From contig JALHRM010000002.1 of the NCBI GenBank assembly GCA_022841445.1, positions 25,581 through 89,580 of the forward strand: a stretch of 64,000 nt of DNA, written 5' to 3'. This DNA is from Candidatus Saccharimonadota bacterium (lineage in GTDB: Bacteria > Patescibacteriota > Saccharimonadia > Saccharimonadales > UBA10212). The notes under the pieces were generated by a model, which made no database searches, had not been told where the DNA came from, and saw only the letters and a list, made by a program, of their open reading frames with translations. This document shows positions 1 to 64,000 of the stretch, in pieces (the first letter of the stretch is position 1; the number at the start of each line of letters is the position of its first letter). The position numbers were made by a program, and so were the translations under genes.

Positions 1-19
1 TTTATAAAGGAGAAATGCC

Positions 20-1222
20 ATGTCTGAAATAGCAGCACCAAAACCAGAGCAACTTGTACTAGCAGATCGCTTGCATTCGCATTGGATGCTGGATGAGATG
101 TTAGTAAGTGAACTTTCGGTCGGTATCAGTGCTAAGGGTGCGGAAGATATAAGTCAAATTACGAGCTGGTTAGATGAAAGGCCAAGTGTTGTGGCTGCGC
201 GTGATAGAAACCGCGCAACTGTCACTGAAATATTCCAGGCCCAGTCCGACAAGCAGCTAATTATTATTGGGCCCTGTTCAATCGATATGGATACCGACTA
301 CGCTGAGCTATTTGACTACATTGAAGAATTGCAAATTGAACACCCTGACGCCATCATTGGGTTTCGCTGCAACGGCTCCAAGCCTCGAACTGGAAGAGGT
401 ACAACTGGTTTATTTTCTAAGTTAGGAGATGAACATCGTGAACGTCTTATTAAGGTATATCAAGAAGCTGCCGAACGAGGAATCCCAATTTTCGCAGAAA
501 TTACCGACCAGAATGAATTCAGCGCGCTAGCTCCATACTTAACTTGTGCTTGGCTTGGCGCACGAGACATGGCCTCTACCGCACTACGTAAACTATTCTC
601 AGCAACCAGACTACCGGTAATGGTAAAGAATGGATTAACTGAGGAGCTAGATTCATTAGAAAATGCAGTTATAACTATTAGATCATCGAGTGCTGACAAC
701 GATAACACTGGTGTCGACGTTGGTTTTATAGGACATTCATACACACACAATGGCATGCCAGTCGCTCTATCCGTGGGAGAAGGCAACCAAAATGTGGCAG
801 TTATCGCTCGCGGCTATGACTTACCGAAAAGTATGAAACCCAAAGACCGTGACCGCGCATCTGCAGAGCATCTGAGTGAGGTATGCGCTCTTGCACATAG
901 AATCGGATGTGTCGCGCTGCTGGACGGTTCACATGCGGTGCCACGAATGTTGGCAGTGGATAAGATAGAGGGGGAGACAGACACCAATCGCCTACTTAAG
1001 GTCTTGAAGTTCTTCCGTAGTCAAGCAAAGAGCGGTAATATCCTGCATGTTGAGAGAGTTCAGGGTTTGCTTGCCGAAGTCAGCAGCAACCGAGGAGCCA
1101 CAGATCCGAATCTAATAATTGATGATGCTAATAAGAAGGTGCTAAAAAATGAAATTCGTGCACTTAAAAAGCTACTTAAAGTTGGTACCGCGTTACTGCG
1201 CTGTGCCGAAGTTGAGGTATAA
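20..1222 (+). CDS. DAHP synthase-like protein (class I AroG/F/H-like, divergent, C-terminally extended)
   Basis: 400-aa ORF with AAGGAG 7 nt before the ATG. Blocks IIIGPCSI, SKPRT, LGARD and LLDGSHA line up by eye with the GPCSIHD / KPRTT / GARTTESQ / DxSHxN blocks of class I DAHP synthases. Confidence 0.55.
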   Translation: MSEIAAPKPEQLVLADRLHSHWMLDEMLVSELSVGISAKGAEDISQITSWLDERPSVVAARDRNRATVTEIFQAQSDKQLIIIGPCSIDMDTDYAELFDYIEELQIEHPDAIIGFRCNGSKPRTGRGTTGLFSKLGDEHRERLIKVYQEAAERGIPIFAEITDQNEFSALAPYLTCAWLGARDMASTALRKLFSATRLPVMVKNGLTEELDSLENAVITIRSSSADNDNTGVDVGFIGHSYTHNGMPVALSVGEGNQNVAVIARGYDLPKSMKPKDRDRASAEHLSEVCALAHRIGCVALLDGSHAVPRMLAVDKIEGETDTNRLLKVLKFFRSQAKSGNILHVERVQGLLAEVSSNRGATDPNLIIDDANKKVLKNEIRALKKLLKVGTALLRCAEVEV

Positions 1223-1230
1223 TACCAGCA

Positions 1231-2262
1231 ATGAATAAACCGGTTATTTTGACAGGTCTGAGGGTTAACAATGACTTGCACATAGGTAATTACTTCGGTG
1301 CATTGAAACCAATAATCGATATGACCAAGGATCATTCAGAGAAATACCAGGTTAACCTGTTTATTCCTGACCTGCATAGCTTCACAACCCCGATCAATCA
1401 CACAGAATTACAAACCCAGATTGTATCAACACTGCGCGCTTTTATTGCGGCCGGGCTGCCACTAGGCAGTCATGACGTGTATCTATATCGTCAGAGTTAT
1501 ATTCCAGCTCACAGTGAACTAACCTGGATACTAAGTTGTTTTACGGGCTTTGGTGAATTTGGGCGAATGGCTGAATTTAAAGACAAATCTGGAAGACTAG
1601 GTGTTGATCATATTGGGGTAGGACAATTTGTATACCCAGCACTACAAGCGGCTGATATTTTACTGTATAACGCGCAATATATACCAGTTGGCGAAGATCA
1701 GCGACAACATATTGAGTACGCTCGAAATATTGCGGAACGCATGAACAATAAATTCGGCGAACAACTATTCAATCTACCAAGCTCCATGGAAGAAATGTAT
1801 AAGTTCTTTAATAGAAAACAAGGCCTGCGCATCAGAGACTTGGTAGACCCGACCAAGAAAATGAGCAAAAGTGGCGATTCGAGTAGGGGAGCTATTTTTC
1901 TGAGTGATAGACCGGAAGATGCAGCCAAAAAGATTATGTCGGCCACCACAGATTCGTTAGAAGATATTCAATACGACTATGACACACGCCCTGGAATCAG
2001 CAACCTACTCGATATCTTAAAAATACTCGGCGGAGACGCAAGTAGTTTTATCGGACAAAAGCAGTACGGGCTCTTGAAGACTGCTGTGGCCGAAGCGGTC
2101 AGTATATTCCTTAGTGATTTTCAATCAAAACTTGAACAAGTTGATGATGGCGCAATTGCAGCAAAGCTAACTGTATCAGAGAAAGCAATGAACGTCGTCG
2201 CTAATAATACACTTCTAAAAGTTCAACGTGCTGTTGGTTTACGGTCTACTAAAGAGACATGA
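1231..2262 (+). CDS. trpS: tryptophanyl-tRNA synthetase
   Basis: 343 aa. Class I aaRS HIGH-type motif (LHIGNYFG) and KMSKS. The GEDQRQHIE block and the length are typical of TrpRS. Confidence 0.9.
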   Translation: MNKPVILTGLRVNNDLHIGNYFGALKPIIDMTKDHSEKYQVNLFIPDLHSFTTPINHTELQTQIVSTLRAFIAAGLPLGSHDVYLYRQSYIPAHSELTWILSCFTGFGEFGRMAEFKDKSGRLGVDHIGVGQFVYPALQAADILLYNAQYIPVGEDQRQHIEYARNIAERMNNKFGEQLFNLPSSMEEMYKFFNRKQGLRIRDLVDPTKKMSKSGDSSRGAIFLSDRPEDAAKKIMSATTDSLEDIQYDYDTRPGISNLLDILKILGGDASSFIGQKQYGLLKTAVAEAVSIFLSDFQSKLEQVDDGAIAAKLTVSEKAMNVVANNTLLKVQRAVGLRSTKET

Positions 2263-3128
2263 AGTCTTTTATTATCTCAGAAGAGCATGCCGGCAAGCGG
2301 CTGGATGTGTACTTAACGGAGCAATTCCCGGAAAATACACGGGCATCACTACAAAAGCTATTTGAGCTAGGTAACATAAAAATCAGGGACAACCAGGCAA
2401 AGCCTGGCGTGAAGTTGCGTGAAGGTGATGTGGTGTCGGTTGATGATGCTCCGCTGCAACTTACCCCTAAAGAAATAAATCTGCCTATACTGTACGAGGA
2501 CGACGATGTTCTTGTTGTTGATAAGCCGACTGGGGTTTTGAGTCATGCCAAAGGTGGGTTTTCCGATGAAGGTACGGTTGCCTCTTTCTGCCAGAAATAC
2601 TACTCGCTAGGCACCGACGAGGTGCTTACAAACCGGTCCGGCATTGTGCACCGGCTTGACCGCGATACAAGCGGCGTGATGGTAGTTGCGAAGCACGCTG
2701 CCGCACAGAAATGGCTACAAAAACAATTTGCCACTCGCAATGTTAAAAAAACATACCATGCATTAGTAGCGGGTGTCCCTGATCCTGCTGAAGCAGTCAT
2801 CGATGCACCTATTGCTCGAAACCCAAAAAAGCCTCAGTCTTTCATGGTTAAGAGCAATGGTAAGTCCGCCAGAACACAGTACAAGGTGCAGGCGATTGGT
2901 AAAGCTTGCCTTCTTGAGCTGCGCCCAGAAACCGGCAGAACACATCAAATTAGAGTTCACCTTGCTTATATTAGACATCCAATCATTGGCGACAGGGTAT
3001 ACGGTAAATCAGCGGAGCGCCTGTTTTTGCATGCCACTAAGTTGGAGCTTACTCTGCCAAACCGCGCGCGTACTACTTTTGAGTCATCCTTACCCAAGCA
3101 GTTTACGGAAAAAGTGCATGATGTTTGA
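2259..3128 (+). CDS. RluA/RluD-family 23S rRNA pseudouridine synthase
   Basis: 289 aa with an N-terminal S4-like region. HRLDRDTSGVMVVAK is the catalytic-Asp motif. ATGA start/stop overlap with trpS. Confidence 0.85.
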   Translation: MKSFIISEEHAGKRLDVYLTEQFPENTRASLQKLFELGNIKIRDNQAKPGVKLREGDVVSVDDAPLQLTPKEINLPILYEDDDVLVVDKPTGVLSHAKGGFSDEGTVASFCQKYYSLGTDEVLTNRSGIVHRLDRDTSGVMVVAKHAAAQKWLQKQFATRNVKKTYHALVAGVPDPAEAVIDAPIARNPKKPQSFMVKSNGKSARTQYKVQAIGKACLLELRPETGRTHQIRVHLAYIRHPIIGDRVYGKSAERLFLHATKLELTLPNRARTTFESSLPKQFTEKVHDV

Positions 3129-3999
3129 AACGCTGCTATTGCATAGCCGTACTCGGAGTGCACTCGAGCGCTTTATGGCGATGCCATCGCAGGTTTTGAC
3201 TATCAGCGGTGCGCAGGGTGCAGGTAAAACGGCGATAGCCCATGAAATTTTGCAACTCCTAATCCACGCTCCTGGTGAATCGTCCAAGTCTATACTCAGT
3301 GATCCTCGCTTGTATCGGTTAGAGGTACGAGAGAAATCTACCATTGGAATAGAAGAGGTTCGCGAACTGGTGCATTTTCTCAGCATACGGGCAACCGATC
3401 GTTCAGATTGGAATCGATTCATTCTAATAGAAAATTCTGGGCTGCTGAGTATCGAAGCTCAAAACGCCCTACTGAAATCATTAGAATCTTTGCCTAACGG
3501 TGTGATGGTTATTATGCTGGCAGAACGGCCGGACCAGTTACTTGAGACTGTGCGATCCAGGTCCCAATTTATTACAGTGCTGCCAGTAACATATACCAGT
3601 GCCGCAAATTACTTTCAGAGCGACTACAGTGAATCAGAAATCAAAGCCGCCTATGCACTTAGTGGTGGGCATGCCGGACTGTTACTAACACTACTGAGCG
3701 ATAAGGATAATCCGAATCAAGCAGGTGCAGATCTGGCTAAGAAAATTCTGGCAGAAACTACTTTTCAGCGTTTACTAAGAATAAATGACTTAAGTTCTGA
3801 TACTGACAAATTTGAGCATGTACTTAGCGGCTTGCAGCGTATTCTTGGCATACTACATGCCTCGGCTATAAATCGTGATACTACAGGGGCGGCAAATTCC
3901 TTTTTATTGAAACGCAGGACAGTCAACTATGTACAGCAGGCGCTAAAACAGCGCAGCAATCCAAAACTCTCAGCCTGTTACTTGCTTATAAACTTGTAG
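3118..3999 (+). CDS. holB: DNA polymerase III delta-prime subunit (clamp-loader AAA+ like)
   Basis: ISGAQGAGKT P-loop-like segment and clamp-loader layout. The ORF-track start 2773 lies inside the rluD-like gene, so I chose ATG 3118, which overlaps that gene's stop. Confidence 0.6.
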   Translation: MMFETLLLHSRTRSALERFMAMPSQVLTISGAQGAGKTAIAHEILQLLIHAPGESSKSILSDPRLYRLEVREKSTIGIEEVRELVHFLSIRATDRSDWNRFILIENSGLLSIEAQNALLKSLESLPNGVMVIMLAERPDQLLETVRSRSQFITVLPVTYTSAANYFQSDYSESEIKAAYALSGGHAGLLLTLLSDKDNPNQAGADLAKKILAETTFQRLLRINDLSSDTDKFEHVLSGLQRILGILHASAINRDTTGAANSFLLKRRTVNYVQQALKQRSNPKLSACYLLINL

Positions 4000-4017
4000 T
4001 GGTATAATTGTGGGCGT

Positions 4018-4671
4018 ATGTATGCAATGCTATTTGTCGCAATCCTTGGGCTTTATATGCTCCGGAACGCACACCGCAACGAACATGAACTTATTATCAT
4101 CCCCAGAAGACTTAGTGACCGCTTAACGCGGTTATGGGAAATTGCTCATCAAGGGATGCGTGAGAATCGGTTTTTGCGCGCTGAAAAGGCGTTACTCACA
4201 ATTCTTAAAATAGATCACAAGAATGCCGCTGCTTACAACAGGTTAGGTATTCTGTACGCAAAACAGAAAGAATTTAAGGACGCTATTGATTGTTTCGAAA
4301 TTGCCAGTAGTATCGAGCCAACCGCCTCAAGTCTGCACAACCTGGGGCTTATATATTACGAAACCGAAAATTACGCAAAAGCAGCAACCGCATTTGAACA
4401 AGCCTTGAAGCTTGAAGATTCGCTAGCTGCTCGGCACATCGCCTACGCAAAAGTGCAGGAAAAAATTGGTAATGTAAAATTAATGATTCGGGAACTTGAG
4501 ATTGCATCTGACCTTGAAACCAATCCAGAAACACTGACACTATTACAAAAAGCATATGAGTCGCACGATATGATTGAAGAAGCCAAATCAATTGAACGCC
4601 GTTTGTCGACGCTCATCATGCCAGCAGGGAAGTCAAAGCGTATTTTGCGCCCTAAACGGGTTGTCATTTAA
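4018..4671 (+). CDS. membrane-anchored TPR-repeat protein
   Basis: 217 aa. N-terminal hydrophobic helix, then three to four 34-residue TPR-like repeats (AAYNRLGILYAKQKEFKDAIDCFEIA, LHNLGLIYYETENYAKAATAFEQALKL). Confidence 0.7.
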   Translation: MYAMLFVAILGLYMLRNAHRNEHELIIIPRRLSDRLTRLWEIAHQGMRENRFLRAEKALLTILKIDHKNAAAYNRLGILYAKQKEFKDAIDCFEIASSIEPTASSLHNLGLIYYETENYAKAATAFEQALKLEDSLAARHIAYAKVQEKIGNVKLMIRELEIASDLETNPETLTLLQKAYESHDMIEEAKSIERRLSTLIMPAGKSKRILRPKRVVI

Positions 4672-4823
4672 AAATAGTGAGACAAGTCTGCTGTTTTTTT
4701 CATTTCCCGTGCACGAAATAAATTCGATGCTTGGGCTGTTATTTGCGTGAAGAATGAAGTTAAAAGTTTGATATTTAACCCCTGTTTTGCTACACTTGCC
4801 GGGTACTTTGACTGCACATAAGC

Positions 4824-4900
4824 GCCACCTTAGCTCAGCTGGTTAGAGCATCGGTTTTGTAAACCGAGGGTCGTCGGTTCGAATCCGACAGGTGGCTCCA
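4824..4900 (+). tRNA. tRNA-Thr (anticodon TGT), CCA encoded
   Basis: Folded by hand into a cloverleaf. Acceptor GCCACCT/AGGTGGC, D stem GCTC/GAGC, anticodon stem TCGGT/ACCGA with loop TTTGTAA, T arm GTCGG-TTCGAAT-CCGAC. Confidence 0.9.
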
Positions 4901-5007
4901 TTTAAGTACATTGCGAGAGTACTTAAGTCTTAGTTTGCATGTGAGGTGCAGTCTAAGAGGTGTTAGCATTAGCTTGAGTGGCCTTGCTGCCCTTAAGCTA
5001 ATAGCGT

Positions 5008-5092
5008 GCAGGGTTAGTGAAGCGGTCAAACACGGCTGACTGTAAATCAGCTCCCTACGGGTTCGGGGGTTCGAATCCCTCACCCTGCACCA
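5008..5092 (+). tRNA. tRNA-Tyr (anticodon GTA), long variable arm, CCA encoded
   Basis: Acceptor GCAGGGT/ACCCTGC, anticodon stem GCTGA/TCAGC with loop CTGTAAA, 13-nt variable arm, T arm GGGGG-TTCGAAT-CCCTC. Confidence 0.9.
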
Positions 5093-5141
5093 AATATATG
5101 CATTTCGAAAGAAGTCTTCTTGTTTGTTATGATATGAGCGT

Positions 5142-6275
5142 ATGAAGTTGAAGCAAAAGCATAGCAGTAGTACGCTAAGTACTCTAAAAAAATGGATTGT
5201 ATCCCACCGAGTAATCTCTCTTATCATTACTTCAATAGTAATATTGTTTATTGGCGGAGTTACATTTGCCCTCACTGCTCAACCCAGTGACGTAAAGTCC
5301 GCTAAAAACCCCAATCAAGTACAAAGTAACCTACCGCACACCAGGCTTAACGTGGAATCTGATCCTAATGGTTTAACTATGCAAAGTGAACAAGACTGTG
5401 ATAGTGAGAAACTTCAACAAATTACTCCATATACTTGTGCGAAGGTCGGCGCGTTCACTGCCGTCGTAAACGCTCCAGGATCTGTAAGTGTTAATGGCAC
5501 AACCTACCATTTCAAGACCTGGGATGGTTGTAGCGAGTCAAATGAAGACAAAAAAATCTGCAAGGTAGTAATCTCCGAAAAAGAAACAAAAATAATTAAA
5601 GCGGTCTACGAAATTAAGACAGGACAGCAATCAGTTACGACTTCTAAAACCATTGGAAAAAATGATACTGTATGTAAAACCTCATCAGCTCCAACTCAAA
5701 CCCTTGGTTTCGGGAAAGGACCAGGTAGCGCTTACTCATCATCTACCGGAAAGGATATGATTTGCACAATGAAATTCGAGGATATACCTGCAGGCGGTAT
5801 ACTTCAGAGCGAGCAGGTTGTTTATGCGAGCAAAAAGTTCACCAGCTGTGCTGATCTATGCAGTAAATACGACGCATACAACATGGGAACGTATTGGAAC
5901 CAGTATCGCATCGCTGGTCTCAGAACTTGCAGCTTTAACGGCATGGCAGGAGATTGTGGTTCTGCGGTAAGTTCGGGTAACGAGAATCTTCGCTCATTCA
6001 CAAAACCTGTAGAACTCACTTTTCGTGGCTTTGAGGTCTATGATGAGTACTATGGAGCAAGCGGTGACGGTTGCTATTATTACTATTGTCTTTCCAGGTC
6101 TACTTTTGATCGCTGGTCCGTGGTATACGAACCATCTACTAGTAGCGGGCTTACAAAAATAAAGATCATTGCCTACTATACACAAGAAGTGTTTTATGAC
6201 CCTACACAAGAACTTGTTACAGACTGGCAGAAGCAACAGAAGACATACTTTCAAAAGGGATTCGATGATTATTAG
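5142..6275 (+). CDS. hypothetical N-terminally anchored extracellular cysteine-rich protein
   Basis: 377 aa. One hydrophobic helix (ISLIITSIVILFIGGVTFAL), then a Ser/Thr/Gly/Tyr-rich region with 12 Cys. I recognise no family. Confidence 0.6.
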   Translation: MKLKQKHSSSTLSTLKKWIVSHRVISLIITSIVILFIGGVTFALTAQPSDVKSAKNPNQVQSNLPHTRLNVESDPNGLTMQSEQDCDSEKLQQITPYTCAKVGAFTAVVNAPGSVSVNGTTYHFKTWDGCSESNEDKKICKVVISEKETKIIKAVYEIKTGQQSVTTSKTIGKNDTVCKTSSAPTQTLGFGKGPGSAYSSSTGKDMICTMKFEDIPAGGILQSEQVVYASKKFTSCADLCSKYDAYNMGTYWNQYRIAGLRTCSFNGMAGDCGSAVSSGNENLRSFTKPVELTFRGFEVYDEYYGASGDGCYYYYCLSRSTFDRWSVVYEPSTSSGLTKIKIIAYYTQEVFYDPTQELVTDWQKQQKTYFQKGFDDY

Positions 6276-6337
6276 AAATAATACTATATGAGAGACGTTC
6301 TAACCTCAGCAATGATACTGCACTAAATTCCGCGTAC

Positions 6338-6362
6338 GCTCATCATCCGATGAGCCTTTTTG
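6338..6362 (+). terminator. intrinsic terminator after the Cys-rich gene
   Basis: GCTCATC-ATCC-GATGAGC hairpin followed by CTTTTTGTTT. Confidence 0.6.
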
Positions 6363-6379
6363 TTTGGTATCATAGAGGT

Positions 6380-6715
6380 ATGGACTTGCAATCACTTCAG
6401 CAGCGCGCACTAGATATTCGGGATAAATACGACAAGCTTAACACAGATAAAAGAGGCGTGATTTGGAACGAACAGCAAATCATGGCTGGCTTTGTTGGGG
6501 ACGTTGGTGATTTGTCGAAAGTTATTATGGCTAAGCATGGTCTGCGAGATATGGACGATGTTGATTCAAAGTTAGCGCATGAACTTAGTGACTGCCTGTG
6601 GTCTATTCTGGTGATTGCTGCTAAATATGAAGTAGACCTCGCTAAAGAATTTATGGAAACAATGGACGAGCTCGATATACGCATAGGACGTGAATTAAAA
6701 AGTAGTGGTCGCTAA
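6380..6715 (+). CDS. MazG-like nucleotide pyrophosphohydrolase (small all-alpha NTP-PPase)
   Basis: Segments FVGDVGDLSKVI and LAHELSDCLWSILVIAAKYEVDL are typical of MazG/YpjD-type domains. The ORF-track ATG at 6350 sits inside the upstream terminator hairpin, so ATG 6380 is preferred. Confidence 0.6.
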   Translation: MDLQSLQQRALDIRDKYDKLNTDKRGVIWNEQQIMAGFVGDVGDLSKVIMAKHGLRDMDDVDSKLAHELSDCLWSILVIAAKYEVDLAKEFMETMDELDIRIGRELKSSGR

Positions 6716-7311
6716 TTGGCCAAGTACTTCGGCACAGAGTAGTTTTTGAACTGAGCGTAAAGGCCTTTGGAGTAAATCAAGCGGTAGAAGCACTCTGCTT
6801 CCCACTTTGCGCCATTAAGGGCGTTGTGTGGGGTTGGCTCAAGCGGCAGACCGCAAAATGGGTAGATGCTATCCACATCCATAACCGACCACCCGTCTGT
6901 TAGCGGTACCAACTTCTTCAGTGACAGCATTTTAGCGTAAGCTATTGAGTGAAGATCTACCGATCTTCGATGAAGCCTAAGTGCCGAACGAGTCTGCTCG
7001 GCTTTAGCGTTTAGAAAAGGTACATCAAACGCCGCCACGTGTAACCCAGCAATTACCTTTACGGAACGCTGTTTGAGCCATCTGTCAAACTGGTCTATGG
7101 CTTCTCTTGGTCTTGGCTTGGCAGGGTCTTTTATATTCTGCTTGTCAAATCCGTTCACATATAGTGCGTTTTTATCATAAGTTTCCCCACGCCTTAAGCG
7201 ACATTCGATATAGAATATCTCTTTTGGTCGCATAAGATCAACCGCACCAATCGACAACAAACCATGTTCGTTCGGATTTAATCCGGAAGTTTCGATATCG
7301 AGCACTACCAT
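6712..7311 (-). CDS. DnaQ-like 3'-5' exonuclease domain protein
   Basis: 199 aa. MVVLDIETSGL ExoI motif, plus later Asp and His blocks of the DEDD fold. Confidence 0.7.
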   Translation of the reverse strand: MVVLDIETSGLNPNEHGLLSIGAVDLMRPKEIFYIECRLRRGETYDKNALYVNGFDKQNIKDPAKPRPREAIDQFDRWLKQRSVKVIAGLHVAAFDVPFLNAKAEQTRSALRLHRRSVDLHSIAYAKMLSLKKLVPLTDGWSVMDVDSIYPFCGLPLEPTPHNALNGAKWEAECFYRLIYSKGLYAQFKNYSVPKYLAN

Positions 7312-7381
7312 TTGATATGATTATAGCAAGCCACACTTTGCCGGTGCCGGCATTGTTTGTTACAATACTTCGGTCAATCTT

Positions 7382-7456
<75 letters not shown>

Positions 7457-7466
7457 GGAGACTATT

Positions 7467-7679
7467 ATGAATAAAGAGATACGCAGGTTGTATCGAAACA
7501 CTAACGACAAAGTAATTGCTGGGGTGTGTTCTGGTATGGGTGACTATTTGCGGCTAGACCCTGTATTGGTTCGTCTGATTATGATTGCGCTAGCGTTTGC
7601 CGGCGGAGCAGGTATCGCTGTATACATTGTGGCGTGGCTGATCGTACCAGAAAGTCCAAAGGCTTCTGACAAGGGTTGA
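7467..7679 (+). CDS. PspC-domain membrane protein
   Basis: 70 aa. LYRNTNDKVIAGVCSGMGDYLRLDPVLVRL is the PspC-domain signature, followed by one TM helix. Confidence 0.75.
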   Translation: MNKEIRRLYRNTNDKVIAGVCSGMGDYLRLDPVLVRLIMIALAFAGGAGIAVYIVAWLIVPESPKASDKG

Positions 7680-7733
7680 ATATAGTAACCGAAACTGTTA
7701 GAATAGTAGAAATTATTACAATAAGGATTCGTA

Positions 7734-7940
7734 ATGGGCAAGAAAAATGATAAGCGTAAAGTACTAGGATTGGTCTGTGCCGCCTGCGAGCAGAGACACT
7801 ACTACTCTACAAAAAATACCCAGAACACTCCTGACAAACTTGAAGTTAAAAAGTACTGTCCAGCGAAAAGAATGCCAGCCTTACAGGTCGAAACCAAGAA
7901 AAATCTTGGCCGCAACGAAGTAAAACCCCGCAAACACTAG
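7734..7940 (+). CDS. rpmG: 50S ribosomal protein L33 (atypical, C-terminally extended)
   Basis: 68 aa. The pattern CAACEQRHYYSTKNTQNTPDKLEVKKYCP matches the L33 zinc-ribbon layout. Confidence 0.75.
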   Translation: MGKKNDKRKVLGLVCAACEQRHYYSTKNTQNTPDKLEVKKYCPAKRMPALQVETKKNLGRNEVKPRKH

Positions 7941-7951
7941 CTCTCGCTAAT

Positions 7952-9892
7952 TTAGCGGTACTTATTAAGCAGTAAAATTGTATTTACGAATTCTGCATGA
8001 CTCCACACAAGCGGACTAACTCCTACCTGAGTGCCATCGATAGGATCAACCTGTTCTGCTAGCATGCCACTCGCAGTGATGTGCGCCTTAGTCCAGTCCA
8101 ATATCTCACGAGTCTGATTTTGGCGACCTGTCCGGGCGTAATACTGTGCCAGCCAAAGCGTACAAATTATCCAAGGGTTTCCTAGATATTGGGTTTGCTT
8201 TAAGAAATAATTATCATTCTCGTAGCGAATCGCCCCGCCAGACGGAGTTACATTGCACAGCATTCGTTCTGTGGTGCTCATGGCTTGCCGGAGCGCATCA
8301 CTGTTAAATCTTGATTCATCAAAAAACCACACCCCGTATGCACTAGAACTATCAACAGTGTTGTTATATTCGATTGTACCGTCGCTTAGCAGCAATTGAC
8401 TCTTTCGGTACACACCTCGTTCTTGATCAAACAACTGTTTCATATTGTCTGATATTTGGTTCGCTGCTTCGCGCCAGTGCCGAGATTCTTCACTGCGGTG
8501 CAGTAAATCCGCAAGACGCGCTGCTTCTTTGAGTGCCGCAACGGTCACCGCGACCGTATACGTATGAGTGGCAAATTTCTCCTCCCACAAGTCATAAGTC
8601 GCATGCGGTAACCCTGTTTCAGCATCGATGAACCGTGCCATGAAATTACTAGCTGGTGCAATCAGGCTTTCGTAGATCTTAGTAACAAAATCAATATCTC
8701 CGGATGCTTGCTGATACTTACCGATAGCATAAATGACAGTTGCCGTTTCGTCTTCCTGTATAGCTAGTTCTGGATGATTAAAATGCATCAGTGGGTGCCA
8801 GGTACTGCCAATACTGCGGTCTGGCTGATATTTATGCATCATGTAACCATCCGGATGAATGGTGTCAACACAAAATTCGAAAAAGTTCCTTGATTCCTCG
8901 TAGTATCCAAGATCTATCATGGTCAGCATAGTCAGCGCGCCGTCCCGTGGCCACACGTAGCTATAGTAGTCACGACCATAGTTATAAATAGAGGAATCAC
9001 AGCTCGCTATAATACCGCCGCGCTTGTCAATATGTGACTTGACTATCATTAGTGATTTTTTGAATAGCGGCTTGTAAGAGTCGTCCGTGGCATTAATATG
9101 CTGGTCGGCGATACTTAGCCAGTTCCTCCACCAACTGCGTGTTGTATCAAGTCGTGTTGATAGACCATCCTTCATGAATTTCTTATGAATAGATTCAGCG
9201 TCATGCTGGGCATGTGATGCGATAACCCAGTAATCGACATAGTCAGATGCAAAAGGTTCAAGCTTTAGACAGCAGCGAAGCACCGAGTCAACACCGCCAT
9301 GTTCCACCAGATTCCCAGAAAGCTCACCGTCCTCGGCATCCCTATAGGTGCCTTCTTTGCCTTCAACGCCATAATTACCAACCGAGAATTGGTCGAAAGG
9401 TTGATGATTGCTGTCTCTGGCATGAATAAGCAGCGAACAACGACCCTTGTAATCAAATAAGTAGTTTCCGCTTGGCACGTAGAGCACGGTGTCTGCTCGG
9501 CCGTCGTTGCTTATCTGAAAGACCTGGTGCATAAATATCCTCGGTTCGATTACATGGTCGGTCAAATTTTCGATCCTGATGCGACGACAAAAGGCATTAT
9601 ACTGGCTATCCACAAAATCGGATAACAATAACCGGACACCGAGTTCTTTGTGCTCGGCAGTGATACTACTCACCAAGGCATCTGATTCAAAATCAACACT
9701 AACATGCCAGCTCCCATCGTCTATCCAACTAAAGACACCGTTCACCCAGACGCCGATCATGTGGTGTACGCTGCGAGCAGTTGTTAGGTTTTCTTGGCCT
9801 ATATATGGGTAGTAAAAGTCGTGCACTAGCCCATGTTCATTCAAGCCTACCAACATTTCGCCGTTGCTAAGCATTACCGCTCTACCCACCAC
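7952..9892 (-). CDS. glycoside hydrolase family 15 (glucoamylase/glucodextranase-like)
   Basis: 646 aa. N-terminal beta-sandwich region plus an (alpha/alpha)6 region with YVWPRDGA and WEE blocks typical of GH15. The true start may be ATG 9874 rather than GTG 9892. Confidence 0.8.
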   Translation of the reverse strand: MVGRAVMLSNGEMLVGLNEHGLVHDFYYPYIGQENLTTARSVHHMIGVWVNGVFSWIDDGSWHVSVDFESDALVSSITAEHKELGVRLLLSDFVDSQYNAFCRRIRIENLTDHVIEPRIFMHQVFQISNDGRADTVLYVPSGNYLFDYKGRCSLLIHARDSNHQPFDQFSVGNYGVEGKEGTYRDAEDGELSGNLVEHGGVDSVLRCCLKLEPFASDYVDYWVIASHAQHDAESIHKKFMKDGLSTRLDTTRSWWRNWLSIADQHINATDDSYKPLFKKSLMIVKSHIDKRGGIIASCDSSIYNYGRDYYSYVWPRDGALTMLTMIDLGYYEESRNFFEFCVDTIHPDGYMMHKYQPDRSIGSTWHPLMHFNHPELAIQEDETATVIYAIGKYQQASGDIDFVTKIYESLIAPASNFMARFIDAETGLPHATYDLWEEKFATHTYTVAVTVAALKEAARLADLLHRSEESRHWREAANQISDNMKQLFDQERGVYRKSQLLLSDGTIEYNNTVDSSSAYGVWFFDESRFNSDALRQAMSTTERMLCNVTPSGGAIRYENDNYFLKQTQYLGNPWIICTLWLAQYYARTGRQNQTREILDWTKAHITASGMLAEQVDPIDGTQVGVSPLVWSHAEFVNTILLLNKYR

Positions 9893-9903
9893 AAACTCCC
9901 ATC

Positions 9904-11112
9904 CTAAACCTCAAATCCTAACTTACTAAGCCGATATTTTACGTCGTGGTATGCATTTATAAAGTTTATGTATGCCTCGTACGGGGTTTCATATGGGCTG
10001 AAGTAGGCGTGTACGTCACCATCGCTAAACCATTTGGTACACATGTAGTAAAAATGGTCGGAAGTCTGAAGCTTTCTCCAGTCATCAATAAGCTGCAGAT
10101 CACCGCTCCGTAAAACTAAATCTTGCATGCCATAAAGTGCTGCGATGGCTTGCTGCTGCATAGGGTTACCCAGCCAAGCAGTCAAATCCCGCTCCGTATC
10201 AGCCCATGTAACTGTTTCAGGCATGTCAACTCGGTCGACTGGATCGTAAGTATCAACTGCTTCTGACACCGTCATAAACGTGTGTGATGGGTCGGCTAAC
10301 CATTCGTTTGGCAGATGTTCTAAAAATTCAAAAATGCCACTTTCTTCCCACTGGTGCTCTCCAAACGTTTCATAGTCCATAAACAAATTAAAGTTGGTAG
10401 CATCGCCGGTTTCGCTTAACCAATGGCTAAACTTATTGGCAGTAAGCGGCCACTCCGACCATTCTCGGTTAGTAAAGCGAAAAGCAATATCATCACTCAA
10501 TTTATAATTTTTAAGAAGCAGACGAATATTGTCCGTATAAGTTGGCATATAGACATAATTGGGGCTGCGCCAGTCAAGAGCTGCTTCCCAACCCTCCGCC
10601 AAAATGCCCTTGTAGCCCGCCTTGTCCGCCCAGTATGCCAAATCATTATTGTAGGCCAGTTCTGTGTTGCGAAAAACTGTAGGTCGTTGTCCAAAAAGCT
10701 GGTCTACTTTCCTCCGATGCATATCCACTTGGGCCTCAAACTCACTTTTGGAATAAAAGAACGCCAAGCTATGATGGTATGTTTCTCCAACAATTTCTAC
10801 ACGACCAGTATCGGTTAGTTGTTTAAAGCTCGCCAAGGCTTCAGGCGACCACTTTTCCAATTGTTCAAGGACAGTGCCGGTGATAGACATGCTTAGCTTG
10901 AACTTTGGATGGGTATGCAGTAACTCAAGTAATTTGCGATTTGTTGGTATGTACGACTTGGCAGCTACTTTATGCAGTATTTCCTGGTTATTGGTACGAT
11001 TGCCAGCACTGGCGTCAAAGTAGGCATGATCAATACCGGCGTCAAAAATAGAATACGGCTTGATACGGTATGGCTGATGTACGTGAAGATACAGAACAAT
11101 TGCTTTAGTCAT
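9904..11112 (-). CDS. glycoside hydrolase family 57 (alpha-amylase / alpha-glucan-active enzyme)
   Basis: 402 aa. LYLHVHQPYR N-terminal signature and the later ETFGEH block are characteristic of GH57. Confidence 0.8.
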   Translation of the reverse strand: MTKAIVLYLHVHQPYRIKPYSIFDAGIDHAYFDASAGNRTNNQEILHKVAAKSYIPTNRKLLELLHTHPKFKLSMSITGTVLEQLEKWSPEALASFKQLTDTGRVEIVGETYHHSLAFFYSKSEFEAQVDMHRRKVDQLFGQRPTVFRNTELAYNNDLAYWADKAGYKGILAEGWEAALDWRSPNYVYMPTYTDNIRLLLKNYKLSDDIAFRFTNREWSEWPLTANKFSHWLSETGDATNFNLFMDYETFGEHQWEESGIFEFLEHLPNEWLADPSHTFMTVSEAVDTYDPVDRVDMPETVTWADTERDLTAWLGNPMQQQAIAALYGMQDLVLRSGDLQLIDDWRKLQTSDHFYYMCTKWFSDGDVHAYFSPYETPYEAYINFINAYHDVKYRLSKLGFEV

Positions 11113-12314
11113 ACGGCAACTCCGGCCCGATGTCTGTGATAAACGCTCATTAACGAAGTTGCCGCATCATCCCATGACAATCGGCTGTATTCACGACGAG
11201 CGTTGCTCAGGAGCTCGGTAGCGAGTGCGGGATTATTAACGACGGCCGCTATCTGGTTTGCCATTCCGTCAATATCCCAATAATTAACTTTTAAGCAGTT
11301 ACTAAGTACCTCAGCAACGCCTGATTGCCGACTTATCAGTGCTGGTGTTCCATAGCCAACGGCTTCTAGCGGCGTGAGACCAAATGGTTCAGAAATAGAT
11401 GGCATGACAAATAAATCAGCAATAGCATACGCGTCTCGCCAGTTTTTACCACGTTGGAAACCAGTCAGTACGACTTTGTCGGCAATGCCAAGAGCAGCTG
11501 ATTCTTCGATGAGTTCATGATATTGTTCGCCGCCGCCTACAATCAGAAACATCGTTTTAGGAGCTTTCTGGCTGACCAGCTGTGCCGCGCGCAAAAAATT
11601 CATCAATCCTTTTTGGATTGTTAGCCGACTAATGGTGGCTACAACTTTCCAATCTCGGGCTTTCATTTCTGTCAGGTAATGGTAGGCGTTGTGATCATCC
11701 AGAGGTGCAACATCTTCTGTATCGATACTGTTGTGAATGACACTGATTTTGTGCGCCGGGATATGGTAGTCGGCGATAATCATTTTCTTGGTGTGTTCGC
11801 TAACAGCGATGATGCGGTCGGCGACTAGCAGCGCCATGTATTCAATTTCTCGCACGACTGGATTGCCATAATGGCCACCAGCCCGATCTCGTTCAATAGA
11901 ATGCACATGCGCAATAAATGGTTTACCGGTCTGCTCTTTGAGTCGAAGCGCTGCCCGAAACGTAAGCCAGTCATGGGCATGAATAACATCAAACTGAGAG
12001 ACGCTAGCTAAATTCGCGACAGCATGCTCGTAGCCGTGCTGTTGACCGTGTATGTCCAGCCACTCTATGCGACCATCCTTATAAACATATTTATAACTGT
12101 CGTACGCAATGCCGGCTTTGTGCACCTGTTCAACATGTAGTGGTAGGGCGTGTGTGACTTTCATGAAGGGATACTGCTCGTTAGTAGAATAGGGCAAAAT
12201 AAATTCAATATCTGCTCCACGACTCGCCAGGGCTTTGCATAACTGATAACAAGCCACTCCAAGCCCACCGCTGTTATTTGGCGGAAGCTCCCATCCAAGC
12301 ATAAGGATTTTCAT
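11109..12314 (-). CDS. GT-B glycosyltransferase, glycogen/alpha-glucan synthase-like (GT4/GT5)
   Basis: 401 aa. MKILMLGWELPPNNSGGLGVA N-terminus and the C-terminal E-x7-E-like block (SEPFGLTPLEA). 4-nt overlap with the GH57 gene. Confidence 0.75.
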   Translation of the reverse strand: MKILMLGWELPPNNSGGLGVACYQLCKALASRGADIEFILPYSTNEQYPFMKVTHALPLHVEQVHKAGIAYDSYKYVYKDGRIEWLDIHGQQHGYEHAVANLASVSQFDVIHAHDWLTFRAALRLKEQTGKPFIAHVHSIERDRAGGHYGNPVVREIEYMALLVADRIIAVSEHTKKMIIADYHIPAHKISVIHNSIDTEDVAPLDDHNAYHYLTEMKARDWKVVATISRLTIQKGLMNFLRAAQLVSQKAPKTMFLIVGGGEQYHELIEESAALGIADKVVLTGFQRGKNWRDAYAIADLFVMPSISEPFGLTPLEAVGYGTPALISRQSGVAEVLSNCLKVNYWDIDGMANQIAAVVNNPALATELLSNARREYSRLSWDDAATSLMSVYHRHRAGVAV

Positions 12315-12444
12315 CTATGTATTGTTGCCCTTTACCCCTTATACACGTCTTATCTAAGAGTATAGTAACTTTACACTATAAGCACAACCGTAACTCAACC
12401 ATTTTTAATCAGTTATTTCAACATCGCTGATATTTCTACGAGGG

Positions 12445-12473
12445 CTGACAAAGCAGGACAGATTATATAGAAT
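12445..12473 (+). promoter_or_regulatory. candidate sigma70-type promoter for tRNA-Trp
   Basis: CTGACA, 17 nt, TAGAAT. It ends 26 nt before the tRNA 5' end. Confidence 0.4.
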
Positions 12474-12499
12474 GATGAGGCACTTTGTTACACAACTAT

Positions 12500-12574
12500 A
12501 GGGGCATAGTACAACGGCTAGTATAAAGGTCTCCAAAACCTTAGATCGTGGTTCGATTCCACGTGCCCCTGCCA
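12500..12574 (+). tRNA. tRNA-Trp (anticodon CCA), CCA end encoded
   Basis: Acceptor AGGGGCA/TGCCCCT, anticodon stem AAGGT/ACCTT with loop CTCCAAA, T arm CGTGG-TTCGATT-CCACG. Confidence 0.9.
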
Positions 12575-12656
12575 ATATACGACCAGGCATATCCTAAATT
12601 ATGTAAGAATTCGTTTTTAGTTATAGTTCCTACATAAGTTAGCTATATTTCATAAT

Positions 12657-12676
12657 GTGTACTATAATTAGTACAC
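12657..12676. promoter_or_regulatory. perfect 8-4-8 palindrome overlapping a TATAAT box (candidate operator)
   Basis: GTGTACTA-TAAT-TAGTACAC, 25 nt upstream of the GTG start at 12701. The central ACTATAAT contains a consensus -10 hexamer. Confidence 0.45.
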
Positions 12677-12700
12677 TAATCTAGTTAGAGGAACATACTA

Positions 12701-13345
12701 GTGGGACAACCTGAAGTTCAGCAAGGCGGTTATTTGCGGGCAGCTTATTTTGACCGCGATATAAGCGTAGGTGAGGTAGACATATTTAGAACGGCCATCG
12801 GTGTACATGCCTTAAAAATGGCTATTTCAAGGGGTTTTAACGGATTAGTTGGGCACAAAGGCGGAATCCAAAAATTAATTCGCGAAGGTTTTGCGCACAG
12901 CGAAGATGGCCGAACCAGAAATGGCGAAGAAGGTTTTGCGGTAGAGGTAATTGTGCCGCCACCCGAAGCTGTACTATTCATGGATGGTGAGCACCTTTCA
13001 AGATTTACACATGTTTGGGGTCACAGAGTTTTAACTGCTGCGCAAGTCGATGTATTCACCGATCTTGCGAGAGGCGATAACCACCCTGGGACGGCAATCA
13101 TGTATTTTCCTCATGGAAGAGCTGAATGTATAGACGGTCCATCATCAGGCGACCCTCTCATTTTAGAAATACAGCCTCAAGCTAGAGACTTTAGAGATCG
13201 TAGTCCAATAATTGCAATTCCGCTGAGCCTGGTATGCCGCTTAGAAAGCGATCAGGGTAAAACCCTGTATGTTCCAAATCACTGGAGCTTAAGGGATGCT
13301 CCTCGGCCAGGGCAGTTAGTTGACCCAGTGGCTGCAGTTTCATAA
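12701..13345 (+). CDS. hypothetical protein, no recognisable family
   Basis: 214-aa ORF with a GTG start and AGAGGAA 7 nt upstream. Soluble and His-rich in places (HVWGHR, NHPGTAIMYFPHG). Confidence 0.5.
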   Translation: MGQPEVQQGGYLRAAYFDRDISVGEVDIFRTAIGVHALKMAISRGFNGLVGHKGGIQKLIREGFAHSEDGRTRNGEEGFAVEVIVPPPEAVLFMDGEHLSRFTHVWGHRVLTAAQVDVFTDLARGDNHPGTAIMYFPHGRAECIDGPSSGDPLILEIQPQARDFRDRSPIIAIPLSLVCRLESDQGKTLYVPNHWSLRDAPRPGQLVDPVAAVS

Positions 13346-13440
13346 AAAGTAAAGCAGAAGCACTTAAAGCCTTAAACTCTTGCAATAAAGTAGGCGAGTA
13401 GCTAGCGAACTGCGCCGTTACGTTGTACAATATGGTATAA

Positions 13441-14106
13441 ATGAATCAGGCTAAAGTAAGTTTACAAAAACCACTGCTAGTGAGTATGTATGGGTTTCCA
13501 GGGGCGGGTAAAAGTTTTACTGGTCGGCAACTGGCCGACGAACTTAGTATGGCTTACGTCAGTGCCGATCGCATTCGAGCTGAGCTTTTTGAACAACCTC
13601 GTTTTGATAAACAAGAAAATAGTATCATCTCGCATCTTATGAATTACATGTGTGAAGAATTCATTCATGCCGGTGTCAGCGTAGTATTTGATACCAATGC
13701 TGCCCGTATCAATCAAAGGTTTCATTTGCGCGAATTGGCAAGAAAAGCAAAAGCCGAATATCTGCTTATTTGGCTCCAGATTGATCCGGACAGTGCCTTT
13801 AATCGTACCCAAAAGCGAGATCGTCGCACCCTTGATGACAAATATGCCTACCCGCATGATGCCGAGTCGTTCCAGCAAGTGCTAAACAGTATGCAAAACC
13901 CGCGTGACGAAGAGTACCTGGTAGTAAGTGCGAAGCACACCTTCGCCACTCAAAAAGGTACCGTCATGAATCGACTATATCAGCTTGGAATCGTGTCTTC
14001 GCAGCAGGTGCAGGAGCGTGTCGCAAAACCAGGACTGGTGAATTTGATTCCCAATATGCAATCAGGACGAGTTGATCTCGATCGTCGCAACATCTCAATT
14101 CGCTAA
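13441..14106 (+). CDS. P-loop kinase (AAA_33 / zeta-toxin / polynucleotide-kinase-like fold)
   Basis: 221 aa. Walker A YGFPGAGKSF, then SADRIR and a FDTN block, as in small-molecule or polynucleotide kinases of this fold. Confidence 0.6.
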   Translation: MNQAKVSLQKPLLVSMYGFPGAGKSFTGRQLADELSMAYVSADRIRAELFEQPRFDKQENSIISHLMNYMCEEFIHAGVSVVFDTNAARINQRFHLRELARKAKAEYLLIWLQIDPDSAFNRTQKRDRRTLDDKYAYPHDAESFQQVLNSMQNPRDEEYLVVSAKHTFATQKGTVMNRLYQLGIVSSQQVQERVAKPGLVNLIPNMQSGRVDLDRRNISIR

Positions 14107-14819
14107 TGCCCTATAAGGAACAAGCCGTGAATGGGGTGGGTGTGGTGCGCGTCACAAAACGCCGCCGGGTAAAACATCTAAAGGTCCGCCTTGATCCTCG
14201 TGGTGATATACACGTCACCATACCGTACTGGCTGCCTTATGCAAGTGGTTTTCAATTCGCGTGGAGCAAGCGAGACTGGATAGCGAAATCTCGAACCAAG
14301 CACATTGCGCCCAGCTACTATGCTGCTGGAACACGTATCGGTAAAGCACATGTATTAGAAGCAACTGACTCACCAAAAATACGAGTAGGTAGACAGGTCA
14401 TCAGTGTTCCGGCAAATCATTTACCAACTGATAGTCCCAGCATTTCGCTGCAGCGTGCTGGAGAAAGAGCGCTCAAACGTCAGGCTGAGGCGTTGCTACC
14501 CAAGCGACTTGAAGCCTTAGCTATGGACAACAACTTCAAATACAAAGACGTTAGCGTCAAAAAAATGACTTCGCGCTGGGGCAGTTGCTCAAGTGAAAAC
14601 GACATCGCACTTAGTATTTTTCTCATACAACTTCCATGGGATTTGATTGATTACGTGCTACTGCACGAATTAGCCCATACCGTACAACACAACCATAGTC
14701 CGCAGTTCTGGCAGCTAGTTGAAAATCATATGCCAGATTATAAAACCAGACGACGCGCCTTAAAACAAAATCGCCCCACGTTGATTCCTATAAATGAGCC
14801 GAGCATGGTCAACATATAA
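14106..14819 (+). CDS. YgjP-like metal-dependent hydrolase (DUF45 / SprT-like zincin)
   Basis: 237 aa. LLHELAHTVQHNHSPQFW HExxH block. The start overlaps the upstream stop (TAATG). Confidence 0.7.
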   Translation: MPYKEQAVNGVGVVRVTKRRRVKHLKVRLDPRGDIHVTIPYWLPYASGFQFAWSKRDWIAKSRTKHIAPSYYAAGTRIGKAHVLEATDSPKIRVGRQVISVPANHLPTDSPSISLQRAGERALKRQAEALLPKRLEALAMDNNFKYKDVSVKKMTSRWGSCSSENDIALSIFLIQLPWDLIDYVLLHELAHTVQHNHSPQFWQLVENHMPDYKTRRRALKQNRPTLIPINEPSMVNI

Positions 14820-14832
14820 GCGTATCAGTTGC

Positions 14833-15957
14833 ATGCTGTGGCATAATACGGTTATGCCTGTTTCAAAAACAAAACTTGCCACAAGTGAACTGCTTGATCA
14901 TGAACGCCTCAATGCCCTGGTTAACAGCATGGCTGATGGTGTTATCGCCATTGACGAAGCAGGTATGATCGTTCTAAGCAATGGTGCTGCACTAAATATC
15001 CTGGACACTAACGGGACGCTTCGGGGCAAGAAACTTGAGTCAGTTCTGCATTTGGTTGATAAAAACGGACAAAAAATTTCTCTTACCGAACAAATACAGT
15101 CAACTCGTACGTCGCTTAGCAGTCGCGATTGGTTGATACGCTACGATGACGAAAGTACCGCTAACCTATATGTCAGTGCAGCAGTCGTGCATCTTGGCTA
15201 TGGCAAATCCGGTCAGCGCGGTTATGTTATTTTGCTAAGAGACATCACCCGTGAAAAGTCTCTTGAAGAAGAACGTGATGAATTTATCAGCGTTGTTAGT
15301 CATGAGCTACGCACCCCTATAGCAATCGCTGAAGGAAACGTCAGTAATGCGATATTACTTGCCCAAAAAGCAGGAATAGCTGGTTCAATCACTGACACCC
15401 TGCAAGCCACATACGACCAAATTGTTTTCTTAAGTCATATGATTAATGATCTTTCTACGCTATCCCGGGCCGAACAGGGTACCCTTGCACTCGAAATTGA
15501 ACCTATCAACGCCCATGATCTGGTTATGGACCTGGTACGCGACTACACGCCACAAGCCGAAGAAAAAGGACTACATTTAACACATAAGGTTGATCCTCGC
15601 TTACATATACTACGCAGTGGGCGGCTCTATGTACGTGAAATTCTGCAGAACTTTATAACCAACGCCATAAAATATACCGAAAAGGGCAGGGTGACAATTA
15701 CGGCTGCGCCGTACAAAGAAGGAGTTCAATTTTCTATTCACGATACGGGGATAGGCATTAGTAAATCCGATCAAGAGCGGGTTTTTGACAAGTTTTTCCG
15801 GAGCGAAGATTGGCGCACACGGCAAAATAGTGGCACCGGACTTGGGCTCTATGTCACCATGAAACTCACCCGTCTTATACACGCCGAAATATCACTTAAA
15901 AGTGCCATCAATAAGGGATCAACCTTTACCATCAAAATGCCGAATCTAGACACCTAA
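14833..15957 (+). CDS. cytoplasmic PAS-domain sensor histidine kinase
   Basis: PAS-like segment (MADGVIAIDEAGMIVLSNGAA), H-box VSHELRTP, and N/G boxes (NAIKYT, DTGIGI, GTGLGL). No TM helices. The start is uncertain (14794, 14833 or 14854). Confidence 0.8.
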   Translation: MLWHNTVMPVSKTKLATSELLDHERLNALVNSMADGVIAIDEAGMIVLSNGAALNILDTNGTLRGKKLESVLHLVDKNGQKISLTEQIQSTRTSLSSRDWLIRYDDESTANLYVSAAVVHLGYGKSGQRGYVILLRDITREKSLEEERDEFISVVSHELRTPIAIAEGNVSNAILLAQKAGIAGSITDTLQATYDQIVFLSHMINDLSTLSRAEQGTLALEIEPINAHDLVMDLVRDYTPQAEEKGLHLTHKVDPRLHILRSGRLYVREILQNFITNAIKYTEKGRVTITAAPYKEGVQFSIHDTGIGISKSDQERVFDKFFRSEDWRTRQNSGTGLGLYVTMKLTRLIHAEISLKSAINKGSTFTIKMPNLDT

Positions 15958-15961
15958 ACTT

Positions 15962-17470
15962 CTAGAACCGCGGTAGCTTGGGTATTGTTTGCAATACGGG
16001 TTCGTTTATTGGTCTGCCTTTCCAGCTGATACTCCCTAGTTCATATCGGTAGAATGACAGGTGGATTATGACAATTTCGGTAAGAAGCGCAGTCGGCATG
16101 ATAAATGGCGACAACCAAACATGTTTTCTATCATATTGCCACATGAGTAACGCTTGGCAGATAGAAAGCAGTGTCACGCCAATTACTGAAGCAATTATGA
16201 GCGCGATGCTACTACCAATAATTCCTAGCATTAGCCCAACATATTGAAGCACCAACAGCAGTAATAGCAAGCTCACGCCAAACATGGTTATCATATTCTG
16301 CTCTAGCTGTGGGTAGCGGCTTCGTAGCGCTGTAGTAATTTGATCAGGTGTGTTTTTGATAGAAGCTACACCTAGTGTTGCATCGTTAATAAGAAAACTG
16401 TATCTATCGCCATTTTTACCAGTGCTTACCTGACGCGCTAAATGTACTTCTGGAATTACGGCCTGCGCGATGCCCTTCATACCGCCCAACTCCATAAGCG
16501 TCTCGTGACGAATTGCCCAACAGGTACTTAGAACTGGCGGATGTTTATGCGCCCACGAGGGTAGCGCAAATTCCCATAAATACCTAAGTGGCTGCACGAA
16601 TATACCTAATCCTGGCTGATGCTCGCGTTTTGGAAGAACACTGACCATATCGTAACTACCGCCCATACGCTTAACAAGTTCTTCAACCATAGTTGGCTCA
16701 ATTCGTACATCTACACCGACAAACATCAGTATCGAACCACTAGCCTCTGATGCTAGTCGCTCGTAGGCGTGATTTTTTGCTAACCACCGCCTTGGAACAT
16801 TCTTACCGGCAATGAACCTCACACCGCTGTGCGCAAATTGCTTAATAATCTCAGGAGTGTCATCTTGTGAATTATCATCAAGTACGATGATTTCCAATTT
16901 TTTATAAGTAGTCGCGAGAACACTATCCAAGCAGGCTATTACTTTTGTCGATTCGTTTCGTGCAGCTATCAAAACACTGACGGTCGGCGCTTCTAAATCA
17001 GTGCTGACGCCATTTGATTTTCGTTCCGCCTTAAATACACTTAGCGTTGTTATAAACATTACTAGCGCTATGGCAGCACCCACGCCCACCAATATATCAA
17101 ACACACCAATATATACATCAGTATCTAGCATTAAATATGCCCAGTAACCGACCGCAATCAACAATTGACCGATAAGCATAATTGTGCTTACTCTTGATAC
17201 TATTCTTCTAAGCACAGGACGAGGTATTTTTGGGTGTAACAACCGAAGCGAATTAATAAATCGATATGCGCTCGCTGCCGCAAGCAAAAACATAATAATT
17301 GTTGGTACTAGCACCAGCACAACCCCGAACGCGAACATAGTACAAATAGCTGACAGTCCTATAAGCAAACTGCGATTTCTATAATTCTGAGCCCAGAAAC
17401 TTATAAATTCAGCGGCCGTCCCTGCTAGCAGTAGCAGCCCCACTATCAGCCATAGATTAGTTTCGATCAT
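15962..17470 (-). CDS. polytopic membrane family-2 glycosyltransferase
   Basis: 502 aa. About 4 N-terminal and 3-4 C-terminal TM helices flank a GT-A domain (VSVLIAARNES, EIIVLDDNSQD). Confidence 0.75.
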   Translation of the reverse strand: MIETNLWLIVGLLLLAGTAAEFISFWAQNYRNRSLLIGLSAICTMFAFGVVLVLVPTIIMFLLAAASAYRFINSLRLLHPKIPRPVLRRIVSRVSTIMLIGQLLIAVGYWAYLMLDTDVYIGVFDILVGVGAAIALVMFITTLSVFKAERKSNGVSTDLEAPTVSVLIAARNESTKVIACLDSVLATTYKKLEIIVLDDNSQDDTPEIIKQFAHSGVRFIAGKNVPRRWLAKNHAYERLASEASGSILMFVGVDVRIEPTMVEELVKRMGGSYDMVSVLPKREHQPGLGIFVQPLRYLWEFALPSWAHKHPPVLSTCWAIRHETLMELGGMKGIAQAVIPEVHLARQVSTGKNGDRYSFLINDATLGVASIKNTPDQITTALRSRYPQLEQNMITMFGVSLLLLLLVLQYVGLMLGIIGSSIALIIASVIGVTLLSICQALLMWQYDRKHVWLSPFIMPTALLTEIVIIHLSFYRYELGSISWKGRPINEPVLQTIPKLPRF

Positions 17471-17598
17471 AGTATAGTTACGAATATACCACGATAGAAT
17501 TAGTTAAGTTAGTTGCATTAATGTGCCTTAGCTTGTACTATTGACATGTACGGCCTACTAACTCATATGTAGGCTTTTTTATTTGAGGAAACAACTAC

Positions 17599-18012
17599 AT
17601 GGCAGAGGAATCAAACGAGTCAAAGAAACGTCGTGTGCGAAAAGCACCAACAAAGCGTGAGCAGTCCGAACAGATACGTGCAAAAGCCGACACACCAAAA
17701 CGTATACGCAGTGCTACCGGTAAGCTAAGTAAGCCAGCAGACGCCACAAAGCGCACACTTAAGAAAGAGTACTACCTACCGCTACCGGACAATAAAGTAG
17801 GCCGCTTCTTTAATAAGCGTCGCAGCTTTATACCTAGTTATTTTCGTAAGTCTTTTGCAGAGCTTAAGCTTGTAACCTGGCCGAATCGACGCGACACCTG
17901 GCGCCTAACATTTGCCGTCTTTGTTTTCGCCATTTTAATCGGTTGCACAGTTGCAGCAGTCGACAAAGGGCTTGAAGAGTTATTCAAAAACATAATCCTG
18001 GATTTAAAGTAG
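17599..18012 (+). CDS. secE: preprotein translocase subunit SecE with long basic N-terminal extension
   Basis: 137 aa. The C-terminal ELKLVTWPNRRD + TM helix is the SecE signature. It sits immediately upstream of nusG. Confidence 0.85.
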   Translation: MAEESNESKKRRVRKAPTKREQSEQIRAKADTPKRIRSATGKLSKPADATKRTLKKEYYLPLPDNKVGRFFNKRRSFIPSYFRKSFAELKLVTWPNRRDTWRLTFAVFVFAILIGCTVAAVDKGLEELFKNIILDLK

Positions 18013-18034
18013 GAGTAAGCAGACTTAATTTATT

Positions 18035-18580
18035 ATGGGAAACAAACGATACGATTCAACAAAACAGTGGTATGCCATACACACCTATAGCGGTTACGAA
18101 GAAAAGGTAGCTGAATCAATCCGTCAGCGGGCAGAGTCACTTGATATGAACGACAAAATTTTTCAAGTATTGGTTCCAAAAGAAAAAATGATAGAAATTA
18201 AAAATGGTAAGCGAAAAGTAGTAGAGAAACGGATTTTCCAAGGCTATGTACTAGTTGAAATGAAACTGAGCGAAGATGCCTGGTATATTGTCCGAAACAC
18301 CCCCAATGTCACCGGCTTTGTGGGCACAGGTAGCGAGCCAACACCGGTAGAGCAAGAAGAAATGGAAAAAATCATGAAGCGTATGGGTCGATCCGAGCCC
18401 AAGCACAAGATTGATTATCGTGTCGGCGAAGTTGTCAGTATTACTGACGGTCCATTCAAAGGTTTTGACGGCGCCATTAACGAAGTTGATGATCAAAAAG
18501 GGAAGATTAAAGTCCTTGTTAATATGTTCGGACGTGAAACACCCGTCGAACTCGACAGCCTCCAAGTTAAACGGGTCTAG
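18035..18580 (+). CDS. nusG: transcription termination/antitermination factor NusG
   Basis: 181 aa. WYAIHTYSGYE NGN start and a C-terminal KOW domain (GEVVSITDGPFKGFDGAI). Confidence 0.92.
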   Translation: MGNKRYDSTKQWYAIHTYSGYEEKVAESIRQRAESLDMNDKIFQVLVPKEKMIEIKNGKRKVVEKRIFQGYVLVEMKLSEDAWYIVRNTPNVTGFVGTGSEPTPVEQEEMEKIMKRMGRSEPKHKIDYRVGEVVSITDGPFKGFDGAINEVDDQKGKIKVLVNMFGRETPVELDSLQVKRV

Positions 18581-18588
18581 AGCTGTTC

Positions 18589-18843
18589 ATGAATCTTGGC
18601 GTTCCCCGAGACCCGTCGTTAAGACAGCTGCGTTCTTTTGCACTTGTCAGTACTTCGCCAGATATACCTTTTCCTGGAGGTTTCGTTGTTGATTACGAGT
18701 TACCCGGCGGAAACGTTATTATTAAACGTTACTCTGTTGGGCCACCTACTGAAGCATTAGCACGCGGACTCATGGTAGGACGAGCGCTTGTCGAACAATT
18801 ACGTCTTCAAGAGGACGACGACACATCTTTACTACAGGGGTAA
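18589..18843 (+). CDS. questionable 84-aa ORF in the nusG-rplK spacer
   Basis: Open frame only. No SD and no recognisable family. Its 3' end overlaps the candidate rplKA promoter. Confidence 0.25.
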   Translation: MNLGVPRDPSLRQLRSFALVSTSPDIPFPGGFVVDYELPGGNVIIKRYSVGPPTEALARGLMVGRALVEQLRLQEDDDTSLLQG

Positions 18844-18856
18844 ATAGTAGTACAAT
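18829..18856 (+). promoter_or_regulatory. candidate rplKA promoter
   Basis: TTACTA, 16 nt, TACAAT. Followed by a GCGGA-N8-TCCGC hairpin (18875-18892) in the leader. Confidence 0.35.
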
Positions 18857-18910
18857 AGTTAAGTTACGCACCAAGCGGAGTGCTTCATCCGCAGTTAAAT
18901 AAGGATTCTT

Positions 18911-19342
18911 ATGGCAACCAAAGCAGTCAATGCTAATTTAAAAATGCGGATTAAGGGCGGTCAAGCAAGCGCAGCACCGCCAGTTGGTAGTTCACTCGGC
19001 CAGTATGGTGTCAACATGATGGACTTTATCAATCCGTTTAATGAACAAACCAAAGACCGTATGGGTCAGGATTTAACTGTTCATATTACAATTTTCGAAG
19101 ACCGCACCATGGAGTGGCGAATTGTAGGTACCGCTACTGACGACCTCATCAAAAAAGCCCTCGGTGTGCCGAAAGGTTCCGGTAAACCAAATAGCGAAAA
19201 ACTTTCTAAGAAGTTAACACAAGCTCAGCTTACCGAAATTGCTGAAACCAAAGCCGTTGACATGAACGCCGACGACATAGAATCTGTAAAAAAGATGGTT
19301 GCAGGCACTGCCCGCAGTATGGGCATCGAGGTCGAGAACTAA
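18911..19342 (+). CDS. rplK: 50S ribosomal protein L11
   Basis: 143 aa. KGGQASAAPPVGSSLGQYGVNMMDF is the L11 N-terminal signature. Confidence 0.92.
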   Translation: MATKAVNANLKMRIKGGQASAAPPVGSSLGQYGVNMMDFINPFNEQTKDRMGQDLTVHITIFEDRTMEWRIVGTATDDLIKKALGVPKGSGKPNSEKLSKKLTQAQLTEIAETKAVDMNADDIESVKKMVAGTARSMGIEVEN

Positions 19343-19408
19343 ACTTAAGAGCACCTAAATGTAAGTGGGAGAGTGAGCAACTCGTCAGCACCACGAAGGA
19401 GAACAACT

Positions 19409-20356
19409 ATGCCAACCAAGAAATCTGATACTTCCAAAGAAGAAGTCGTAATTACTGATGAGCCTGTAAAAAAGGAGGTCGCACAGACTCCTGAGCCAGA
19501 AACAGAAGTAGCCGAAAAATCTACTGCCAAAGCTGGCAAGCGTAGCGCAAAAGCCATCAAAGAAACTGAAGAAAAGCAAGCTAAAGAAGAACGCAAGGCA
19601 ACCAAGGAATCTGAAGGATCATCAGAGGAAAAGCCAAAACGAGTTATCACGCCTAGTCGACCCCGCATCGAGCGAGCCGGCAAAAAACTACGCGAAGTAA
19701 CAAAACTTATAGACAAATCAAAAGACTATGCTCTTAGCGATGCTATTGATCTCGCCATTAAAACCACGACCACAAAATTCGATGCTAGCGTTGAGCTGCA
19801 CATCAACCTCGGTGTCGACCCTAAGCATGCCGATCAAAACATTCGAGGAACTATTGTTTTGCCTGCTGGAACTGGTAAAACAGTTAGAGTTGCAGTATAT
19901 GCAGAGGCCGAAGATGTCGCCAAGGCCAAGAAGGCCGGTGCAGATGTTGCTGGCAGCGACGAGTTCTTGCAGCAACTCGACAAAGAAAAAATTGATTTTG
20001 ACGTACTGATCGCTACACCTCAATTGATGGCAAAACTAAGTAAATACGCCAAGCTGCTCGGCCCCAAAGGACTGATGCCGAATCCTAAAAGCGGCACCGT
20101 AGCCGCTGATGTAGCAAAGGCAGTTACTGAAGCCAAAGCCGGCAAGGTCGAGTACCGCGTTGACAGTAATGGGATCGTCCATGTCGCCGTGGGCAAAGTA
20201 GGCTTCGGTGCCGACAAACTAGCTCAAAACATTGGCGCACTTTTCAGCAGCATTAAGGCAGCCAAACCAAGCAGTATTAAAGGCAACTACGTCAAGACTA
20301 TCTATTTGACAACAACCATGGGACCAAGCATTCGCATCAGCCAATCTGACATGTAG
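19409..20356 (+). CDS. rplA: 50S ribosomal protein L1 with ~90-aa Lys/Glu-rich N-terminal extension
   Basis: The canonical L1 core starts near [11 protein letters not shown] and includes [27 protein letters not shown] 19409 with AAGGAG 8 nt upstream is preferred over GTG 19373. Confidence 0.9.
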
Positions 20357-20432
20357 CAAATAATACATGTCTCTTAAGCTTGTTCAGCTATTTGACACCC
20401 TGTAAACTAGGATGTAACCAAGGAGGTTCATC

Positions 20433-21161
20433 GTGTCCGTAGAACGAGCGGGAGTATACAGTAATATTCAAATCAGGGAAGCTATAGAACACGGGCACAT
20501 TATCTGTCATCCGTTTCAGCCGAAACATGTCAGTCATGCTAGTTTAGATGTCACCCTCGGCTATAACTATTACCGTATCGAACGGCTTAATGAGCGAACC
20601 ATCTATAATCCGTTCGATCGCGAAGATGTTGAGCGATATTTTGACGGACCGTATGAGGCCATGCCCCATGAACAGTGGTGTAAACTAAATGGCTTCAAGC
20701 CGCTTAAGAATATACCTCCCGATCATCCTGTCATTTCACTAAAGCCAGGGGAGCGTATTCTGGCCCACACCCATGAATTCTTTGGAATTTTACCTCCAGG
20801 TGCATACGAATTAAAAAGCCGTTCCAGTTGGGCGCGGAATGGGATTGCCGTTTGCTTCGATGCCGGGTGGGTTGATCCAGGCTACATCAACCGCTTGACG
20901 CTAGAAATTTATAATCTCAATATGCGTGAAACTATTGTTCTGCCAGTTGGTGAACGTGTTGGTCAGGCTGTATTCCATCATACCGGGCCAGTCGAAGGCA
21001 GCTATGGCGAAGGTCGTGACCAAAGTTTCAGCGGCAAATATCAGAGCGGAACTGAACTCAAAAAAATAATCACCAAGTGGTCACCTGATCAGATGCTACC
21101 TCAGGCCTACCGCGACACCCGTAGCCTACCGACTAAGATTAAAGGCTTGAGTTATGAGTAA
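20433..21161 (+). CDS. dcd: dCTP deaminase / dUTPase-superfamily enzyme
   Basis: 242 aa. The N-terminus (IQIREAIEHGHIICHPF, ASLDVTLG) and the later GWVDPGY block are typical of Dcd. GTG start with AAGGAGG upstream. Confidence 0.75.
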   Translation: MSVERAGVYSNIQIREAIEHGHIICHPFQPKHVSHASLDVTLGYNYYRIERLNERTIYNPFDREDVERYFDGPYEAMPHEQWCKLNGFKPLKNIPPDHPVISLKPGERILAHTHEFFGILPPGAYELKSRSSWARNGIAVCFDAGWVDPGYINRLTLEIYNLNMRETIVLPVGERVGQAVFHHTGPVEGSYGEGRDQSFSGKYQSGTELKKIITKWSPDQMLPQAYRDTRSLPTKIKGLSYE

Positions 21162-23460
21162 GGGACTATACATTGTTATTGAGGGTCCTGAGGGTGTCGG
21201 TAAGTCAACGCAAGTTGAAGCACTGGCCAAGAAGTTTAGTGATATTGGACAAAGCGTTAGACTGTTCCGCGAACCAGACAGCCAAAGCGACTTAACGGCA
21301 CGAGTGCTGCGCCGCTTAACACAGGATCCGCACTATCCGATGAATACCCGCACTGAGGTGCTGCTATATAACGCTGCCCGTAGTCAATCTTTGGAAGTTA
21401 TCCGGCGAGCAAGAGCTAACGGCACTGTATGTTTGGTTGACAGAAACTACCTCACAACACTTGCCATACAATATTATGGCCGCGGTGATGTGCCAGATTA
21501 CGACATGATCACCACCATAATTAACTTCGCAGTAGGGGACATGCAGCCCGACAAAACAATCATCCTTGATGCACCTGTTAACGTTCTACAAAGCCGCGCT
21601 CAGGAACGAGCCTCTGGTGAGCGGTTTGATAATCTCGACCTCGAATTTTTAGAGCGTGTTAGGGCTGGGTACTTATGGGAGGCCAAGCAGCGAGGCTATC
21701 CGGTAGTTCATGCTACTGAATCGGTCACTGAAATTACTGCCAAACTGTGGGGGCTGCTCGGTGGAGCAGAGGCTGCAGACACTGACACAGCATTGACCGT
21801 CCCACCACCGCCATCTACTGCAACGCCATTGAAGGAACTAATTAGCGCTAAGCAGGAATCCTTAGATATGCAGCCACTACTTAGCAAGGATAAGGATGGC
21901 AACTATATTGTCACGGATGCCGGAACCAGTTACTTAAAACAAGTGCTGACAAATACGACCGGTAACGTATACGCCTTTACTCAAGATATAAATCCTGTTA
22001 CTGTGGCCGCTGCTATGGCTCGCCTATCTAGGCGCGGCGATGATATGCGCATCACACTGCTGGACGAGTTTGCCGCGCATCACGGCAACGACGAAGGACT
22101 GCTAAAGCGAGTTATCACCGCTTACGGTGACGACTCTGTGCAGCAGCTGGTTGGTCAACATGTCGTCGTCGAAAATGCCAGCAACTTACTGACTAAAAAA
22201 TTGGAGTGGGGAAGGCTGGCATCATACCTCGAGCAATCCACTCGCTACATATACTTTGATAAAAAAGATGCTGCTGGTAATTTTCGATACTACACACCTG
22301 AAGAATTGTCAGGAGATCTAGAAAAATCATACCGCGCTAAAATGAATGATATTTTTGTGCATTATTCACTATTAGTTCGTAAACTTACCGAATATATTCA
22401 AAAACACTCCGATGTGGCAGAGTCAGAGCGTGACGGTGCCTGGAGATCGGCAACTCGTGCTCAAGCATGTGACGCCATCAGACCAGTACTGCCAGTTGCA
22501 ACAACGTCCACTGTTGGCATCTATGCGAGTGGCCAAGCCCTCGAAAGTCTGATTATGCATCTACTATCCGATGAGATGCCAGAGGCTGTTACGACCGGCC
22601 AGCAGCTTCTCGATGAATGTCGAAAAGTCATTCCAGTATTCCTGGAACGTGCCGATAAGCCCGACCGCGGTGGCGCGATGATCGCTTACCGCGCCACTAC
22701 TGCTAAGTCAGTCCGTGAACTGGCAGACGGCCTACTTCCACAGTCAATCAGCCCCGAAGTTGAGTCCGTGGCATTAACTGACTACTGGCCAAGGAACGAA
22801 CTGGATTTAGTTGCAGATATGCTTTACGAACATAGTCATTTGCCGCTTGAGGCAATCCGCGAAGAAGCAAAATCATGGCACTACCAGCAGAAGAGAAAAA
22901 TCGTCAATGCGTATATGGGCGAAAGACTCAACCGACGACACCGCCCGGGTCGGGCTCTGGAAAAAGCCCACTACAGTTTTGATTTAGTTTGTGATTATGG
23001 CATCTTCCGTGACTTGCAGCGCCACAGAATGGTAGACGATATGCAGTGGCAACTACTGACGCCACGCTACGGCTATGACATACCTGAACTAGTCGAACAA
23101 GCCGGACTAAGCGAATTGTTTGAAAAATGCTTTGACATAAGCCTCACACTGCACAGCGAACTACAGGCTGCTGGTCATGATCTGGCCGCACAATACGCTA
23201 CCTTGCTTGGCCACAAGATGCGCTGGAAGGTAACATTTAATGCACGCCAGGCCTTCCATATGCTAGAGCTACGCACCACACCCCAAGGCCACCCCGGCTA
23301 CCGTAAATTAAGTAAAGAAATGTATGACAAGATTACTGAAATTCATCCACTAATTGGCCAGGCCATGAAGTTTGTCAATCAGGATGAAGATCCTGAACTT
23401 ACCAGATTGGCAGCCGAGCGCTACACTCAATTCAAGCTAAATCAACTCAAAGTCATCTAA
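21154..23460 (+). CDS. fusion protein: thymidylate kinase (N-terminal ~205 aa) + tandem ThyX-like FAD-dependent thymidylate synthase (~530 aa)
   Basis: Tmk part: IVIEGPEGVGKST, FREP, VDRNYLTTLAIQ. ThyX part: WGRLASYLEQSTRY in the first half; RDLQRHRM..TPRY and FNARQAFHMLELR in the second half. 8-nt overlap with dcd. Confidence 0.8.
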   Translation: MSKGLYIVIEGPEGVGKSTQVEALAKKFSDIGQSVRLFREPDSQSDLTARVLRRLTQDPHYPMNTRTEVLLYNAARSQSLEVIRRARANGTVCLVDRNYLTTLAIQYYGRGDVPDYDMITTIINFAVGDMQPDKTIILDAPVNVLQSRAQERASGERFDNLDLEFLERVRAGYLWEAKQRGYPVVHATESVTEITAKLWGLLGGAEAADTDTALTVPPPPSTATPLKELISAKQESLDMQPLLSKDKDGNYIVTDAGTSYLKQVLTNTTGNVYAFTQDINPVTVAAAMARLSRRGDDMRITLLDEFAAHHGNDEGLLKRVITAYGDDSVQQLVGQHVVVENASNLLTKKLEWGRLASYLEQSTRYIYFDKKDAAGNFRYYTPEELSGDLEKSYRAKMNDIFVHYSLLVRKLTEYIQKHSDVAESERDGAWRSATRAQACDAIRPVLPVATTSTVGIYASGQALESLIMHLLSDEMPEAVTTGQQLLDECRKVIPVFLERADKPDRGGAMIAYRATTAKSVRELADGLLPQSISPEVESVALTDYWPRNELDLVADMLYEHSHLPLEAIREEAKSWHYQQKRKIVNAYMGERLNRRHRPGRALEKAHYSFDLVCDYGIFRDLQRHRMVDDMQWQLLTPRYGYDIPELVEQAGLSELFEKCFDISLTLHSELQAAGHDLAAQYATLLGHKMRWKVTFNARQAFHMLELRTTPQGHPGYRKLSKEMYDKITEIHPLIGQAMKFVNQDEDPELTRLAAERYTQFKLNQLKVI

Positions 23461-24140
23461 AGCAACATAGCAACTGCCACATTGTTGCGCCCACCTCGCT
23501 TAACGTTGTAGAGCAGTCCGTCGGCTGCTTGCAATGCGCCATTCATATCAAAATCCATCCGTGTTGGATCCCACAGTACTGTCCCCATCGATATGGTCAC
23601 TGGTCGACCCTCTATTTCAGTAGTCACTGCAGATTGCATGCGTCGCATAGCAGTAGTAAAGTCACTAACTCGATCTACTGGCTGTTCACTGAGCAAGGCA
23701 AATTCCTCTCCGCCTATTCGGGCAACGGTGTCGGCGGCGCGACTCTGCGCGGTAAGTAACCCAGCAATATCTCTAATGACTTCATCACCAGCATCGTGTC
23801 CAAAAGTATCATTAACAGATTTGAAGTGATCTATATCACATACAGTTAAACTTAATACCGTGTCCGTAACACCACGGACCCTTCTCTCTAGAAGATGATT
23901 AAAATCGTGCTCAAATCCTCGCCTGTTCAATAAACCGGTTAAAGGATCGGTTATTGCATCACGTTTAAGGCGTTCACGCTCTGCTTGAGCAGCAGCAGCG
24001 GACTCTATGCCACTAAGAGATAGATTACCTAGTAGCTCTAAATACCGCTCTCTCTGCTTTACTGGAACAAGCTCAAATACCTCAGCCGCAAACTGACCTA
24101 CTCTACGACGATACTGTTCGGAATCATGATTTGATAACAT
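23457..24140 (-). CDS. GGDEF-domain diguanylate cyclase with coiled-coil N-terminus
   Basis: DPLTGLLNRRGF and RIGGEEFALL motifs. ATG 24140 with AAGGAAAGGA upstream is preferred over GTG 24203. The 3' end overlaps the tmk::thyX stop by 4 nt. Confidence 0.85.
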   Translation of the reverse strand: MLSNHDSEQYRRRVGQFAAEVFELVPVKQRERYLELLGNLSLSGIESAAAAQAERERLKRDAITDPLTGLLNRRGFEHDFNHLLERRVRGVTDTVLSLTVCDIDHFKSVNDTFGHDAGDEVIRDIAGLLTAQSRAADTVARIGGEEFALLSEQPVDRVSDFTTAMRRMQSAVTTEIEGRPVTISMGTVLWDPTRMDFDMNGALQAADGLLYNVKRGGRNNVAVAMLL

Positions 24141-24303
24141 GTTTTGTCCTTTCCTTAGTGGTGAAGGATTGCCCTCCAGCCGTGGGTTCGCTACTAGCTC
24201 CACATACTCTAAGCGACCAGATTACCGAGTATGCTTCTAAGCTGACTGTTTATTTTATGTTATTATAGCAATTTTATTAATATTTGTCAATATGTATCTG
24301 CCT

Positions 24304-24332
24304 TTGCAAGCATTGAACATACATGTTACAAT
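24304..24332 (+). promoter_or_regulatory. candidate rplJL promoter
   Basis: TTGCAA, 17 nt, TACAAT. Confidence 0.5.
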
Positions 24333-24339
24333 CATCGTT

Positions 24340-24456
24340 GATTACCAAAGACAGTAGCTGGCACTTACCTTATGTAAGTCCTTAATCCGCTACCGAGGTA
24401 CAAATATTATATTTGTCGTCTAAGTCTTTGGTGAACAGCATCCAAGGGCTTTTTTA
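24340..24456 (+). promoter_or_regulatory. structured rplJ leader (L10-leader-like) with terminator-type attenuator hairpin
   Basis: Long-range GTAGC (24354-58) / GCTAC (24389-93) pairing encloses the hairpin ACTTAC-CTTAT-GTAAGT. A 9-bp hairpin at 24423-24450 is followed by TTTTT, 57 nt before the rplJ ATG. Confidence 0.45.
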
Positions 24457-24512
24457 TTGGTCATTTAATGATGCGTCACCAGGTCGATACCAACTAAACA
24501 AGGAAATGCACT

Positions 24513-25043
24513 ATGGCATTAACCAAACAAAAGAAAAACGAAGTCGTAGAAGAAGTCGCAAAGCTTCTTGACGCTTCCAAACTAACAGTCGTCGCTAATT
24601 ATCCCGGAACTAGCGTGAAGAGCATTCAGGCCCTTCGCAAATCCGCCAAAGAAAACGGCACGATTGTTAAGGTCGTAAAAAACCGCTTAGTCATAAAAGC
24701 CGTTGAAGGTAATGACCGCCTGAAAAACATAGACACTTCCGCTATCAAGGGTCAGCTGCTTTACGCATTTAATGATCAAGATGAAGTAGCACCCGCTCAG
24801 GCATTGGCTGCATTCGCAAAGAGCGAACCGCAAATCACTTTCGTCGGTGCAATTAGCGGAGACGGGCAATTCGTCTCAGCAGATGACGTAAAGGCACTTG
24901 CAAGTCTTCCTGGTAAGGATCAACTACGTGCTCAGCTCGTTGGCACTATCGCCGCGCCATTGTCCGGTTTCGTTAATGTACTTAGCGGTAATATCCGCGG
25001 GGTACTGAACGTATTAAACGCTCGATCAGAAGCAATCAAATAA
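24513..25043 (+). CDS. rplJ: 50S ribosomal protein L10
   Basis: 176 aa. Typical L10 N-terminus (K.K.E.V.E) and position upstream of rplL. Confidence 0.9.
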
Positions 25044-25071
25044 TTTTAAAATATTCGTAAGGAGAATAATC

Positions 25072-25494
25072 ATGGCAGATGCAGAAGAAAAGAAGTCAAA
25101 AAAAGTAGAAACCCCAAAAGAGTTTGAAAAGTTAGTCGCCGAACTTGACAAAATGAGTGCCCTCGACATCAGTAAATTCGTTAAATTCCTCGAAGAATAC
25201 TGGGGCGTGAGTGCCGCTGCACCAGCTGCTGCTGTCGCCGCTGCACCAGCTGCCGGTGGTGATGCACCAGCTGCTGAGGAAAAAAGTGAATACGACGTCG
25301 TCTTGAAAGACGCTGGAGCTCAAAAGGTTGCCGTCATCAAGGCCGTTAAGGACATTACTGGTCTCGGACTTGGCGAAGCTAAGGCTATCGTAGATGGTGT
25401 ACCAAAGCCAGTTTTGGAAAAAGCAAAAAAAGAAGACGCAGAGAGCGCCAAAAAAGCTCTAGAAGAAGCTGGTGCAACCGTAGAACTTGCTTAA
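25072..25494 (+). CDS. rplL: 50S ribosomal protein L7/L12
   Basis: 140 aa. Ala/Pro hinge, then C-terminal [25 protein letters not shown]. Confidence 0.92.
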
Positions 25495-25516
25495 AGACAG
25501 AATACCTACATCTAGT

Positions 25517-25552
25517 AATAATACCCGTCAACAACTGGCGGGTATTATTTAT
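25517..25552 (+). terminator. intrinsic terminator after rplL
   Basis: 11-bp stem AATAATACCCG / CGGGTATTATT with an 11-nt loop, running into a T-rich tract. Confidence 0.6.
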
Positions 25553-25684
25553 GCTTAAATAGCACTCCTGTTTCAACATTTATCCACACGAATACTCATA
25601 CTTTGACAGAGACGAGCTGCTATGATAGTCTGAGCTTATAGTGTACCTAAACAAACACTTATAGAGGTGAAAGCAGACAGACAT

Positions 25685-26197
25685 ATGGCAGATGTTCCGG
25701 AGAAGCAAATCAAACGACTTCGAACTCTTATTGATGACGCTGAAACTAACCTGGCCGCCGCAAAGGAACTTCTTGTAAGTTTAGTTGGAGATGACCCAGT
25801 AGTAGTCGACAAGGTCAAAGATGAGAATCTTGGTAAAGTGATCGAAGGTGTTTTTGATGGCCAGAATATGGTTGGATCTGACGGTAAAGTTTACCCTGTA
25901 CCCGCTAACTACGCCAGTAAATCAAAACTAGTTCAGGGTGACATTTTAAAACTGACTATCGCCCAGGATGGTGCTTTTATGTACAAGCAAATTGGCCCAA
26001 TTCCTCGCCGTCAGATTGTGGGCACACTTATTCAAAAAGAAGGCCACTATTATGTAGATGTTGGCGAAAAGCAGTACAGGGTGCTACTCGCCAGTGTTAC
26101 CTATTTCAAAGCAAAACCGGGTGATCAGGTAAGCGTCAACGTGCCTGAAGACGTCACTGTTGATGCCGAGTGGGCAGCACTGGAAGCTGCCCTGTAG
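25685..26197 (+). CDS. hypothetical protein (coiled-coil N-terminus plus beta-rich C-terminus)
   Basis: 170-aa frame from ATG 25685 (GTG 25667 also possible). No family recognised. Confidence 0.5.
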   Translation: MADVPEKQIKRLRTLIDDAETNLAAAKELLVSLVGDDPVVVDKVKDENLGKVIEGVFDGQNMVGSDGKVYPVPANYASKSKLVQGDILKLTIAQDGAFMYKQIGPIPRRQIVGTLIQKEGHYYVDVGEKQYRVLLASVTYFKAKPGDQVSVNVPEDVTVDAEWAALEAAL

Positions 26198-26288
26198 CGG
26201 TAGAGACCTGCTTTTCGTATATTCCACAGGTTGGTACTTAAAACTACAACGCCCTTAGTAGCCAGTTAAGCGGTATAATTGATAGACT

Positions 26289-27785
26289 ATGGGGAAAGCA
26301 CTCTACCGAAAATACCGTTCAAGGTCACTTGACGATGTGGTCGGCCAAGAACATATCACTTCAACATTAAAAAATGCTATTTCTAGCGGCCGCTTGAGTC
26401 ATGCTTATCTTTTCACTGGTCCAAGGGGCACCGGCAAAACCAGTATCGCTCGAATTTTAGCCCATCTTATTAACGACCTACCGTATGATAGCGATGCACT
26501 GCACTTGGATATTATCGAAATCGATGCTGCCAGCAACCGCCGTATTGATGAAATACGTGATCTAAGAGATAAGGTACACATCGCACCAAGCAGTACAAAA
26601 TACAAGGTATACATCATAGACGAAGTACATATGCTTACGCGTGAGGCATTTAATGCGCTCCTCAAAACACTGGAAGAACCGCCAGCTCACGCCGTATTTA
26701 TCCTTGCCACGACGGAACTGCACAAAGTACCTGCCACCATTGTCAGTCGCACTCAGCGATTTTCATTCAAGCCTGTATCGAAAAACAACGTTATCGAGCA
26801 CTTACGCACCATTGCCAGTAAGGAAAAAATAACAATCGATGATGAGGCCTTAGAATTACTAGCTGATTATGGGGAGGGTAGTTTTCGGGACAGTATTAGC
26901 CTACTTGATCAATTGCGAGGTCATGCTTCTGTGAACTCTGCTACCGTAAGGGATGTAGTTGGCACACCAAGTCAGGAACTGATTATGGCACTCAGCGAAG
27001 CAATCGAGGCCCAACAACCGCAAAAAGTCCTCGAGCTACTCGATACCCTCCGCGACCAAGGAATTACCGCGGCATCATCAGCTAGTGCGCTCAGCACACT
27101 TTACCGAAAACATATGCGGCAAAACGATCAAGTTTCTGGTCATAGAATTTCGCTTCTTAAAGACTTACTAACAGTGGCAGGCAATAGCCACCCTCAGGAA
27201 ATGCTGGAAATTATCTTACTACAAGCATCCCACCAAAGCAGTGATGGTATTACCGATGCTAAAAAGCTGTTGACTCAGCCTACTAGCGAGCAACAACAGC
27301 AAAAGCCGACTAAAGTGAGATCGATTGCCACGCCGCCGTCAGTTCCTCGCAAATCAGTAGCCGATAGCAACGGCAAGCCCGCAATTGTGCCTGGCGATAA
27401 AGCTGCTCCTATGACTATTGAAAAATGGCCAAATGTACTAGAAATGGTACAGACCGAGACGCCTTCGCTGTATCGTGCCCTGCGTATTGCCGAGCCAGAA
27501 ATAATTAACAACGAGCTGCATTTGTATTTTGAATTTCCGCTTCATCAGAAAAAAGTCGATGAAACAAGAAATAAAACGCACCTTACGACAACACTTGCAG
27601 GTATGGGCTTACAGATTAATGCGATACATTGTCACGCTGATAAAAATCGCTTTACAAACAAAGTTACTTCGCCTAAGGAGACTAATCAAGAACCTAATCT
27701 TCCTGCAAGTGCGATAGATACCCCTGACTTGGCACTAACAAATATAAGCAATATTTTTGGCACACCTGAACTGTTAGAATCTTAA
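26289..27785 (+). CDS. dnaX: DNA polymerase III subunit gamma/tau
   Basis: 498 aa. YRKYRSRSLDDVVGQEHI, GPRGTGKTS Walker A, IIDEVHML, and the SRTQRF sensor block. Confidence 0.92.
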   Translation: MGKALYRKYRSRSLDDVVGQEHITSTLKNAISSGRLSHAYLFTGPRGTGKTSIARILAHLINDLPYDSDALHLDIIEIDAASNRRIDEIRDLRDKVHIAPSSTKYKVYIIDEVHMLTREAFNALLKTLEEPPAHAVFILATTELHKVPATIVSRTQRFSFKPVSKNNVIEHLRTIASKEKITIDDEALELLADYGEGSFRDSISLLDQLRGHASVNSATVRDVVGTPSQELIMALSEAIEAQQPQKVLELLDTLRDQGITAASSASALSTLYRKHMRQNDQVSGHRISLLKDLLTVAGNSHPQEMLEIILLQASHQSSDGITDAKKLLTQPTSEQQQQKPTKVRSIATPPSVPRKSVADSNGKPAIVPGDKAAPMTIEKWPNVLEMVQTETPSLYRALRIAEPEIINNELHLYFEFPLHQKKVDETRNKTHLTTTLAGMGLQINAIHCHADKNRFTNKVTSPKETNQEPNLPASAIDTPDLALTNISNIFGTPELLES

Positions 27786-27789
27786 GCTA

Positions 27790-29154
27790 ATGACTGAAAG
27801 CTCTAACACTCCGCTTCCACCGCAGAGCCTCGATGCCGAGGCTGGCCTGCTTGGAGGGCTACTTATTGAAGGTGAGGCTTTCGTAAATATTGGTGATGCC
27901 GTAGCGGTCAGTGATTTTTACGATCAACGTCACCAAAAGATTTTTGAAGCCATTGAATCGCTGTATAACAAGCACGAGTCAATTGATATACTAACGGTCA
28001 GTGAGCAGCTTAAAAATCGGGGACTATTAGAGGGTATTGGCGGCACCAGCTATTTGACTGAACTAAGCAACACCGTTCCTACCACCGCCCATATAGAGCA
28101 ATACGCTGACCTTGTGGCATCCAAGGGCGCCCGACGGCGACTTATCAAAGCAACTCAGCTGATTGCCCAGCTAGGGTATGATGAAGAGAAAAGTCTGCAA
28201 GAACTAATTGAAGAAGCCGAATCACGTATTTTTGAAGTCAGTCAACAACATGTGAGACAGGATATCGCCAGTCTAGAATCGATACTGGGTGAGAGTTTCG
28301 ACCGCCTCGATGATCTTCATAATAACCGTGCTGGTATTCGCGGTATCCCCACCGGGCTGACAGATCTCGACAAGACACTCGCTGGCTTGCAGCGCTCAGA
28401 CCTACTTATTCTGGCTGCCAGACCATCTATGGGAAAGACAGCTTTACTGCTTAATATTGCTCTTAATGTAGCGACCGAAGCCCAGCAAGGTGCGGTACTG
28501 TATTTTAGTATCGAGATGGGTAAAGAGCAGTTGGTCGACAGGCTGCTAGCAGCTGAAGCGGGGGTTGACGCCTGGAAGTTACGCACCGGTGAGGGTCTTG
28601 CCGATGCCGACTTCGAGAGGCTTAGTGCAGCGATGGGTTCACTGGCTGAGGCACCGATATACATTGATGATACCAGCGGCGTAACCATTAGTGATATGCG
28701 TACTAAAGCCCGACGGCTGCATCACAAGCAACCGCTTGCGCTAATAATTGTTGACTACTTACAGCTAATGAGCGGCGGTGCCCGGTTTGCCACCAGCGCT
28801 AATCGCGTTCAAGAGATTTCTGAAATAAGTCGTGGTTTAAAAATACTAGCCCGCGAATTAAATGTTCCCGTTGTAGCCGCCAGTCAGTTAAGCCGATCCG
28901 TTGAAAGCCGCAGTCCGCAGATTCCGCAACTGGCCGACCTGCGAGAATCCGGCTCGATAGAGCAGGATGCCGATATCGTTGCGTTTTTGTACCGTGAGGA
29001 ATATTATAACCCAGAGACTGACCGCAAAAATATCACCGATGTGCTTATCAAAAAACACCGTAATGGGCCTGTCGGAAACTTGGAACTGTACTTTGACCGT
29101 CAACAGCAGCGTTTTCGCAATTTAGACACCCGTCATCAGCCGTTCGACACGTAA
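27790..29154 (+). CDS. dnaB: replicative DNA helicase DnaB
   Basis: 454 aa. PPQSLDAEAGLLGGLL N-terminus, ARPSMGKTA Walker A, and the SQLSRSVE and ADLRESGSIEQDAD blocks. Confidence 0.92.
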   Translation: MTESSNTPLPPQSLDAEAGLLGGLLIEGEAFVNIGDAVAVSDFYDQRHQKIFEAIESLYNKHESIDILTVSEQLKNRGLLEGIGGTSYLTELSNTVPTTAHIEQYADLVASKGARRRLIKATQLIAQLGYDEEKSLQELIEEAESRIFEVSQQHVRQDIASLESILGESFDRLDDLHNNRAGIRGIPTGLTDLDKTLAGLQRSDLLILAARPSMGKTALLLNIALNVATEAQQGAVLYFSIEMGKEQLVDRLLAAEAGVDAWKLRTGEGLADADFERLSAAMGSLAEAPIYIDDTSGVTISDMRTKARRLHHKQPLALIIVDYLQLMSGGARFATSANRVQEISEISRGLKILARELNVPVVAASQLSRSVESRSPQIPQLADLRESGSIEQDADIVAFLYREEYYNPETDRKNITDVLIKKHRNGPVGNLELYFDRQQQRFRNLDTRHQPFDT

Positions 29155-29208
29155 CTTTGTGTGCTTTCGCCAGACAGCATGCGCACTACTTTGCTATACT
29201 AACCAGTA

Positions 29209-30399
29209 ATGAAATGGCTGTTTCCGTTGAAGCACAAAGGCCGCCAAAGAGTCAGCAGCCGCACGCTGCTGAGCATATTTAGTATAGGCTTAATTGCTTC
29301 GGTTATTGGTTTTTGGAACTTGGCCACACCAGCGGGGTTTAGTCCGGCAGAAAAGCAGGCAGTAACGGCGAGTAACAACGCGCGTGCAATTGTGGAAAAT
29401 CCGCTGCATGCCCCACATAAAACACCGCAATACATCGCTCAGAAAGTAGGACTTGATGGTCAGATTGCTATGCGCGGCATATCGGTGCTCTACGGAATCA
29501 TAGCGACTATTGCGTTTTACTTAGTTGCTCGCCAGTTATTTGGGACGTTTGTTGCCTACATCGCAGCGCTAGGGCTACTCAGCACACCGCTTTACCTGCT
29601 GGCTACGCGACACGCCAGCCCAGAAATCATGTACGCCGCAGCGCCAGTTATTATTCTAGCGATTGGTCTTTGGGTACTTAAGACCAGGCAACGGACTATA
29701 GCACTTTACGCACTCGTAATCGCCGTAGCGCTTAGTCTATATGTACCAGGCATGCTATGGTGCGTTGCGCTTGGATACGGATTGCTACTTGTTAATCCTC
29801 CATGGGTTCGCGTAAAAGTAAGTGCCGCGAACGTCTACGCTGCTGCTGCGGTATGTATACTACTCATAAGTCCGCTACTATACGGTCTGTATCGAAGTCC
29901 TGAACTCATAAAAGAACTGTTTCTACTGCCAGAGGTTTTAAACATTGGTGAAATAATAACCCAAACTGCTCAAAGCGCTTCGGGGCTGATCTGGAGAACA
30001 AATGATGCACTGCCGCTGCGTATTGGTCATATGCCAATACTGAGTATCATTATTGCTCCGCTATGCCTGATCGGTATATATGCGGCAATACGACAATGGC
30101 ACTGGCGCAGCGTTTTTTTTGTTGGATTGCCGGTGCTGGGTATAGGATTCGCTGGACTAAGCGGAAATTCACTAGTAATCTTGTATGCTCTTACTGCACT
30201 ATTACTGCTTTTTGGGAATGGACTGTTTCATCTACTAAAACAATGGTACGAAGTGTTTCCGCGTAATTCCTTGGCTGGTTACTTTGCCGTGGGAGTCATA
30301 TGCATAATGATAGGCGTGCAGCTGCTTTTTGGGGTACGTTCTTCTATTGTTGCCTGGCCTGCAACACCTCCGGTTACCTCGACTTACGTGCTACAATAA
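29209..30399 (+). CDS. polytopic membrane protein, possibly ArnT/PMT_2-like glycosyltransferase
   Basis: 396 aa with about 10 hydrophobic helices. The early loop-plus-helix pattern (MRGISVLYGIIATIAFYLVARQLFG) resembles GT39/GT83 enzymes. The function call is weak. Confidence 0.4.
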   Translation: MKWLFPLKHKGRQRVSSRTLLSIFSIGLIASVIGFWNLATPAGFSPAEKQAVTASNNARAIVENPLHAPHKTPQYIAQKVGLDGQIAMRGISVLYGIIATIAFYLVARQLFGTFVAYIAALGLLSTPLYLLATRHASPEIMYAAAPVIILAIGLWVLKTRQRTIALYALVIAVALSLYVPGMLWCVALGYGLLLVNPPWVRVKVSAANVYAAAAVCILLISPLLYGLYRSPELIKELFLLPEVLNIGEIITQTAQSASGLIWRTNDALPLRIGHMPILSIIIAPLCLIGIYAAIRQWHWRSVFFVGLPVLGIGFAGLSGNSLVILYALTALLLLFGNGLFHLLKQWYEVFPRNSLAGYFAVGVICIMIGVQLLFGVRSSIVAWPATPPVTSTYVLQ

Positions 30400-30424
30400 A
30401 TGCGTCTAAAGAAGGAGTTCGTAT

Positions 30425-30718
30425 ATGAGTCGCTTCGATCAAGCTAAGTTGCTGTTAAAAGCTCGGAAATTACAGAAAGAACTACAAAAAGAAGTAATAC
30501 GCGTGACCGCTGGTGAGGGTGCTGTAACTATTGATATTACTGGCGAGCAGAAAATTCGCAAGATTACTATCGATCCTGAGGCGATTGATCTTGATGATAT
30601 CGGTCAGCTGGAATTATGGCTGGAAGAAGCCATCAAAGAAGCTGTCAGTCGTAGCCAGAAACTAGCAGCCGAAAAACTCGGGCCAATGATGGGTTCGCTT
30701 GGTAATCTAGGGATGTAA
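30425..30718 (+). CDS. ybaB: YbaB/EbfC nucleoid-associated protein
   Basis: 97 aa. Typical size and the pattern (LQKELQKE...VTIDITGEQKIRKITIDPE). Lies adjacent to recR. Confidence 0.8.
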   Translation: MSRFDQAKLLLKARKLQKELQKEVIRVTAGEGAVTIDITGEQKIRKITIDPEAIDLDDIGQLELWLEEAIKEAVSRSQKLAAEKLGPMMGSLGNLGM

Positions 30719-30736
30719 TTAAAGTTTGATCATATC

Positions 30737-31354
30737 TTGGGGGTTTGTTTGAGTATTCTACCGAAGGGTCTTCAGAACGTTATTGAAGGATTTGGGCGAC
30801 TACCCGGAGTCGGCCCGCGCACCGCTGAGCGCTATGCTGGCTATTTACTTCGTTATGAAAAAAATGCGGCCCTGTCTATTGCTGAAGCCTTGGATACTCT
30901 GCACGCTAGTGTAAAATTATGTCCACGAACTTTCGCATTAATCAACGCCGACGAAGACGAAAGTTCACTTTATAATGATCCAAAACGCGATAAGTCACTT
31001 GTCGCTGTTGTATCAGACTATTTTGATATGGTGGCTATTGAGAAAGCCAACTTATTCAAGGGTACCTATCATGTTCTGGGTGGGCTGATCTCACCGATTG
31101 ATAATGTCGGACCCGAGCAGCTCAGCATTCCAGCACTCTTGCGCCGGGTTGACGAAGACAATGTCACCGAGCTCATCCTCGCTTTTAACGCAGGTGTGGA
31201 AGGAGACACAACAGCATTATACTTACAGCAACAGCTTGCCGACAGAAAGATACATCTTAGCCGGTTAGCTCGGGGCATTCCGGTTGGTCTTGATCTAGAG
31301 TATGCCGACCATATAACACTGGCGAATGCGTTGGAAGGAAGACAGACGTTCTAA
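30737..31354 (+). CDS. recR: recombination protein RecR (zinc-finger cysteines largely absent)
   Basis: HhH motif LPGVGPRTAERYA, a Toprim region, and C-terminal GIPVGLDLEYAD. TTG start. Confidence 0.8.
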   Translation: MGVCLSILPKGLQNVIEGFGRLPGVGPRTAERYAGYLLRYEKNAALSIAEALDTLHASVKLCPRTFALINADEDESSLYNDPKRDKSLVAVVSDYFDMVAIEKANLFKGTYHVLGGLISPIDNVGPEQLSIPALLRRVDEDNVTELILAFNAGVEGDTTALYLQQQLADRKIHLSRLARGIPVGLDLEYADHITLANALEGRQTF

Positions 31355-31385
31355 AGCCTGCTCAACCCGTAGTACAATACATCTC

Positions 31386-32402
31386 ATGACAATGTACGAT
31401 GAGGCCGAACGTATCCGCTCAATTATTGATGACGCCCAGCATATTCTAGTGGTGCAGGCTGACAATCCTGATGGTGACAGCTTAGGCAGTGCTTTAGCGC
31501 TTGAGGAGTTCCTGGGCAACTACGGCAGAGAGGTATCGCTATACTGTGGTGTTGATATCCCGGTACACCTACGCTATCTAAGCGGTTGGGACAGAGTAAG
31601 TTCAGAGCTGCCTAATAACTTCGATGCCAGTATCATTGTTGATACCGCAACCGACACACTGCTTGAACAACTGACGCTTCGTAATCAAAAAATATGGATC
31701 AAGAACAAGCCCTGTATAGTAATTGACCATCACGCCAGCGAATCGACGATTGATTATGCCACTGTCGCATGCATTAAAGAGGCAGTAGCGACCACGGAGG
31801 TTATCTATGAGCTTGCCAGGCAACTTGAATGGAAGATGACACCAACTGCTGCCGACGCACTCGCTACCGGTATACTGAGCGACAGCCTTGGACTCACCAC
31901 CGAAGCGACGACAGCACGATCTATTCATATTGTTGCCGAGCTGGTGGAGTCTGGCGCTTCTATCACCAAACTTGACCAGGCACGCCGCGAAATGTACCGC
32001 AAGGAGCCAGAGCTCGTCCACTACAAAGGCCGGCTACTTCAACGCATTGAATATCATTACGACAATAGAATAGCAACACTTGAAATCCCATGGGATGAAA
32101 TTGAAAAGTACTCCCATGCCTATAATCCTTCAATGCTTGCGCTAGACGATATGCGGCTCACAACCAATACAGCCGTAGCGGTGGCGTTCAAGCACTACCC
32201 CGACGGTAAAGTTACCGGCAAAATACGCACCAACTACGGCTTTCCAATAGCCGACAGACTCGCCGAACACTTTGGCGGTGGCGGACACAACTATGCCAGC
32301 GGCTTTAAAATAACCGACAAAAGACACTTAGATGAAATAAAATCCGAATGCATTCGTGTTTCGATTGAACTATTGGACGAACTTGCTAAGGGGGTAACGT
32401 GA
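31386..32402 (+). CDS. DHH/DHHA1 phosphoesterase (NrnA-like oligoribonuclease / pAp phosphatase)
   Basis: DGDSLGSA, VIDHHAS (DHH) and GGGHNYASG (DHHA1) motifs. ATG 31386 is preferred over 31326, which overlaps recR. Confidence 0.8.
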   Translation: MTMYDEAERIRSIIDDAQHILVVQADNPDGDSLGSALALEEFLGNYGREVSLYCGVDIPVHLRYLSGWDRVSSELPNNFDASIIVDTATDTLLEQLTLRNQKIWIKNKPCIVIDHHASESTIDYATVACIKEAVATTEVIYELARQLEWKMTPTAADALATGILSDSLGLTTEATTARSIHIVAELVESGASITKLDQARREMYRKEPELVHYKGRLLQRIEYHYDNRIATLEIPWDEIEKYSHAYNPSMLALDDMRLTTNTAVAVAFKHYPDGKVTGKIRTNYGFPIADRLAEHFGGGGHNYASGFKITDKRHLDEIKSECIRVSIELLDELAKGVT

Positions 32403-33835
32403 AACTCTATAACACGCTGAATCGTAAGCTGGAGGTGTTGCATCCCATAAACAAAGATGTGGTTAAAGTCTACAGCTGCGGCCCAACGGTATACAACTAT
32501 GCTCATATCGGTAATTTACGGGCATTCATATTTAGTGATTGTTTGCGTAGAGCGCTTGAGGCGTCGGGGCATACTGTTAAACAGGTTATGAACATAACTG
32601 ATGTCGGGCACCTCGTTAGTGATGCTGATGACGGGGAAGACAAACTTGAAACGGGTGCAACACGGGAAGGAAAAACTGTCTGGGAAGTAGCCGAACACTA
32701 CACTGAAGCGTTCGTTAGTGACATGAAGCAGCTAAATATACTGCCGCCAAATGGCTACAAGATACGTCCCGATGGTTACGCCCGCGCAACGGACTTTATA
32801 GATACGCAGATCATAATGATTGAAAAGCTTCTGAGTGGGGATTACGCCTACATTACCGAACAGGCCATATATTTTGATGTTACAAAGCTCGCCAATTACG
32901 GGGCGTTGAGTAGACAGAAACTGGCCGATAAAGAAGTAGCCTCACGGGATGAAGTAGTGTCTGATCCGGACAAAAAACATCCTTTCGACTTTGCCGTCTG
33001 GTTTTTCTTGGCTGGTCATTTTCAAAATCACAGCATGCACTGGCCAAGCCCTTGGGGCGAGGGTTTCCCTGGTTGGCATCTTGAATGCTCGGCGATTATT
33101 CATGCTACGCTCGGTGATCCTATCGACATCCACACTGGTGGAGTCGATCATATCGGTACGCATCACACTAATGAAATGGCACAAACCGAAGCAGCATTCG
33201 GACATGCGCTTTCAAATGTATGGCTGCACAATGAATTTATCTTGGTTGATAGTAAAAAAATGAGTAAATCGAGTGGTAACTTTTATGTATTAAAAGATAT
33301 TATCGAGCGCGGATTTAGCCCGTCATCCTTCAGGCTTTTATGTCTTCAGGCGCACTATCGCAGTCAACTAAACTTTACCTGGGATAGTCTTGCAGCTGCC
33401 AGCAATCGGCTAAAGAGCCTTCAGGCACTCGCTGACCTACGCTACCAAACAACACCAGGCTACGCTGGAGAGACATTCATCACATTACTGAAAGACTTAC
33501 CTAGCCGCATGTTACACGCTGCACAAGACGATTTGAACATACCTCAAGCGCTGGCAGAGTTGAGCCCTCTCGACATAGTTCTGGTCGACGGACTCAAAGA
33601 AGGAGACCGACTGTTATTTGAGAATTTTTTGGATAAATGTATTGGTGACTTATTTGGAATAGATTTACTTTCATCTAGCGATATTACCGAGCAACAGAAG
33701 GATTCTATAGCCAAACGGGAAGCAGCAAGAAAAAGTAAACAATGGCAGCAGTCTGATGAACTGCGAGATAGCTTGCTTGAACAGGGGATTGTGCTAAGAG
33801 ACACTCCGACCGGGACGATTTGGTCTCGCGAGTAG
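32399..33835 (+). CDS. cysS: cysteinyl-tRNA synthetase
   Basis: 478 aa. CGPTVYNYAHIGNLR (HIGH) and KMSKSSGN motifs. GTG start overlaps the upstream stop. Confidence 0.92.
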   Translation: MKLYNTLNRKLEVLHPINKDVVKVYSCGPTVYNYAHIGNLRAFIFSDCLRRALEASGHTVKQVMNITDVGHLVSDADDGEDKLETGATREGKTVWEVAEHYTEAFVSDMKQLNILPPNGYKIRPDGYARATDFIDTQIIMIEKLLSGDYAYITEQAIYFDVTKLANYGALSRQKLADKEVASRDEVVSDPDKKHPFDFAVWFFLAGHFQNHSMHWPSPWGEGFPGWHLECSAIIHATLGDPIDIHTGGVDHIGTHHTNEMAQTEAAFGHALSNVWLHNEFILVDSKKMSKSSGNFYVLKDIIERGFSPSSFRLLCLQAHYRSQLNFTWDSLAAASNRLKSLQALADLRYQTTPGYAGETFITLLKDLPSRMLHAAQDDLNIPQALAELSPLDIVLVDGLKEGDRLLFENFLDKCIGDLFGIDLLSSSDITEQQKDSIAKREAARKSKQWQQSDELRDSLLEQGIVLRDTPTGTIWSRE

Positions 33836-33842
33836 TTACTGG

Positions 33843-34922
33843 CTAAGACTCAACCTGCCTACGTGACGGCAGTCTTTTGTCCAACTGATCTTCAGCTAAA
33901 ATTCGTAAACATCCGGCTACCGGTATGGCAACTAATGCCCCCAGTAAGCCACCAAAACTGGCACCAATAAGCGCGGCTATAAACACTAGTAGCGGTGTAA
34001 GTTGATTGCTTCTTGATTGGATGTACGGCTGGAGGGTGGCGTTCTCTATCTGTTGATAAAGAATGAAATAGATCCCCACAGCAATGGCCAGGGGCAGAGA
34101 AACGAATAGACAAAATAGTGTCACCAGTACAGCTGCTAATGTGTTCCCAACCATGGGAATAAGCCCAAATAGCGTGACTATACCGGCAAGCGCAATGGCA
34201 TTGATCGAAACATTAAAGACCGTACTGAGTATGACCAATGCGACGAAAGAGAACAGTCCGGCTATAACTGCGATAAGCAGCTGGCCGTTTACGTACCCTG
34301 TAACCACACGATACATTTTTTGAGCCATTTTTTGATAAGCGGCTTGCTTTTTGGCTGGCTGAAAAGCAAGAATACGCTTTAGCCATAGCGGGCCTTCAAC
34401 CAACATCATAAATGTCATCACTAGCACCACAACAGCAGACACAATACCACCGAGCAGTTTACCTGCCGTCGATACTACCGGCTCACTCAAATCACTGACG
34501 CTACCACTAATATCATCGCTAAGTTTGTCGAGTTGGTCATCAATATTATATTGCCGAACAAAGTCAGCGGTTGATGAATCCTGATTTTTTAGGTCACTTA
34601 TTGTATCAGGCACCGTACGAATAAATTCGGTTGTTTGTTGCGCGAGCGGTGGTATTACGAGAGTAAAAAATCCTGCCAAAACCGCTAGCACCATCAGGTA
34701 GGCAACTCCTGTTGCAGATACCCTACTTTTTAAACGCAATCGCCTCGATAACCAACTAACGACTGGATTTAAGGCTAAAGCCAGAAAGAACGCTACGAAT
34801 ATTAAGGTAAGGGCGTGGACTATACTGCCAATGAACTGCAGCGTTAGCACAACGGCAATAATCAGTCCGAGGATTCGCAGTATCGTACGATTGGATATGG
34901 TTACTTCTATGCTATTTTTCAT
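33843..34922 (-). CDS. AI-2E family transporter (PerM/YhhT-like permease)
   Basis: 359 aa with about 8 TM helices. The topology and C-terminal conserved region are typical of this family. Confidence 0.7.
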   Translation of the reverse strand: MKNSIEVTISNRTILRILGLIIAVVLTLQFIGSIVHALTLIFVAFFLALALNPVVSWLSRRLRLKSRVSATGVAYLMVLAVLAGFFTLVIPPLAQQTTEFIRTVPDTISDLKNQDSSTADFVRQYNIDDQLDKLSDDISGSVSDLSEPVVSTAGKLLGGIVSAVVVLVMTFMMLVEGPLWLKRILAFQPAKKQAAYQKMAQKMYRVVTGYVNGQLLIAVIAGLFSFVALVILSTVFNVSINAIALAGIVTLFGLIPMVGNTLAAVLVTLFCLFVSLPLAIAVGIYFILYQQIENATLQPYIQSRSNQLTPLLVFIAALIGASFGGLLGALVAIPVAGCLRILAEDQLDKRLPSRRQVES

Positions 34923-34931
34923 GCCTGCATA

Positions 34932-36077
34932 TCAAGTATGGATGTTTTCTTGTCTCTTGGCAATCGCCAAGTAATACTGCTGTTCAATTTTTTGTCCGAC
35001 CAGGTCAATGTCGTACTGAACCACATGATTTTGCTGCCATTTTTGTGCTGAATTGCGTCGTTTTGCGTTGACCAAAAAATATTCTAGCTTCGCCGTTAGT
35101 AACTCGCAATTTTTTGGATCAACTAGCAGTTCAGGCCGTTCCCCAAGCACTGAGCGATAACCAGGATTGTCACCACCAATAACGACCTCACTACCGGCGG
35201 CCATTGCCTCTATCAATACTATGCCGAAACTTTCACCGTAAAGTGCAGGAAAGCAAGCAATCTGTGCAGAAGCAAGCAGGGCAGGCTTATCATGTTCGCT
35301 CACATACCCCGCAAAGACAACTACATCAGATAAGCGATTATCCGATGCGTATCGTTCCAGTGTAGGTAACAGCGGGCCAGTACCGGCAATGGTCAGCCGA
35401 GCCTCAGGATGTGCCTGGTGCAACTGCTTGAATGCTTTCAGTAGATGCATTACACCTTTACGTTTTACTAATCTTCCGAGAAAAACGATGTGACCCTGCT
35501 GAACAGCACTCGAACTTGACAAGTTTTTATATCGTTTCAGTTCGACTACGTTTGGTATAACAATTGTGTCGTAACCAAAAATTTTCTTGGCAAATTCTGC
35601 CGCAGGTTTACTGACACTCATAATGGCGTCGTAGCGTTGGTCTATTCGTCTCACAACAGCAGCTAGCAAGCGTGAACTTTCAGCATGCAAACGACCAGCC
35701 GGCAGAATGTGAAATGTGCCTACAACTGCTGTTTTGGGACTACAGGCTTTAACTATTCGGCCAGCAAGCCAGGGGGCATATGGCATTTGAATATGCAAAA
35801 TATCGAATGACACGTCACGCAATATTTTATTAATGCCTGCTTTATTGGCAGGCAGTGGCATATTGAGGCGGTTGGCGTTAAACTTCACCTCTATGGACTT
35901 TGAAAGACTAATTATTGGATTTCCACCGTACTGTTCGTTGTCACTCTTACCGGTAAGATAATATACTTTGTGACCTCGCTTCGACAGCCACTGACCAACT
36001 GTCTTTACGTACTGCTGCACACCATCATTGCGATCAATACTCGTGTCAATAACCAGTCCGACGACGAGTTTTTTCAA
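34932..36077 (-). CDS. family-4 (GT-B) glycosyltransferase
   Basis: 381 aa. The C-terminal GESFGIVLIEAMAAG block is the E-x7-E motif region. Confidence 0.8.
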   Translation of the reverse strand: MKKLVVGLVIDTSIDRNDGVQQYVKTVGQWLSKRGHKVYYLTGKSDNEQYGGNPIISLSKSIEVKFNANRLNMPLPANKAGINKILRDVSFDILHIQMPYAPWLAGRIVKACSPKTAVVGTFHILPAGRLHAESSRLLAAVVRRIDQRYDAIMSVSKPAAEFAKKIFGYDTIVIPNVVELKRYKNLSSSSAVQQGHIVFLGRLVKRKGVMHLLKAFKQLHQAHPEARLTIAGTGPLLPTLERYASDNRLSDVVVFAGYVSEHDKPALLASAQIACFPALYGESFGIVLIEAMAAGSEVVIGGDNPGYRSVLGERPELLVDPKNCELLTAKLEYFLVNAKRRNSAQKWQQNHVVQYDIDLVGQKIEQQYYLAIAKRQENIHT

Positions 36078-37204
36078 GCTGATTTAGCCTTATGAATTTT
36101 TATAGCAGTTTCGTACAGCTCGATATATTGTTGTGTAACATTTTTATAATCAAATTGTTGAACATACGTCTGTGCCCACGTCCGCCATAATTCACGAAGC
36201 GCATCATCACTGAGCAGTAATCGCATTCGGCGGGCAAAGTCGACACTGTCCTGAACATTTACAAGTGATACCATCCCTCTGTCTTTCAACACTGTTTCAT
36301 ACCCCGGGTTATCGCCAGCAACAACCGGTAAACCAACGGCCATTGCCTCAAGTAGAACAATGCCAAAGCTTTCACCATACTTTGACGGGGCGCAAAACAG
36401 TCGAGCTTGGCGAAAAAGTTCGATTTTTCGAGTTTCGTCTACGTATCCCAAAAATTCAACTCGATGGATGTTCTTTTCATTGACATAATTTTTGAGTGAT
36501 TCTTCTTCCGGCCCTGTGCCTGCAATGAAAAGTCTAGTTTTTTTATCATGTTCCCCGAGTATGCTAAATGCGTCAAGCAGGTACTTAATCCCTTTGCGTT
36601 TTTCTAACCGTCCGACATATAAAATCATTGGTGAATCACCGGCCGAATGCGTGCTTTGGGTATACTTTGCAAGATCAATACCGTTAGGAATAATCGAAAT
36701 GGGATCTTTGATAAAACCTTTGATGTACTCAGCTGCTGGCTCCGAAACTGCGCTATATACATCTATAAATTTGAGTAATCGACGGGTGTAGGGGATAAAA
36801 ACGTTGGCGACCGTCTTTGAAGTAAGCCTGTCAGGCAGCCGCGCATGAGAAGTAGCTACATTCGCACAGCGAGACCGGCTAAGTAGTTGCCGGCTGAGAA
36901 CCGGAACCCATGGCTCATGAAAATGGAGGACATCGAACTGTTCTTTGTCAAGTAGATTCTCGATAGCTTCTCGATCTGCCGTAGCCGAAACTTGTGTTTG
37001 CGTATTAAAAAATGATGATACAGTTGCAGATACGCCGATAGTGATCACCTCTGGAGGCACTGAGCCAGAGTAATCACGCGGACGTGGAGTGATAATTATC
37101 GCCTCATGCCCAACACGAGTTAGTTCAGCCTGCAGCGCAAGCACGCATTCTTGCACGCCGCCGCCCTTGAACATGTGATATGGACACACTAAACCGATTT
37201 TCAT
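36074..37204 (-). CDS. family-4 (GT-B) glycosyltransferase
   Basis: 376 aa. GESFGIVLLEAMAVGLPVV block. 4-nt overlap with the downstream GT4 gene. Confidence 0.8.
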   Translation of the reverse strand: MKIGLVCPYHMFKGGGVQECVLALQAELTRVGHEAIIITPRPRDYSGSVPPEVITIGVSATVSSFFNTQTQVSATADREAIENLLDKEQFDVLHFHEPWVPVLSRQLLSRSRCANVATSHARLPDRLTSKTVANVFIPYTRRLLKFIDVYSAVSEPAAEYIKGFIKDPISIIPNGIDLAKYTQSTHSAGDSPMILYVGRLEKRKGIKYLLDAFSILGEHDKKTRLFIAGTGPEEESLKNYVNEKNIHRVEFLGYVDETRKIELFRQARLFCAPSKYGESFGIVLLEAMAVGLPVVAGDNPGYETVLKDRGMVSLVNVQDSVDFARRMRLLLSDDALRELWRTWAQTYVQQFDYKNVTQQYIELYETAIKIHKAKSA

Positions 37205-37222
37205 TACTTACATTATATCTGT

Positions 37223-38164
37223 TTAGGATTTTTTTCGTAAGAGTGCCCGTACTGCTGGGGGTATTAGCGGAGCTGCTTCCTCCGCTGTGGCTACAACAGT
37301 CGGAACATGTGCCGATATGTCCGCTTTGCTCATACTAAAGTCTTTATATATAAGTCGCATGTGCTGTTCAACACTAGCATTGTCGAAATATCGATCGACA
37401 TCAACTGATATGTGATGTACTGCCAAATCAACATGCGTGCGAGGTAAACGCATATTCATAACTTCTAGTGCCGTATACATGTACGTACGAACTTCGTTGA
37501 CATGCCACAGTTTTATTTCAAATTCCAAAAGGTTTTCGTATTCTTCTTGACTCATGCCTTTGTATTTTGGATGATTAACTCTCCCACCGCCTATTTTATA
37601 GGCGAATCGTATCAATGTAGGATTTAATATGACATGTCGGAAGAACAAGGCAGGCAATCGGAATTTGAATACCCAGGCCGTGATGTACAGCATGATGTAG
37701 TTACGACGTTTGATGCGTAAATCATCTTTGTCGACAAAGCCGACCGCACTAATGAGGTGGTCAACTTTCTTTGCAATTTCTGGATACTTTTGCAACATCC
37801 TGGTCGTGACTGCAAAGGACAGGCTGAAGGATATTATACTGAAACGTCGGTTTTTGTATCGCAATTTGATAAATGCAGCCAGGTAGTCCGCCAATGTATC
37901 GACGTCCGGTTTTTCGCCAATTTTATAAAATGGCTCCATACCGCCAAAACCAGGGAGGTCTGGTAATGTAACATTACCGTATTGGCTAAGATTTTCAACC
38001 ACTCCATACATACGCTCTATGCTGGCATGGGAACCATACAGTAGCAGTATCTCTCTATTACGGTTCTTGTTTGAACTTGGCAATTTAAGCATGCGGCCGC
38101 TTAGGCCATTCATGTTGAGTGGCAGAATATAGTCAGCGATATTTTTAGAATGTTTGGTAGTCAT
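37223..38164 (-). CDS. alpha/beta-hydrolase-fold protein
   Basis: 313 aa. N-terminal LLLYGSHAS...LPDLPGFGGM pattern typical of the fold. No clear nucleophile elbow was identified by eye. Confidence 0.5.
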   Translation of the reverse strand: MTTKHSKNIADYILPLNMNGLSGRMLKLPSSNKNRNREILLLYGSHASIERMYGVVENLSQYGNVTLPDLPGFGGMEPFYKIGEKPDVDTLADYLAAFIKLRYKNRRFSIISFSLSFAVTTRMLQKYPEIAKKVDHLISAVGFVDKDDLRIKRRNYIMLYITAWVFKFRLPALFFRHVILNPTLIRFAYKIGGGRVNHPKYKGMSQEEYENLLEFEIKLWHVNEVRTYMYTALEVMNMRLPRTHVDLAVHHISVDVDRYFDNASVEQHMRLIYKDFSMSKADISAHVPTVVATAEEAAPLIPPAVRALLRKKS

Positions 38165-38217
38165 TAACGGTACTAGTATACCCGACCATCCTGCTTACGC
38201 GGAGTACGTAATTTGTA

Positions 38218-39135
38218 CTACTTCATTACTGCATCGACGCCAACCCAAACGTATTCCCAAGGTTCCGGTTCTGGACCTTGCTGAGCAGCACCCTCAGGAT
38301 AGCTTGGAATCCAGCCTGTTTTTTTAGCATTTTCATAATTATTCCTGCTTATCCAAGTAAAGCACGGGGATGTCACAAAGGCTTCTAAGCTGCCGTTGTT
38401 ACACTGCAAGTCAATTGTGTAGCCTGTGTGGTGTCTTGAATATCCTGGTAGAGCACTGGTAATCAATATAGCGTTTATGATGCTATCGGCCTGTCCGGAC
38501 GCGGCAGCGGCAGCTGTTCCCCCGGTGTCGTTATAGCGTGACACAAAAATACTGCGCTGTAATTGCGGCGAACGGTAACCGGAAACAATACGCAGTGGTA
38601 AGCCCTCGGAATTTGCCGCCGCTTTCAATAGTTTCCATCCTTCTAATGCTTTTTCTTGCAGTAAATCATCATCGCCAAGATTAGGATCACCGATTTTTAC
38701 AATCGGCGAAACAGGTATGCTACGCAATTTGTACCCGCGTTTCTCGGCAATTTGTCGCATACGATCATCCGCCGCTTCATTGCCAGTAATAGTGGGTGGC
38801 GTTTGAATTGCTGTTGTATTTGGATAGGCGATACTATCGTATAGTTCTTTGAATTGATCGGGTGTAAATACGGCTAGTTGTTTTGGTTTAGTATCGGCTT
38901 GTGTGCCAATCTCTGGCACGTTGTTTTTAGGCTCAGATTTTATGGAAGTACTGTTTGGGGCTTGCGCTTTCCCGGCGAGCACAATCACAACTGCAGCAAG
39001 CAACACAAACACCATGAAACAAAAAATTATGAATTTCCGCTTATGGCGTCGTTTCGGGGGGATTCTAGTCTCTTCGGTAATAGTTTCAAGCTCAGGCTTT
39101 TTAGGATTTATTGGTTCTATAACTCTCATAATCAA
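38218..39135 (-). CDS. VanY-type D-Ala-D-Ala carboxypeptidase (peptidase M15B), membrane anchored
   Basis: 305 aa. N-terminal TM helix, SGYRSPQLQ, SRHHTGYTIDL, and C-terminal EPWEY blocks. Confidence 0.8.
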   Translation of the reverse strand: MIMRVIEPINPKKPELETITEETRIPPKRRHKRKFIIFCFMVFVLLAAVVIVLAGKAQAPNSTSIKSEPKNNVPEIGTQADTKPKQLAVFTPDQFKELYDSIAYPNTTAIQTPPTITGNEAADDRMRQIAEKRGYKLRSIPVSPIVKIGDPNLGDDDLLQEKALEGWKLLKAAANSEGLPLRIVSGYRSPQLQRSIFVSRYNDTGGTAAAAASGQADSIINAILITSALPGYSRHHTGYTIDLQCNNGSLEAFVTSPCFTWISRNNYENAKKTGWIPSYPEGAAQQGPEPEPWEYVWVGVDAVMK

Positions 39136-39224
39136 GCACTAGTATAACTCACCGACACTGGTAAAAGGCAAGCTCCTTTGCTACCATACTACTGTCTTTG
39201 TTCGCGTAAATATATGATAAACAA

Positions 39225-39295
39225 TAGGGCGTGGCCAAGTGGTAAGGCACCAGCCATTTGCGACTTGTTGCAAACATATCACAAGTTGTCCTGGC
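39225..39295 (+). pseudogene. 5' fragment of a tRNA-Gln gene with a 31-nt insertion
   Basis: 39225-39253 is identical to the first 29 nt of the intact tRNA-Gln, and the 4 upstream nt (ACAA) are identical as well. A 31-nt hairpin-forming insert follows (39254-39284). The copy resumes with GTTGTCCTGGC (intact gene: GTTTTGGTCCTGGC). No T arm follows. Confidence 0.8.
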
Positions 39296-39346
39296 TGCCA
39301 GGCCGTAAAGACTCACGACTTTGAAAATTTACGCATGCACATACAA

Positions 39347-39421
39347 TAGGGCGTGGCCAAGTGGTAAGGCACCAGGTTTTGGTCCTGGCATTCGGGGGTT
39401 CGAATCCCTCCGCCCTAGCCA
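39347..39421 (+). tRNA. tRNA-Gln (anticodon TTG), CCA encoded
   Basis: Acceptor TAGGGCG/CGCCCTA (U1:A72), D arm GCC-AAGTGGTAA-GGC, anticodon stem CCAGG/CCTGG with loop TTTTGGT, T arm GGGGG-TTCGAAT-CCCTC. Confidence 0.9.
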
Positions 39422-39464
39422 AGGTTGGTAAATGGGCTGAAAGTCCGTTTATCAACCTTGTTTT
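39421..39464 (+). terminator. long-stem intrinsic terminator directly after tRNA-Gln
   Basis: 18-bp stem (AAGGTTGGTAAATGGGCT / AGTCCGTTTATCAACCTT, with some G-U pairs), GAA loop, then GTTTT. Confidence 0.6.
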
Positions 39465-39568
39465 AGTTGGAGGCATCGAAACTCGGGTGCAGCATTCGGG
39501 GTGAAAAATGCCAGTGGCATTTTGCAAGAAAGTCTTTTTATACTTGCAACTGGTTGCGAGTATAAAGT

Positions 39569-39613
39569 TTCGGGGTTGCCAAAGGTGACTCGAATCCCTC
39601 CGCCCTAGCCAAG
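39569..39613 (+). pseudogene. 3' fragment of a tRNA-Gln gene with a 12-nt insertion
   Basis: TTCGGGGTT, then a 12-nt insert, then TCGAATCCCTCCGCCCTAGCCAAG. The last 24 nt are identical to 39400-39423. A more decayed GCATTCGGGGT copy lies at 39492-39502. Confidence 0.75.
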
Positions 39614-39625
39614 TATTTTTTATAC

Positions 39626-39654
39626 TTGCTTATATGTCTTAATACTTGTATAAT
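39626..39654 (+). promoter_or_regulatory. candidate sigma70-type promoter
   Basis: TTGCTT, 17 nt, TATAAT. It covers the ORF-track TTG start (39646), which argues for a downstream start codon. Confidence 0.5.
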
Positions 39655-39681
39655 AATCTTTTGGTTTGGAGACATACACTG

Positions 39682-41679
39682 GTGACTGAAGCAGTTTTTG
39701 GTTCATACAAATTGGTAGACCGTTACGCGCCTAAAGAAGCTTTACGGGGCTGGAATGCAGATCAATTTCTTGAAGGCGGCCTGCAAGGCCATTTAGACTC
39801 TGACTTGGCTGTCAGACAGCCGGGCAATATAGATGGCTATATGTTAGCCACTCTCCCGCCAGAAGCCTTGCCTGAGCTCTATAGCCATACCGTATTCGTC
39901 CTGCCAGAGGAGGGAGCAAAGAGCATCGGCACCGTGCATCAGCTCCCCATCAAGACAGTTAAGGGACTGCACGGTTTTATTCATGATTCAGTTATTTCTA
40001 TTATGCGGTCTGCTGCTGCTAATGGCGACCGGGTAACCACGGTTTACGCCAATCAACATGTGGGTCAGAACGAAGTGAACGGCCATCCTTTTAATAGCAC
40101 CTTGCTGCCCGTTCATTTTCATGTGTTCTCATACGATCAGGATGGTTTAGAAGATTATCCCGACAGGTTTCACAGGCTGGATTCATCGATTACTCAAAAC
40201 AGTTTTAATAAACACCTCCTACGAGACTCTTTGTTTCCGTTAATGGAGGATATTATCCAGCATGATCTTGCCGAACTTGACGTAGAAGTTTCACAAAATA
40301 AAAAGGGTGGGTCATTTGCGATATCAATCGGAACAACAGCTGACGAAGTATTTACTGAAAGAGAAATTGTAACTATTCGCGAGGTTAGCGCCTTGTGGGA
40401 ACTAAGAACCCAGGAACTGACAGATTGCTTCACTGATGGAGAAATCGAAGAAGCAACTGGTCGACCAACACTTTTGGGTGATGACATTATTCTTGAACGG
40501 GTAGAGGACTTCATAGGAAGGTCTGAATTCCTTGGGGAAAAGTCTATTCGATTACTTAGATTCCTTGCCAAGCACATCAAGGACGCCGATGAGGTCGATA
40601 TCTGGAGTTGGTTTTTCAAAGGACAAGCTGGTTGTATCGCATGGGAATTTGACTTTAAGACTAACAAACGTCGCATTATTCTTGCACCGCGTAGCCAGGT
40701 CGTACGATCAAAAAACTGGGCAGTATTACCAGACGGGGCCTCGCATATCGTGATAAAAGATAAGAATACTACTTTGCCACCAGAAACAACACAAGAGATT
40801 CTCGATTTTCAGCGTGGAGTAAATAGACAACTAAAAGCAATTATCGACAAACGATCCATAGTACGCGAAACACCGGATATTCACAGTAACCAGGGCGATG
40901 TATGGATTGGCGATCACACGGTTGTTAAACGATTTAGGTTTAGTGACGATCTCGCAAGGGAAGAGGCTGCACTAATATGGCTACAATCAGGACATCCAGG
41001 TATTGCACCAAAGCTTGTTTCATCAGCAGCCGAAGAAGGCCTGCTAGAAATGGAAAACGCTGGCAAAAGCTGGAAGCAAACAAATAAAAGAGATATTGGC
41101 GAGCTTATCAAGCACTTAACTCCTTTGTGGTTGGCCTTTGAGGCACCGACTTTTCCATCGAGCCTCATTGGCCAGGATATGATCAACTTGAGAATGCAGT
41201 TGTTCAACGAACAGGTGCTTTCTACTATTGCCGATGATAGCCTTAGGGAAAAAGCACGAAAGTGCATGGAGGATGTACTGGCTGCGCTATCTAGAACATC
41301 TCCAGGTATAGCTCATGTTGATGTCTCGCCGAACAATATATGCACTGACAGCAAGGGAAAAATCCGCGTTATTGATTGGTCTCGTGCAGCCTATACGTAC
41401 CCCATTATTGATATAGCAATGATCGCAGAAACATTTGGTCGCATGGTGCGTAGTGATAATGGCATTGAAATAGAATCCGAACTATGCGAATTAATTGATG
41501 CCTTGCCATTTTGCAAAGGGAATGAGGGGTTGATAAAATGCCTAGCCCTGGCCTTCGATATAAAAAAAGGAATTACGGGTCGCAGTAAGCCAAAATATAG
41601 TGACGATGAGGTAAACCGCCGACTTGAAACATTTATCAATATCGCACAGCATCACATGGCGCTGTCTATAGCTGCTTAA
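39682..41679 (+). CDS. two-part protein: uncharacterised N-terminal region (~420 aa) fused to an APH/choline-kinase-fold phosphotransferase domain
   Basis: C-terminus: IAHVDVSPNNI (HxDxxxxN) and IRVIDWSRAAY...PIIDIA. N-terminus: no family recognised; it contains LLPVHFHVFSY. GTG 39682 with GGAG 10 nt upstream was chosen, but the start is uncertain. Confidence 0.65.
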   Translation: MTEAVFGSYKLVDRYAPKEALRGWNADQFLEGGLQGHLDSDLAVRQPGNIDGYMLATLPPEALPELYSHTVFVLPEEGAKSIGTVHQLPIKTVKGLHGFIHDSVISIMRSAAANGDRVTTVYANQHVGQNEVNGHPFNSTLLPVHFHVFSYDQDGLEDYPDRFHRLDSSITQNSFNKHLLRDSLFPLMEDIIQHDLAELDVEVSQNKKGGSFAISIGTTADEVFTEREIVTIREVSALWELRTQELTDCFTDGEIEEATGRPTLLGDDIILERVEDFIGRSEFLGEKSIRLLRFLAKHIKDADEVDIWSWFFKGQAGCIAWEFDFKTNKRRIILAPRSQVVRSKNWAVLPDGASHIVIKDKNTTLPPETTQEILDFQRGVNRQLKAIIDKRSIVRETPDIHSNQGDVWIGDHTVVKRFRFSDDLAREEAALIWLQSGHPGIAPKLVSSAAEEGLLEMENAGKSWKQTNKRDIGELIKHLTPLWLAFEAPTFPSSLIGQDMINLRMQLFNEQVLSTIADDSLREKARKCMEDVLAALSRTSPGIAHVDVSPNNICTDSKGKIRVIDWSRAAYTYPIIDIAMIAETFGRMVRSDNGIEIESELCELIDALPFCKGNEGLIKCLALAFDIKKGITGRSKPKYSDDEVNRRLETFINIAQHHMALSIAA

Positions 41680-41725
41680 CTCTATATATTTATTCCCTTG
41701 TATCTAACTCTGTTACCATATTGCT

Positions 41726-42823
41726 ATGTCTAAAAAACTTTCCTACCACAAAATTGTTAATTATGATGTTGCCGATCCAGCCAAAGTGCTTGCCCAAAAA
41801 GAGGGTCGAGCTACTGCAAGCAACATGCCTTTCGGGTATAGTGAACTAGAAGGTACCCGAGGTGAATCTGCCTATGTGTTTGATATGGGCGATAGATATG
41901 GTGCGCTCGTGCAAGAGGGGCTCGGCACCAAAAGCTTAGTTGCCCAAGCCGTATATGCCCAGACAGGCGAATCTCATTTTGCCGCCATTGCCAAAGATAC
42001 AGTTTCTACCTTTATAAATGACCTGGTGAGCGTTGGTGCAACCCCAGTAGTTAGTAATGCATATTGGTCCTCTAGTTCTTACGACTGGCTAGCCGATAAA
42101 AAACTTACTACTGACTTTATTAGGGGTTGGCGAGCCGCTTGTGATGAAGCAGGTGTAGTCTGGGGCGGGGGGGAAACCCAAGCGTTATCCCAGATGGTAG
42201 TTGATGGCGCTTTGGAGTTTGCCGGGTCTGTCTTTGGAGTTATAAGTCCTAAAACACAGCTTGTTACTGAAAAAAATCTAAAGGCTGGCGACGCTATCAT
42301 TGTCGTAGAATCTAGTGGTGTGCATGCTAATGGCCTCAGCCTTATCCGTGAAATAGCCTCTCAACTACCAGACAGCTACCAAACGAAATTGCCGAGTGGC
42401 ATCACATTTGGTGAAGCCGTGCTTCGACCGACACATCTTTACGCAAAGTTAGTGCGAGCATTATTTGCTGCAGATATAGACGTACACTATTTATCGAATA
42501 TTACTGGTCACGGATGGCGCAAACTTATGCGGGCTACTTCAACATTTACTTATCGGATAACGAACCTGCCAGATGTCGATGAAATATTCCCATTTATTCA
42601 AAAATATTCTGGCAATACTACAGAGGAAATGTATAGCAATTACAACATGGGGGCTGGCTACGCTATTTACATTAAACATGGTGAGGAGCTAAGAGCAACC
42701 GAAGTAATTACCGCGCTTGGGCTGAAGTGCTGGGTTGCCGGAAGAGTGGAAGAAGGTGAAAAGCAAGTCATCATTGAACCGCTAGAAATTACATTTGCCA
42801 GTGAAAGTCTCGCCGTTCGCTAA
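41726..42823 (+). CDS. PurM-family protein (AIR synthase-like, divergent)
   Basis: Colinear by eye with E. coli PurM: EGLGTK (DGVGTK), INDLVSVGA, GGGETQ (GGETAEM), ESSGVHANGLSLIRE (SSGPHSNGYSLVRK), NITGHGW (HLTGGGF), YNMGAGY (FNCGVGM). Confidence 0.65.
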   Translation: MSKKLSYHKIVNYDVADPAKVLAQKEGRATASNMPFGYSELEGTRGESAYVFDMGDRYGALVQEGLGTKSLVAQAVYAQTGESHFAAIAKDTVSTFINDLVSVGATPVVSNAYWSSSSYDWLADKKLTTDFIRGWRAACDEAGVVWGGGETQALSQMVVDGALEFAGSVFGVISPKTQLVTEKNLKAGDAIIVVESSGVHANGLSLIREIASQLPDSYQTKLPSGITFGEAVLRPTHLYAKLVRALFAADIDVHYLSNITGHGWRKLMRATSTFTYRITNLPDVDEIFPFIQKYSGNTTEEMYSNYNMGAGYAIYIKHGEELRATEVITALGLKCWVAGRVEEGEKQVIIEPLEITFASESLAVR

Positions 42824-44229
42824 ATCTCGGTTTTCCATTTTTTAGCTATCATCAGTGCCTTTTGCTCGGCGATACCGTGATAGTGTTGCTGCGGACTTTC
42901 GATGACTGATTTTTCTTGAGCGGTGAACTTTTGCCACAAATGCGACACGGTTTCGTCTGTGGACACCACTTCGTGAAGCGACTTACCGGACTCTAAAGCC
43001 TTGTGTGCAAGGGCCTTGGATGTTTCATGAGCTGACGCAAGACCATATTTAGTAAAAAGCAGATACAGTGGTTCTGCTGCAATCGCACCGCCGAGTAGGT
43101 TCAGATTACGCTGCATAGCATCTTTATCGACTTCCAAGCCAGACATAATCCGCTGCAATCGCACCGCCATTTCAGCACAAACTGCTAAGGCGATACTATA
43201 AAATCGAGCAGCCGCAGAATCAGTCAAGTCGCGTTGATGCTCGCTGGTAAGATTAAGGTTTGCGTTTACCAGTTGAGCAGTAAGTTGTTTGTTCATGCTG
43301 ACCACGTTCTCAAAATTCCAAGGATTACGTTTGTGAGCCATAGTAGAACTGCCAGTTTGACCTTTTTCAAATCTTTCGGCGACTTCGGCAATTTCGCTGC
43401 GTTGCAAATGTCGCATGTCATGGGCGAGGTTAGCCATAATTCCACCTGCAATTTGAATTTCGTCAATCAGTCGAACCACATACTCGGGAGGGATGACTTG
43501 AGTTGAATAGGGCGCAGGTTTGAGTCCAAGTGGCTCAAGCACATCGTGTTCAAAACCAACTGGGTCGTCAATGAACATGTCTAGCGCATTGTAAGCGCCC
43601 ACAGCACCAGAAAACTTACCAGGAAGCTCATCTGCCAGCGCCAATAAGGCATTACGGCTTACTCCAATGCGCTCGACATACTCGGCCATAGCAAAACCGA
43701 AGGTTACTGGTACGGCATGCTGGCCATGCGTTCGGCCAACCTGAAGCGTCGCGGCGTGCTTTTCGGTTAAATCTATGAGCGTGGCAAGCAATGCATCAAG
43801 TCTTGGGATAATGAGACCTGTTACCGCGTTTTTTAGTTGCAGGGAAGATGCTGTCGCCACAATATCGTAAGAAGTTGCACCAAAATGCACGTATGCAGCG
43901 GCGTCCTTGCCCGCCAGATTCTTCAAGCAGTTTACCAGCGCCTTTATGTCATGCTTGGTAGTTTTTTCTTCTTCATACACGTCAGCAGGCGACAATTTGA
44001 GAGCAGCCTGCTCAATCGCCATAGCATCAGTCATGCTGCAAATTTTGTGCTTGGCGAGTCCAAATGCCAAAGCAACTTCGACGTGTGCCTGGTAGGCGAT
44101 ACGCGTTGCCTCCGAAAGATATTTTGTGGTTTCGGCATCATAGTACCGTCCGTCCAGTGGGTCAATGCTGTTACCATCAAATGTCTTACTTGGGAGTACC
44201 GGGAGCTTGAAGGGCTTCATGGAATGCAT
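42820..44229 (-). CDS. purB: adenylosuccinate lyase
   Basis: 469 aa. Fumarate-lyase signature GSSTMAHKRNP and the PurB-type N-terminus (PLDGRY). Confidence 0.88.
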   Translation of the reverse strand: MHSMKPFKLPVLPSKTFDGNSIDPLDGRYYDAETTKYLSEATRIAYQAHVEVALAFGLAKHKICSMTDAMAIEQAALKLSPADVYEEEKTTKHDIKALVNCLKNLAGKDAAAYVHFGATSYDIVATASSLQLKNAVTGLIIPRLDALLATLIDLTEKHAATLQVGRTHGQHAVPVTFGFAMAEYVERIGVSRNALLALADELPGKFSGAVGAYNALDMFIDDPVGFEHDVLEPLGLKPAPYSTQVIPPEYVVRLIDEIQIAGGIMANLAHDMRHLQRSEIAEVAERFEKGQTGSSTMAHKRNPWNFENVVSMNKQLTAQLVNANLNLTSEHQRDLTDSAAARFYSIALAVCAEMAVRLQRIMSGLEVDKDAMQRNLNLLGGAIAAEPLYLLFTKYGLASAHETSKALAHKALESGKSLHEVVSTDETVSHLWQKFTAQEKSVIESPQQHYHGIAEQKALMIAKKWKTEI

Positions 44230-44231
44230 TT

Positions 44232-45197
44232 TTACTTCTCCTTACGATTTATAAGTGCTTGCTCGATGTTAATTTTGATTCGTTCCATAGGATCTTTACT
44301 GTAATCTGCAGGTACAAATTGTTCACCAGTTAACACCTCATACAGTTCTATGTAACGATTGGACACGTTTTGAATAAATTCATCGCTCAACTGCGGAACT
44401 TTCTGCTCCGGCTGCCCGCTAAATCCTTCCGTAAGCAACCATTCTCGGACAAATTCTTTAGACAGATGACGAGGCGTTTCAGTTGTCTTACCAATAACAA
44501 AATCATTGTAACTATCCCCGTAAAAATAGCGTGATGAATCGGGGGTATGTATTTCGTCTATGACGTGCAGAGTGGAGTCCAGTGTACCAAACTCATATTT
44601 AGTGTCTGCTAAGTACAAGCCTCGGCGAGCAGCCATTTGCTGAGCTTGTGCAAATAATTTTAAGGCGACATCGGCTATTTCTTCCCATTGTTCGTAGGTG
44701 GCGAGCCCGGTGCTAACAACGTCATTAGCACTTATATCTTCGTCATGGCCTGCTTCGGCCTTAGTTGCCGGGGTTATTATGGGTGAGTTGAAGCGATCGT
44801 ATTGCTTCATGCCATCAGGCATCGATACGCCACAAAGTTCACGTTTGCCGCTGGTGTATTCTCGCCAGGCATGACCTACCAAACAATCTCGTACAACAAC
44901 TTCAACTTTAAACGGCTTACAAAGGTGACCAATGGAAACATTGGGGTCAGGAGTAGCAATTAACCAATTCGGAACGATGTTTGATGAGGCCGTCAGAAAA
45001 TAGGCCGCTAACTGATTCAGTACTTGGCCTTTATGAGGAATTGGACGCGGTAGGATCACATCAAATGCTGATATACGGTCGGTCGCTACCATCACAAGTA
45101 TACCGTCGAATTCATAAACATCTCGAACTTTACCGTGGTAGACATTTTTTTGACCGGCAAATCGAAAATCAGTCTGTGAGATAGTGGAAATACTCAT
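44232..45197 (-). CDS. purC: SAICAR synthetase
   Basis: 321 aa (long form). YHGKVRDVY, DRISAFD and LADTKYEFG blocks. Confidence 0.88.
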   Translation of the reverse strand: MSISTISQTDFRFAGQKNVYHGKVRDVYEFDGILVMVATDRISAFDVILPRPIPHKGQVLNQLAAYFLTASSNIVPNWLIATPDPNVSIGHLCKPFKVEVVVRDCLVGHAWREYTSGKRELCGVSMPDGMKQYDRFNSPIITPATKAEAGHDEDISANDVVSTGLATYEQWEEIADVALKLFAQAQQMAARRGLYLADTKYEFGTLDSTLHVIDEIHTPDSSRYFYGDSYNDFVIGKTTETPRHLSKEFVREWLLTEGFSGQPEQKVPQLSDEFIQNVSNRYIELYEVLTGEQFVPADYSKDPMERIKINIEQALINRKEK

Positions 45198-45240
45198 ATA
45201 TTCAACTCTTATTGTAGCTGGGAGTCAAAAAAGTTACTAT

Positions 45241-46383
45241 ATGCTAAAGATGAATAGCGTTCAGGTAATTGGAATTGTTGGTGGCGGACAGCTTGGCCGC
45301 ATGCTAACACTTGCGGCAAAGCCACTTGGTTTTGATGTCGTTGTTGTAGATCCAGGTGATAATTGTCCGGCGGCCCAAGTAGGGGCAAAACAAATACAGG
45401 CTGATTTGTACGACGAAAACGCACTTAGCGAATTATCAGAAAGAGCCGACTACATCACCGTAGAAATAGAGCACCTCGACGCCAATGTTCTTGAACGGCT
45501 CGCTCGCGGCGGTGCCAAGATTAATCCATCGCCAAAGACCATTAGTCTCATCCAAGATAAGTACGAACAGAAAGTATTTTTAGCAGAACGAAGTATACCG
45601 GTCGCGGAGTTCACTATAGTCAACAGCCAAAAAGACGCTACCCAAGCATTGAGCAACTTCGGGGGTGTAATGCTGCTAAAGACAAGACACGGGGCATACG
45701 ATGGCAGAGGCAACACTAAAATTACTAACGCATCAGAACTTGATGCAGCCCTAGCCGAGTTTGGTAGCAAAACGCTGTATGCAGAAGCCTACGTACCCTT
45801 CGTAAAAGAGTTGGCCGTCATGGTAGCTCGAGATATGAACGGCAATGTTGCTACATACCCGATTGTTGAAACTACTCATGAGCGCAACATTTGTACGATA
45901 GTTCAAGCGCCGGCTAACATCTCAAACTCAATAAATAATCAAGCTATAGAAGTCGCTACAAATGTCGCAAATCAACTGGAAGGCGCGGGAGTATTTGGAA
46001 TTGAGATGTTTCTCAATAAACAAGAGGAGATTCTGATTAACGAAATTGCTCCGAGAGTGCACAATTCCGGCCATTACACGATGGATGCCTGCTATACCTC
46101 ACAGTTCGAACAACACATCCGGGCAATCAGCGGGTTACCGCTCGGCTCTTCGGCAATGTACGTGCCTGCAGCTGCCATGATTAATATTCTCGGTGAGCAT
46201 GACCGACCGACTGTCGTCAAAAACCTCAAAGAAGTCCTGAGCAAACCAGCTACTCATGTGCATTTGTATGGTAAATCACCAACAAAAGTAGACCGTAAGA
46301 TGGGGCATATAAACGTAACTGCAATTAACGCTGAAACAGCTTTGAAAGTAGCCAAAGCAGCAAGAAACAAACTGGAGATATAA
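45241..46383 (+). CDS. purK: N5-carboxyaminoimidazole ribonucleotide synthase
   Basis: IGIVGGGQLGRML N-terminus and ATP-grasp blocks. The ORF-track start 45184 overlaps purC, so ATG 45241 or 45250 is preferred. Confidence 0.85.
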   Translation: MLKMNSVQVIGIVGGGQLGRMLTLAAKPLGFDVVVVDPGDNCPAAQVGAKQIQADLYDENALSELSERADYITVEIEHLDANVLERLARGGAKINPSPKTISLIQDKYEQKVFLAERSIPVAEFTIVNSQKDATQALSNFGGVMLLKTRHGAYDGRGNTKITNASELDAALAEFGSKTLYAEAYVPFVKELAVMVARDMNGNVATYPIVETTHERNICTIVQAPANISNSINNQAIEVATNVANQLEGAGVFGIEMFLNKQEEILINEIAPRVHNSGHYTMDACYTSQFEQHIRAISGLPLGSSAMYVPAAAMINILGEHDRPTVVKNLKEVLSKPATHVHLYGKSPTKVDRKMGHINVTAINAETALKVAKAARNKLEI

Positions 46384-46889
46384 TGAGTAGCCACGAACCA
46401 ATCGTAGGAATAATCATGGGGTCTGATTCAGATCTAGACATCATGCAAGCGGCGGCCGATACACTCGACGAATTTAATGTGCCACACGAGGTGCGAATCA
46501 TTTCCGCGCACCGCACACCGGACATTATGGCTGACTACGCAAATAGTTCGGCGGGCAGGGGATTAAGGGTGATCATTGCTGGGGCAGGTGGGTCAGCGCA
46601 TCTACCAGGAATGACTGCGTCACACACCACACTGCCGGTGATTGCCGTACCGATCAAGCGTGCTGAGACCGATCACGAAGCCTTGTGGTCGAATATCAAA
46701 ATGCCACCCGGTGTGCCACTCGCCACGCTTCCCGAAAATGGTGCGAGAAACGCCGCCTTATTTGCTATTGAAATTCTTGCACTTAATGATGATAAACTGC
46801 GTGAGTTGTATGAGAAATTCAAAACACGTCAGCGTGAAATGGTCATAGACACTGACCAAAAAATACGTGAAGAAACTTCCCAAAGCTAA
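46383..46889 (+). CDS. purE: N5-CAIR mutase
   Basis: 168 aa. VGIIMGSDSDL and AGGSAHLPGM motifs. The start overlaps the purK stop (TAATG). Confidence 0.9.
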   Translation: MSSHEPIVGIIMGSDSDLDIMQAAADTLDEFNVPHEVRIISAHRTPDIMADYANSSAGRGLRVIIAGAGGSAHLPGMTASHTTLPVIAVPIKRAETDHEALWSNIKMPPGVPLATLPENGARNAALFAIEILALNDDKLRELYEKFKTRQREMVIDTDQKIREETSQS

Positions 46890-46910
46890 GAAATGTTGTA
46901 AAATACCGAT

Positions 46911-47705
46911 ATGCGTTGTACTGAGCCCCTCAGGGGGAAGAGTTTGTTTGCTGCCGATTTTGATGGAACACTGTTCCTAACTTCGGAGCCGAGTCCTGAC
47001 GGCACGACTGTTAATAGTGCTTATTTTGATGCCATTGACTATCACATAGGAACAGATGCATCTGCAGAGTTTGCGGAGACTGGTGGGCATCGTCACCGAT
47101 CACCTGCCGAAATTGTACTTTCGCTGGTAGGTATAGAGAACGCAGCTCGAGTTGCTACATTGGAGGGTCGGATTACCACTACCAAATTAGAGATTTTAGA
47201 GGGGTGCATCGGCCAAAATCTTGACGACGGTGTGAAATGGCCGCGACCAATGAACGGCTTTCTTGAATTTTGGGCGAATCTGCAACAAGCAAGAAGCAGC
47301 GGGTATCCGATAGGATCAGCCATTATATCGGCAGGTCATACTTCGTTTATCAGTAGAACATTCCAGGCCCATGACTTGCTACCTCCTGATGTCCTGGTGA
47401 CTGACGATGTCAGACTTGGACTTGGGCTGACGACACCACTGGATCAACAAGTGAAGCCCGCCCCCTTTATGTTGCACCAAGCTCAGCGAGTTTGGATAGA
47501 GCAATATAGTCACAGTTCATCCGTCCCTAGAACAATTTATGTCGGCGACGACCCTGTTCGTGATGGTGGGATGGCGGCAAATGCAGGTGTGGAATTCGTG
47601 CTTATTTCTCAAGAGAATGCTTCCGATGCATGGGCAAGGATCTCCACTTTTCTAGGTCTTGGCACCACTGCCTTAAACGTGGCTGCAAACGGACACCAAA
47701 AATAG
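46911..47705 (+). CDS. HAD-superfamily hydrolase
   Basis: 264 aa. Motif I FAADFDGTLF and motif IV VGDDPVRDGGMA. Confidence 0.6.
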   Translation: MRCTEPLRGKSLFAADFDGTLFLTSEPSPDGTTVNSAYFDAIDYHIGTDASAEFAETGGHRHRSPAEIVLSLVGIENAARVATLEGRITTTKLEILEGCIGQNLDDGVKWPRPMNGFLEFWANLQQARSSGYPIGSAIISAGHTSFISRTFQAHDLLPPDVLVTDDVRLGLGLTTPLDQQVKPAPFMLHQAQRVWIEQYSHSSSVPRTIYVGDDPVRDGGMAANAGVEFVLISQENASDAWARISTFLGLGTTALNVAANGHQK

Positions 47706-48238
47706 TGAACAATTGGTATGTACTCACCGGCGGACCAAGTACCGGTAAATCTACCGTACTTAGTAGACTTGCTTCTGCCGGTTACACCATATTTGAAGAA
47801 GCCGCGCGGCTATACATAGACGAACAAATTGCCACAGGAAGAACTCTTTCTGACATTCGAGGCAACGAAAGAGAATTCCAAGAAAAAATCTTTGACATAA
47901 AGTCGGTTACTGAACAAAATCACGATGAAAGCGTCGTGTCGATATTTGAACGAGGCATCCCTGACAGTGTTGCCTATTACCAATACTACGGATGGCGTGT
48001 ACCAGAAAAGATGAAAAAGCTGGTCGGTGAAGCAGCTTACCGGAAAGTCTTTCTTCTTGATCCACTTAAAATATTTACTAAAGATTATGCTCGAACTGAA
48101 GACAAGCAGTTCACCGAAGATCTAGACGAACTCCTGTATAGCGCATATGCCGATTTAGGCATCGAAGTGGTCCGAGTCCCGCTCGTGCCAGTTAGCCAAA
48201 GAGTTAAGCTTATTATCGAGCATATTCAAAACGACTAA
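47705..48238 (+). CDS. P-loop ATPase/kinase (AAA_28, NadR-kinase-like)
   Basis: WYVLTGGPSTGKST Walker A and small size. GTG 47705 overlaps the upstream TAG (TAGTG). The ORF-track ATG 47630 lies inside the HAD gene. Confidence 0.55.
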   Translation: MNNWYVLTGGPSTGKSTVLSRLASAGYTIFEEAARLYIDEQIATGRTLSDIRGNEREFQEKIFDIKSVTEQNHDESVVSIFERGIPDSVAYYQYYGWRVPEKMKKLVGEAAYRKVFLLDPLKIFTKDYARTEDKQFTEDLDELLYSAYADLGIEVVRVPLVPVSQRVKLIIEHIQND

Positions 48239-48320
48239 ACACAGTTTATTTTCAGGCATTAGCATCTATAATTATGCATGTATAATAAGTAATAACGACG
48301 TTACATAACTAGAGGATACG

Positions 48321-49787
48321 GTGTCAAAGCAACAATACCTTACTGATTATTTGCATAAAAACGCTGCGAATCACCCCGATAAAACAGCTCTTGTTTTTAA
48401 TGATGAGGTTTTTACCTGGCAACAACTTGATGATTTAGTGGTTACTGCAAGCGCAGCATTGGCTGACAAAGTGCCCAGTGACAAGCAGTGTGTTATCGGC
48501 CTGCTATTTGCCAACGGCTGGGAATTCATCGTAGCTTATTTGGCAATATTGGACCGCGGCCATATTGCCATGCCATTTGATGTTACGCACAAAGCTCTCG
48601 AAATCGGCGCGATTATTGATCAGATGAAACCGCAGCTCATCATCACTAACAATCGCCAAAAATCAGTCTTGCCAGCTAGCCACCCGACAATATTACTTTC
48701 TGAACTACTTAATACTGATAAGCCCGCTACTGAAGGCCTGCGGCTTACTCCGGAGACACAAATAGCCACACTATTATTTACCTCGGGCACAACCGGAAAG
48801 CCAAAGGCCACACCTTACACCCATGCTAATCACATATGGAATATCAAAGTTACTTCAAAAGTAGTGCATTGGAATAACGACGATACGATGCTGCTGTCAT
48901 TGCCGCTTTCCCATTGGCACGGACTCGTTATGGGCTTATCTGGCATTATTTATCATGGTAATACTTTGTACCTGCATGAACGTTTCGACCCAGTAAAAAC
49001 ACTCCAAGCTCTTTCTAGCGGCAACATCAGTATTTACACACACATTTCCATTGCATATATAGAAATGGTAAAGCAACCAGAATCCGCCGACTATGATGTC
49101 AGTAATGTAAAGGTACTCATATCGGCTTCATCGGCTCTTCCTCCGGCTGTGTCAGAAGAATTCAAGCGACGCTTTCACCACGATATTTTAGAGTGTTACG
49201 GGTCGAGCGAAACAGGGAGAATCGCCAGCAATACACCAGAAGATCTACACATAGGCACACCGGGCAAGCTACTCCCCGGAGTTAAAGCTCGAGTAAATAA
49301 AGATAATGAGCTGGAGATAGTTTCTCCAGGATTATTCCCGGGTTACTACAATAACGATCTAGCAACAAAAGAAAAATTTACACCCGATGGCTGGTGGAAG
49401 ACTGGTGATATTGTAGAACTAAAAGATGGCTATTTGCTACTGAAGGGCAGGATACAAGAACGCATTAAGCGAAATGGTTTAACCCTTTACCCACGAGATA
49501 TTGAGTGGGCGCTCATGCAACATCCAAAAATGAAAGAAGCATTCGTAATGGGAGTGCAGCAGCAGTACAACCCTAGCGATACGCTGGTCTACTTTTTGGT
49601 AACAACACTGAGCGTAGGTGAAGTAGTTGATTTTTCGAAACAATCATTGCCTGCTGCCTGGCGAGCAGACCATATACTAATTCTTGATATTTTTCCGAAA
49701 CTGAGTAATGGCAAACCAAAACTGGGTGAGCTTAAAAAAATGGCCGAACAGCGCATCGGTGATGCAACATCGGAGCGACCCAAGTAA
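48321..49787 (+). CDS. adenylate-forming enzyme (acyl-CoA/acyl-AMP ligase family)
   Basis: 488 aa. LLFTSGTTGKPKA, YGSSETG and GWWKTGDI core motifs. GTG start. Confidence 0.8.
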   Translation: MSKQQYLTDYLHKNAANHPDKTALVFNDEVFTWQQLDDLVVTASAALADKVPSDKQCVIGLLFANGWEFIVAYLAILDRGHIAMPFDVTHKALEIGAIIDQMKPQLIITNNRQKSVLPASHPTILLSELLNTDKPATEGLRLTPETQIATLLFTSGTTGKPKATPYTHANHIWNIKVTSKVVHWNNDDTMLLSLPLSHWHGLVMGLSGIIYHGNTLYLHERFDPVKTLQALSSGNISIYTHISIAYIEMVKQPESADYDVSNVKVLISASSALPPAVSEEFKRRFHHDILECYGSSETGRIASNTPEDLHIGTPGKLLPGVKARVNKDNELEIVSPGLFPGYYNNDLATKEKFTPDGWWKTGDIVELKDGYLLLKGRIQERIKRNGLTLYPRDIEWALMQHPKMKEAFVMGVQQQYNPSDTLVYFLVTTLSVGEVVDFSKQSLPAAWRADHILILDIFPKLSNGKPKLGELKKMAEQRIGDATSERPK

Positions 49788-49789
49788 AA

Positions 49790-50977
49790 ATGGCGCTTGC
49801 TAAGAAGAAAAAATCAGAGCGAATTTTAGCATTCGATATCCTGCGAGGTATTTTTCTACTCATCATTTTGGTTAATCATGTCGAACTGTACCCCAGTATT
49901 TTTGATTTTTTTACCGGTAGAGGGCGTTTGTTCGTTTCTGCCGCCGAGGGATTTTTCTTCCTATCAGGGTTGCTTGTCAGTATTGTGTACCGCCGCCGAA
50001 TCGCCTACGGTATGCGGTTTATCCTGTTCGCTATGTGGCGCAGAGCAGTAATTCTGTACTTTTCGGCGGTCGGACTAGCACTGTTGTTTACCGCCTGGGG
50101 GGCATCGGCAGGTGGGCGATTCATCAAGGATGGTTTACCGCCATTGCCCATTGATTGGCCAGCGCTTATCGTAGAAACGCTGCGACTCCAATACAATTTC
50201 GGCTGGGCAGATTTTTTACCGCACTATGCCGTTTTCATGATTTTTGCACCACTCGTTTTTTGGTTACTACTAAAAGGTAAGTGGTGGGTGGCGCTAGCTC
50301 TCAGCATTGCTGTCTGGGCTTTTCGGGGTGATGAGTTTACACCAGCGTGGCAACTTATCTTTATGACCGGCATGATAGTTGGATACCATTGGGAAGATAT
50401 CAAAAACTGGTACATGGGCTTGGCGACGCATCGCAAGACCTTAATTCACTACAGCGTATTCTGGGTCACGGCAGTTACATTCATATTCACGTATACGGGA
50501 GTGTACGTCCTATCATTTCTTAATGCGCACATTGAGAAACTACCGGATTGGGCACAGTCCTTCACGCTCAACTGGAATGTTGTTCATGAAATAATTTGGC
50601 GAGCGTTTTCAAAGTGGACGCTTGGCCCGGGCAGAGTACTGCTATTTTATGTATGGTTTCTAGCTGCCTTCTACCTCGTTGTCCGTTATGAAAAACAAAT
50701 TACCAAAGCAACTCGCGGGGTGGTAACTATGCTAGGTCAAAACAGTTTGTTTGTGTACGTTACCCACGCTTTTATTATTTTTACGCTCCGCTATTACTAT
50801 CAGGACAACAGCAACATCGCTATAAACTTTTTGGTTACACTGGCTGCGGTAGTGCTTATATGTGCAATTACGTACGGGCATGTGCAGCTTAAAAAGCGTG
50901 CTACTAGCAGGGGGACAACTCCGATCAAGCTGGTCATCGCTGAATCCAAGAAGCGTGTTTTCGGTACCAGTCCCTGA
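49790..50977 (+). CDS. polytopic membrane acyltransferase-3 / OpgC-like protein
   Basis: 395 aa with about 10 TM helices. The N-terminal RILAFDILRGIFLLIILVNH motif is typical of acyltransferase_3/DUF1624-type proteins. It starts 2 nt after the ligase stop. Confidence 0.5.
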   Translation: MALAKKKKSERILAFDILRGIFLLIILVNHVELYPSIFDFFTGRGRLFVSAAEGFFFLSGLLVSIVYRRRIAYGMRFILFAMWRRAVILYFSAVGLALLFTAWGASAGGRFIKDGLPPLPIDWPALIVETLRLQYNFGWADFLPHYAVFMIFAPLVFWLLLKGKWWVALALSIAVWAFRGDEFTPAWQLIFMTGMIVGYHWEDIKNWYMGLATHRKTLIHYSVFWVTAVTFIFTYTGVYVLSFLNAHIEKLPDWAQSFTLNWNVVHEIIWRAFSKWTLGPGRVLLFYVWFLAAFYLVVRYEKQITKATRGVVTMLGQNSLFVYVTHAFIIFTLRYYYQDNSNIAINFLVTLAAVVLICAITYGHVQLKKRATSRGTTPIKLVIAESKKRVFGTSP

Positions 50978-50980
50978 CGA

Positions 50981-52057
50981 TTATCTATGCTTTAAGTAGT
51001 TGATCGAATCACGATGAATAGATTCACGCTCAGCACCAAGCCCATGATCTCCATTATCGTAGTAGCGGTATAGGTAGGCTTTACCACTCGATTCAAGCGC
51101 ATTCGCGAGATCATCAGAAAAACTTGGCGGCACAATCCGATCTTGACCTCCCACGTATATTTGCACACGCGCTTGCATGCGATCCAAAAAGAATATTGGT
51201 GATGCACTGTGCCAAAAATTTTCATTAGTAAGCGGCGTGCCGTATTTTTTTATGACTTGGTCGCGCACTTTCTTTGAAACCGGATTAATCCGGTCAGACG
51301 GCGGATAATAGCGCGTATACAGATCAAAAATACTGCCGACTGGTGCAGCCAATAGGATGATGTCTTTGATGTCTGGCGACAAGACTGCAGCCCTCAGGGC
51401 AAGGTAGCCACCCATACTATGTCCCCATACTGCTATATTGCCACTATCAAAAGAGGGCACTGCTTTTAGCCCAGCAATCAGGCTCAAAATGTCGGTGTTA
51501 TACGCCATTGAAAAATATGCGCCCTCAGCCAAGCCTTCAGAATTACCATTGCCTCTAAAGTCTGGACGAATAACCGCATAGCCATTCCTGGCATAAAATT
51601 CCATATCACCTAAATAGGCGTCACCTCTTGTTTTGTAGTGTGATGGGCGTACAAAACCGTGCAATAACAGCATTACCGGAAAACCTTCAGACGGTGGAGC
51701 GCTGTTTGGTAATACCACATAGGCATACTGTCTAAACCCGTCGGAACTGTAGCTGATTAGTTTATGTGACAATTCCCGCTGGACGCCCAAATCAAGCACT
51801 TCAGTTATACGACTGTCTGCGTACGTAGCCTGAGAGGCAACCCTGAGGTCAAGACTGGCCGCCTTGCTGGTGTTAGATTTTTCCTCAGCCTTCGACAGCG
51901 CTTCTTCTAAAGCCACATGCTCCATGTACTGGTTTAAGCCTATACCGAAGCACAAGATACTAGCTAAAGTGATTAAAATACCATATAAGACTCGATATTT
52001 GTGAGCGGGTTGTTTTTTATGTTTTAACCCGCGTTTTACTTGCGGTTTTTTTGGCAT
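50981..52057 (-). CDS. membrane-anchored alpha/beta hydrolase (S9 / dienelactone-hydrolase-like)
   Basis: 358 aa. N-terminal TM helix, GHSMGG nucleophile elbow, and a late D and H (DNGDHGL). Confidence 0.7.
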   Translation of the reverse strand: MPKKPQVKRGLKHKKQPAHKYRVLYGILITLASILCFGIGLNQYMEHVALEEALSKAEEKSNTSKAASLDLRVASQATYADSRITEVLDLGVQRELSHKLISYSSDGFRQYAYVVLPNSAPPSEGFPVMLLLHGFVRPSHYKTRGDAYLGDMEFYARNGYAVIRPDFRGNGNSEGLAEGAYFSMAYNTDILSLIAGLKAVPSFDSGNIAVWGHSMGGYLALRAAVLSPDIKDIILLAAPVGSIFDLYTRYYPPSDRINPVSKKVRDQVIKKYGTPLTNENFWHSASPIFFLDRMQARVQIYVGGQDRIVPPSFSDDLANALESSGKAYLYRYYDNGDHGLGAERESIHRDSINYLKHR

Positions 52058-52093
52058 TACCTGTTTAGTATACAGATTCAGTGTTCACGCAGT

Positions 52094-52246
52094 CTACATC
52101 CGGCGGGATTGTTCCTCAATAGCTTGGGCTTCAGACTCCATGCGCTTGGCTGATTCGTTGGCTTGGTCTACCGCCTTAAGAAGTTCAGTCCGCTGTGTTT
52201 CCAGCTGAGCGATGTGACGTTGCTGCTCTTCTGCCTGTGTTTTCAT
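52094..52246 (-). CDS. small coiled-coil ORF (50 aa), overlapping the previous ORF in the +1 frame
   Basis: MKTQAEEQQRHIAQLETQRTELLKAVDQANESAKRMESEAQAIEEQSRRM. Heptad-like and charged. Weak SD. Confidence 0.3.
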   Translation of the reverse strand: MKTQAEEQQRHIAQLETQRTELLKAVDQANESAKRMESEAQAIEEQSRRM

Positions 52247-52328
52247 CTTTTAAAGCTTCGTTCATATGATTCTTTGCTGCATCACGCAACTTCTGGGCAC
52301 TCATCATCAAATCATCTTTTGTTCCCAT
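52185..52328 (-). CDS. small ORF (47 aa), helical N-terminus
   Basis: Not in the ORF track (under 60 aa). ATG preceded by AAGGAAG at a 4-nt spacing. Sequence MGTKDDLMMSAQKLRDAAKNHMNEALKD... Confidence 0.35.
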   Translation of the reverse strand: MGTKDDLMMSAQKLRDAAKNHMNEALKDENTGRRAATSHRSAGNTAD

Positions 52329-52733
52329 ATAGCTTCCTTATCTATCAATACTATTTAACATTAGGGTGTTGGTTTTTATACTTTCCCACAAACACCGTTT
52401 CAAAAATGTAAGAATATTTATAGTTTATTGATGGTCATGTTTCTATGCTTGATAATAGCTGCTGGTGCAAACTGGTGGCAAAACTAACTACGGTTGAGTA
52501 CGTAAGTGCGCCTTACACTCTTGTCTACTCAACATCAGTCATCCAGGGAAGCGAGTTCTGCATTGTCGCTGCGGTGTATAATGACTACCCGGCGTAAATA
52601 ATAACAATTGCGATGAACTTGCTTCTCCCAATTTGTGCATCAGTGATGGCAGAGGTAAGTTTATCGTTTTATATGTTTAGCGTTATAATTTGTGAGAGTT
52701 AGGTAATATCAAAATGTATTTGGATAAAATTTT

Positions 52734-53114
52734 ATGGTAAAACCGGCTACTATCCTTATTGTTGAAGATGAAAAGACACTAAACGATGCCTACACGACAA
52801 TTTTAACGAAAGAAAACTACACGGTGTTAAGTGCTCATGACGGTGAAGAAGCGCTTACCATATTAAAAAAATCGACTCCTGACGTAATTTTGCTTGACCT
52901 GCGGATGCCGAATGTTGATGGTATTGAATTTTTGAAACGCTACAAGGTGTTGTCATTGTCAAGAAAGCCGCACATAATCGTATTTAGTAACCTCGATATG
53001 CAAAAAGAAATAGACCAAGCGTACGAACTAGGTGCCAATAAATACATTCTTAAAGCATGGGCATCGCCTAAAGAACTAGTTCGACTGGTTGCCGACGCCG
53101 TGGCAGCAAAATAA
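52734..53114 (+). CDS. stand-alone response-regulator receiver (CheY-like)
   Basis: 126 aa. ILIVEDE, VILLDLRMP (phospho-Asp) and the K of the KP motif. No output domain. Confidence 0.88.
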   Translation: MVKPATILIVEDEKTLNDAYTTILTKENYTVLSAHDGEEALTILKKSTPDVILLDLRMPNVDGIEFLKRYKVLSLSRKPHIIVFSNLDMQKEIDQAYELGANKYILKAWASPKELVRLVADAVAAK

Positions 53115-53125
53115 ATTTCGCGTTT

Positions 53126-53788
53126 TTACAGAACAAGATCCTTAAAATTCTCTTCACCGAGGTGACGACTTAGTTTATCTACTTCCACAAGGTACTTTGC
53201 GCCTTTATAGGTGACTATACCTTTTTTCTTGAGTTTGCTTAGCTCAACGGCTGTCGTTTCTCTGGTAAGTCCAACAAGACTAGCAATAAGTTGATGAGTG
53301 ATGCGCATCTTTATCACTACTAGTCCCGGCACAACTTCTTTGCCGTAGCGTCTCGCTAGGTAGTATATGGTGTGCAGTATCTTATCTGCCGCCTTGGTCT
53401 GCTCTAACGCCGTTATACGCATTAGTGCAGCAGTATAGGATCCGATATAGTAATCCATTAATTCCTGGCGAACATGATCATTGCTATTAATATAATCAGT
53501 TAATTGTTGTTTGGTGGCAGCATATAATTCGGTATCTACAAGCGTTTCGTAGTAATGCATAGTGCTTACCGAACGGTTAAATATCCAATCAGTGGGCAAT
53601 AGTTCGCCGTCCATGTGAAAGGTTGCAACGCGCTCTTCACCTTGCTGCGTAATACTATATGCCTTAATAAGACCTTTTTTGATAATCAACGCCTCGCGCG
53701 GCACTTCACCCTGATATAAAACAACACTGCCTTTTGGCACAGATCGCTTTGTACAAACAGGTAATAACCCTTTAAAACTATTTAGCAT
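53126..53788 (-). CDS. Crp/Fnr-family transcription regulator
   Basis: 220 aa. cNMP-binding beta-barrel region plus a C-terminal HTH (THQLIASLVGLTRETTAVELSKLKKKG). Confidence 0.85.
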   Translation of the reverse strand: MLNSFKGLLPVCTKRSVPKGSVVLYQGEVPREALIIKKGLIKAYSITQQGEERVATFHMDGELLPTDWIFNRSVSTMHYYETLVDTELYAATKQQLTDYINSNDHVRQELMDYYIGSYTAALMRITALEQTKAADKILHTIYYLARRYGKEVVPGLVVIKMRITHQLIASLVGLTRETTAVELSKLKKKGIVTYKGAKYLVEVDKLSRHLGEENFKDLVL

Positions 53789-53853
53789 CCCGTCCTGTCA
53801 CTGTCTACATTAATCCTCATATTCATTGTACCGTACAGGCACGATGCGATTGT

Positions 53854-53869
53854 TGTAATGAACCTTACA
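53854..53869. promoter_or_regulatory. perfect TGTAA-N6-TTACA palindrome (candidate Crp-family operator)
   Basis: TGTAATGAACCTTACA lies 66 nt upstream of the crp-like start, in the divergent intergenic region. Its geometry is the same as the CRP consensus TGTGA-N6-TCACA. Confidence 0.45.
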
Positions 53870-53949
53870 GCATTTAAAACATTACACCGATAATCTATAC
53901 AGTAGTAAGCAATGCTTGCTATCAAATCAACTAAAGTGGGAGGGTAAAA

Positions 53950-54129
53950 ATGTCAGGTATCGTAACCACTAAAACTGAAAAACAAATTGATGCGTTTCTT
54001 GCTCGCAAGCGCAACAAATATCCGGACTTATTCATATCGTCGGTCGATGACGTATTAAACGACCTCGACGAAACATTGCCAAAGAAGAATAAACTACACA
54101 CTGTTTTTCGTCCTTCAGTAGCAATGTAA
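53950..54129 (+). CDS. small hypothetical protein (59 aa)
   Basis: Not in the ORF track. ATG preceded by GGGAGGG at a 6-nt spacing. Sequence [28 protein letters not shown]... Confidence 0.4.
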
Positions 54130-54148
54130 ACATCATCAGGAACAAAAT

Positions 54149-54406
54149 ATGCTAGATATTATAGTTTGGATTATATTTGGTGCGTTAGCCGGTTGGATAG
54201 CTTCAATGATTATGCGCACTAATGATCAGCAAGGGGCAATCGCTAACATTGTCGTAGGAATTGTTGGTGCAGTCGTTGGTGGATTTATCATGCGTGCAAT
54301 CGGTTCATCGGGGGTAACAGGCTTTAATATACGTAGTCTGCTGGTAGCAATACTTGGAGCCGTAGTACTGCTGGCGATTGTCAAAATGTTCCGCCGAGCC
54401 TCTTAA
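54149..54406 (+). CDS. GlsB/YeaQ/YmgE-family (transglycosylase-associated) small membrane protein
   Basis: 85 aa with three Gly-rich TM helices. [14 protein letters not shown] motif. Confidence 0.8.
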
Positions 54407-54458
54407 AAATTAAGAATTTAAACTTAAGTGTTGTGTTTACAAATGGAGGTAGATGATT

Positions 54459-54560
54459 GTGAGTAAAACACATCGATTCGTGGGTAATGCGGATAGGCGA
54501 CGAGATCCGTATAAGCGGGAACGTGCACAATGGGAATACGGTGAAGATTTTCCAAATTAA
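54459..54560 (+). CDS. very small basic ORF (33 aa), tentative
   Basis: GGAGG 9 nt before the GTG. Sequence VSKTHRFVGNADRRRDPYKRERAQWEYGEDFPN. Confidence 0.25.
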   Translation: MSKTHRFVGNADRRRDPYKRERAQWEYGEDFPN

Positions 54561-54578
54561 CCCATATACTACTGTAAT

Positions 54579-55775
54579 CTAGTTGGAATTTGGAGGGCTA
54601 AACTCGCCATGAGTTGGTCTTTCCGGTACTTGGATGTGTGTGCCGTCATCACGAATCACGTCAATTAGCTGTGGACCTTGTCGTTTTTTAGTTACTTCTT
54701 CAGGGGTTGCATCGATATAAATTGGTTCTTTACGTGCAACTTCGACACCTATCTGCTGACCCCTCGTTACCGCTGACTTTGTTGCTCCTGGAGTGGCGCG
54801 CAAACCTTGGCCGACTTTTTTGCCAGTCCAGGCCACACCTCTTGCAGTGGTTGCTAATACACCACCGGATCGACTTCCGCCTTTGTTCCCAACTTTGGCG
54901 TTCCTAGCCAAAGCAATGACCGCTAATATTCCACCAATTATTAGCACTAGTTTAAGGTTACGAGAGTTGTTTTCTGAAGCAACTTCAGCATTTTTTTCGG
55001 CCGCCATGGTGGTAAGTACCCGCTCGCTCACAAGCGTTTCGTGCTCTACCGATACCACCGATGACAGATTCATCCCCACGGTCTGACATTCGGCCTGCCC
55101 AATACCCTCGCCAGCTAATCTGTGCTCCTCTGCGCTGTAAACACTTTGTTTAGTTCCTGGGTCGCGCGCCTCCGCGACAAGCATACGGTCAAACGCGGCA
55201 ATACTTTCAGGGGGTGGACTGAATGGTTTAAACTCTCCAGGCCAGCCTCTGCCCTCTGGATCGTTTGTGGCGACGCTTTTATCTTTATCTCGGCTAGTAA
55301 ACGCAGTGGCATGTACTTTTCGAGGTGGCAGTTTGCCATCAGCGTCGCGACACCATGCCACTACATCGATTTGGTCAATAGATTTTACATACCCTAACGT
55401 TGCTTGATTCCAACCTCTGCTGTCATCATTAGTAGCTACTGTCAGCATGCCAGGATTAGCAGCGAGTACACCATTATATGTTAGTGGACGAACGGGAGTT
55501 TGTGCCGGAGGACTAGGACTGGAAGGTGTAGTGCTCGGATTCGGGTCTGCTTCTTTAGGAGGCAGAGGCAGACCAGGACGCCATCCTCCAGGGGCATCAC
55601 TGCCACCTAGCACTCCACAAGCCGACCCTACTGACAAAACTAACGCAGTCGCGAGAGAACCAGGAATAAGCCAGGTAAGCAGGCGGTTGCCGGGGCTTTC
55701 AGGCATTCTAGCAACATCAGAATAGGGTGGTTCCTTACTCGAGTCTGGTTTGATTCGGTGTACTTCGCCAGCCAT
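54579..55775 (-). CDS. hypothetical bitopic envelope protein with Pro-rich linker
   Basis: About 398 aa. Signal/anchor helix ending VGSACG, a PPKEADPNPSTTPSSPSPPAQTP linker, a central domain of about 200 aa, a second TM helix (LKLVLIIGGILAVIALA), and a basic tail. Locally G+C-richer, with several antisense ORFs. No family recognised. Confidence 0.55.
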   Translation of the reverse strand: MAGEVHRIKPDSSKEPPYSDVARMPESPGNRLLTWLIPGSLATALVLSVGSACGVLGGSDAPGGWRPGLPLPPKEADPNPSTTPSSPSPPAQTPVRPLTYNGVLAANPGMLTVATNDDSRGWNQATLGYVKSIDQIDVVAWCRDADGKLPPRKVHATAFTSRDKDKSVATNDPEGRGWPGEFKPFSPPPESIAAFDRMLVAEARDPGTKQSVYSAEEHRLAGEGIGQAECQTVGMNLSSVVSVEHETLVSERVLTTMAAEKNAEVASENNSRNLKLVLIIGGILAVIALARNAKVGNKGGSRSGGVLATTARGVAWTGKKVGQGLRATPGATKSAVTRGQQIGVEVARKEPIYIDATPEEVTKKRQGPQLIDVIRDDGTHIQVPERPTHGEFSPPNSN

Positions 55776-55941
55776 CAACACTACCTTTGCAAAACATATT
55801 TAATTGAAAATTCAGTCACTATTGTACAAGAATCGTTCCATAAAAGCAAATTATGTCGTAGTATTGACATATAGTCTATGTTATGTTAATATTATGTTAT
55901 CCTCAATCAACCTAAGATTCGAGGATAAGGAGTATAAGAAG

Positions 55942-56616
55942 GTGAAGAAATTATTACTTACAAGCATTATAACTGGTTTATTCGCGAGCGTTGCTGTAGC
56001 TGCACCAGTATTTGCATGGCACCCTGAGGGTGTGATTATTAAGAAGGTTCAGAATGTTACGACGGGTGGTGCAGTATCTGATGCCAACACGGCTACCACT
56101 GCAGTCACCGCTAAACCTGGTGACACGCTGAAGTACGTTATCGAGATAAGTAACCCGGCAAAACCTGCTAACAATAGCTATAACGACCTAGCGCACATTG
56201 TCCTTACCGATACCCTACCTACTGGTGTGGAGCTAGTAAGTGCACCTACTCAGCGTGTCATTAGCGAGAACATCAACGGTATTGTTGTCCCTGGAAGTAA
56301 AGTCGTCCGTGAATATACCGTTAAGGTAACCAGCACCAAAGATGGTGACCTGATCGACAACAAAGCATGTTTTACCGGTGACAGTATCGTTAAAGACAGT
56401 CCTAAAAAAGGTTGCGACAATGCAATCATCAAGGTAAGTGTTCCTCCAGTTGTTCCTCCTGTAACCCCACCAACTACACCTGAAACGCCTAAAACCCCTC
56501 CAGCCCCTGTTGTGCTTCCTGCAACTGGTACAGGCACCAACATTGCCCTGTTCGCCATCGCTGCGAGTGTTATCGGCTACTTTAGCCACCAGATACTTGC
56601 ACGACGCTCTAACTAA
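55942..56616 (+). CDS. LPXTG-anchored surface protein (DUF11-like repeat domain)
   Basis: GTG 55942 with AAGGAG 9 nt upstream. Signal peptide ending APVFA, Pro-rich stalk (PPVVPPVTPPTTPETPKTPPAPV), LPATG + hydrophobic helix + RRS sorting signal. Confidence 0.8.
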   Translation: MKKLLLTSIITGLFASVAVAAPVFAWHPEGVIIKKVQNVTTGGAVSDANTATTAVTAKPGDTLKYVIEISNPAKPANNSYNDLAHIVLTDTLPTGVELVSAPTQRVISENINGIVVPGSKVVREYTVKVTSTKDGDLIDNKACFTGDSIVKDSPKKGCDNAIIKVSVPPVVPPVTPPTTPETPKTPPAPVVLPATGTGTNIALFAIAASVIGYFSHQILARRSN

Positions 56617-56635
56617 GTAAAATAGTTACGAGACT

Positions 56636-56672
56636 AAATACCCGCCGGGCACATACTCGGCGGGTATTTATA
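56636..56672 (+). terminator. intrinsic terminator after the LPXTG gene
   Basis: AAATACCCGCCG / CGGCGGGTATTT 12-bp stem with a 10-nt loop, then an AT/T-rich tail. Confidence 0.65.
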
Positions 56673-56705
56673 TGCATCAAAATCGAACCATAGTTCTATA
56701 TACTT

Positions 56706-57467
56706 ATGCTTGTGCCGCTTTTATCTAATGTTCGTTTCTACGTACTGTGCAGCAGCATCCTTATAAGCATTGTGATAGCAGGCTGGACAAGACAACAGAT
56801 CGTGAGTGACCAGTTGTTTTATATACGGCTGGAACAATTATTCGGATTTCTAGCACTTTTTTACTGGTATATTGCACTGCTTATTTCGCCGCTTCTAGGT
56901 GTTATTGGGAGGCGTCGCTACACGCCACATATCAACTTTAGCAGGCGCGGTATCGGTGTTTCGGCAGCGTATTTCGCGCTCCTGCATGGTCTCATCGCAC
57001 TCTACGGACAGCTCGGCGGCATTGGAGATATTTTGCTGTTGCCAGACCGCTTTCTGTTCGCTATCGCTTACGGAGTCATCGCACTAGCTATACTGCTCAC
57101 TATGACGGCAACATCGTTCGACATAGTGATACATCGAATCGGATTTCATCGCTGGAAAATACTGCACCGATTGAGCTACCCGGCCGGATTACTTATTTTA
57201 CTGCACATTTGGTTTATCGGCACACATAGTAAGATGCCGTTAATTTATGGGGTTAATTTTGCCGCGCTGGCGCTACTAGCTGCACTCGAATCAATCCGTC
57301 TCTCTAAATTCATTGCAAAACACTCTGGAGATAGCCTTTCGTATATAAAACAGCTGCCGTTTCTGATATTTGGACTAATGATTATTACACTTGTGTGGCT
57401 GACACTGACCACCCAAAGCTATCATGGGAAACACCGAGATAGCCATGAAGCGGGGGAGCGGCTATGA
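56706..57467 (+). CDS. ferric-reductase-like transmembrane (di-heme b type) protein
   Basis: 253 aa with 6 TM helices. Paired His on helices (ALLHGLIAL, FHRWKILHRLSY, LLILLHIWF), as in the Ferric_reduct/MsrQ family. Confidence 0.6.
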   Translation: MLVPLLSNVRFYVLCSSILISIVIAGWTRQQIVSDQLFYIRLEQLFGFLALFYWYIALLISPLLGVIGRRRYTPHINFSRRGIGVSAAYFALLHGLIALYGQLGGIGDILLLPDRFLFAIAYGVIALAILLTMTATSFDIVIHRIGFHRWKILHRLSYPAGLLILLHIWFIGTHSKMPLIYGVNFAALALLAALESIRLSKFIAKHSGDSLSYIKQLPFLIFGLMIITLVWLTLTTQSYHGKHRDSHEAGERL

Positions 57468-57991
57468 AGATTGTGATACTGGCTATACTAGTTGTCTCGA
57501 CGGCGCTTCTGAGCGGCAGCATAGTCAATGCACATGTGGTTGTTATGGATAAAAATTCCGATACCACACTTCTAGTCCATGTTACACCGGCAGACGACCC
57601 TATAGCCGGCGAAAAAAGCAATATATATCTCGATATCAAAACCCGGGAGGCGAATTCTTATCTGCCATCAAACCTACTACTGGCCATCGCCGATGAATCA
57701 CAGGCAATAAATATAGTTCCGTTCAAAATTTTTGGTACAACAATTACAGCTGAGTACACTTTTCCCGCGCAAGGATTGTATACCATATCCCTTAAAAGCC
57801 AGGGGGGTATACCAATGCAACCTATTGAACTCGAATACAGCCTCCGGGTAAGCAGAGGAATAGGTTCAGAACCGCCTGAAAAAAATACTTGGGGAAGCTC
57901 ACTTATCACTGTCGGATTTATTGGATTTGCAATACTGGCAATTCTCGCAGTGAACAACCGACGAGAACTCTCACGCTTTAGCCGCTATTAA
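57464..57991 (+). CDS. secreted, C-terminally anchored protein with predicted N-terminal His after signal cleavage (possible Cu-binding, CopC/YtkA-like)
   Basis: 175 aa. Signal peptide ending VNA|HVVV, beta-rich body, C-terminal TM helix. ATGA overlap with the upstream gene. The function is inferred from context. Confidence 0.4.
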   Translation: MKIVILAILVVSTALLSGSIVNAHVVVMDKNSDTTLLVHVTPADDPIAGEKSNIYLDIKTREANSYLPSNLLLAIADESQAINIVPFKIFGTTITAEYTFPAQGLYTISLKSQGGIPMQPIELEYSLRVSRGIGSEPPEKNTWGSSLITVGFIGFAILAILAVNNRRELSRFSRY

Positions 57992-58056
57992 TGCTTACGT
58001 TTTAGCTGAATCTACGCTATATTTAACCTAGTAATTAATCATACTGGGGGTTTAAA

Positions 58057-58716
58057 GTGTCCAAGAAGTTACTATTTATAGCGGTGCTATTTTGTTCAAT
58101 AATTCTATCTGGTGCTGTGGCTTCAGCGCATGTGGTCGTAAAACCTACCGAAGTTGAAACTGGGGCATTCCAAACATTCACCGTCAGCGTACCAAACGAA
58201 AAAGAAACCGCTGCAACAATTGATCTGAAGCTCGAAATTCCGGCAAGCTTGGAGCATGTATCTCCAACAGTTAAGCCGGGCTGGACTATAAATGTCGATA
58301 AACAAGGTGAGGGTGAAGAAGCGACTGTTAAATCGATCAGCTGGAGCGGGGGAGCTATAGGTGCAGGTTTTCGGGATGACTTTAGTTTTAGTGCTAAAGT
58401 ACCAGAAAAAGCCACCGAATTACGCTGGAATGCCTATCAAACCTACGATGATGGACTAGTCGTGTCCTGGAATATTGACGAGGCTATGCAACCAAAAAAT
58501 ACTGATGGCACGCATGACTTTTCGACTTCAGGACCGTTTTCTGTAACAAAAGTAGTATCAACAACCAATACGACAGAAACGTCCAATTCATCTGAAACAA
58601 ACGATAGCTCAACTAGCTCCAATAACCAAGCCACCATTACGGCTATAGCTGCATTAATCATCAGTTTAATTGCATTGGCGCTGAGCACTAAAAAACCTGA
58701 TAAAAAACAGTCGTAA
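58057..58716 (+). CDS. YcnI-family (DUF1775) copper-binding protein, C-terminally anchored
   Basis: 219 aa. Signal peptide ending ASA|HVVVKPTEVETGAFQTFTVSVPNE, WSGG and RWNAYQTYDDG blocks, Ser/Thr/Asn-rich linker, TM helix. Confidence 0.7.
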   Translation: MSKKLLFIAVLFCSIILSGAVASAHVVVKPTEVETGAFQTFTVSVPNEKETAATIDLKLEIPASLEHVSPTVKPGWTINVDKQGEGEEATVKSISWSGGAIGAGFRDDFSFSAKVPEKATELRWNAYQTYDDGLVVSWNIDEAMQPKNTDGTHDFSTSGPFSVTKVVSTTNTTETSNSSETNDSSTSSNNQATITAIAALIISLIALALSTKKPDKKQS

Positions 58717-58723
58717 GTTGCTG

Positions 58724-59245
58724 CTAAGTGCGAAGTTTAAGATTGACTGTTTGATTGTGGTCAAGTAGTCGGATAATGAGTTCAGCCTCAGAATTCAGCT
58801 TCTTTAACTTCAAATCGACGTTCTTGATAACTTTTTCACCGCTTTTGACGACGATGCGCTGTTCTGATGAAACTTGTTTACCACTACCTGTGATTATTTC
58901 AATTTGGTAGCGATAAATCAGATTTTCGCCTTCGCGGTTGATAATCACAAAAGGTACTTTATAGTTTTGGTTTACTTTGAGTTTATCCGGGAGCTTAGAA
59001 TCATCAAAGTAAATTTCGCTGGTATTACTTACCGGTTTTCCAGTCAATGAACGCCAGCCTGATGTAATTTGATCGGCAAATACGACTGATGGGATACATA
59101 TCGCCAAAACAATCACGGCTGTAACCAAAAGCCTTTTTTTGAATGAAGCCGGTTTTTTAACCTTTTTGGTCGGATTTGATTTATTGAGGCTACCGGCCTT
59201 GGTTGCTTTATCTAACTCAGACGGTTTGCTGGCTTTACTTGGCAT
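58724..59245 (-). CDS. hypothetical N-terminally anchored protein
   Basis: 173 aa. Lys-rich N-terminus, one TM helix, beta-rich ectodomain. AGGAG 9 nt upstream of the ATG. Confidence 0.5.
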   Translation of the reverse strand: MPSKASKPSELDKATKAGSLNKSNPTKKVKKPASFKKRLLVTAVIVLAICIPSVVFADQITSGWRSLTGKPVSNTSEIYFDDSKLPDKLKVNQNYKVPFVIINREGENLIYRYQIEIITGSGKQVSSEQRIVVKSGEKVIKNVDLKLKKLNSEAELIIRLLDHNQTVNLKLRT

Positions 59246-59424
59246 ATTTAAAATAACTCCTGCTTATGTACACCTTAGCACAGTGCTAACGCTCAAAAAA
59301 TTGCTTATGCTGCTTGCATCACGGAGTAACTAATTGCTTTAGTGCGTAGGATTTTCGAATGCCAAACCCCTCAAACAAGTTAATGACACGTGCGTATAGC
59401 CTAACGGACGGATCCTCTCTGACT

Positions 59425-59456
59425 GAAAACTAACAAATTTTGTTGTACTTTGTTAG
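59425..59456 (-). terminator. candidate intrinsic terminator of the atp operon
   Basis: On the minus strand, an 8-bp stem CTAACAAA / TTTGTTAG overlaps the atpC stop and is followed by TTTT. Confidence 0.4.
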
Positions 59457-59878
59457 CGGTGATGGCGCTTTTTGAGTTTTGCAACTTGCAAGCGTACGGT
59501 GTTACGGGTAAGTAGTTGCTGTGCTTCCGATAGTGCAACCTGTGACTTGGCGTCCTTGATGAGTTCACGAGCGCGCTTGACTGCCGCTTCGGCTTCTTCT
59601 TCGGCGATTTCTTCAGCTCTAGCAACATCATCAGCCAAAAATCGCAGCACCTTACCATCGACTTCAATAACTCCACCCATAGTCGCAAAGTGCTCCATAA
59701 CAGAATCGGCATCACTAGCTTGGCGCCGCACACTAATAACACCTGGCGCCGCCACACTCACAAGCGGCATGTGTGATTCAAAGACAGCAATCGATCCGTT
59801 GGCTGTCGGGATGATGACCTCATAGACATCATCATCAAATGCTTTGCCGGTTAACCCTACAAGCTGAAACTTTATCAC
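59453..59878 (-). CDS. atpC: F1 ATP synthase epsilon subunit
   Basis: 141 aa. Beta-sandwich N-terminus (VYEVIIPTANGSIAVFESHMPL) plus a helical C-terminus. Lies downstream of atpD. Confidence 0.88.
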   Translation of the reverse strand: MIKFQLVGLTGKAFDDDVYEVIIPTANGSIAVFESHMPLVSVAAPGVISVRRQASDADSVMEHFATMGGVIEVDGKVLRFLADDVARAEEIAEEEAEAAVKRARELIKDAKSQVALSEAQQLLTRNTVRLQVAKLKKRHHR

Positions 59879-59880
59879 GA

Positions 59881-61326
<1,446 letters not shown>

Positions 61327-61348
61327 TTATTGACTGTCAAAAATTCCA

Positions 61349-62212
61349 TTACTTTATCGCTTCTGCTCCACTAGTAATTTCAGCTAGTTCCTGAGTAATT
61401 GCAGCTTGGCGCGTAGCATTAAGCTCCAGTGTCAGATCATCAACTAGATCATTAGCATTCTTGGTAGCGTTGCTCATAGCCAGCATCCGCATAGCGTGTT
61501 CGCTGGCTGCTGAATCAAGACGAGCCTGCATAAGCTGCGACTGCATATATAACTGGGCGGCACGCTCCAGCACTCGTTCTGGATTTGGCTCAAATTCATA
61601 AACCGGGCCAGTTGGCGAATCTTCGGGCTGAGTAATAGGTAATAGGGTTTGGACCTGCACCTTCTGAGTAAGTGTCGTGACAAACTCAGTAAATATGATT
61701 GTCACGTGTTGGTAGGTTTGCTCCAAGGCAGCGTTGTTGAGTAAATCAAATACCGGACCAAAGACTTCAGGGTCGGGAGTATCTGCTACGTGCTCATATA
61801 CCGCTAGTAAGTTTACATCCGATATTTGTGCAAAAAAGCGCGCACCTTTACGACCAAAAACAGCCACATCAACCGATAAACCATTGGATGCATCTTCCTT
61901 GATAGCTCGTAGCGCAGCATTTTGGACATTGCTGTTAAACGCTCCAGCCAAGCCTCTGTCGCCGGTGTAGATGATGTACAGGCACTTTTTAGCAGCCTCT
62001 GCCTCACGGAAGTATGGGTGCGCGACTGCCTCGGTTGAGCCAGACACCCGCTGCAAGACTCGATAGGCGATCTGACTATAATCACGTGAAGCTTTGGCGG
62101 CCTCTTGCACGCGCCGTAATTTAGACGCGGCAACAAGCTCCATGGCCTTCGTTATCTGTTTGGTGTTTTTCACCGAACGAATGCGGGCTTTTAAAATCTT
62201 CGTGCTTGCCAT
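61349..62212 (-). CDS. atpG: F1 ATP synthase gamma subunit
   Basis: 287 aa. N-terminal IRSVKNTKQITKAMELVAASKLRR and C-terminal ITQELAEI. Confidence 0.92.
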   Translation of the reverse strand: MASTKILKARIRSVKNTKQITKAMELVAASKLRRVQEAAKASRDYSQIAYRVLQRVSGSTEAVAHPYFREAEAAKKCLYIIYTGDRGLAGAFNSNVQNAALRAIKEDASNGLSVDVAVFGRKGARFFAQISDVNLLAVYEHVADTPDPEVFGPVFDLLNNAALEQTYQHVTIIFTEFVTTLTQKVQVQTLLPITQPEDSPTGPVYEFEPNPERVLERAAQLYMQSQLMQARLDSAASEHAMRMLAMSNATKNANDLVDDLTLELNATRQAAITQELAEITSGAEAIK

Positions 62213-62219
62213 TGCCTAG

Positions 62220-63764
62220 CTACTGCTCCTTGTCCTCGTAGCCATGAGCGGCTTCTTTGGCGGCTTTGATGACAGCGGCCAGGTCTTTTTCGTCAGGCGC
62301 TTTGCCTTCGTCTAATTTTTCGACCAACGCCTTATGGTGCTGAGAAATACGACTGAAAAGTGCTGCTTGAGCATCCTTAACCTTTTCGACGGGAACTTTA
62401 TCAAAGACACCTTCGTTGGCGGCATATATAGCCGTAACTTGCTGCCAGATAGAAAGCGGACTGTACTGCGGTTGCTTAAGAATCTCAGTAAGTAGTCGAC
62501 CTCGGGACAATCGCTGTTTTGTCTCTTCATCAAGATCACTCGCAAATTGAGAAAAGGCAGCCAATTCACGATACTGCGCCAGACTCAAACGCAGACCCTT
62601 GGCGACGCTCTTGACCGCCGAGGTCTGTGCCGAACTACCAACGCGCGACACCGACAGACCAACTGAAATAGCAGGACGAATCCCTTGGTAAAATAAATCA
62701 GTTTCTAGGTAAATCTGACCGTCAGTAATCGAAATTACGTTAGTTGGAATATAGGCACTGACGTCGCCGGCCTGTGTTTCGATGATAGGTAAGGCTGTCA
62801 GACTGCCGGCTCCAAGATCATCAGAAAGCTTCGCGGCTCGTTCAAGCAGACGCGAGTGAAGATAGAACACATCACCGGGGTAAGCTTCGCGTCCTGGTGG
62901 GCGACGCAGCAACAGTGATAGCTGTCGATAGGCAACAGCGTGCTTACTGAGGTCGTCATACATAACCAGGGCATGCTGCTTGTTGTCACGGAAATATTCG
63001 CCCATAGCGCAACCGGCGTATGGAGCTAAATACTGTAGCGGTGCAGGATCAGCAGCACTCGTAGCGACAACGATAGTTTGCTCCATAACCCCCTCTCGCT
63101 TTAGGCGCTCAACAAGCCGGGCGATCTTGGCGTATTTCTGGCCAACGGCTACATAAATATTGATAACCCCTGTTTTCTGTCGAGCTTGGTTGATCATCGT
63201 GTCGGTGACGATTGCCGTCTTACCGGTTTGACGGTCGCCAATAATAAGCTCTCGCTGCCCGCGGCCGATTGGAATCATAGTGTCGATAGCGGCAATACCA
63301 GTCATCAGTGGTTCATGCACACTCTTGCGCTCAATAACACCTGGCGCCGCGCGTTCAATTTCGCCGGTCAGTTTAGCATTAATTGGTCCCTTGCCGTCCA
63401 GTGGGTTGCCTAGTGGGTCTACGACACGGCCAACAAGTTCTGGGCCAACCGGCACAGATAGCGTTTCGCCGCTCAAGCGCACTTTTGCACCAGCTTTCAC
63501 TTGCTGGTCATTGCCAAGCAGTACTGCTCCAATTTCGTCTTCTAATAGGTTAAGCGCAAAGGCGGTGACCGTCCCACCGTCGATTGTTTCGATTTCTAGC
63601 ATTTCGTTATAGCCACATTCACGGAGACCGTAAATCCACGCCACGCCATCACCAATACGGGTAACAATACCCGATTCGCTGGCATCACCAGAGCTTTTAA
63701 AGTCAGCTATCGTCTGGCGTACTTCTGCCGCCAATGTCGAGGTATCAAGTTCAGTTTTAGCCAT
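62220..63764 (-). CDS. atpA: F1 ATP synthase alpha subunit
   Basis: 514 aa. GDRQTGKT Walker A, plus the [26 protein letters not shown] block. Confidence 0.95.
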
Positions 63765-64000
63765 TATTTGACAAGTTCCTTTCTTAAATCATTTAACGTT
63801 CGTTTTAAAGACGCATCCCAGCGTTTGGTAGCGGATTCTATGGTCAGACCGCCAATGAGAGACGAATCCTGGATCTCATGGAGGTTAATGTCCTTAACAT
63901 TCAGAAGGCCCTTCAGTGTAGTGACCAGCTCATTGCGAGAATCGTCATTCAATATGCTAACGCTAGTGACCGTAACATCAGCTGCTTCACCCCGAGTTTC
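63764..64000 (-). CDS. atpH: F1 ATP synthase delta subunit (OSCP), 3' part only; the gene runs off the window
   Basis: The frame is open to the window edge. The C-terminal [28 protein letters not shown] matches the delta/OSCP C-terminus. Its stop overlaps the atpA start. Confidence 0.8.

Follow-up and report, generated by a model that had tools for sequence, protein, structure and literature searches.

The flavin-dependent thymidylate synthase ThyX, an antibacterial target, is in its canonical form a 222-symmetric homotetramer with four active sites, each of which is built from three subunits. The window analyzed here, i.e., the whole stretch of 64,000 nucleotides from contig JALHRM010000002.1 of a Candidatus Saccharimonadota bacterium, contains one open reading frame (ORF) in which a dTMP kinase (Tmk) is continued by ThyX-like sequence whose signature motif is distributed over two halves. 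This raises the question how a thymidylate synthase site could be assembled from such a polypeptide, and whether the arrangement is peculiar to this genome. The locus and its flanks comprise the following features:

19373..20356, forward strand: rplA, flanking the module upstream and encoding ribosomal protein L1 extended at its N-terminus (PF00687, E 9e-61)
20433..21161, forward strand: dcd-like gene for a 242-aa protein of the dCTP deaminase family (PF22769 DCD, E 9e-31)
21154..23460, forward strand: fusion ORF Tmk::ThyX(half 1)-ThyX(half 2), 768 aa, the start of which shares 8 nt with the dcd stop
24327..24464, forward strand: L10 leader RNA 5' of rplJ (RF00557, 54.3 bits against a gathering score of 44)

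The overlap of 8 nt between dcd and the fusion ORF that the initial annotation had described is real, and the nucleotides ATGAGTAA carry both the dcd stop and the start of the fusion ORF. The same annotation regarded the module as inserted between rplA and rplJ. Its position is indeed there, but it is not a local insertion: the order rplA-dcd-tmk::thyX2-rplJ is conserved throughout the Saccharibacteria, where two ribosomal-protein units meet, with the rplA flank upstream of dcd also present in relatives and with dcd-tmk::thyX2 synteny at 32 of 36 Saccharibacteria loci. The L10 leader is the start of a separate rplJL unit and the downstream limit of the module. On the forward strand from rplA to the fusion ORF no promoter-like site with more than nine of 12 matches was detected, and candidate promoters or terminators that would set dcd apart from either rplA or the fusion ORF gave no signal above shuffle expectation. 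The dcd-tmk::thyX2 unit would probably be transcribed together with rplKA. The window holds no second copy of tmk, dcd or thyX detectable by tblastn; in some relatives an extra stand-alone tmk adjoins the module. An artefact at the Tmk/ThyX junction, by mis-joined genes or misassembly, was ruled out because more than 120 full-length orthologues from independent assemblies (64–92% identical, 759–793 aa) share the identical Tmk-ThyX-ThyX architecture.

Within the fusion ORF, the domains and motifs are arranged as follows, all on the forward strand:

21154..21762: dTMP kinase domain, aa 1-203; its motifs are the P-loop GPEGVGKST, DRNY and an arginine-containing LID region
21763..21939: linker, aa 204-262, rich in Pro, Thr and Ala, then a small beta-hairpin and a helix leading into the ThyX module
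21940..22668: ThyX half 1, aa 263-505 (Pfam Thy1 at aa 280-495)
22201..22251: half-1 motif LEWGRLASYLEQSTRYI, aa 350-366, with WGR in place of RHR and the Ser-loop S-x2-E-x-S-x-RY kept
22465..22494: half-1 ACDAIRPVLP, aa 438-447, with D440 and R443 corresponding to T. maritima Glu144 and Arg147
22669..23457: ThyX half 2, aa 506-768 (Pfam Thy1 at aa 541-732)
23008..23070: half-2 motif RDLQRHRMVDDMQWQLLTPRY, aa 619-639, with RHR present and without Ser-loop
23239..23274: half-2 NARQAFHMLELR, aa 696-707, with N696, R698 and R707 corresponding to Asn163, Arg165 and Arg174

The initial description as a complete Tmk, a Pro/Thr/Ala linker and a ThyX-like part is borne out by Pfam, TIGR00041 and profile scans, which delimit one Tmk and two Thy1 domains. 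The kinase part matches Pfam Thymidylate_kin at aa 9-196 (E 1e-27), scores 110.7 bits against the cut-off of 83.25 of the dTMP kinase equivalog TIGR00041, and aligns over aa 3-201 with the solved Tmk 4e5u (E 1e-28), with GPEGVGKST, DRNY and SRAQERASGERFD all aligned. It is thus a full-length bacterial kinase domain with P-loop, DR(Y) and LID, differing from bacterial dTMP kinases (TIGR00041, 4E5U) by a 565-aa C-terminal extension, within which lies the enzyme acting one step earlier in the pathway.

For the ThyX-like part, Pfam Thy1 matches the whole ORF in two stretches (E 2e-33). When scanned alone, aa 231-500 match positions 8-191 of the profile with 59.4 bits (E 5e-16) and aa 501-768 match positions 2-190 with 64.4 bits (E 1.5e-17), so that each half separately passes the Pfam cut-off of Thy1 (PF02511), 24.8 bits. 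Two complete ThyX domains are therefore present, and a single ThyX domain with an unrelated insert is ruled out by these matches. The tandem family is nevertheless divergent: the thyX equivalog TIGR02170 yields 58.2 bits against a cut-off of 87.9, and phmmer with the ThyX part alone finds no match in the PDB, where a family profile is required. Between the two halves BLASTP returned no match, and the profile comparison by hhalign, which places WGR opposite RHR, is marginal (E 1e-3); judged from these alignments, the two halves are homologous but old.

The residues of the active site are partitioned between the halves, as read from profile alignments of half 1 to 2af6/3gwc (E 2e-13) and of half 2 to 1kq4 (E 9e-5). 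Half 1 retains the equivalents of Arg80, Ser83, Glu86, Ser88, Arg90, Tyr91, Glu144 (as Asp) and Arg147, and lacks Arg78, His79, Asn163 and Arg165; His469 stands at the Arg174 position and the motif reads WGR-LAS-YLE-QS-TRY. Half 2 retains the equivalents of Glu58, Arg74, Arg78-His79-Arg80, Asn163, Arg165 and Arg174; it lacks the Ser88 loop and has Gln680 at the Arg147 position. The ThyX signature RHR(X)7-8S...RY is incomplete in either domain and complete only across the combined halves, which agrees with the earlier reading of complementary degenerate halves, i.e., a Ser part with WGR in half 1, and RHR with an N-x-R block and no serines in half 2. The TPRY of half 2, which had been quoted with the RHR motif, does not represent a preserved remnant of S-x-RY: Saccharibacteria keep Thr636 and Arg638, but these positions vary in the motif listing and are not among the invariant or nearly invariant columns of the wider tandem family. 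Moreover, Asp326 of half 1 occupies the His53 position within a GDDS motif that is invariant in half 1 and has no canonical counterpart; details of the chemistry at this site may therefore be different.

The predicted structure fits this domain content. AlphaFold2 models aa 231-768 as a compact two-domain fold (pLDDT 90.8, pTM 0.89), including the hairpin and helix at the end of the linker, in line with the covalent pseudo-dimer that had been proposed. The top Foldseek matches of this model in the PDB are ThyX or PolB chains only (probability 1.00), among them PolB 4p5b, and the ThyX chains each cover about half of it (TMt 0.63-0.74, TMq about 0.30), so that the three-dimensional fold is that of ThyX.

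Tandem ThyX with a split motif forms a large, annotated family spanning many phyla and is not peculiar to the window. Its relatives are encoded by at least 594 species genomes, the hosts being Saccharibacteria, other Patescibacteria, Acidimicrobiia, Acidobacteriota, Rokubacteria, a DPANN archaeon and a cyanophage. Stand-alone tandem proteins of about 520–560 aa, annotated as 'FAD-dependent thymidylate synthase' in Acidimicrobiia, Rokubacteria, Acidobacteriota, Dormibacteraeota, Woesebacteria and a DPANN archaeon, share the two-half architecture and the invariant residues and are 32–53% identical over the 538-aa module, while they differ from the fusion by the missing N-terminal Tmk; tblastn detected no dcd or tmk homologue within 4 kb of them. 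Across 54 diverse stand-alone proteins the split residue pattern is invariant, with R354, E360, S362, R364, D440 and R443 in half 1 and R594, R600, E603, D620, R623, R625, R698, R707, H713 and Y716 in half 2. The positions checked in half 1 also include GDDS, S343 and E477. All 25 checked family-invariant positions are present in the window protein, which places it in the tandem ThyX subfamily, and all 25 are kept in each of 120 close orthologues.

The Tmk fusion itself is conserved across Saccharibacteria, and the fusions carry the NCBI name 'dTMP kinase' only. However, conservation of the ThyX part is not universal: in 33 of 38 Tmk-fused cluster representatives most ThyX catalytic positions are lost and the Tmk P-loop is kept, so that ThyX catalysis is not required for the module to be maintained. 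More remote are phage proteins such as the 'thymidylate synthase' of Microcystis phage LMM01 (491 aa) and A0A6B7EUB9 (461 aa), the predicted structures of which align across both halves of the tandem model (TMq 0.54-0.60, 535–553 aligned columns), although they are shorter, only 18–19% identical and without Tmk. The ThyX of Chlamydia (about 529 aa), reportedly assayed by Griffin and colleagues in 2005, may belong to the tandem class. In the literature searched, neither tandem ThyX nor a fusion of Tmk with ThyX nor a ThyX from Saccharibacteria is described; we found no biochemical or structural study of the stand-alone proteins and no solved structure of a tandem ThyX.

Compared with canonical ThyX/FDTS (T. 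maritima TM0449, PDB 1O26/1KQ4; M. tuberculosis 2AF6), both halves match Thy1 and share the fold, and the catalytic residue types are all found once the two halves are pooled; the differences are the two domains per chain, the partition of FAD and dUMP residues between them and the GDDS motif with Asp at the His53 position as an invariant feature specific to half 1. With somewhat better than even confidence, we propose that the ORF encodes a Tmk joined to an ancient ThyX pseudo-dimer with specialized halves, acting as a bifunctional enzyme of the final steps towards the dTTP precursor, in which ThyX would convert dUMP to dTMP and Tmk would convert dTMP to dTDP. Half 1 would supply Arg147 and the mobile Ser-loop with its counterparts of Ser88, Arg90 and Tyr91. 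Half 2 would contribute the counterparts of Arg74, RHR, Glu58, Asn163 and Arg165 for the binding of FAD and dUMP, together with the dUMP-activating Arg174. Since canonical sites are built from three subunits of a homotetramer, a homodimer of the fusion would imitate the tetramer, with two complete composite sites, in which half 1 takes one role and two copies of half 2 the remaining two, and with the other two sites dead; instead of a tetramer with four sites, a dimer with two live sites is thus expected. By symmetry and by comparison with the T. maritima structure, each half would take a defined role and the Arg174 equivalent and the Ser-loop of one site would come from different chains. Tmk is usually dimeric, and a dimeric ThyX module would fit a tethered Tmk dimer.

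Other explanations have to be weighed against this proposal. It is quite unlikely, in our judgement, that one half alone, be it half 2 or half 1, is catalytic and the other a purely structural substitute for a partner subunit. Several canonical residues are indeed missing from each half, tandem duplications commonly yield pseudo-enzyme domains, and the degenerate relatives demonstrate that the ThyX fold tolerates loss of the motif. However, residues of catalytic type are kept in both halves and are invariant across phyla, and neither half has the full set, the equivalents of Ser88, Arg90, Tyr91 and Arg147 being restricted to half 1 and RHR, Asn163, Arg165 and the invariant Arg174 to half 2. 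In T. maritima ThyX, Arg174 activates dUMP, Ser88, Arg90 and Tyr91 aid methylene transfer, and all four are kinetically important (PMC8316439). Even less probable is that the ThyX module is no thymidylate synthase at all, and is instead an appendage of Tmk with a regulatory or scaffolding function, or methylates another nucleotide like the UMP/dUMP methylase PolB. The decay seen in most of the 38 Tmk-fused representatives, PolB among the structural matches and the naming of the fusions as kinases would fit this explanation, but the family-invariant positions are intact in the window protein and its 120 close orthologues, the motifs of the fusion match those of stand-alone tandem proteins that carry a thymidylate synthase annotation, and the dcd and tmk neighbours indicate a route from dUMP via dTMP to dTDP.

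A further question is what the fusion to Tmk serves. The initial annotation had proposed channelling of dTMP. A direct passage of dTMP between the ThyX and Tmk sites via a fixed interdomain interface is suggested by two consecutive steps being catalyzed within a single polypeptide and by the maintenance of the fusion throughout Saccharibacteria. The claim is unsupported by the structural prediction: the linker of about 35–60 aa is poorly conserved and predicted to be disordered (pLDDT 31-38 at aa 204-238 in the full-length AlphaFold model), and pTM drops to 0.51 with Tmk undocked once this domain is included. Moreover, some relatives have the extra stand-alone tmk beside the module, and co-expression with fixed stoichiometry would explain the fusion equally well. 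We consider channelling unlikely.

Upstream of the proposed pseudo-dimer, the translationally coupled dcd would provide the uracil nucleotide. Besides PF22769, the Dcd protein scores 89.3 bits with TIGR02274, just under the cut-off of 92.8. Among PDB entries it is most closely related to the 2qxx/4a6a sequence, 4xjc and 1ogh, with the 193-aa 1xs1/2j4h sequences ranking behind; 1ogh is the dUMP-forming enzyme from M. jannaschii, and 2qxx and 4xjc are presumably bifunctional Dcd:Dut enzymes. By this sequence relationship, the Dcd is possibly of the bifunctional dUMP-forming type. A module leading from dCTP to dTDP needs a step from dUTP to dUMP and would therefore be complete only if this is the case.

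Dissecting a ThyX site to which three identical subunits contribute is difficult, since each mutation is present four times. By dividing residue roles between linked but non-identical halves, the tandem proteins offer an asymmetric system for assigning these roles, and they represent a clear case of subfunctionalization following domain duplication. A broader version of the proposal, which we put forward tentatively and at less than even chances, is that tandem ThyX proteins including the Tmk fusion are obligate pseudo-heterotetramers, made of two chains with two domains each and having only two composite sites, which decayed in many Patescibacteria to a dead scaffold on an intact Tmk. If true, tandem ThyX would be a naturally asymmetric ThyX, ready-made for dissecting the three-subunit active site, and the dead scaffold would imply a non-catalytic role, e.g., in dimerization, regulation or nucleotide sensing; the fusions with decayed ThyX module may thus have a pseudo-enzyme function. 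Metabolic reconstructions of Saccharibacteria may miss thymidylate synthase because the fusions are named only for their kinase. For the physiology of these reduced-genome episymbionts, the conserved dcd-tmk::thyX2 unit suggests that they may make dTDP from cytosine deoxynucleotides and would not depend solely on thymidine salvage.

The fusion ORF (21154..23460, + strand, 768 aa) begins with a complete dTMP kinase (aa 1-203 in Pfam and NCBIfam), which scores 110.7 bits against TIGR00041 (cut-off 83.25) and aligns over aa 3-201 with the solved Tmk 4e5u (E 1e-28), and downstream of it Pfam places two Thy1/ThyX stretches. When scanned separately, aa 231-500 match positions 8-191 of the Thy1 profile with 59.4 bits and aa 501-768 match positions 2-190 with 64.4 bits (cut-off 24.8), and therefore the architecture proposed in the initial annotation, Tmk followed by a double ThyX, is correct. 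These independent matches rule out a single ThyX domain with an unrelated insert. A search of a 5.8-billion-protein collection recovered, besides one identical protein, over 120 relatives of full length (759-793 aa, 64-92% identity, 99-100% query coverage), which have the same Tmk and Thy1 content and come from many independent assemblies, by which an assembly artefact is ruled out as well. Where named, they are called 'dTMP kinase [Candidatus Saccharimonadales / Saccharibacteria]'. Conservation is lowest in the linker (aa 204-262) and high in both ThyX halves (half 1, aa 263-505; half 2, aa 506-768).

The ThyX part of the fusion ORF was aligned with 53 tandem relatives (two ThyX domains in one chain) that stand alone without Tmk and are 32-53% identical to this part (alignment A1), and the profiles of A1 and of half 2 (A2) were searched against PDB sequences. 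Half 1 aligns with M. tuberculosis ThyX (2af6/3gwc, E 2e-13) and carries W352-G353-R354 at the T. maritima positions R78-H79-R80, so the third Arg alone is retained. It keeps S357 (T. maritima S83), E360 (E86), S362 (S88), R364 (R90), Y365 (Y91), D440 (E144) and R443 (R147), and has S459, Q461 and H469 in place of N163, R165 and R174. Half 2 aligns with T. maritima ThyX (1kq4, E 9e-5) and keeps E603 (E58), R619 (R74), R623-H624-R625 (R78-H79-R80), N696 (N163), R698 (R165) and R707 (R174); a deletion removes the Ser88-Gly89 positions, and Q680 replaces R147. All these retained equivalents are invariant in A1 except S357, Y365, R619, H624 and N696, with H624 and N696 (as N466) each conserved in at least 90% of the rows. 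Also invariant are G325-D326-D327-S328 of half 1, with D326 at the His53 position, and H713 and Y716 of half 2. The complementary split of the ThyX motif that had been claimed is thus real, reaches past the signature motif and characterises the family as a whole rather than this gene alone. The half-2 'TPRY' noted in the initial annotation is kept in Saccharibacteria (alignment A4); since it varies across the wider family, it is no retained Ser-loop. BLASTP of half 1 against half 2 found no similarity, and hhalign of the two half-profiles reached no better than E 1e-3, in the expected register with WGR opposite RHR; the two halves are ancient.

In ThyX, Arg174 activates dUMP, and Ser88, Arg90 and Tyr91 aid transfer from the flavin carbinolamine (PMC8316439). 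The essential ThyX residues are divided between the halves without redundancy, and both sets are invariant. An AlphaFold2 model of aa 231-768 from an 80-row alignment of Saccharibacteria and stand-alone tandem relatives (39-44% identity; those with names are Acidimicrobiales, Actinomycetota, Rokubacteria, Acidobacteriota, Vicinamibacterales) reached pTM 0.89 and mean pLDDT 90.8, a prediction which indicates a single, confidently packed two-domain body. Foldseek against the PDB (to April 2026) matched ThyX and PolB chains only, each spanning roughly one half of the model (TMt 0.63-0.74, TMq about 0.30), and the solved chains searched yielded no tandem ThyX structure. The simplest model is that a homodimer of the two-domain chain reproduces the ThyX tetramer. 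In its 222 arrangement, each site would be built by three subunits with three distinct roles, of which half 1 would always take the Ser-loop/Arg147 role and two copies of half 2 the RHR role and the Asn163/Arg165 (plus Arg174) role. Two sites would then be complete, and the symmetry-related pair centred on half 2 would be dead. We infer this assignment of two live and two dead sites with Arg174 and the Ser-loop presumably on different chains, as symmetry reasoning and the T. maritima complex suggest. Tmk is usually dimeric; a dimeric ThyX module would fit a dimeric Tmk, which may explain its fusion to the tandem class of ThyX.

An exhaustive HMMER search with aa 231-768 over 1.84 billion 50%-identity representatives yielded 3498 clusters at E <= 1e-3, of which 721 reach E <= 1e-30; stand-alone proteins (~520-560 aa) and Tmk fusions (~640-800 aa) are mixed among the best 150. 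Among the 129 representatives listed with 500 aa or more, Tmk is absent in 91 and present in 38, with both ThyX halves in 35 of the 38. Relatives are encoded by at least 594 genomes of the GTDB species set; Saccharibacteria take the best 80 places, and after them come Acidimicrobiia and other Actinomycetota, Rokubacteria, Vicinamibacterales and Acidobacteriota. Stand-alone tandems named 'FAD-dependent thymidylate synthase' occur in Ferrimicrobium, Acidimicrobiales, Rokubacteria, Dormibacteraeota, Woesebacteria and the DPANN archaeon Norongarragalinales. Two phage 'thymidylate synthase' proteins, that of Microcystis phage LMM01 (BFVD A0A7D4, 491 aa) and A0A6B7EUB9 (BFVD, 461 aa), have predicted structures that align with the tandem ThyX model over its two halves (TMq 0.54-0.60), and therefore double-domain ThyX is found in viruses too.

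The 25 family-invariant ThyX positions checked in both halves are all kept by the fusion protein of the window and 120 close orthologues, and 21 or more are retained in 89 of the 91 stand-alone tandems. All 25 are kept in only five of the 38 Tmk-fused representatives; most are lost in the other 33, as an L-INS-i alignment confirms, a proportion that is no census because 50%-identity clustering over-represents fast-evolving sequences. The 33 retain the Tmk P-loop and DR motif, RHR has become, e.g., QRN, LHF or QNN, and STRY is lost; those that carry a name are dTMP kinase or FAD-dependent thymidylate synthase of 'Patescibacteria group bacterium'. Tmk fusions whose ThyX module is 'dead' thus form a sizeable set. 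In the decayed Patescibacteria fusions RHR, the Ser-loop, Asn163, Arg165 and Arg174 are mostly lost and 'LTPRYG' is conserved, and their ThyX module looks like a pseudo-enzyme.

Representatives of decayed fusions outside the window
P0130, P0139, P0141, P0148, P0153, P0154, P0156, P0163, P0165-P0167
P0169, P0172, P0183, P0203, P0204, P0208, P0222, P0227 and others

Gene layout around the fusion ORF
secE-nusG-rplK-rplA, + strand, upstream of the dcd ORF
20433..21161, + strand, dCTP-deaminase-family (dcd) ORF, 242 aa, directly after rplA in gene order
21154..23460, + strand, fusion ORF, 768 aa, next after dcd
23457..24203, - strand, GGDEF gene, convergent with the fusion ORF
24327-24464, L10 leader RNA (54.3 bits, gathering score 44), beyond the GGDEF gene
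rplJ-rplL, beyond the GGDEF gene, together with the L10 leader RNA

The dcd and fusion ORFs overlap by 8 nt (ATGAGTAA), and no promoter- or terminator-like sites above shuffle expectation were found among rplA, dcd and the fusion ORF, which are presumably co-transcribed. Tblastn of the window proteins against 80 loci showed the order rplK-rplA-(0-2 kb)-dcd-tmk::thyX-thyX-(0.6-3.9 kb)-rplJ-rplL throughout the Saccharibacteria, with rplA visible in 24 loci, rplJ in about 30 and dcd directly 5' of the fusion in 32 of the 36 loci having upstream sequence. Across the lineage, the dcd-fusion module therefore lies where the rplKA unit meets the rplJL unit, the latter possessing its own L10 leader. 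Within 4 kb of stand-alone tandems from other phyla, tblastn found no dcd or tmk homologue.

Several neighbouring features were observed besides. The stop codons of the fusion and GGDEF ORFs overlap by 4 nt (23457-23460, CTAA / TTAG), with no terminator-like site seen between the two. The rplA product (L1) has an N-terminal extension of ~100 aa (19373-19672, +), rich in Lys, Glu, Ser and Thr, after which the Pfam L1 domain begins at aa 130 of 327. The c-di-GMP-II riboswitch model (RF01786) matches over its full length, below threshold, where the diguanylate cyclase (GGDEF) ORF begins (24177-24248, -; 43.5 bits, gathering score 53.5, E 5e-7), and a perfect TTGACA-17-TATAAT promoter (24290..24262, -) lies shortly upstream of this match. 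A start at the in-frame ATG near 24140 would place this candidate aptamer entirely in the 5' UTR, and it may mediate c-di-GMP feedback on its own synthase. Loci L002, L003, L009, L015, L020 and L032 of the tblastn set carry an extra stand-alone tmk-like gene just after rplA, upstream of dcd.

The initial annotation is largely right in its interpretation except for uniqueness and for the channelling of dTMP by the fusion. Channelling is unsupported because the flexible linker shows poor conservation, because modelling of the full-length protein leaves Tmk undocked and because some relatives have the extra stand-alone tmk; in Saccharibacteria genomes with this second gene the fused kinase may be redundant. 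The full-length model (pLDDT 70, pTM 0.51) is weaker than that of aa 231-768, gives linker residues 204-238 pLDDT 31-38 and has no sign of Tmk docking onto the ThyX body.

The three enzymes ThyX, Tmk and Dcd belong to the textbooks, and public databases already contain tandem ThyX proteins, named correctly; full-text literature searches found no description of tandem ThyX, the catalytic-residue split or a Tmk-ThyX fusion. The chlamydial ThyX of ~529 aa, a possible tandem member, has reportedly been assayed by Griffin and colleagues in 2005, and if it is of the tandem class, tandem ThyX activity is already known. Among solved proteins, the dcd product is closest to the 2qxx/4a6a sequence, to 4xjc and to 1ogh, the dUMP-forming M. 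jannaschii enzyme, with the 193-aa 1xs1/2j4h sequences ranking below. Of these, 2qxx (M. tuberculosis) and 4xjc (B. halodurans) are bifunctional enzymes, and the E. coli Dcd 1xs1 is monofunctional. If Dcd is bifunctional, as this ranking might suggest, the three activities would run from dCTP through dUMP and dTMP to dTDP.

Follow-up and report, generated by a model that had tools for sequence, protein, structure and literature searches.

Conserved tRNA-Gln-derived cassettes, probably carrying a selected structured RNA, beside an intact tRNA-Gln gene in Saccharibacteria

The tract around the tRNA-Gln gene in the window (the whole analysed stretch of DNA, 64,000 nucleotides) appears, by comparison with related loci, to consist of one functional tRNA-Gln and two cassettes derived from tRNA-Gln, independent of each other and of a type widespread in Saccharibacteria (Table 1). 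The reading that we prefer, and to which we give a probability of roughly 0.55, is that these conserved cassettes leave the tRNA whole, bear a structured RNA that is under selection, and come and go via recombination between tRNA-derived repeats. The partial tRNA copies in them seem to be neither random decay products nor ordinary integrase scars.

Table 1. Features of the tRNA-Gln tract, in coordinates of the window.
Feature	Position	Strand	Basis
Direct repeat copy 1: ACAA + tRNA-Gln nt 1-29; start of type A	39221-39253	+	33/33 vs 39343-39375
Type A insert in place of the anticodon loop	39254-39287	+	Homologous inserts in relatives; MFE fold
GTCCTGGC + fold-back CCTGG 39290-94 / CCAGG 39298-302	39288-39305	+	Read directly
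Spacer between type A module and intact gene (probable leader)	39306-39346	+	Sequence; class U relatives
Intact tRNA-Gln(UUG), encoded CCA	39347-39421	+	ARAGORN; Rfam RF00005 63.6 bits
Intrinsic terminator: 19-pair hairpin from the CCA end, then TTTT	39420-39464	+	Terminator scan; hairpin 39420-39460
Degenerate antisense copy of the tRNA 3' third (TAG..GGAGG..ATCGAAAC)	39465-39491	+	Inverted repeat I1; fold
B element	39492-39597	+	Covariance model 89.2 bits, E=2.6e-18
Direct repeat copy 2: T-loop through CCA + AG; class D cassette 3' end	39590-39613	+	24/24 vs 39400-39423
T-run, second TTTTTATACTTGC (39617-29), promoter-like TTGCTT-N17-TATAAT (39626-54)	39614-39654	+	Repeat families D3, I5; by eye

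All the repeats which the original prediction described around the gene are real, and every one of its statements about sequence was confirmed: the identical 5' and 3' direct repeats, the variable-loop/T-stem remnant GCATTCGGGG (at 39388 and again at 39492), the resumed copy GTCCTGGC at 39288-95, the T-run motif TTTTTATACTTGC at 39535-47 and 39617-29, the 8-bp hairpin 39261-68/39281-88 (with one G·T, and formed in the MFE fold) and the terminator behind the tRNA. The 29-nt and 22-nt pieces of tRNA each occur exactly twice in the 64 kb, while shuffled sequences are expected to contain none. ARAGORN and Rfam agree on a single intact tRNA-Gln in the window, a complete cloverleaf whose RF00005 score compares with a threshold of 29 bits and whose sequence is that of 16 Saccharibacteria species representatives and assigns the window to Candidatus Saccharibacteria (CPR); neither ARAGORN nor the Rfam tRNA model called the outer pieces. 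In the spacer ahead of the gene the promoter scan called no promoter on the + strand. The match TTGAAA-N15-TACAAT found there runs into position +1 of the tRNA, which is why we read the spacer as probably part of a leader transcribed from a start upstream of 39225. At the far end of the tract TTGCTT-N17-TATAAT, read by eye and scoring under the threshold of the promoter scan, is a candidate promoter before the kinase gene (GTG at 39682); at E<1e-20 the flanking kinase had no homologue besides itself.

The downstream cassette contains the B element, a three-hairpin domain of about 105 nt situated inside the T-loop of a partial tRNA copy, the insert itself being about 95 nt long. It begins with GCATTCGGGG, which corresponds to the variable loop and T-stem 5' strand, continues with the hairpins Pa (39502-26), Pb (39529-71) and Pc (39573-91) and ends with TCGAATCC; the direct repeat that closes the cassette is tRNA nt 55-76 plus 2 nt beyond. 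The B covariance model has a single match in the window. This structure changes how the downstream pieces are to be understood. The two remnants noted there do exist as sequences, but they are the ends of one element of 106 nt and not separate remnants. The loop and 3' arm of the conserved, covarying hairpin Pc account for what had been taken for a 12-nt insert, and while TTTTTATACTTGC does recur, its first copy is the 5' arm of Pb and not an independent motif following a remnant.

Altogether 54 copies of B were found, in 46 metagenome loci, in 6 genome loci (one copy each) and in the window. In the structure alignment of 35 copies there are 33 base pairs, and 96.4% of the cells pair compared to 79% in shuffles. 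Double changes are present in 23 of the 33 pairs, and compensatory cells number 200, where shuffles gave 54±7 and slid controls 13-18. By this excess of compensatory changes over the controls, the base pairing of B is that of a conserved structured RNA motif in the generic sense. The copy in the window adopts the same fold (z = -2.8). Junction nucleotides (GCAAG, UGA) are invariant, and the junction-closing helices proposed by RNAalifold consist of invariant columns only; since they are made of invariant tRNA-derived sequence, they lie beyond the reach of covariation. Conserved G·U pairs occur on the tRNA-sense strand, in Pc. Judged from the alignment, the tRNA-sense strand of B forms a structured fold as a single strand, and this fold is under selection. 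Strand asymmetry is not proof of RNA, because folded single-stranded DNA tolerates G·T pairs too. When the window and its class U and class D relatives (defined below) were compared with Rfam 15, only the true tRNA attained the gathering score of a family. In one locus, L127, other Rfam matches of low E-value lie on the terminator tail, far under threshold.

B is found in two mirror layouts, each of which leaves the tRNA intact. In class D, to which the window belongs, it stands downstream of the tRNA and is accompanied by the 3' part of the tRNA and the terminator, and in class U it stands upstream, accompanied by a -10 element or promoter and the 5' part of the tRNA; relative to B the tRNA starts at -138 to -150 in class D and at +140 to +162 in class U. 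The class D cassette opens with the tRNA 3' part and the terminator, which supply the end of the functional gene; a degenerate antisense T-arm comes next, then another variable loop and T-stem 5' strand, the three-hairpin domain placed exactly in the T-loop and, last, a repeat of the final 24 nt. The antisense segment in the window includes CTCGGGTG, which in the fold pairs with CATTCGGG of the B element, and class D relatives have an equivalent segment, GGRTTCRAAC-CCGAGTGAA. It lies on the tRNA-proximal side of B in both layouts, and many copies, that of the window among them, have it in degenerate form. A terminator with its U-run precedes every class D copy (24 of 24 relatives have a hairpin and U-run at that position), so that B in this layout is always behind an intrinsic terminator and is without a promoter of its own; in the window the stem of the terminator reaches into the T and acceptor 3' strands of the tRNA (inverted repeat I1; fold). 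In class U, TATAAT or TACAAT follows B, 10-20 nt ahead of the intact tRNA. The native promoter TTTTGTATAAT of two loci without B (L107, L026) stands before the pseudo-copy in L050 and L063, and class U copies thus lie between the native promoter and the tRNA, within its transcription unit.

The 22-mer from the 3' piece matches 108 species-representative loci, nearly all from Saccharibacteria. Partial tRNA-Gln copies at fixed distances are present in 24 of the 85 such loci with enough flank: 3' copies begin at tRNA nt 54-58 and lie at +111 to +170, 5' copies at -107 to -220. B itself is present in 6 of the 108, and most Saccharibacteria have no cassette. Its carriers are scattered over at least 10 places in the tree of the neighbouring genes, with the two layouts intermixed; a comparison of vertical with horizontal inheritance gave a weak, non-significant Mantel r of 0.31 (p=0.12). 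Between genomes, B cores are about 76% identical where the flanking proteins are about 50% identical. In about half of the copies the flanks of B have 0 mismatches to the local tRNA, despite species-specific acceptor stems, and in some they are clearly decaying; the cassette flanks thus appear to evolve in concert with the neighbouring tRNA. The presence of a cassette varies between close relatives, with native flank beside the displaced fragment: locus L148 has B, L032, whose flanks are 95% identical, lacks it, and the B-linked 3' fragment in L148 retains the native CCA|TATAG flank, in what is a single pair with a shared flank of 5 nt. Genes downstream of B are heterogeneous, with no conserved neighbour of the kind expected for a cis-regulator. 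That the locus is a border between conserved and variable gene content, as had been proposed, is supported.

The upstream cassette, type A (39225-39305 here), is probably an independent tRNA-Gln-derived cassette made up of nt 1-29, a hairpin insert of about 34 nt, the anticodon-stem 3' strand and a fold-back. Its initial repeat spans the acceptor 5' strand, D arm and anticodon-stem 5' strand, and GTCCTGGC represents the last loop base with the anticodon-stem 3' strand. Seven copies from six species have a homologous insert at the anticodon loop, following tRNA nt 1-29/30 in L009, L057 (two copies), L064, L072 and L085; these seven are divergent and too few for covariation statistics. The segment after the insert tracks the anticodon stem of the local tRNA (CCCAC in L064, CCATGG in L085). 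The 8-bp hairpin originally described in this insert can form as an alternative, but the relatives, with GUUGC/GCAAC or GUUGUC/GACAAC, favour TTTGC 39257-61 / GCAAA 39270-74 as the homologous one. The 5' and 3' modules occur independently of one another elsewhere, and the impression that the outer pieces make one second gene split around the functional one is a coincidence of this genome.

How the cassettes might work can be pictured as follows. The B fold would act as an RNA produced within the tRNA-Gln transcription unit, upstream copies as leader and downstream copies as trailer through read-through of the terminator, and this RNA would be trimmed by the tRNA-processing enzymes. Cassettes could be gained and lost by Campbell-type recombination or by gene conversion between the tRNA-derived direct repeats. 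Such repeats ease the loss of a cassette, yet it persists with compensatory changes, and this persistence suggests that the fold is useful. A downstream B would be transcribed only by read-through, so a role at the DNA level fits this layout as well as an RNA one. Among the three origins originally suggested, a small tRNA-carrying insertion element comes nearest; the pieces are better described as compact replacement-part cassettes with a promoter or terminator.

Rather unlikely in our estimate, though the strongest competitor, is that these are non-autonomous site-specific recombination cassettes, whose fold would be a single-stranded DNA recombination site like integron attC or CTX attP. A tyrosine recombinase acting in trans would insert type B cassettes into the T-loop and type A cassettes into the anticodon loop, and the T-arm copy with its antisense partner would rebuild a duplex copy of the tRNA T-arm target. 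The inserts do fall in the two loops of 7 nt that have inverted stems on either side; such loops, as Williams reportedly described in 2002, are the classical crossover sublocations of tRNA-targeting integrases. An integrase lies beside an uninterrupted tRNA-Gln 3' fragment in two viral contigs (L001, L002) and two genome loci (L004, L049), and the att region of L002 has an antisense T-arm-like segment too. Cassettes stacked in arrays (L057, L112, L132, L155), the patchy distribution and the position of downstream copies behind a terminator also suit this explanation. However, searches out to about 4 kb from every B copy found no recombinase, and the window has, as first stated, no integrase ORF detectable by tblastn or with a profile built from four integrases associated with tRNA-Gln. 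Neither of two different B patterns matched any of 2.9 million viral contigs, on which ground a phage origin of B was rejected, and the 5' 29-mer had 0 matches in viral contigs. Further points against it are that B is seen at a single target, tRNA-Gln, with one copy per locus region, that B strongly conserves its loop and junction nucleotides whereas attC sites have a variable interior, that real att fragments at tRNA-Gln are uninterrupted and that upstream copies are inside the tRNA transcription unit. The related proposal of scars from serial integration fits only loosely: integrases do target tRNA-Gln in the phylum, but the fragments described here carry structured inserts, keep fixed distances and never occur with an integrase.

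The tRNA-proximal antisense segment, the flanks kept identical to the tRNA, the fixed spacing and the extension of the window's terminator stem into the tRNA could alternatively be explained if B were a sensing or protein-binding RNA domain in a T-arm mimic, controlling folding or maturation of the adjacent tRNA-Gln. The antisense T-arm would pair either with the tRNA-like flanks of B or with the real tRNA, and the state of B would decide whether the tRNA folds; invariant junction nucleotides are also a property of ligand- or protein-binding RNAs. If true, this would be a riboswitch-like regulator with a tRNA instead of an mRNA as output, in two circularly permuted wirings upstream and downstream of the tRNA. 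We consider it quite doubtful, since the antisense segment is so often degenerate, tRNAs fold fast and stably before a downstream antisense would be synthesized, neither of the alternative pairings is backed by covariation, no ligand or logic is apparent and most Saccharibacteria manage without a cassette. Less credible still is neutral debris of a tandem duplication or of deleted islands, with the similarity between species owed to shared ancestry only. It is true that tRNA-Gln is a hotspot with real scars, that L067 and L078 have repeated 3' fragments around small islands and that flanks and antisense segments can be seen decaying. Against this stand the compensatory changes, far over both types of control, a core that is conserved more than the neighbouring proteins, the same geometry in dozens of lineages and the expectation that perfect direct repeats should delete neutral inserts quickly; debris is already largely refuted by the pairing, covariation and geometry. 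The decayed tandem duplication offered at first is likewise unsupported, because the inserts are conserved in dozens of distant lineages with compensatory base changes. An assembly artefact might be suspected as the source is apparently a draft or MAG-type contig and short repeats can misassemble, but its probability is practically negligible, the same architecture being found in over 50 independent assemblies from different studies, closed chromosomes included.

Several other candidates were rejected. A self-splicing or spliced tRNA intron was dismissed because no B-carrying copy is a complete tRNA, that is, none has a full 5' half together with a full 3' end. A guide RNA with a scaffold and a tRNA-matching guide was dismissed because no nuclease gene is nearby, the adjacent intact gene would be a self-target and the tRNA-matching segment lies on opposite sides in the two layouts. 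In the window and 35 loci ARAGORN called no tmRNA, two-piece permuted forms included, and it found no extra tRNA.

Partial tRNA copies beside tRNA genes are normally taken as fossils of integrated elements. Our full-text literature search found no description of the B element, which we regard as a well-supported new structured nucleic-acid fold, apparently specific to one tRNA and to one phylum, that of the ultra-small, episymbiotic Saccharibacteria, in which non-coding elements have hardly been explored. We know of no described precedent for the combination of a T-loop domain, two mirror layouts and flanks that evolve with the neighbouring tRNA. The mirror layouts deserve attention as each preserves an essential tRNA gene. 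They raise the question of whether the cassettes hold an RNA with a cellular role, a folded-DNA recombination site or a regulator of tRNA maturation. The B model lets annotators recognise such pieces, which then need not be labelled pseudogenes or prophage boundaries, and the cassettes mark a hotspot of recombination bordering a conserved Saccharibacteria cell-envelope gene cluster.

Extra sequence in tRNA loops is known from archaeal intron-containing, split and permuted tRNA genes and from bacterial group I tRNA introns. The cassettes resemble these in having an insert in a tRNA loop (non-canonical T-loop position included) and tRNA halves apart on the DNA. They differ in that the acceptor 3' strand and CCA are missing from upstream copies and the 5' half from downstream copies, and in that an intact intron-less gene is always alongside; there is no match to an intron family, and a group I core would not fit into an insert of this size. 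Non-coding RNAs matured via tRNA-like ends or spacers include mascRNA from MALAT1, the E. coli 3'ETS-leuZ spacer RNA and bacterial YrlA. By analogy, a structured RNA in a tRNA leader or trailer might be released by RNase P/Z-type cleavage. Unlike them, the B domain lies within the T-loop of an incomplete copy of the tRNA next to it, and it has no sequence or model similarity to them, the one weak match of the mascRNA model being to the true tRNA. Integron attC sites and the folded attP of CTX-type phages are strand-specific folds in which structure is conserved over sequence. B shares with them the strand-specific fold with its structure conserved over sequence, inverted segments that can rebuild a duplex target and arrays at one site, whereas it has a tRNA loop as target, a strongly sequence-conserved interior and no IntI- or Xer-type gene nearby; R''/R' core sites (RYYYAAC/GTTRRRY) and R/L boxes were not seen when B sequences were read by eye.

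The closest comparison is with integrating mobile elements, whose attL/attR remnants are partial tRNA copies adjoining tRNA genes (van der Gulik et al. 2023, PMC9897764). As with those repeats, the partial copies adjoin an intact gene, the incoming DNA brings the displaced tRNA part so that the gene stays intact, the site bounds variable gene content and tRNA-Gln is also used by real integrase-bearing elements. An insert bounded by a direct repeat of a tRNA segment, as expected of an att scar, is indeed present (the exact 24-nt and 33-nt repeats). Genuine att fragments at tRNA-Gln run without interruption from the anticodon or variable loop and have an integrase next to them, and integrases were found only at such uninterrupted fragments, whereas the fragments here are interrupted by a 95-nt T-loop insert and a 34-nt anticodon-loop insert. 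Unlike integrated elements, the bounded segment is only about 120-190 nt and is free of genes, an integrase included; a conserved structured insert splits the displaced fragment within a loop, both polarities exist (5' part with promoter, 3' part with terminator) and the geometry is conserved across distant lineages.

ARAGORN calls a single tRNA-Gln(UUG) in the window, which scores 63.6 bits against the Rfam tRNA model. Its 29-nt 5' piece and 22-nt 3' piece occur twice each in the 64-kb window, where none would be expected by chance, and a repeat finder recovered all four direct repeats behind the original prediction of an intact tRNA-Gln lying between partial copies of itself. Searching species-representative genomes for the 3' 22-mer gave 108 loci, none of them from the source genome and almost all from Candidatus Saccharibacteria MAGs; at 16 of these loci the tRNA-Gln is exactly identical to that of the window. 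At many loci the intact gene has additional copies of its 5' part upstream and of its 3' part downstream. Partial copies are present at 24 of the 85 loci whose flanks are long enough: the 3' ones, which begin within the T-loop at nt 54-58, are found 111-170 nt 3' of the gene, the 5' ones 107-220 nt before it. The relatives change the reading of the fragments: 39492-502 and 39569-613, initially described as a separate third remnant and a 3' remnant with a 12-nt insert, are the two ends of one element consisting of GCATTCGGGG, three hairpins and TCGAATCC, which we call B. Nor are the outer pieces one split second gene, since B and the upstream cassette (type A) occur independently of each other elsewhere; they resembled a split gene because both surround one gene in the window.

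Coordinates of features at the tRNA-Gln locus and in viral contigs
Feature	Position	Remark
tRNA-Gln(UUG)	39347-39421	ARAGORN
Direct repeat, 33 nt	39221/39343	repeat finder
Direct repeat, 24 nt	39400/39590	repeat finder
Direct repeat, 13 nt	39535/39617	repeat finder
Direct repeat, 10 nt	39388/39492	repeat finder
Near-perfect palindrome	39537-50/39553-66	repeat finder
Terminator 3' of tRNA-Gln	39420-39460	19-pair hairpin, then TTTT
Pa hairpin of B	39502-26	family: 10 pairs, loop AGU
Pb hairpin of B	39529-71	family: long, variable hairpin
Pc hairpin of B	39573-91	family: 8 pairs, loop GAA
APH-like kinase gene	39682-41679	665 aa, GTG start
PurM-like gene, purB, purC, purK	41726-46383	
att-like tRNA-Gln 3' fragment, viral contig L001	5065-5086	
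att-like tRNA-Gln 3' fragment, viral contig L002	7-28	

B carries a selected, strand-specific fold of three hairpins and is strictly linked to tRNA-Gln. A search pattern whose fixed parts were limited to the 5' flank, GCAAG and the first hairpin's top matched 46 metagenome loci and nothing in viral contigs; metagenome and genome loci together with the window give 54 copies. In a structural alignment of 35 distinct B cores, 96.4% of the cells over 33 pairs are paired (79.3% after shuffling, 25-43% in slid controls), 23 pairs are changed on both sides (14.6 and 7-10), and compensatory cells number 200 (54±7 and 13-18). At two Pc positions G·U pairs predominate (34 and 27 of the 35 sequences), which identifies the tRNA-sense strand as the one that folds. 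The covariance model finds B in 6 of 97 species loci and once in the window (39492-39597, 89 bits, E=2.6e-18), with no match at the four other tRNA genes there (Thr, Tyr, Thr, Trp; 4824-12574). Folded singly, the window sequence gives the family fold; its Pb departs from the family consensus with pairing retained. The 5' arm of this Pb (TTTTTATACTTGC, 39535-39547) is exactly repeated 3' of the cassette (39617-39629), so the 3' arm (39556-66) could pair with either copy; the second copy overlaps the -35-like TTGCTT of the putative kinase promoter. B had no Rfam match in the window or relatives, and full-text searches found no published description.

B stands in two layouts, each preserving the tRNA. 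In class U it precedes the intact gene, in the order complete tRNA 5' half with anticodon arm, B, TCGAATCC, a short antisense T-loop segment, TATAAT/TACAAT and the intact gene; the distance from the B start to the gene is 140-162 nt. In class D, the layout of the window, the gene starts 138-150 nt before B. All 24 cases have a terminator with a U-run behind the gene; next come a degenerate antisense version of the 3' part of the tRNA, with CCGAGTG at its end, then GCATTCGGGG, B and a copy of the tRNA end. The flanks evolve in concert: in about half of the copies they match the local tRNA exactly, despite acceptor-stem differences between species, and in the remainder they are decaying around an intact core. 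In two class U loci (L050, L063) the promoter TTTTGTATAAT, common to B-less sister genomes, precedes the pseudo-copy and not the intact gene. Where a class D locus (L148) can be compared with one without B (L032), flanks are 95% identical and the native CCA|TATAG junction stays with the B-linked fragment. We interpret both layouts as matching what would arise if the chromosomal tRNA recombined, by a single crossover, with a circle that bears a tRNA fragment plus B; crossing over in the reverse direction would then remove the cassette precisely. At B-less L107 a T-arm-like GGGTTCGAAATC, about 40 nt before the tRNA in its leader, may be the remnant of a lost upstream cassette.

The distribution is patchy. 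On the tree of the neighbouring 313-aa protein, carriers of either layout are interspersed with non-carriers; B-core distance shows only a weak correlation with the distance between host proteins (Mantel r=0.31, p=0.12), and cores are ~76% identical where flanking proteins are ~50% identical. Pb is nearly identical between a class D and a class U copy (L065 and L113). B is the second or third unit in an array of related modules at L112 and L132, and inserted DNA separates B from the tRNA at L126, L118, L136, L139 and L150. Genes 3' of B are heterogeneous, with no recombinase among them. Contigs L134 and L150 are 99.5% identical 3' of B. In one of them an intact tRNA-Gln(CUG) precedes the cassette; in the other its place is taken by unrelated DNA that runs into the final 15 nt of a tRNA end of slightly different sequence. 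A recent insertion or replacement seems to have taken place at the tRNA. Tandem arrays before one tRNA, with 2-3 B copies or two type A cassettes, were seen at L114, L116, L154, L155 and L057, in some of which the inter-unit tRNA-like 5' half has shrunk to the anticodon arm.

Type A (39225-39305 in the window) also occurs at L009, L057 (twice), L064, L072 and L085, and as a variant within class U copies at L080 and L121. It comprises tRNA nt 1-29/30, an insert containing a short hairpin (GUUGC/GCAAC; in the window UUUGC/GCAAA, 39257-61/39270-74), an A-rich stretch, the anticodon-stem 3' strand matching the local tRNA, an ACCAAAA-like motif and a spacer before the intact gene; the set of seven copies is too small for covariation statistics. 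Two further downstream modules were noticed. Type C (L050 about 2990-3105, oriented; L132, L144, L156, L116) comprises an antisense T-arm (GGGATTCGAAC), then a hairpin that shares its top (CCAGTGG) with Pa, further hairpins, CGAATCCCTCC...CCA and a terminator. Type E (L025, +86 to +240 after the tRNA; L043, L066, L112) consists of ATTCGGGGGTTCG, a ~55-nt insert and ATCCCTCCGCC; the insert contains a conserved hairpin resembling CGCAGGAACTCGTTCCGAG and occupies a slightly different place in the T-loop. These modules form arrays with B.

tRNA-Gln is a real integrase target, and its integrase scars differ from the cassettes. Each of the two viral contigs has, beside a tyrosine integrase, an uninterrupted stretch from the 3' part of this same tRNA-Gln, which starts at the variable loop in one and at the anticodon loop in the other. 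Isolated fragments lie beside homologous integrases at L004 and L049, and repeated 3' fragments bound small islands at L067 and L078. The latter fragments carry the CUG-type anticodon arm of a different tRNA-Gln variant, with short ORFs between; in L002 an antisense T-arm-like GGAGGATCGAATC lies 5' of the fragment, as in class D cassettes. In the window, tblastn and a four-sequence profile found no tRNA-Gln-associated integrase, as originally predicted.

The predicted boundary between core envelope and accessory genes is also borne out. The upstream genes, on the opposite strand, encode a VanY-type peptidase, the 313-aa protein, for which Pfam has no match, and two GT4 glycosyltransferases; on the downstream side are genes for an APH-like kinase and a PurM-like protein, together with purB, purC and purK. 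The 313-aa gene adjoins tRNA-Gln in 64 loci and a glycosyltransferase in 41, while the kinase, PurM-like gene and pur genes do so in none of those compared, so tRNA-Gln sits where a conserved block of envelope genes meets variable content on the 3' side. Flanking proteins are only ~50% identical to their best relatives. The kinase is absent from all 150 related loci and at E<1e-20 matched only itself in a collection of 5.8 billion proteins. The purine genes stand in an otherwise Saccharibacteria-looking genome; to our knowledge, Saccharibacteria are generally described as lacking de novo purine synthesis.

From these results we suggest that the fold would act as RNA inside the tRNA-Gln transcription unit, and that cassettes would turn over through recombination between their own repeats. 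B would then be beneficial, since the cassette persists despite repeat-driven instability. The main weakness of the RNA reading is that downstream copies stand behind a terminator. It is possible, if rather unlikely, that B is instead a recombination site made of folded single-stranded DNA and mobilized by a recombinase acting in trans, and still more doubtful that it is a switch that uses the shared antisense strand to govern how the tRNA folds. Neutral debris is very improbable and contradicted by the covariation, and recurrence in more than 50 assemblies leaves practically no room for an assembly artefact. We also rejected B as an integrase scar (no integrase, fragment interrupted) and as an intron (the carrier copy is never a complete tRNA); searches for a tmRNA and for a match to any Rfam family were negative.

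The closest known parallels are the tRNA fragments that integrating elements leave behind (PMC9897764) and RNAs matured through tRNA-like ends. Like tRNA-targeting mobile elements, the cassette restores the tRNA; unlike them, it is of miniature size, carries no genes and has a new conserved fold as its core.
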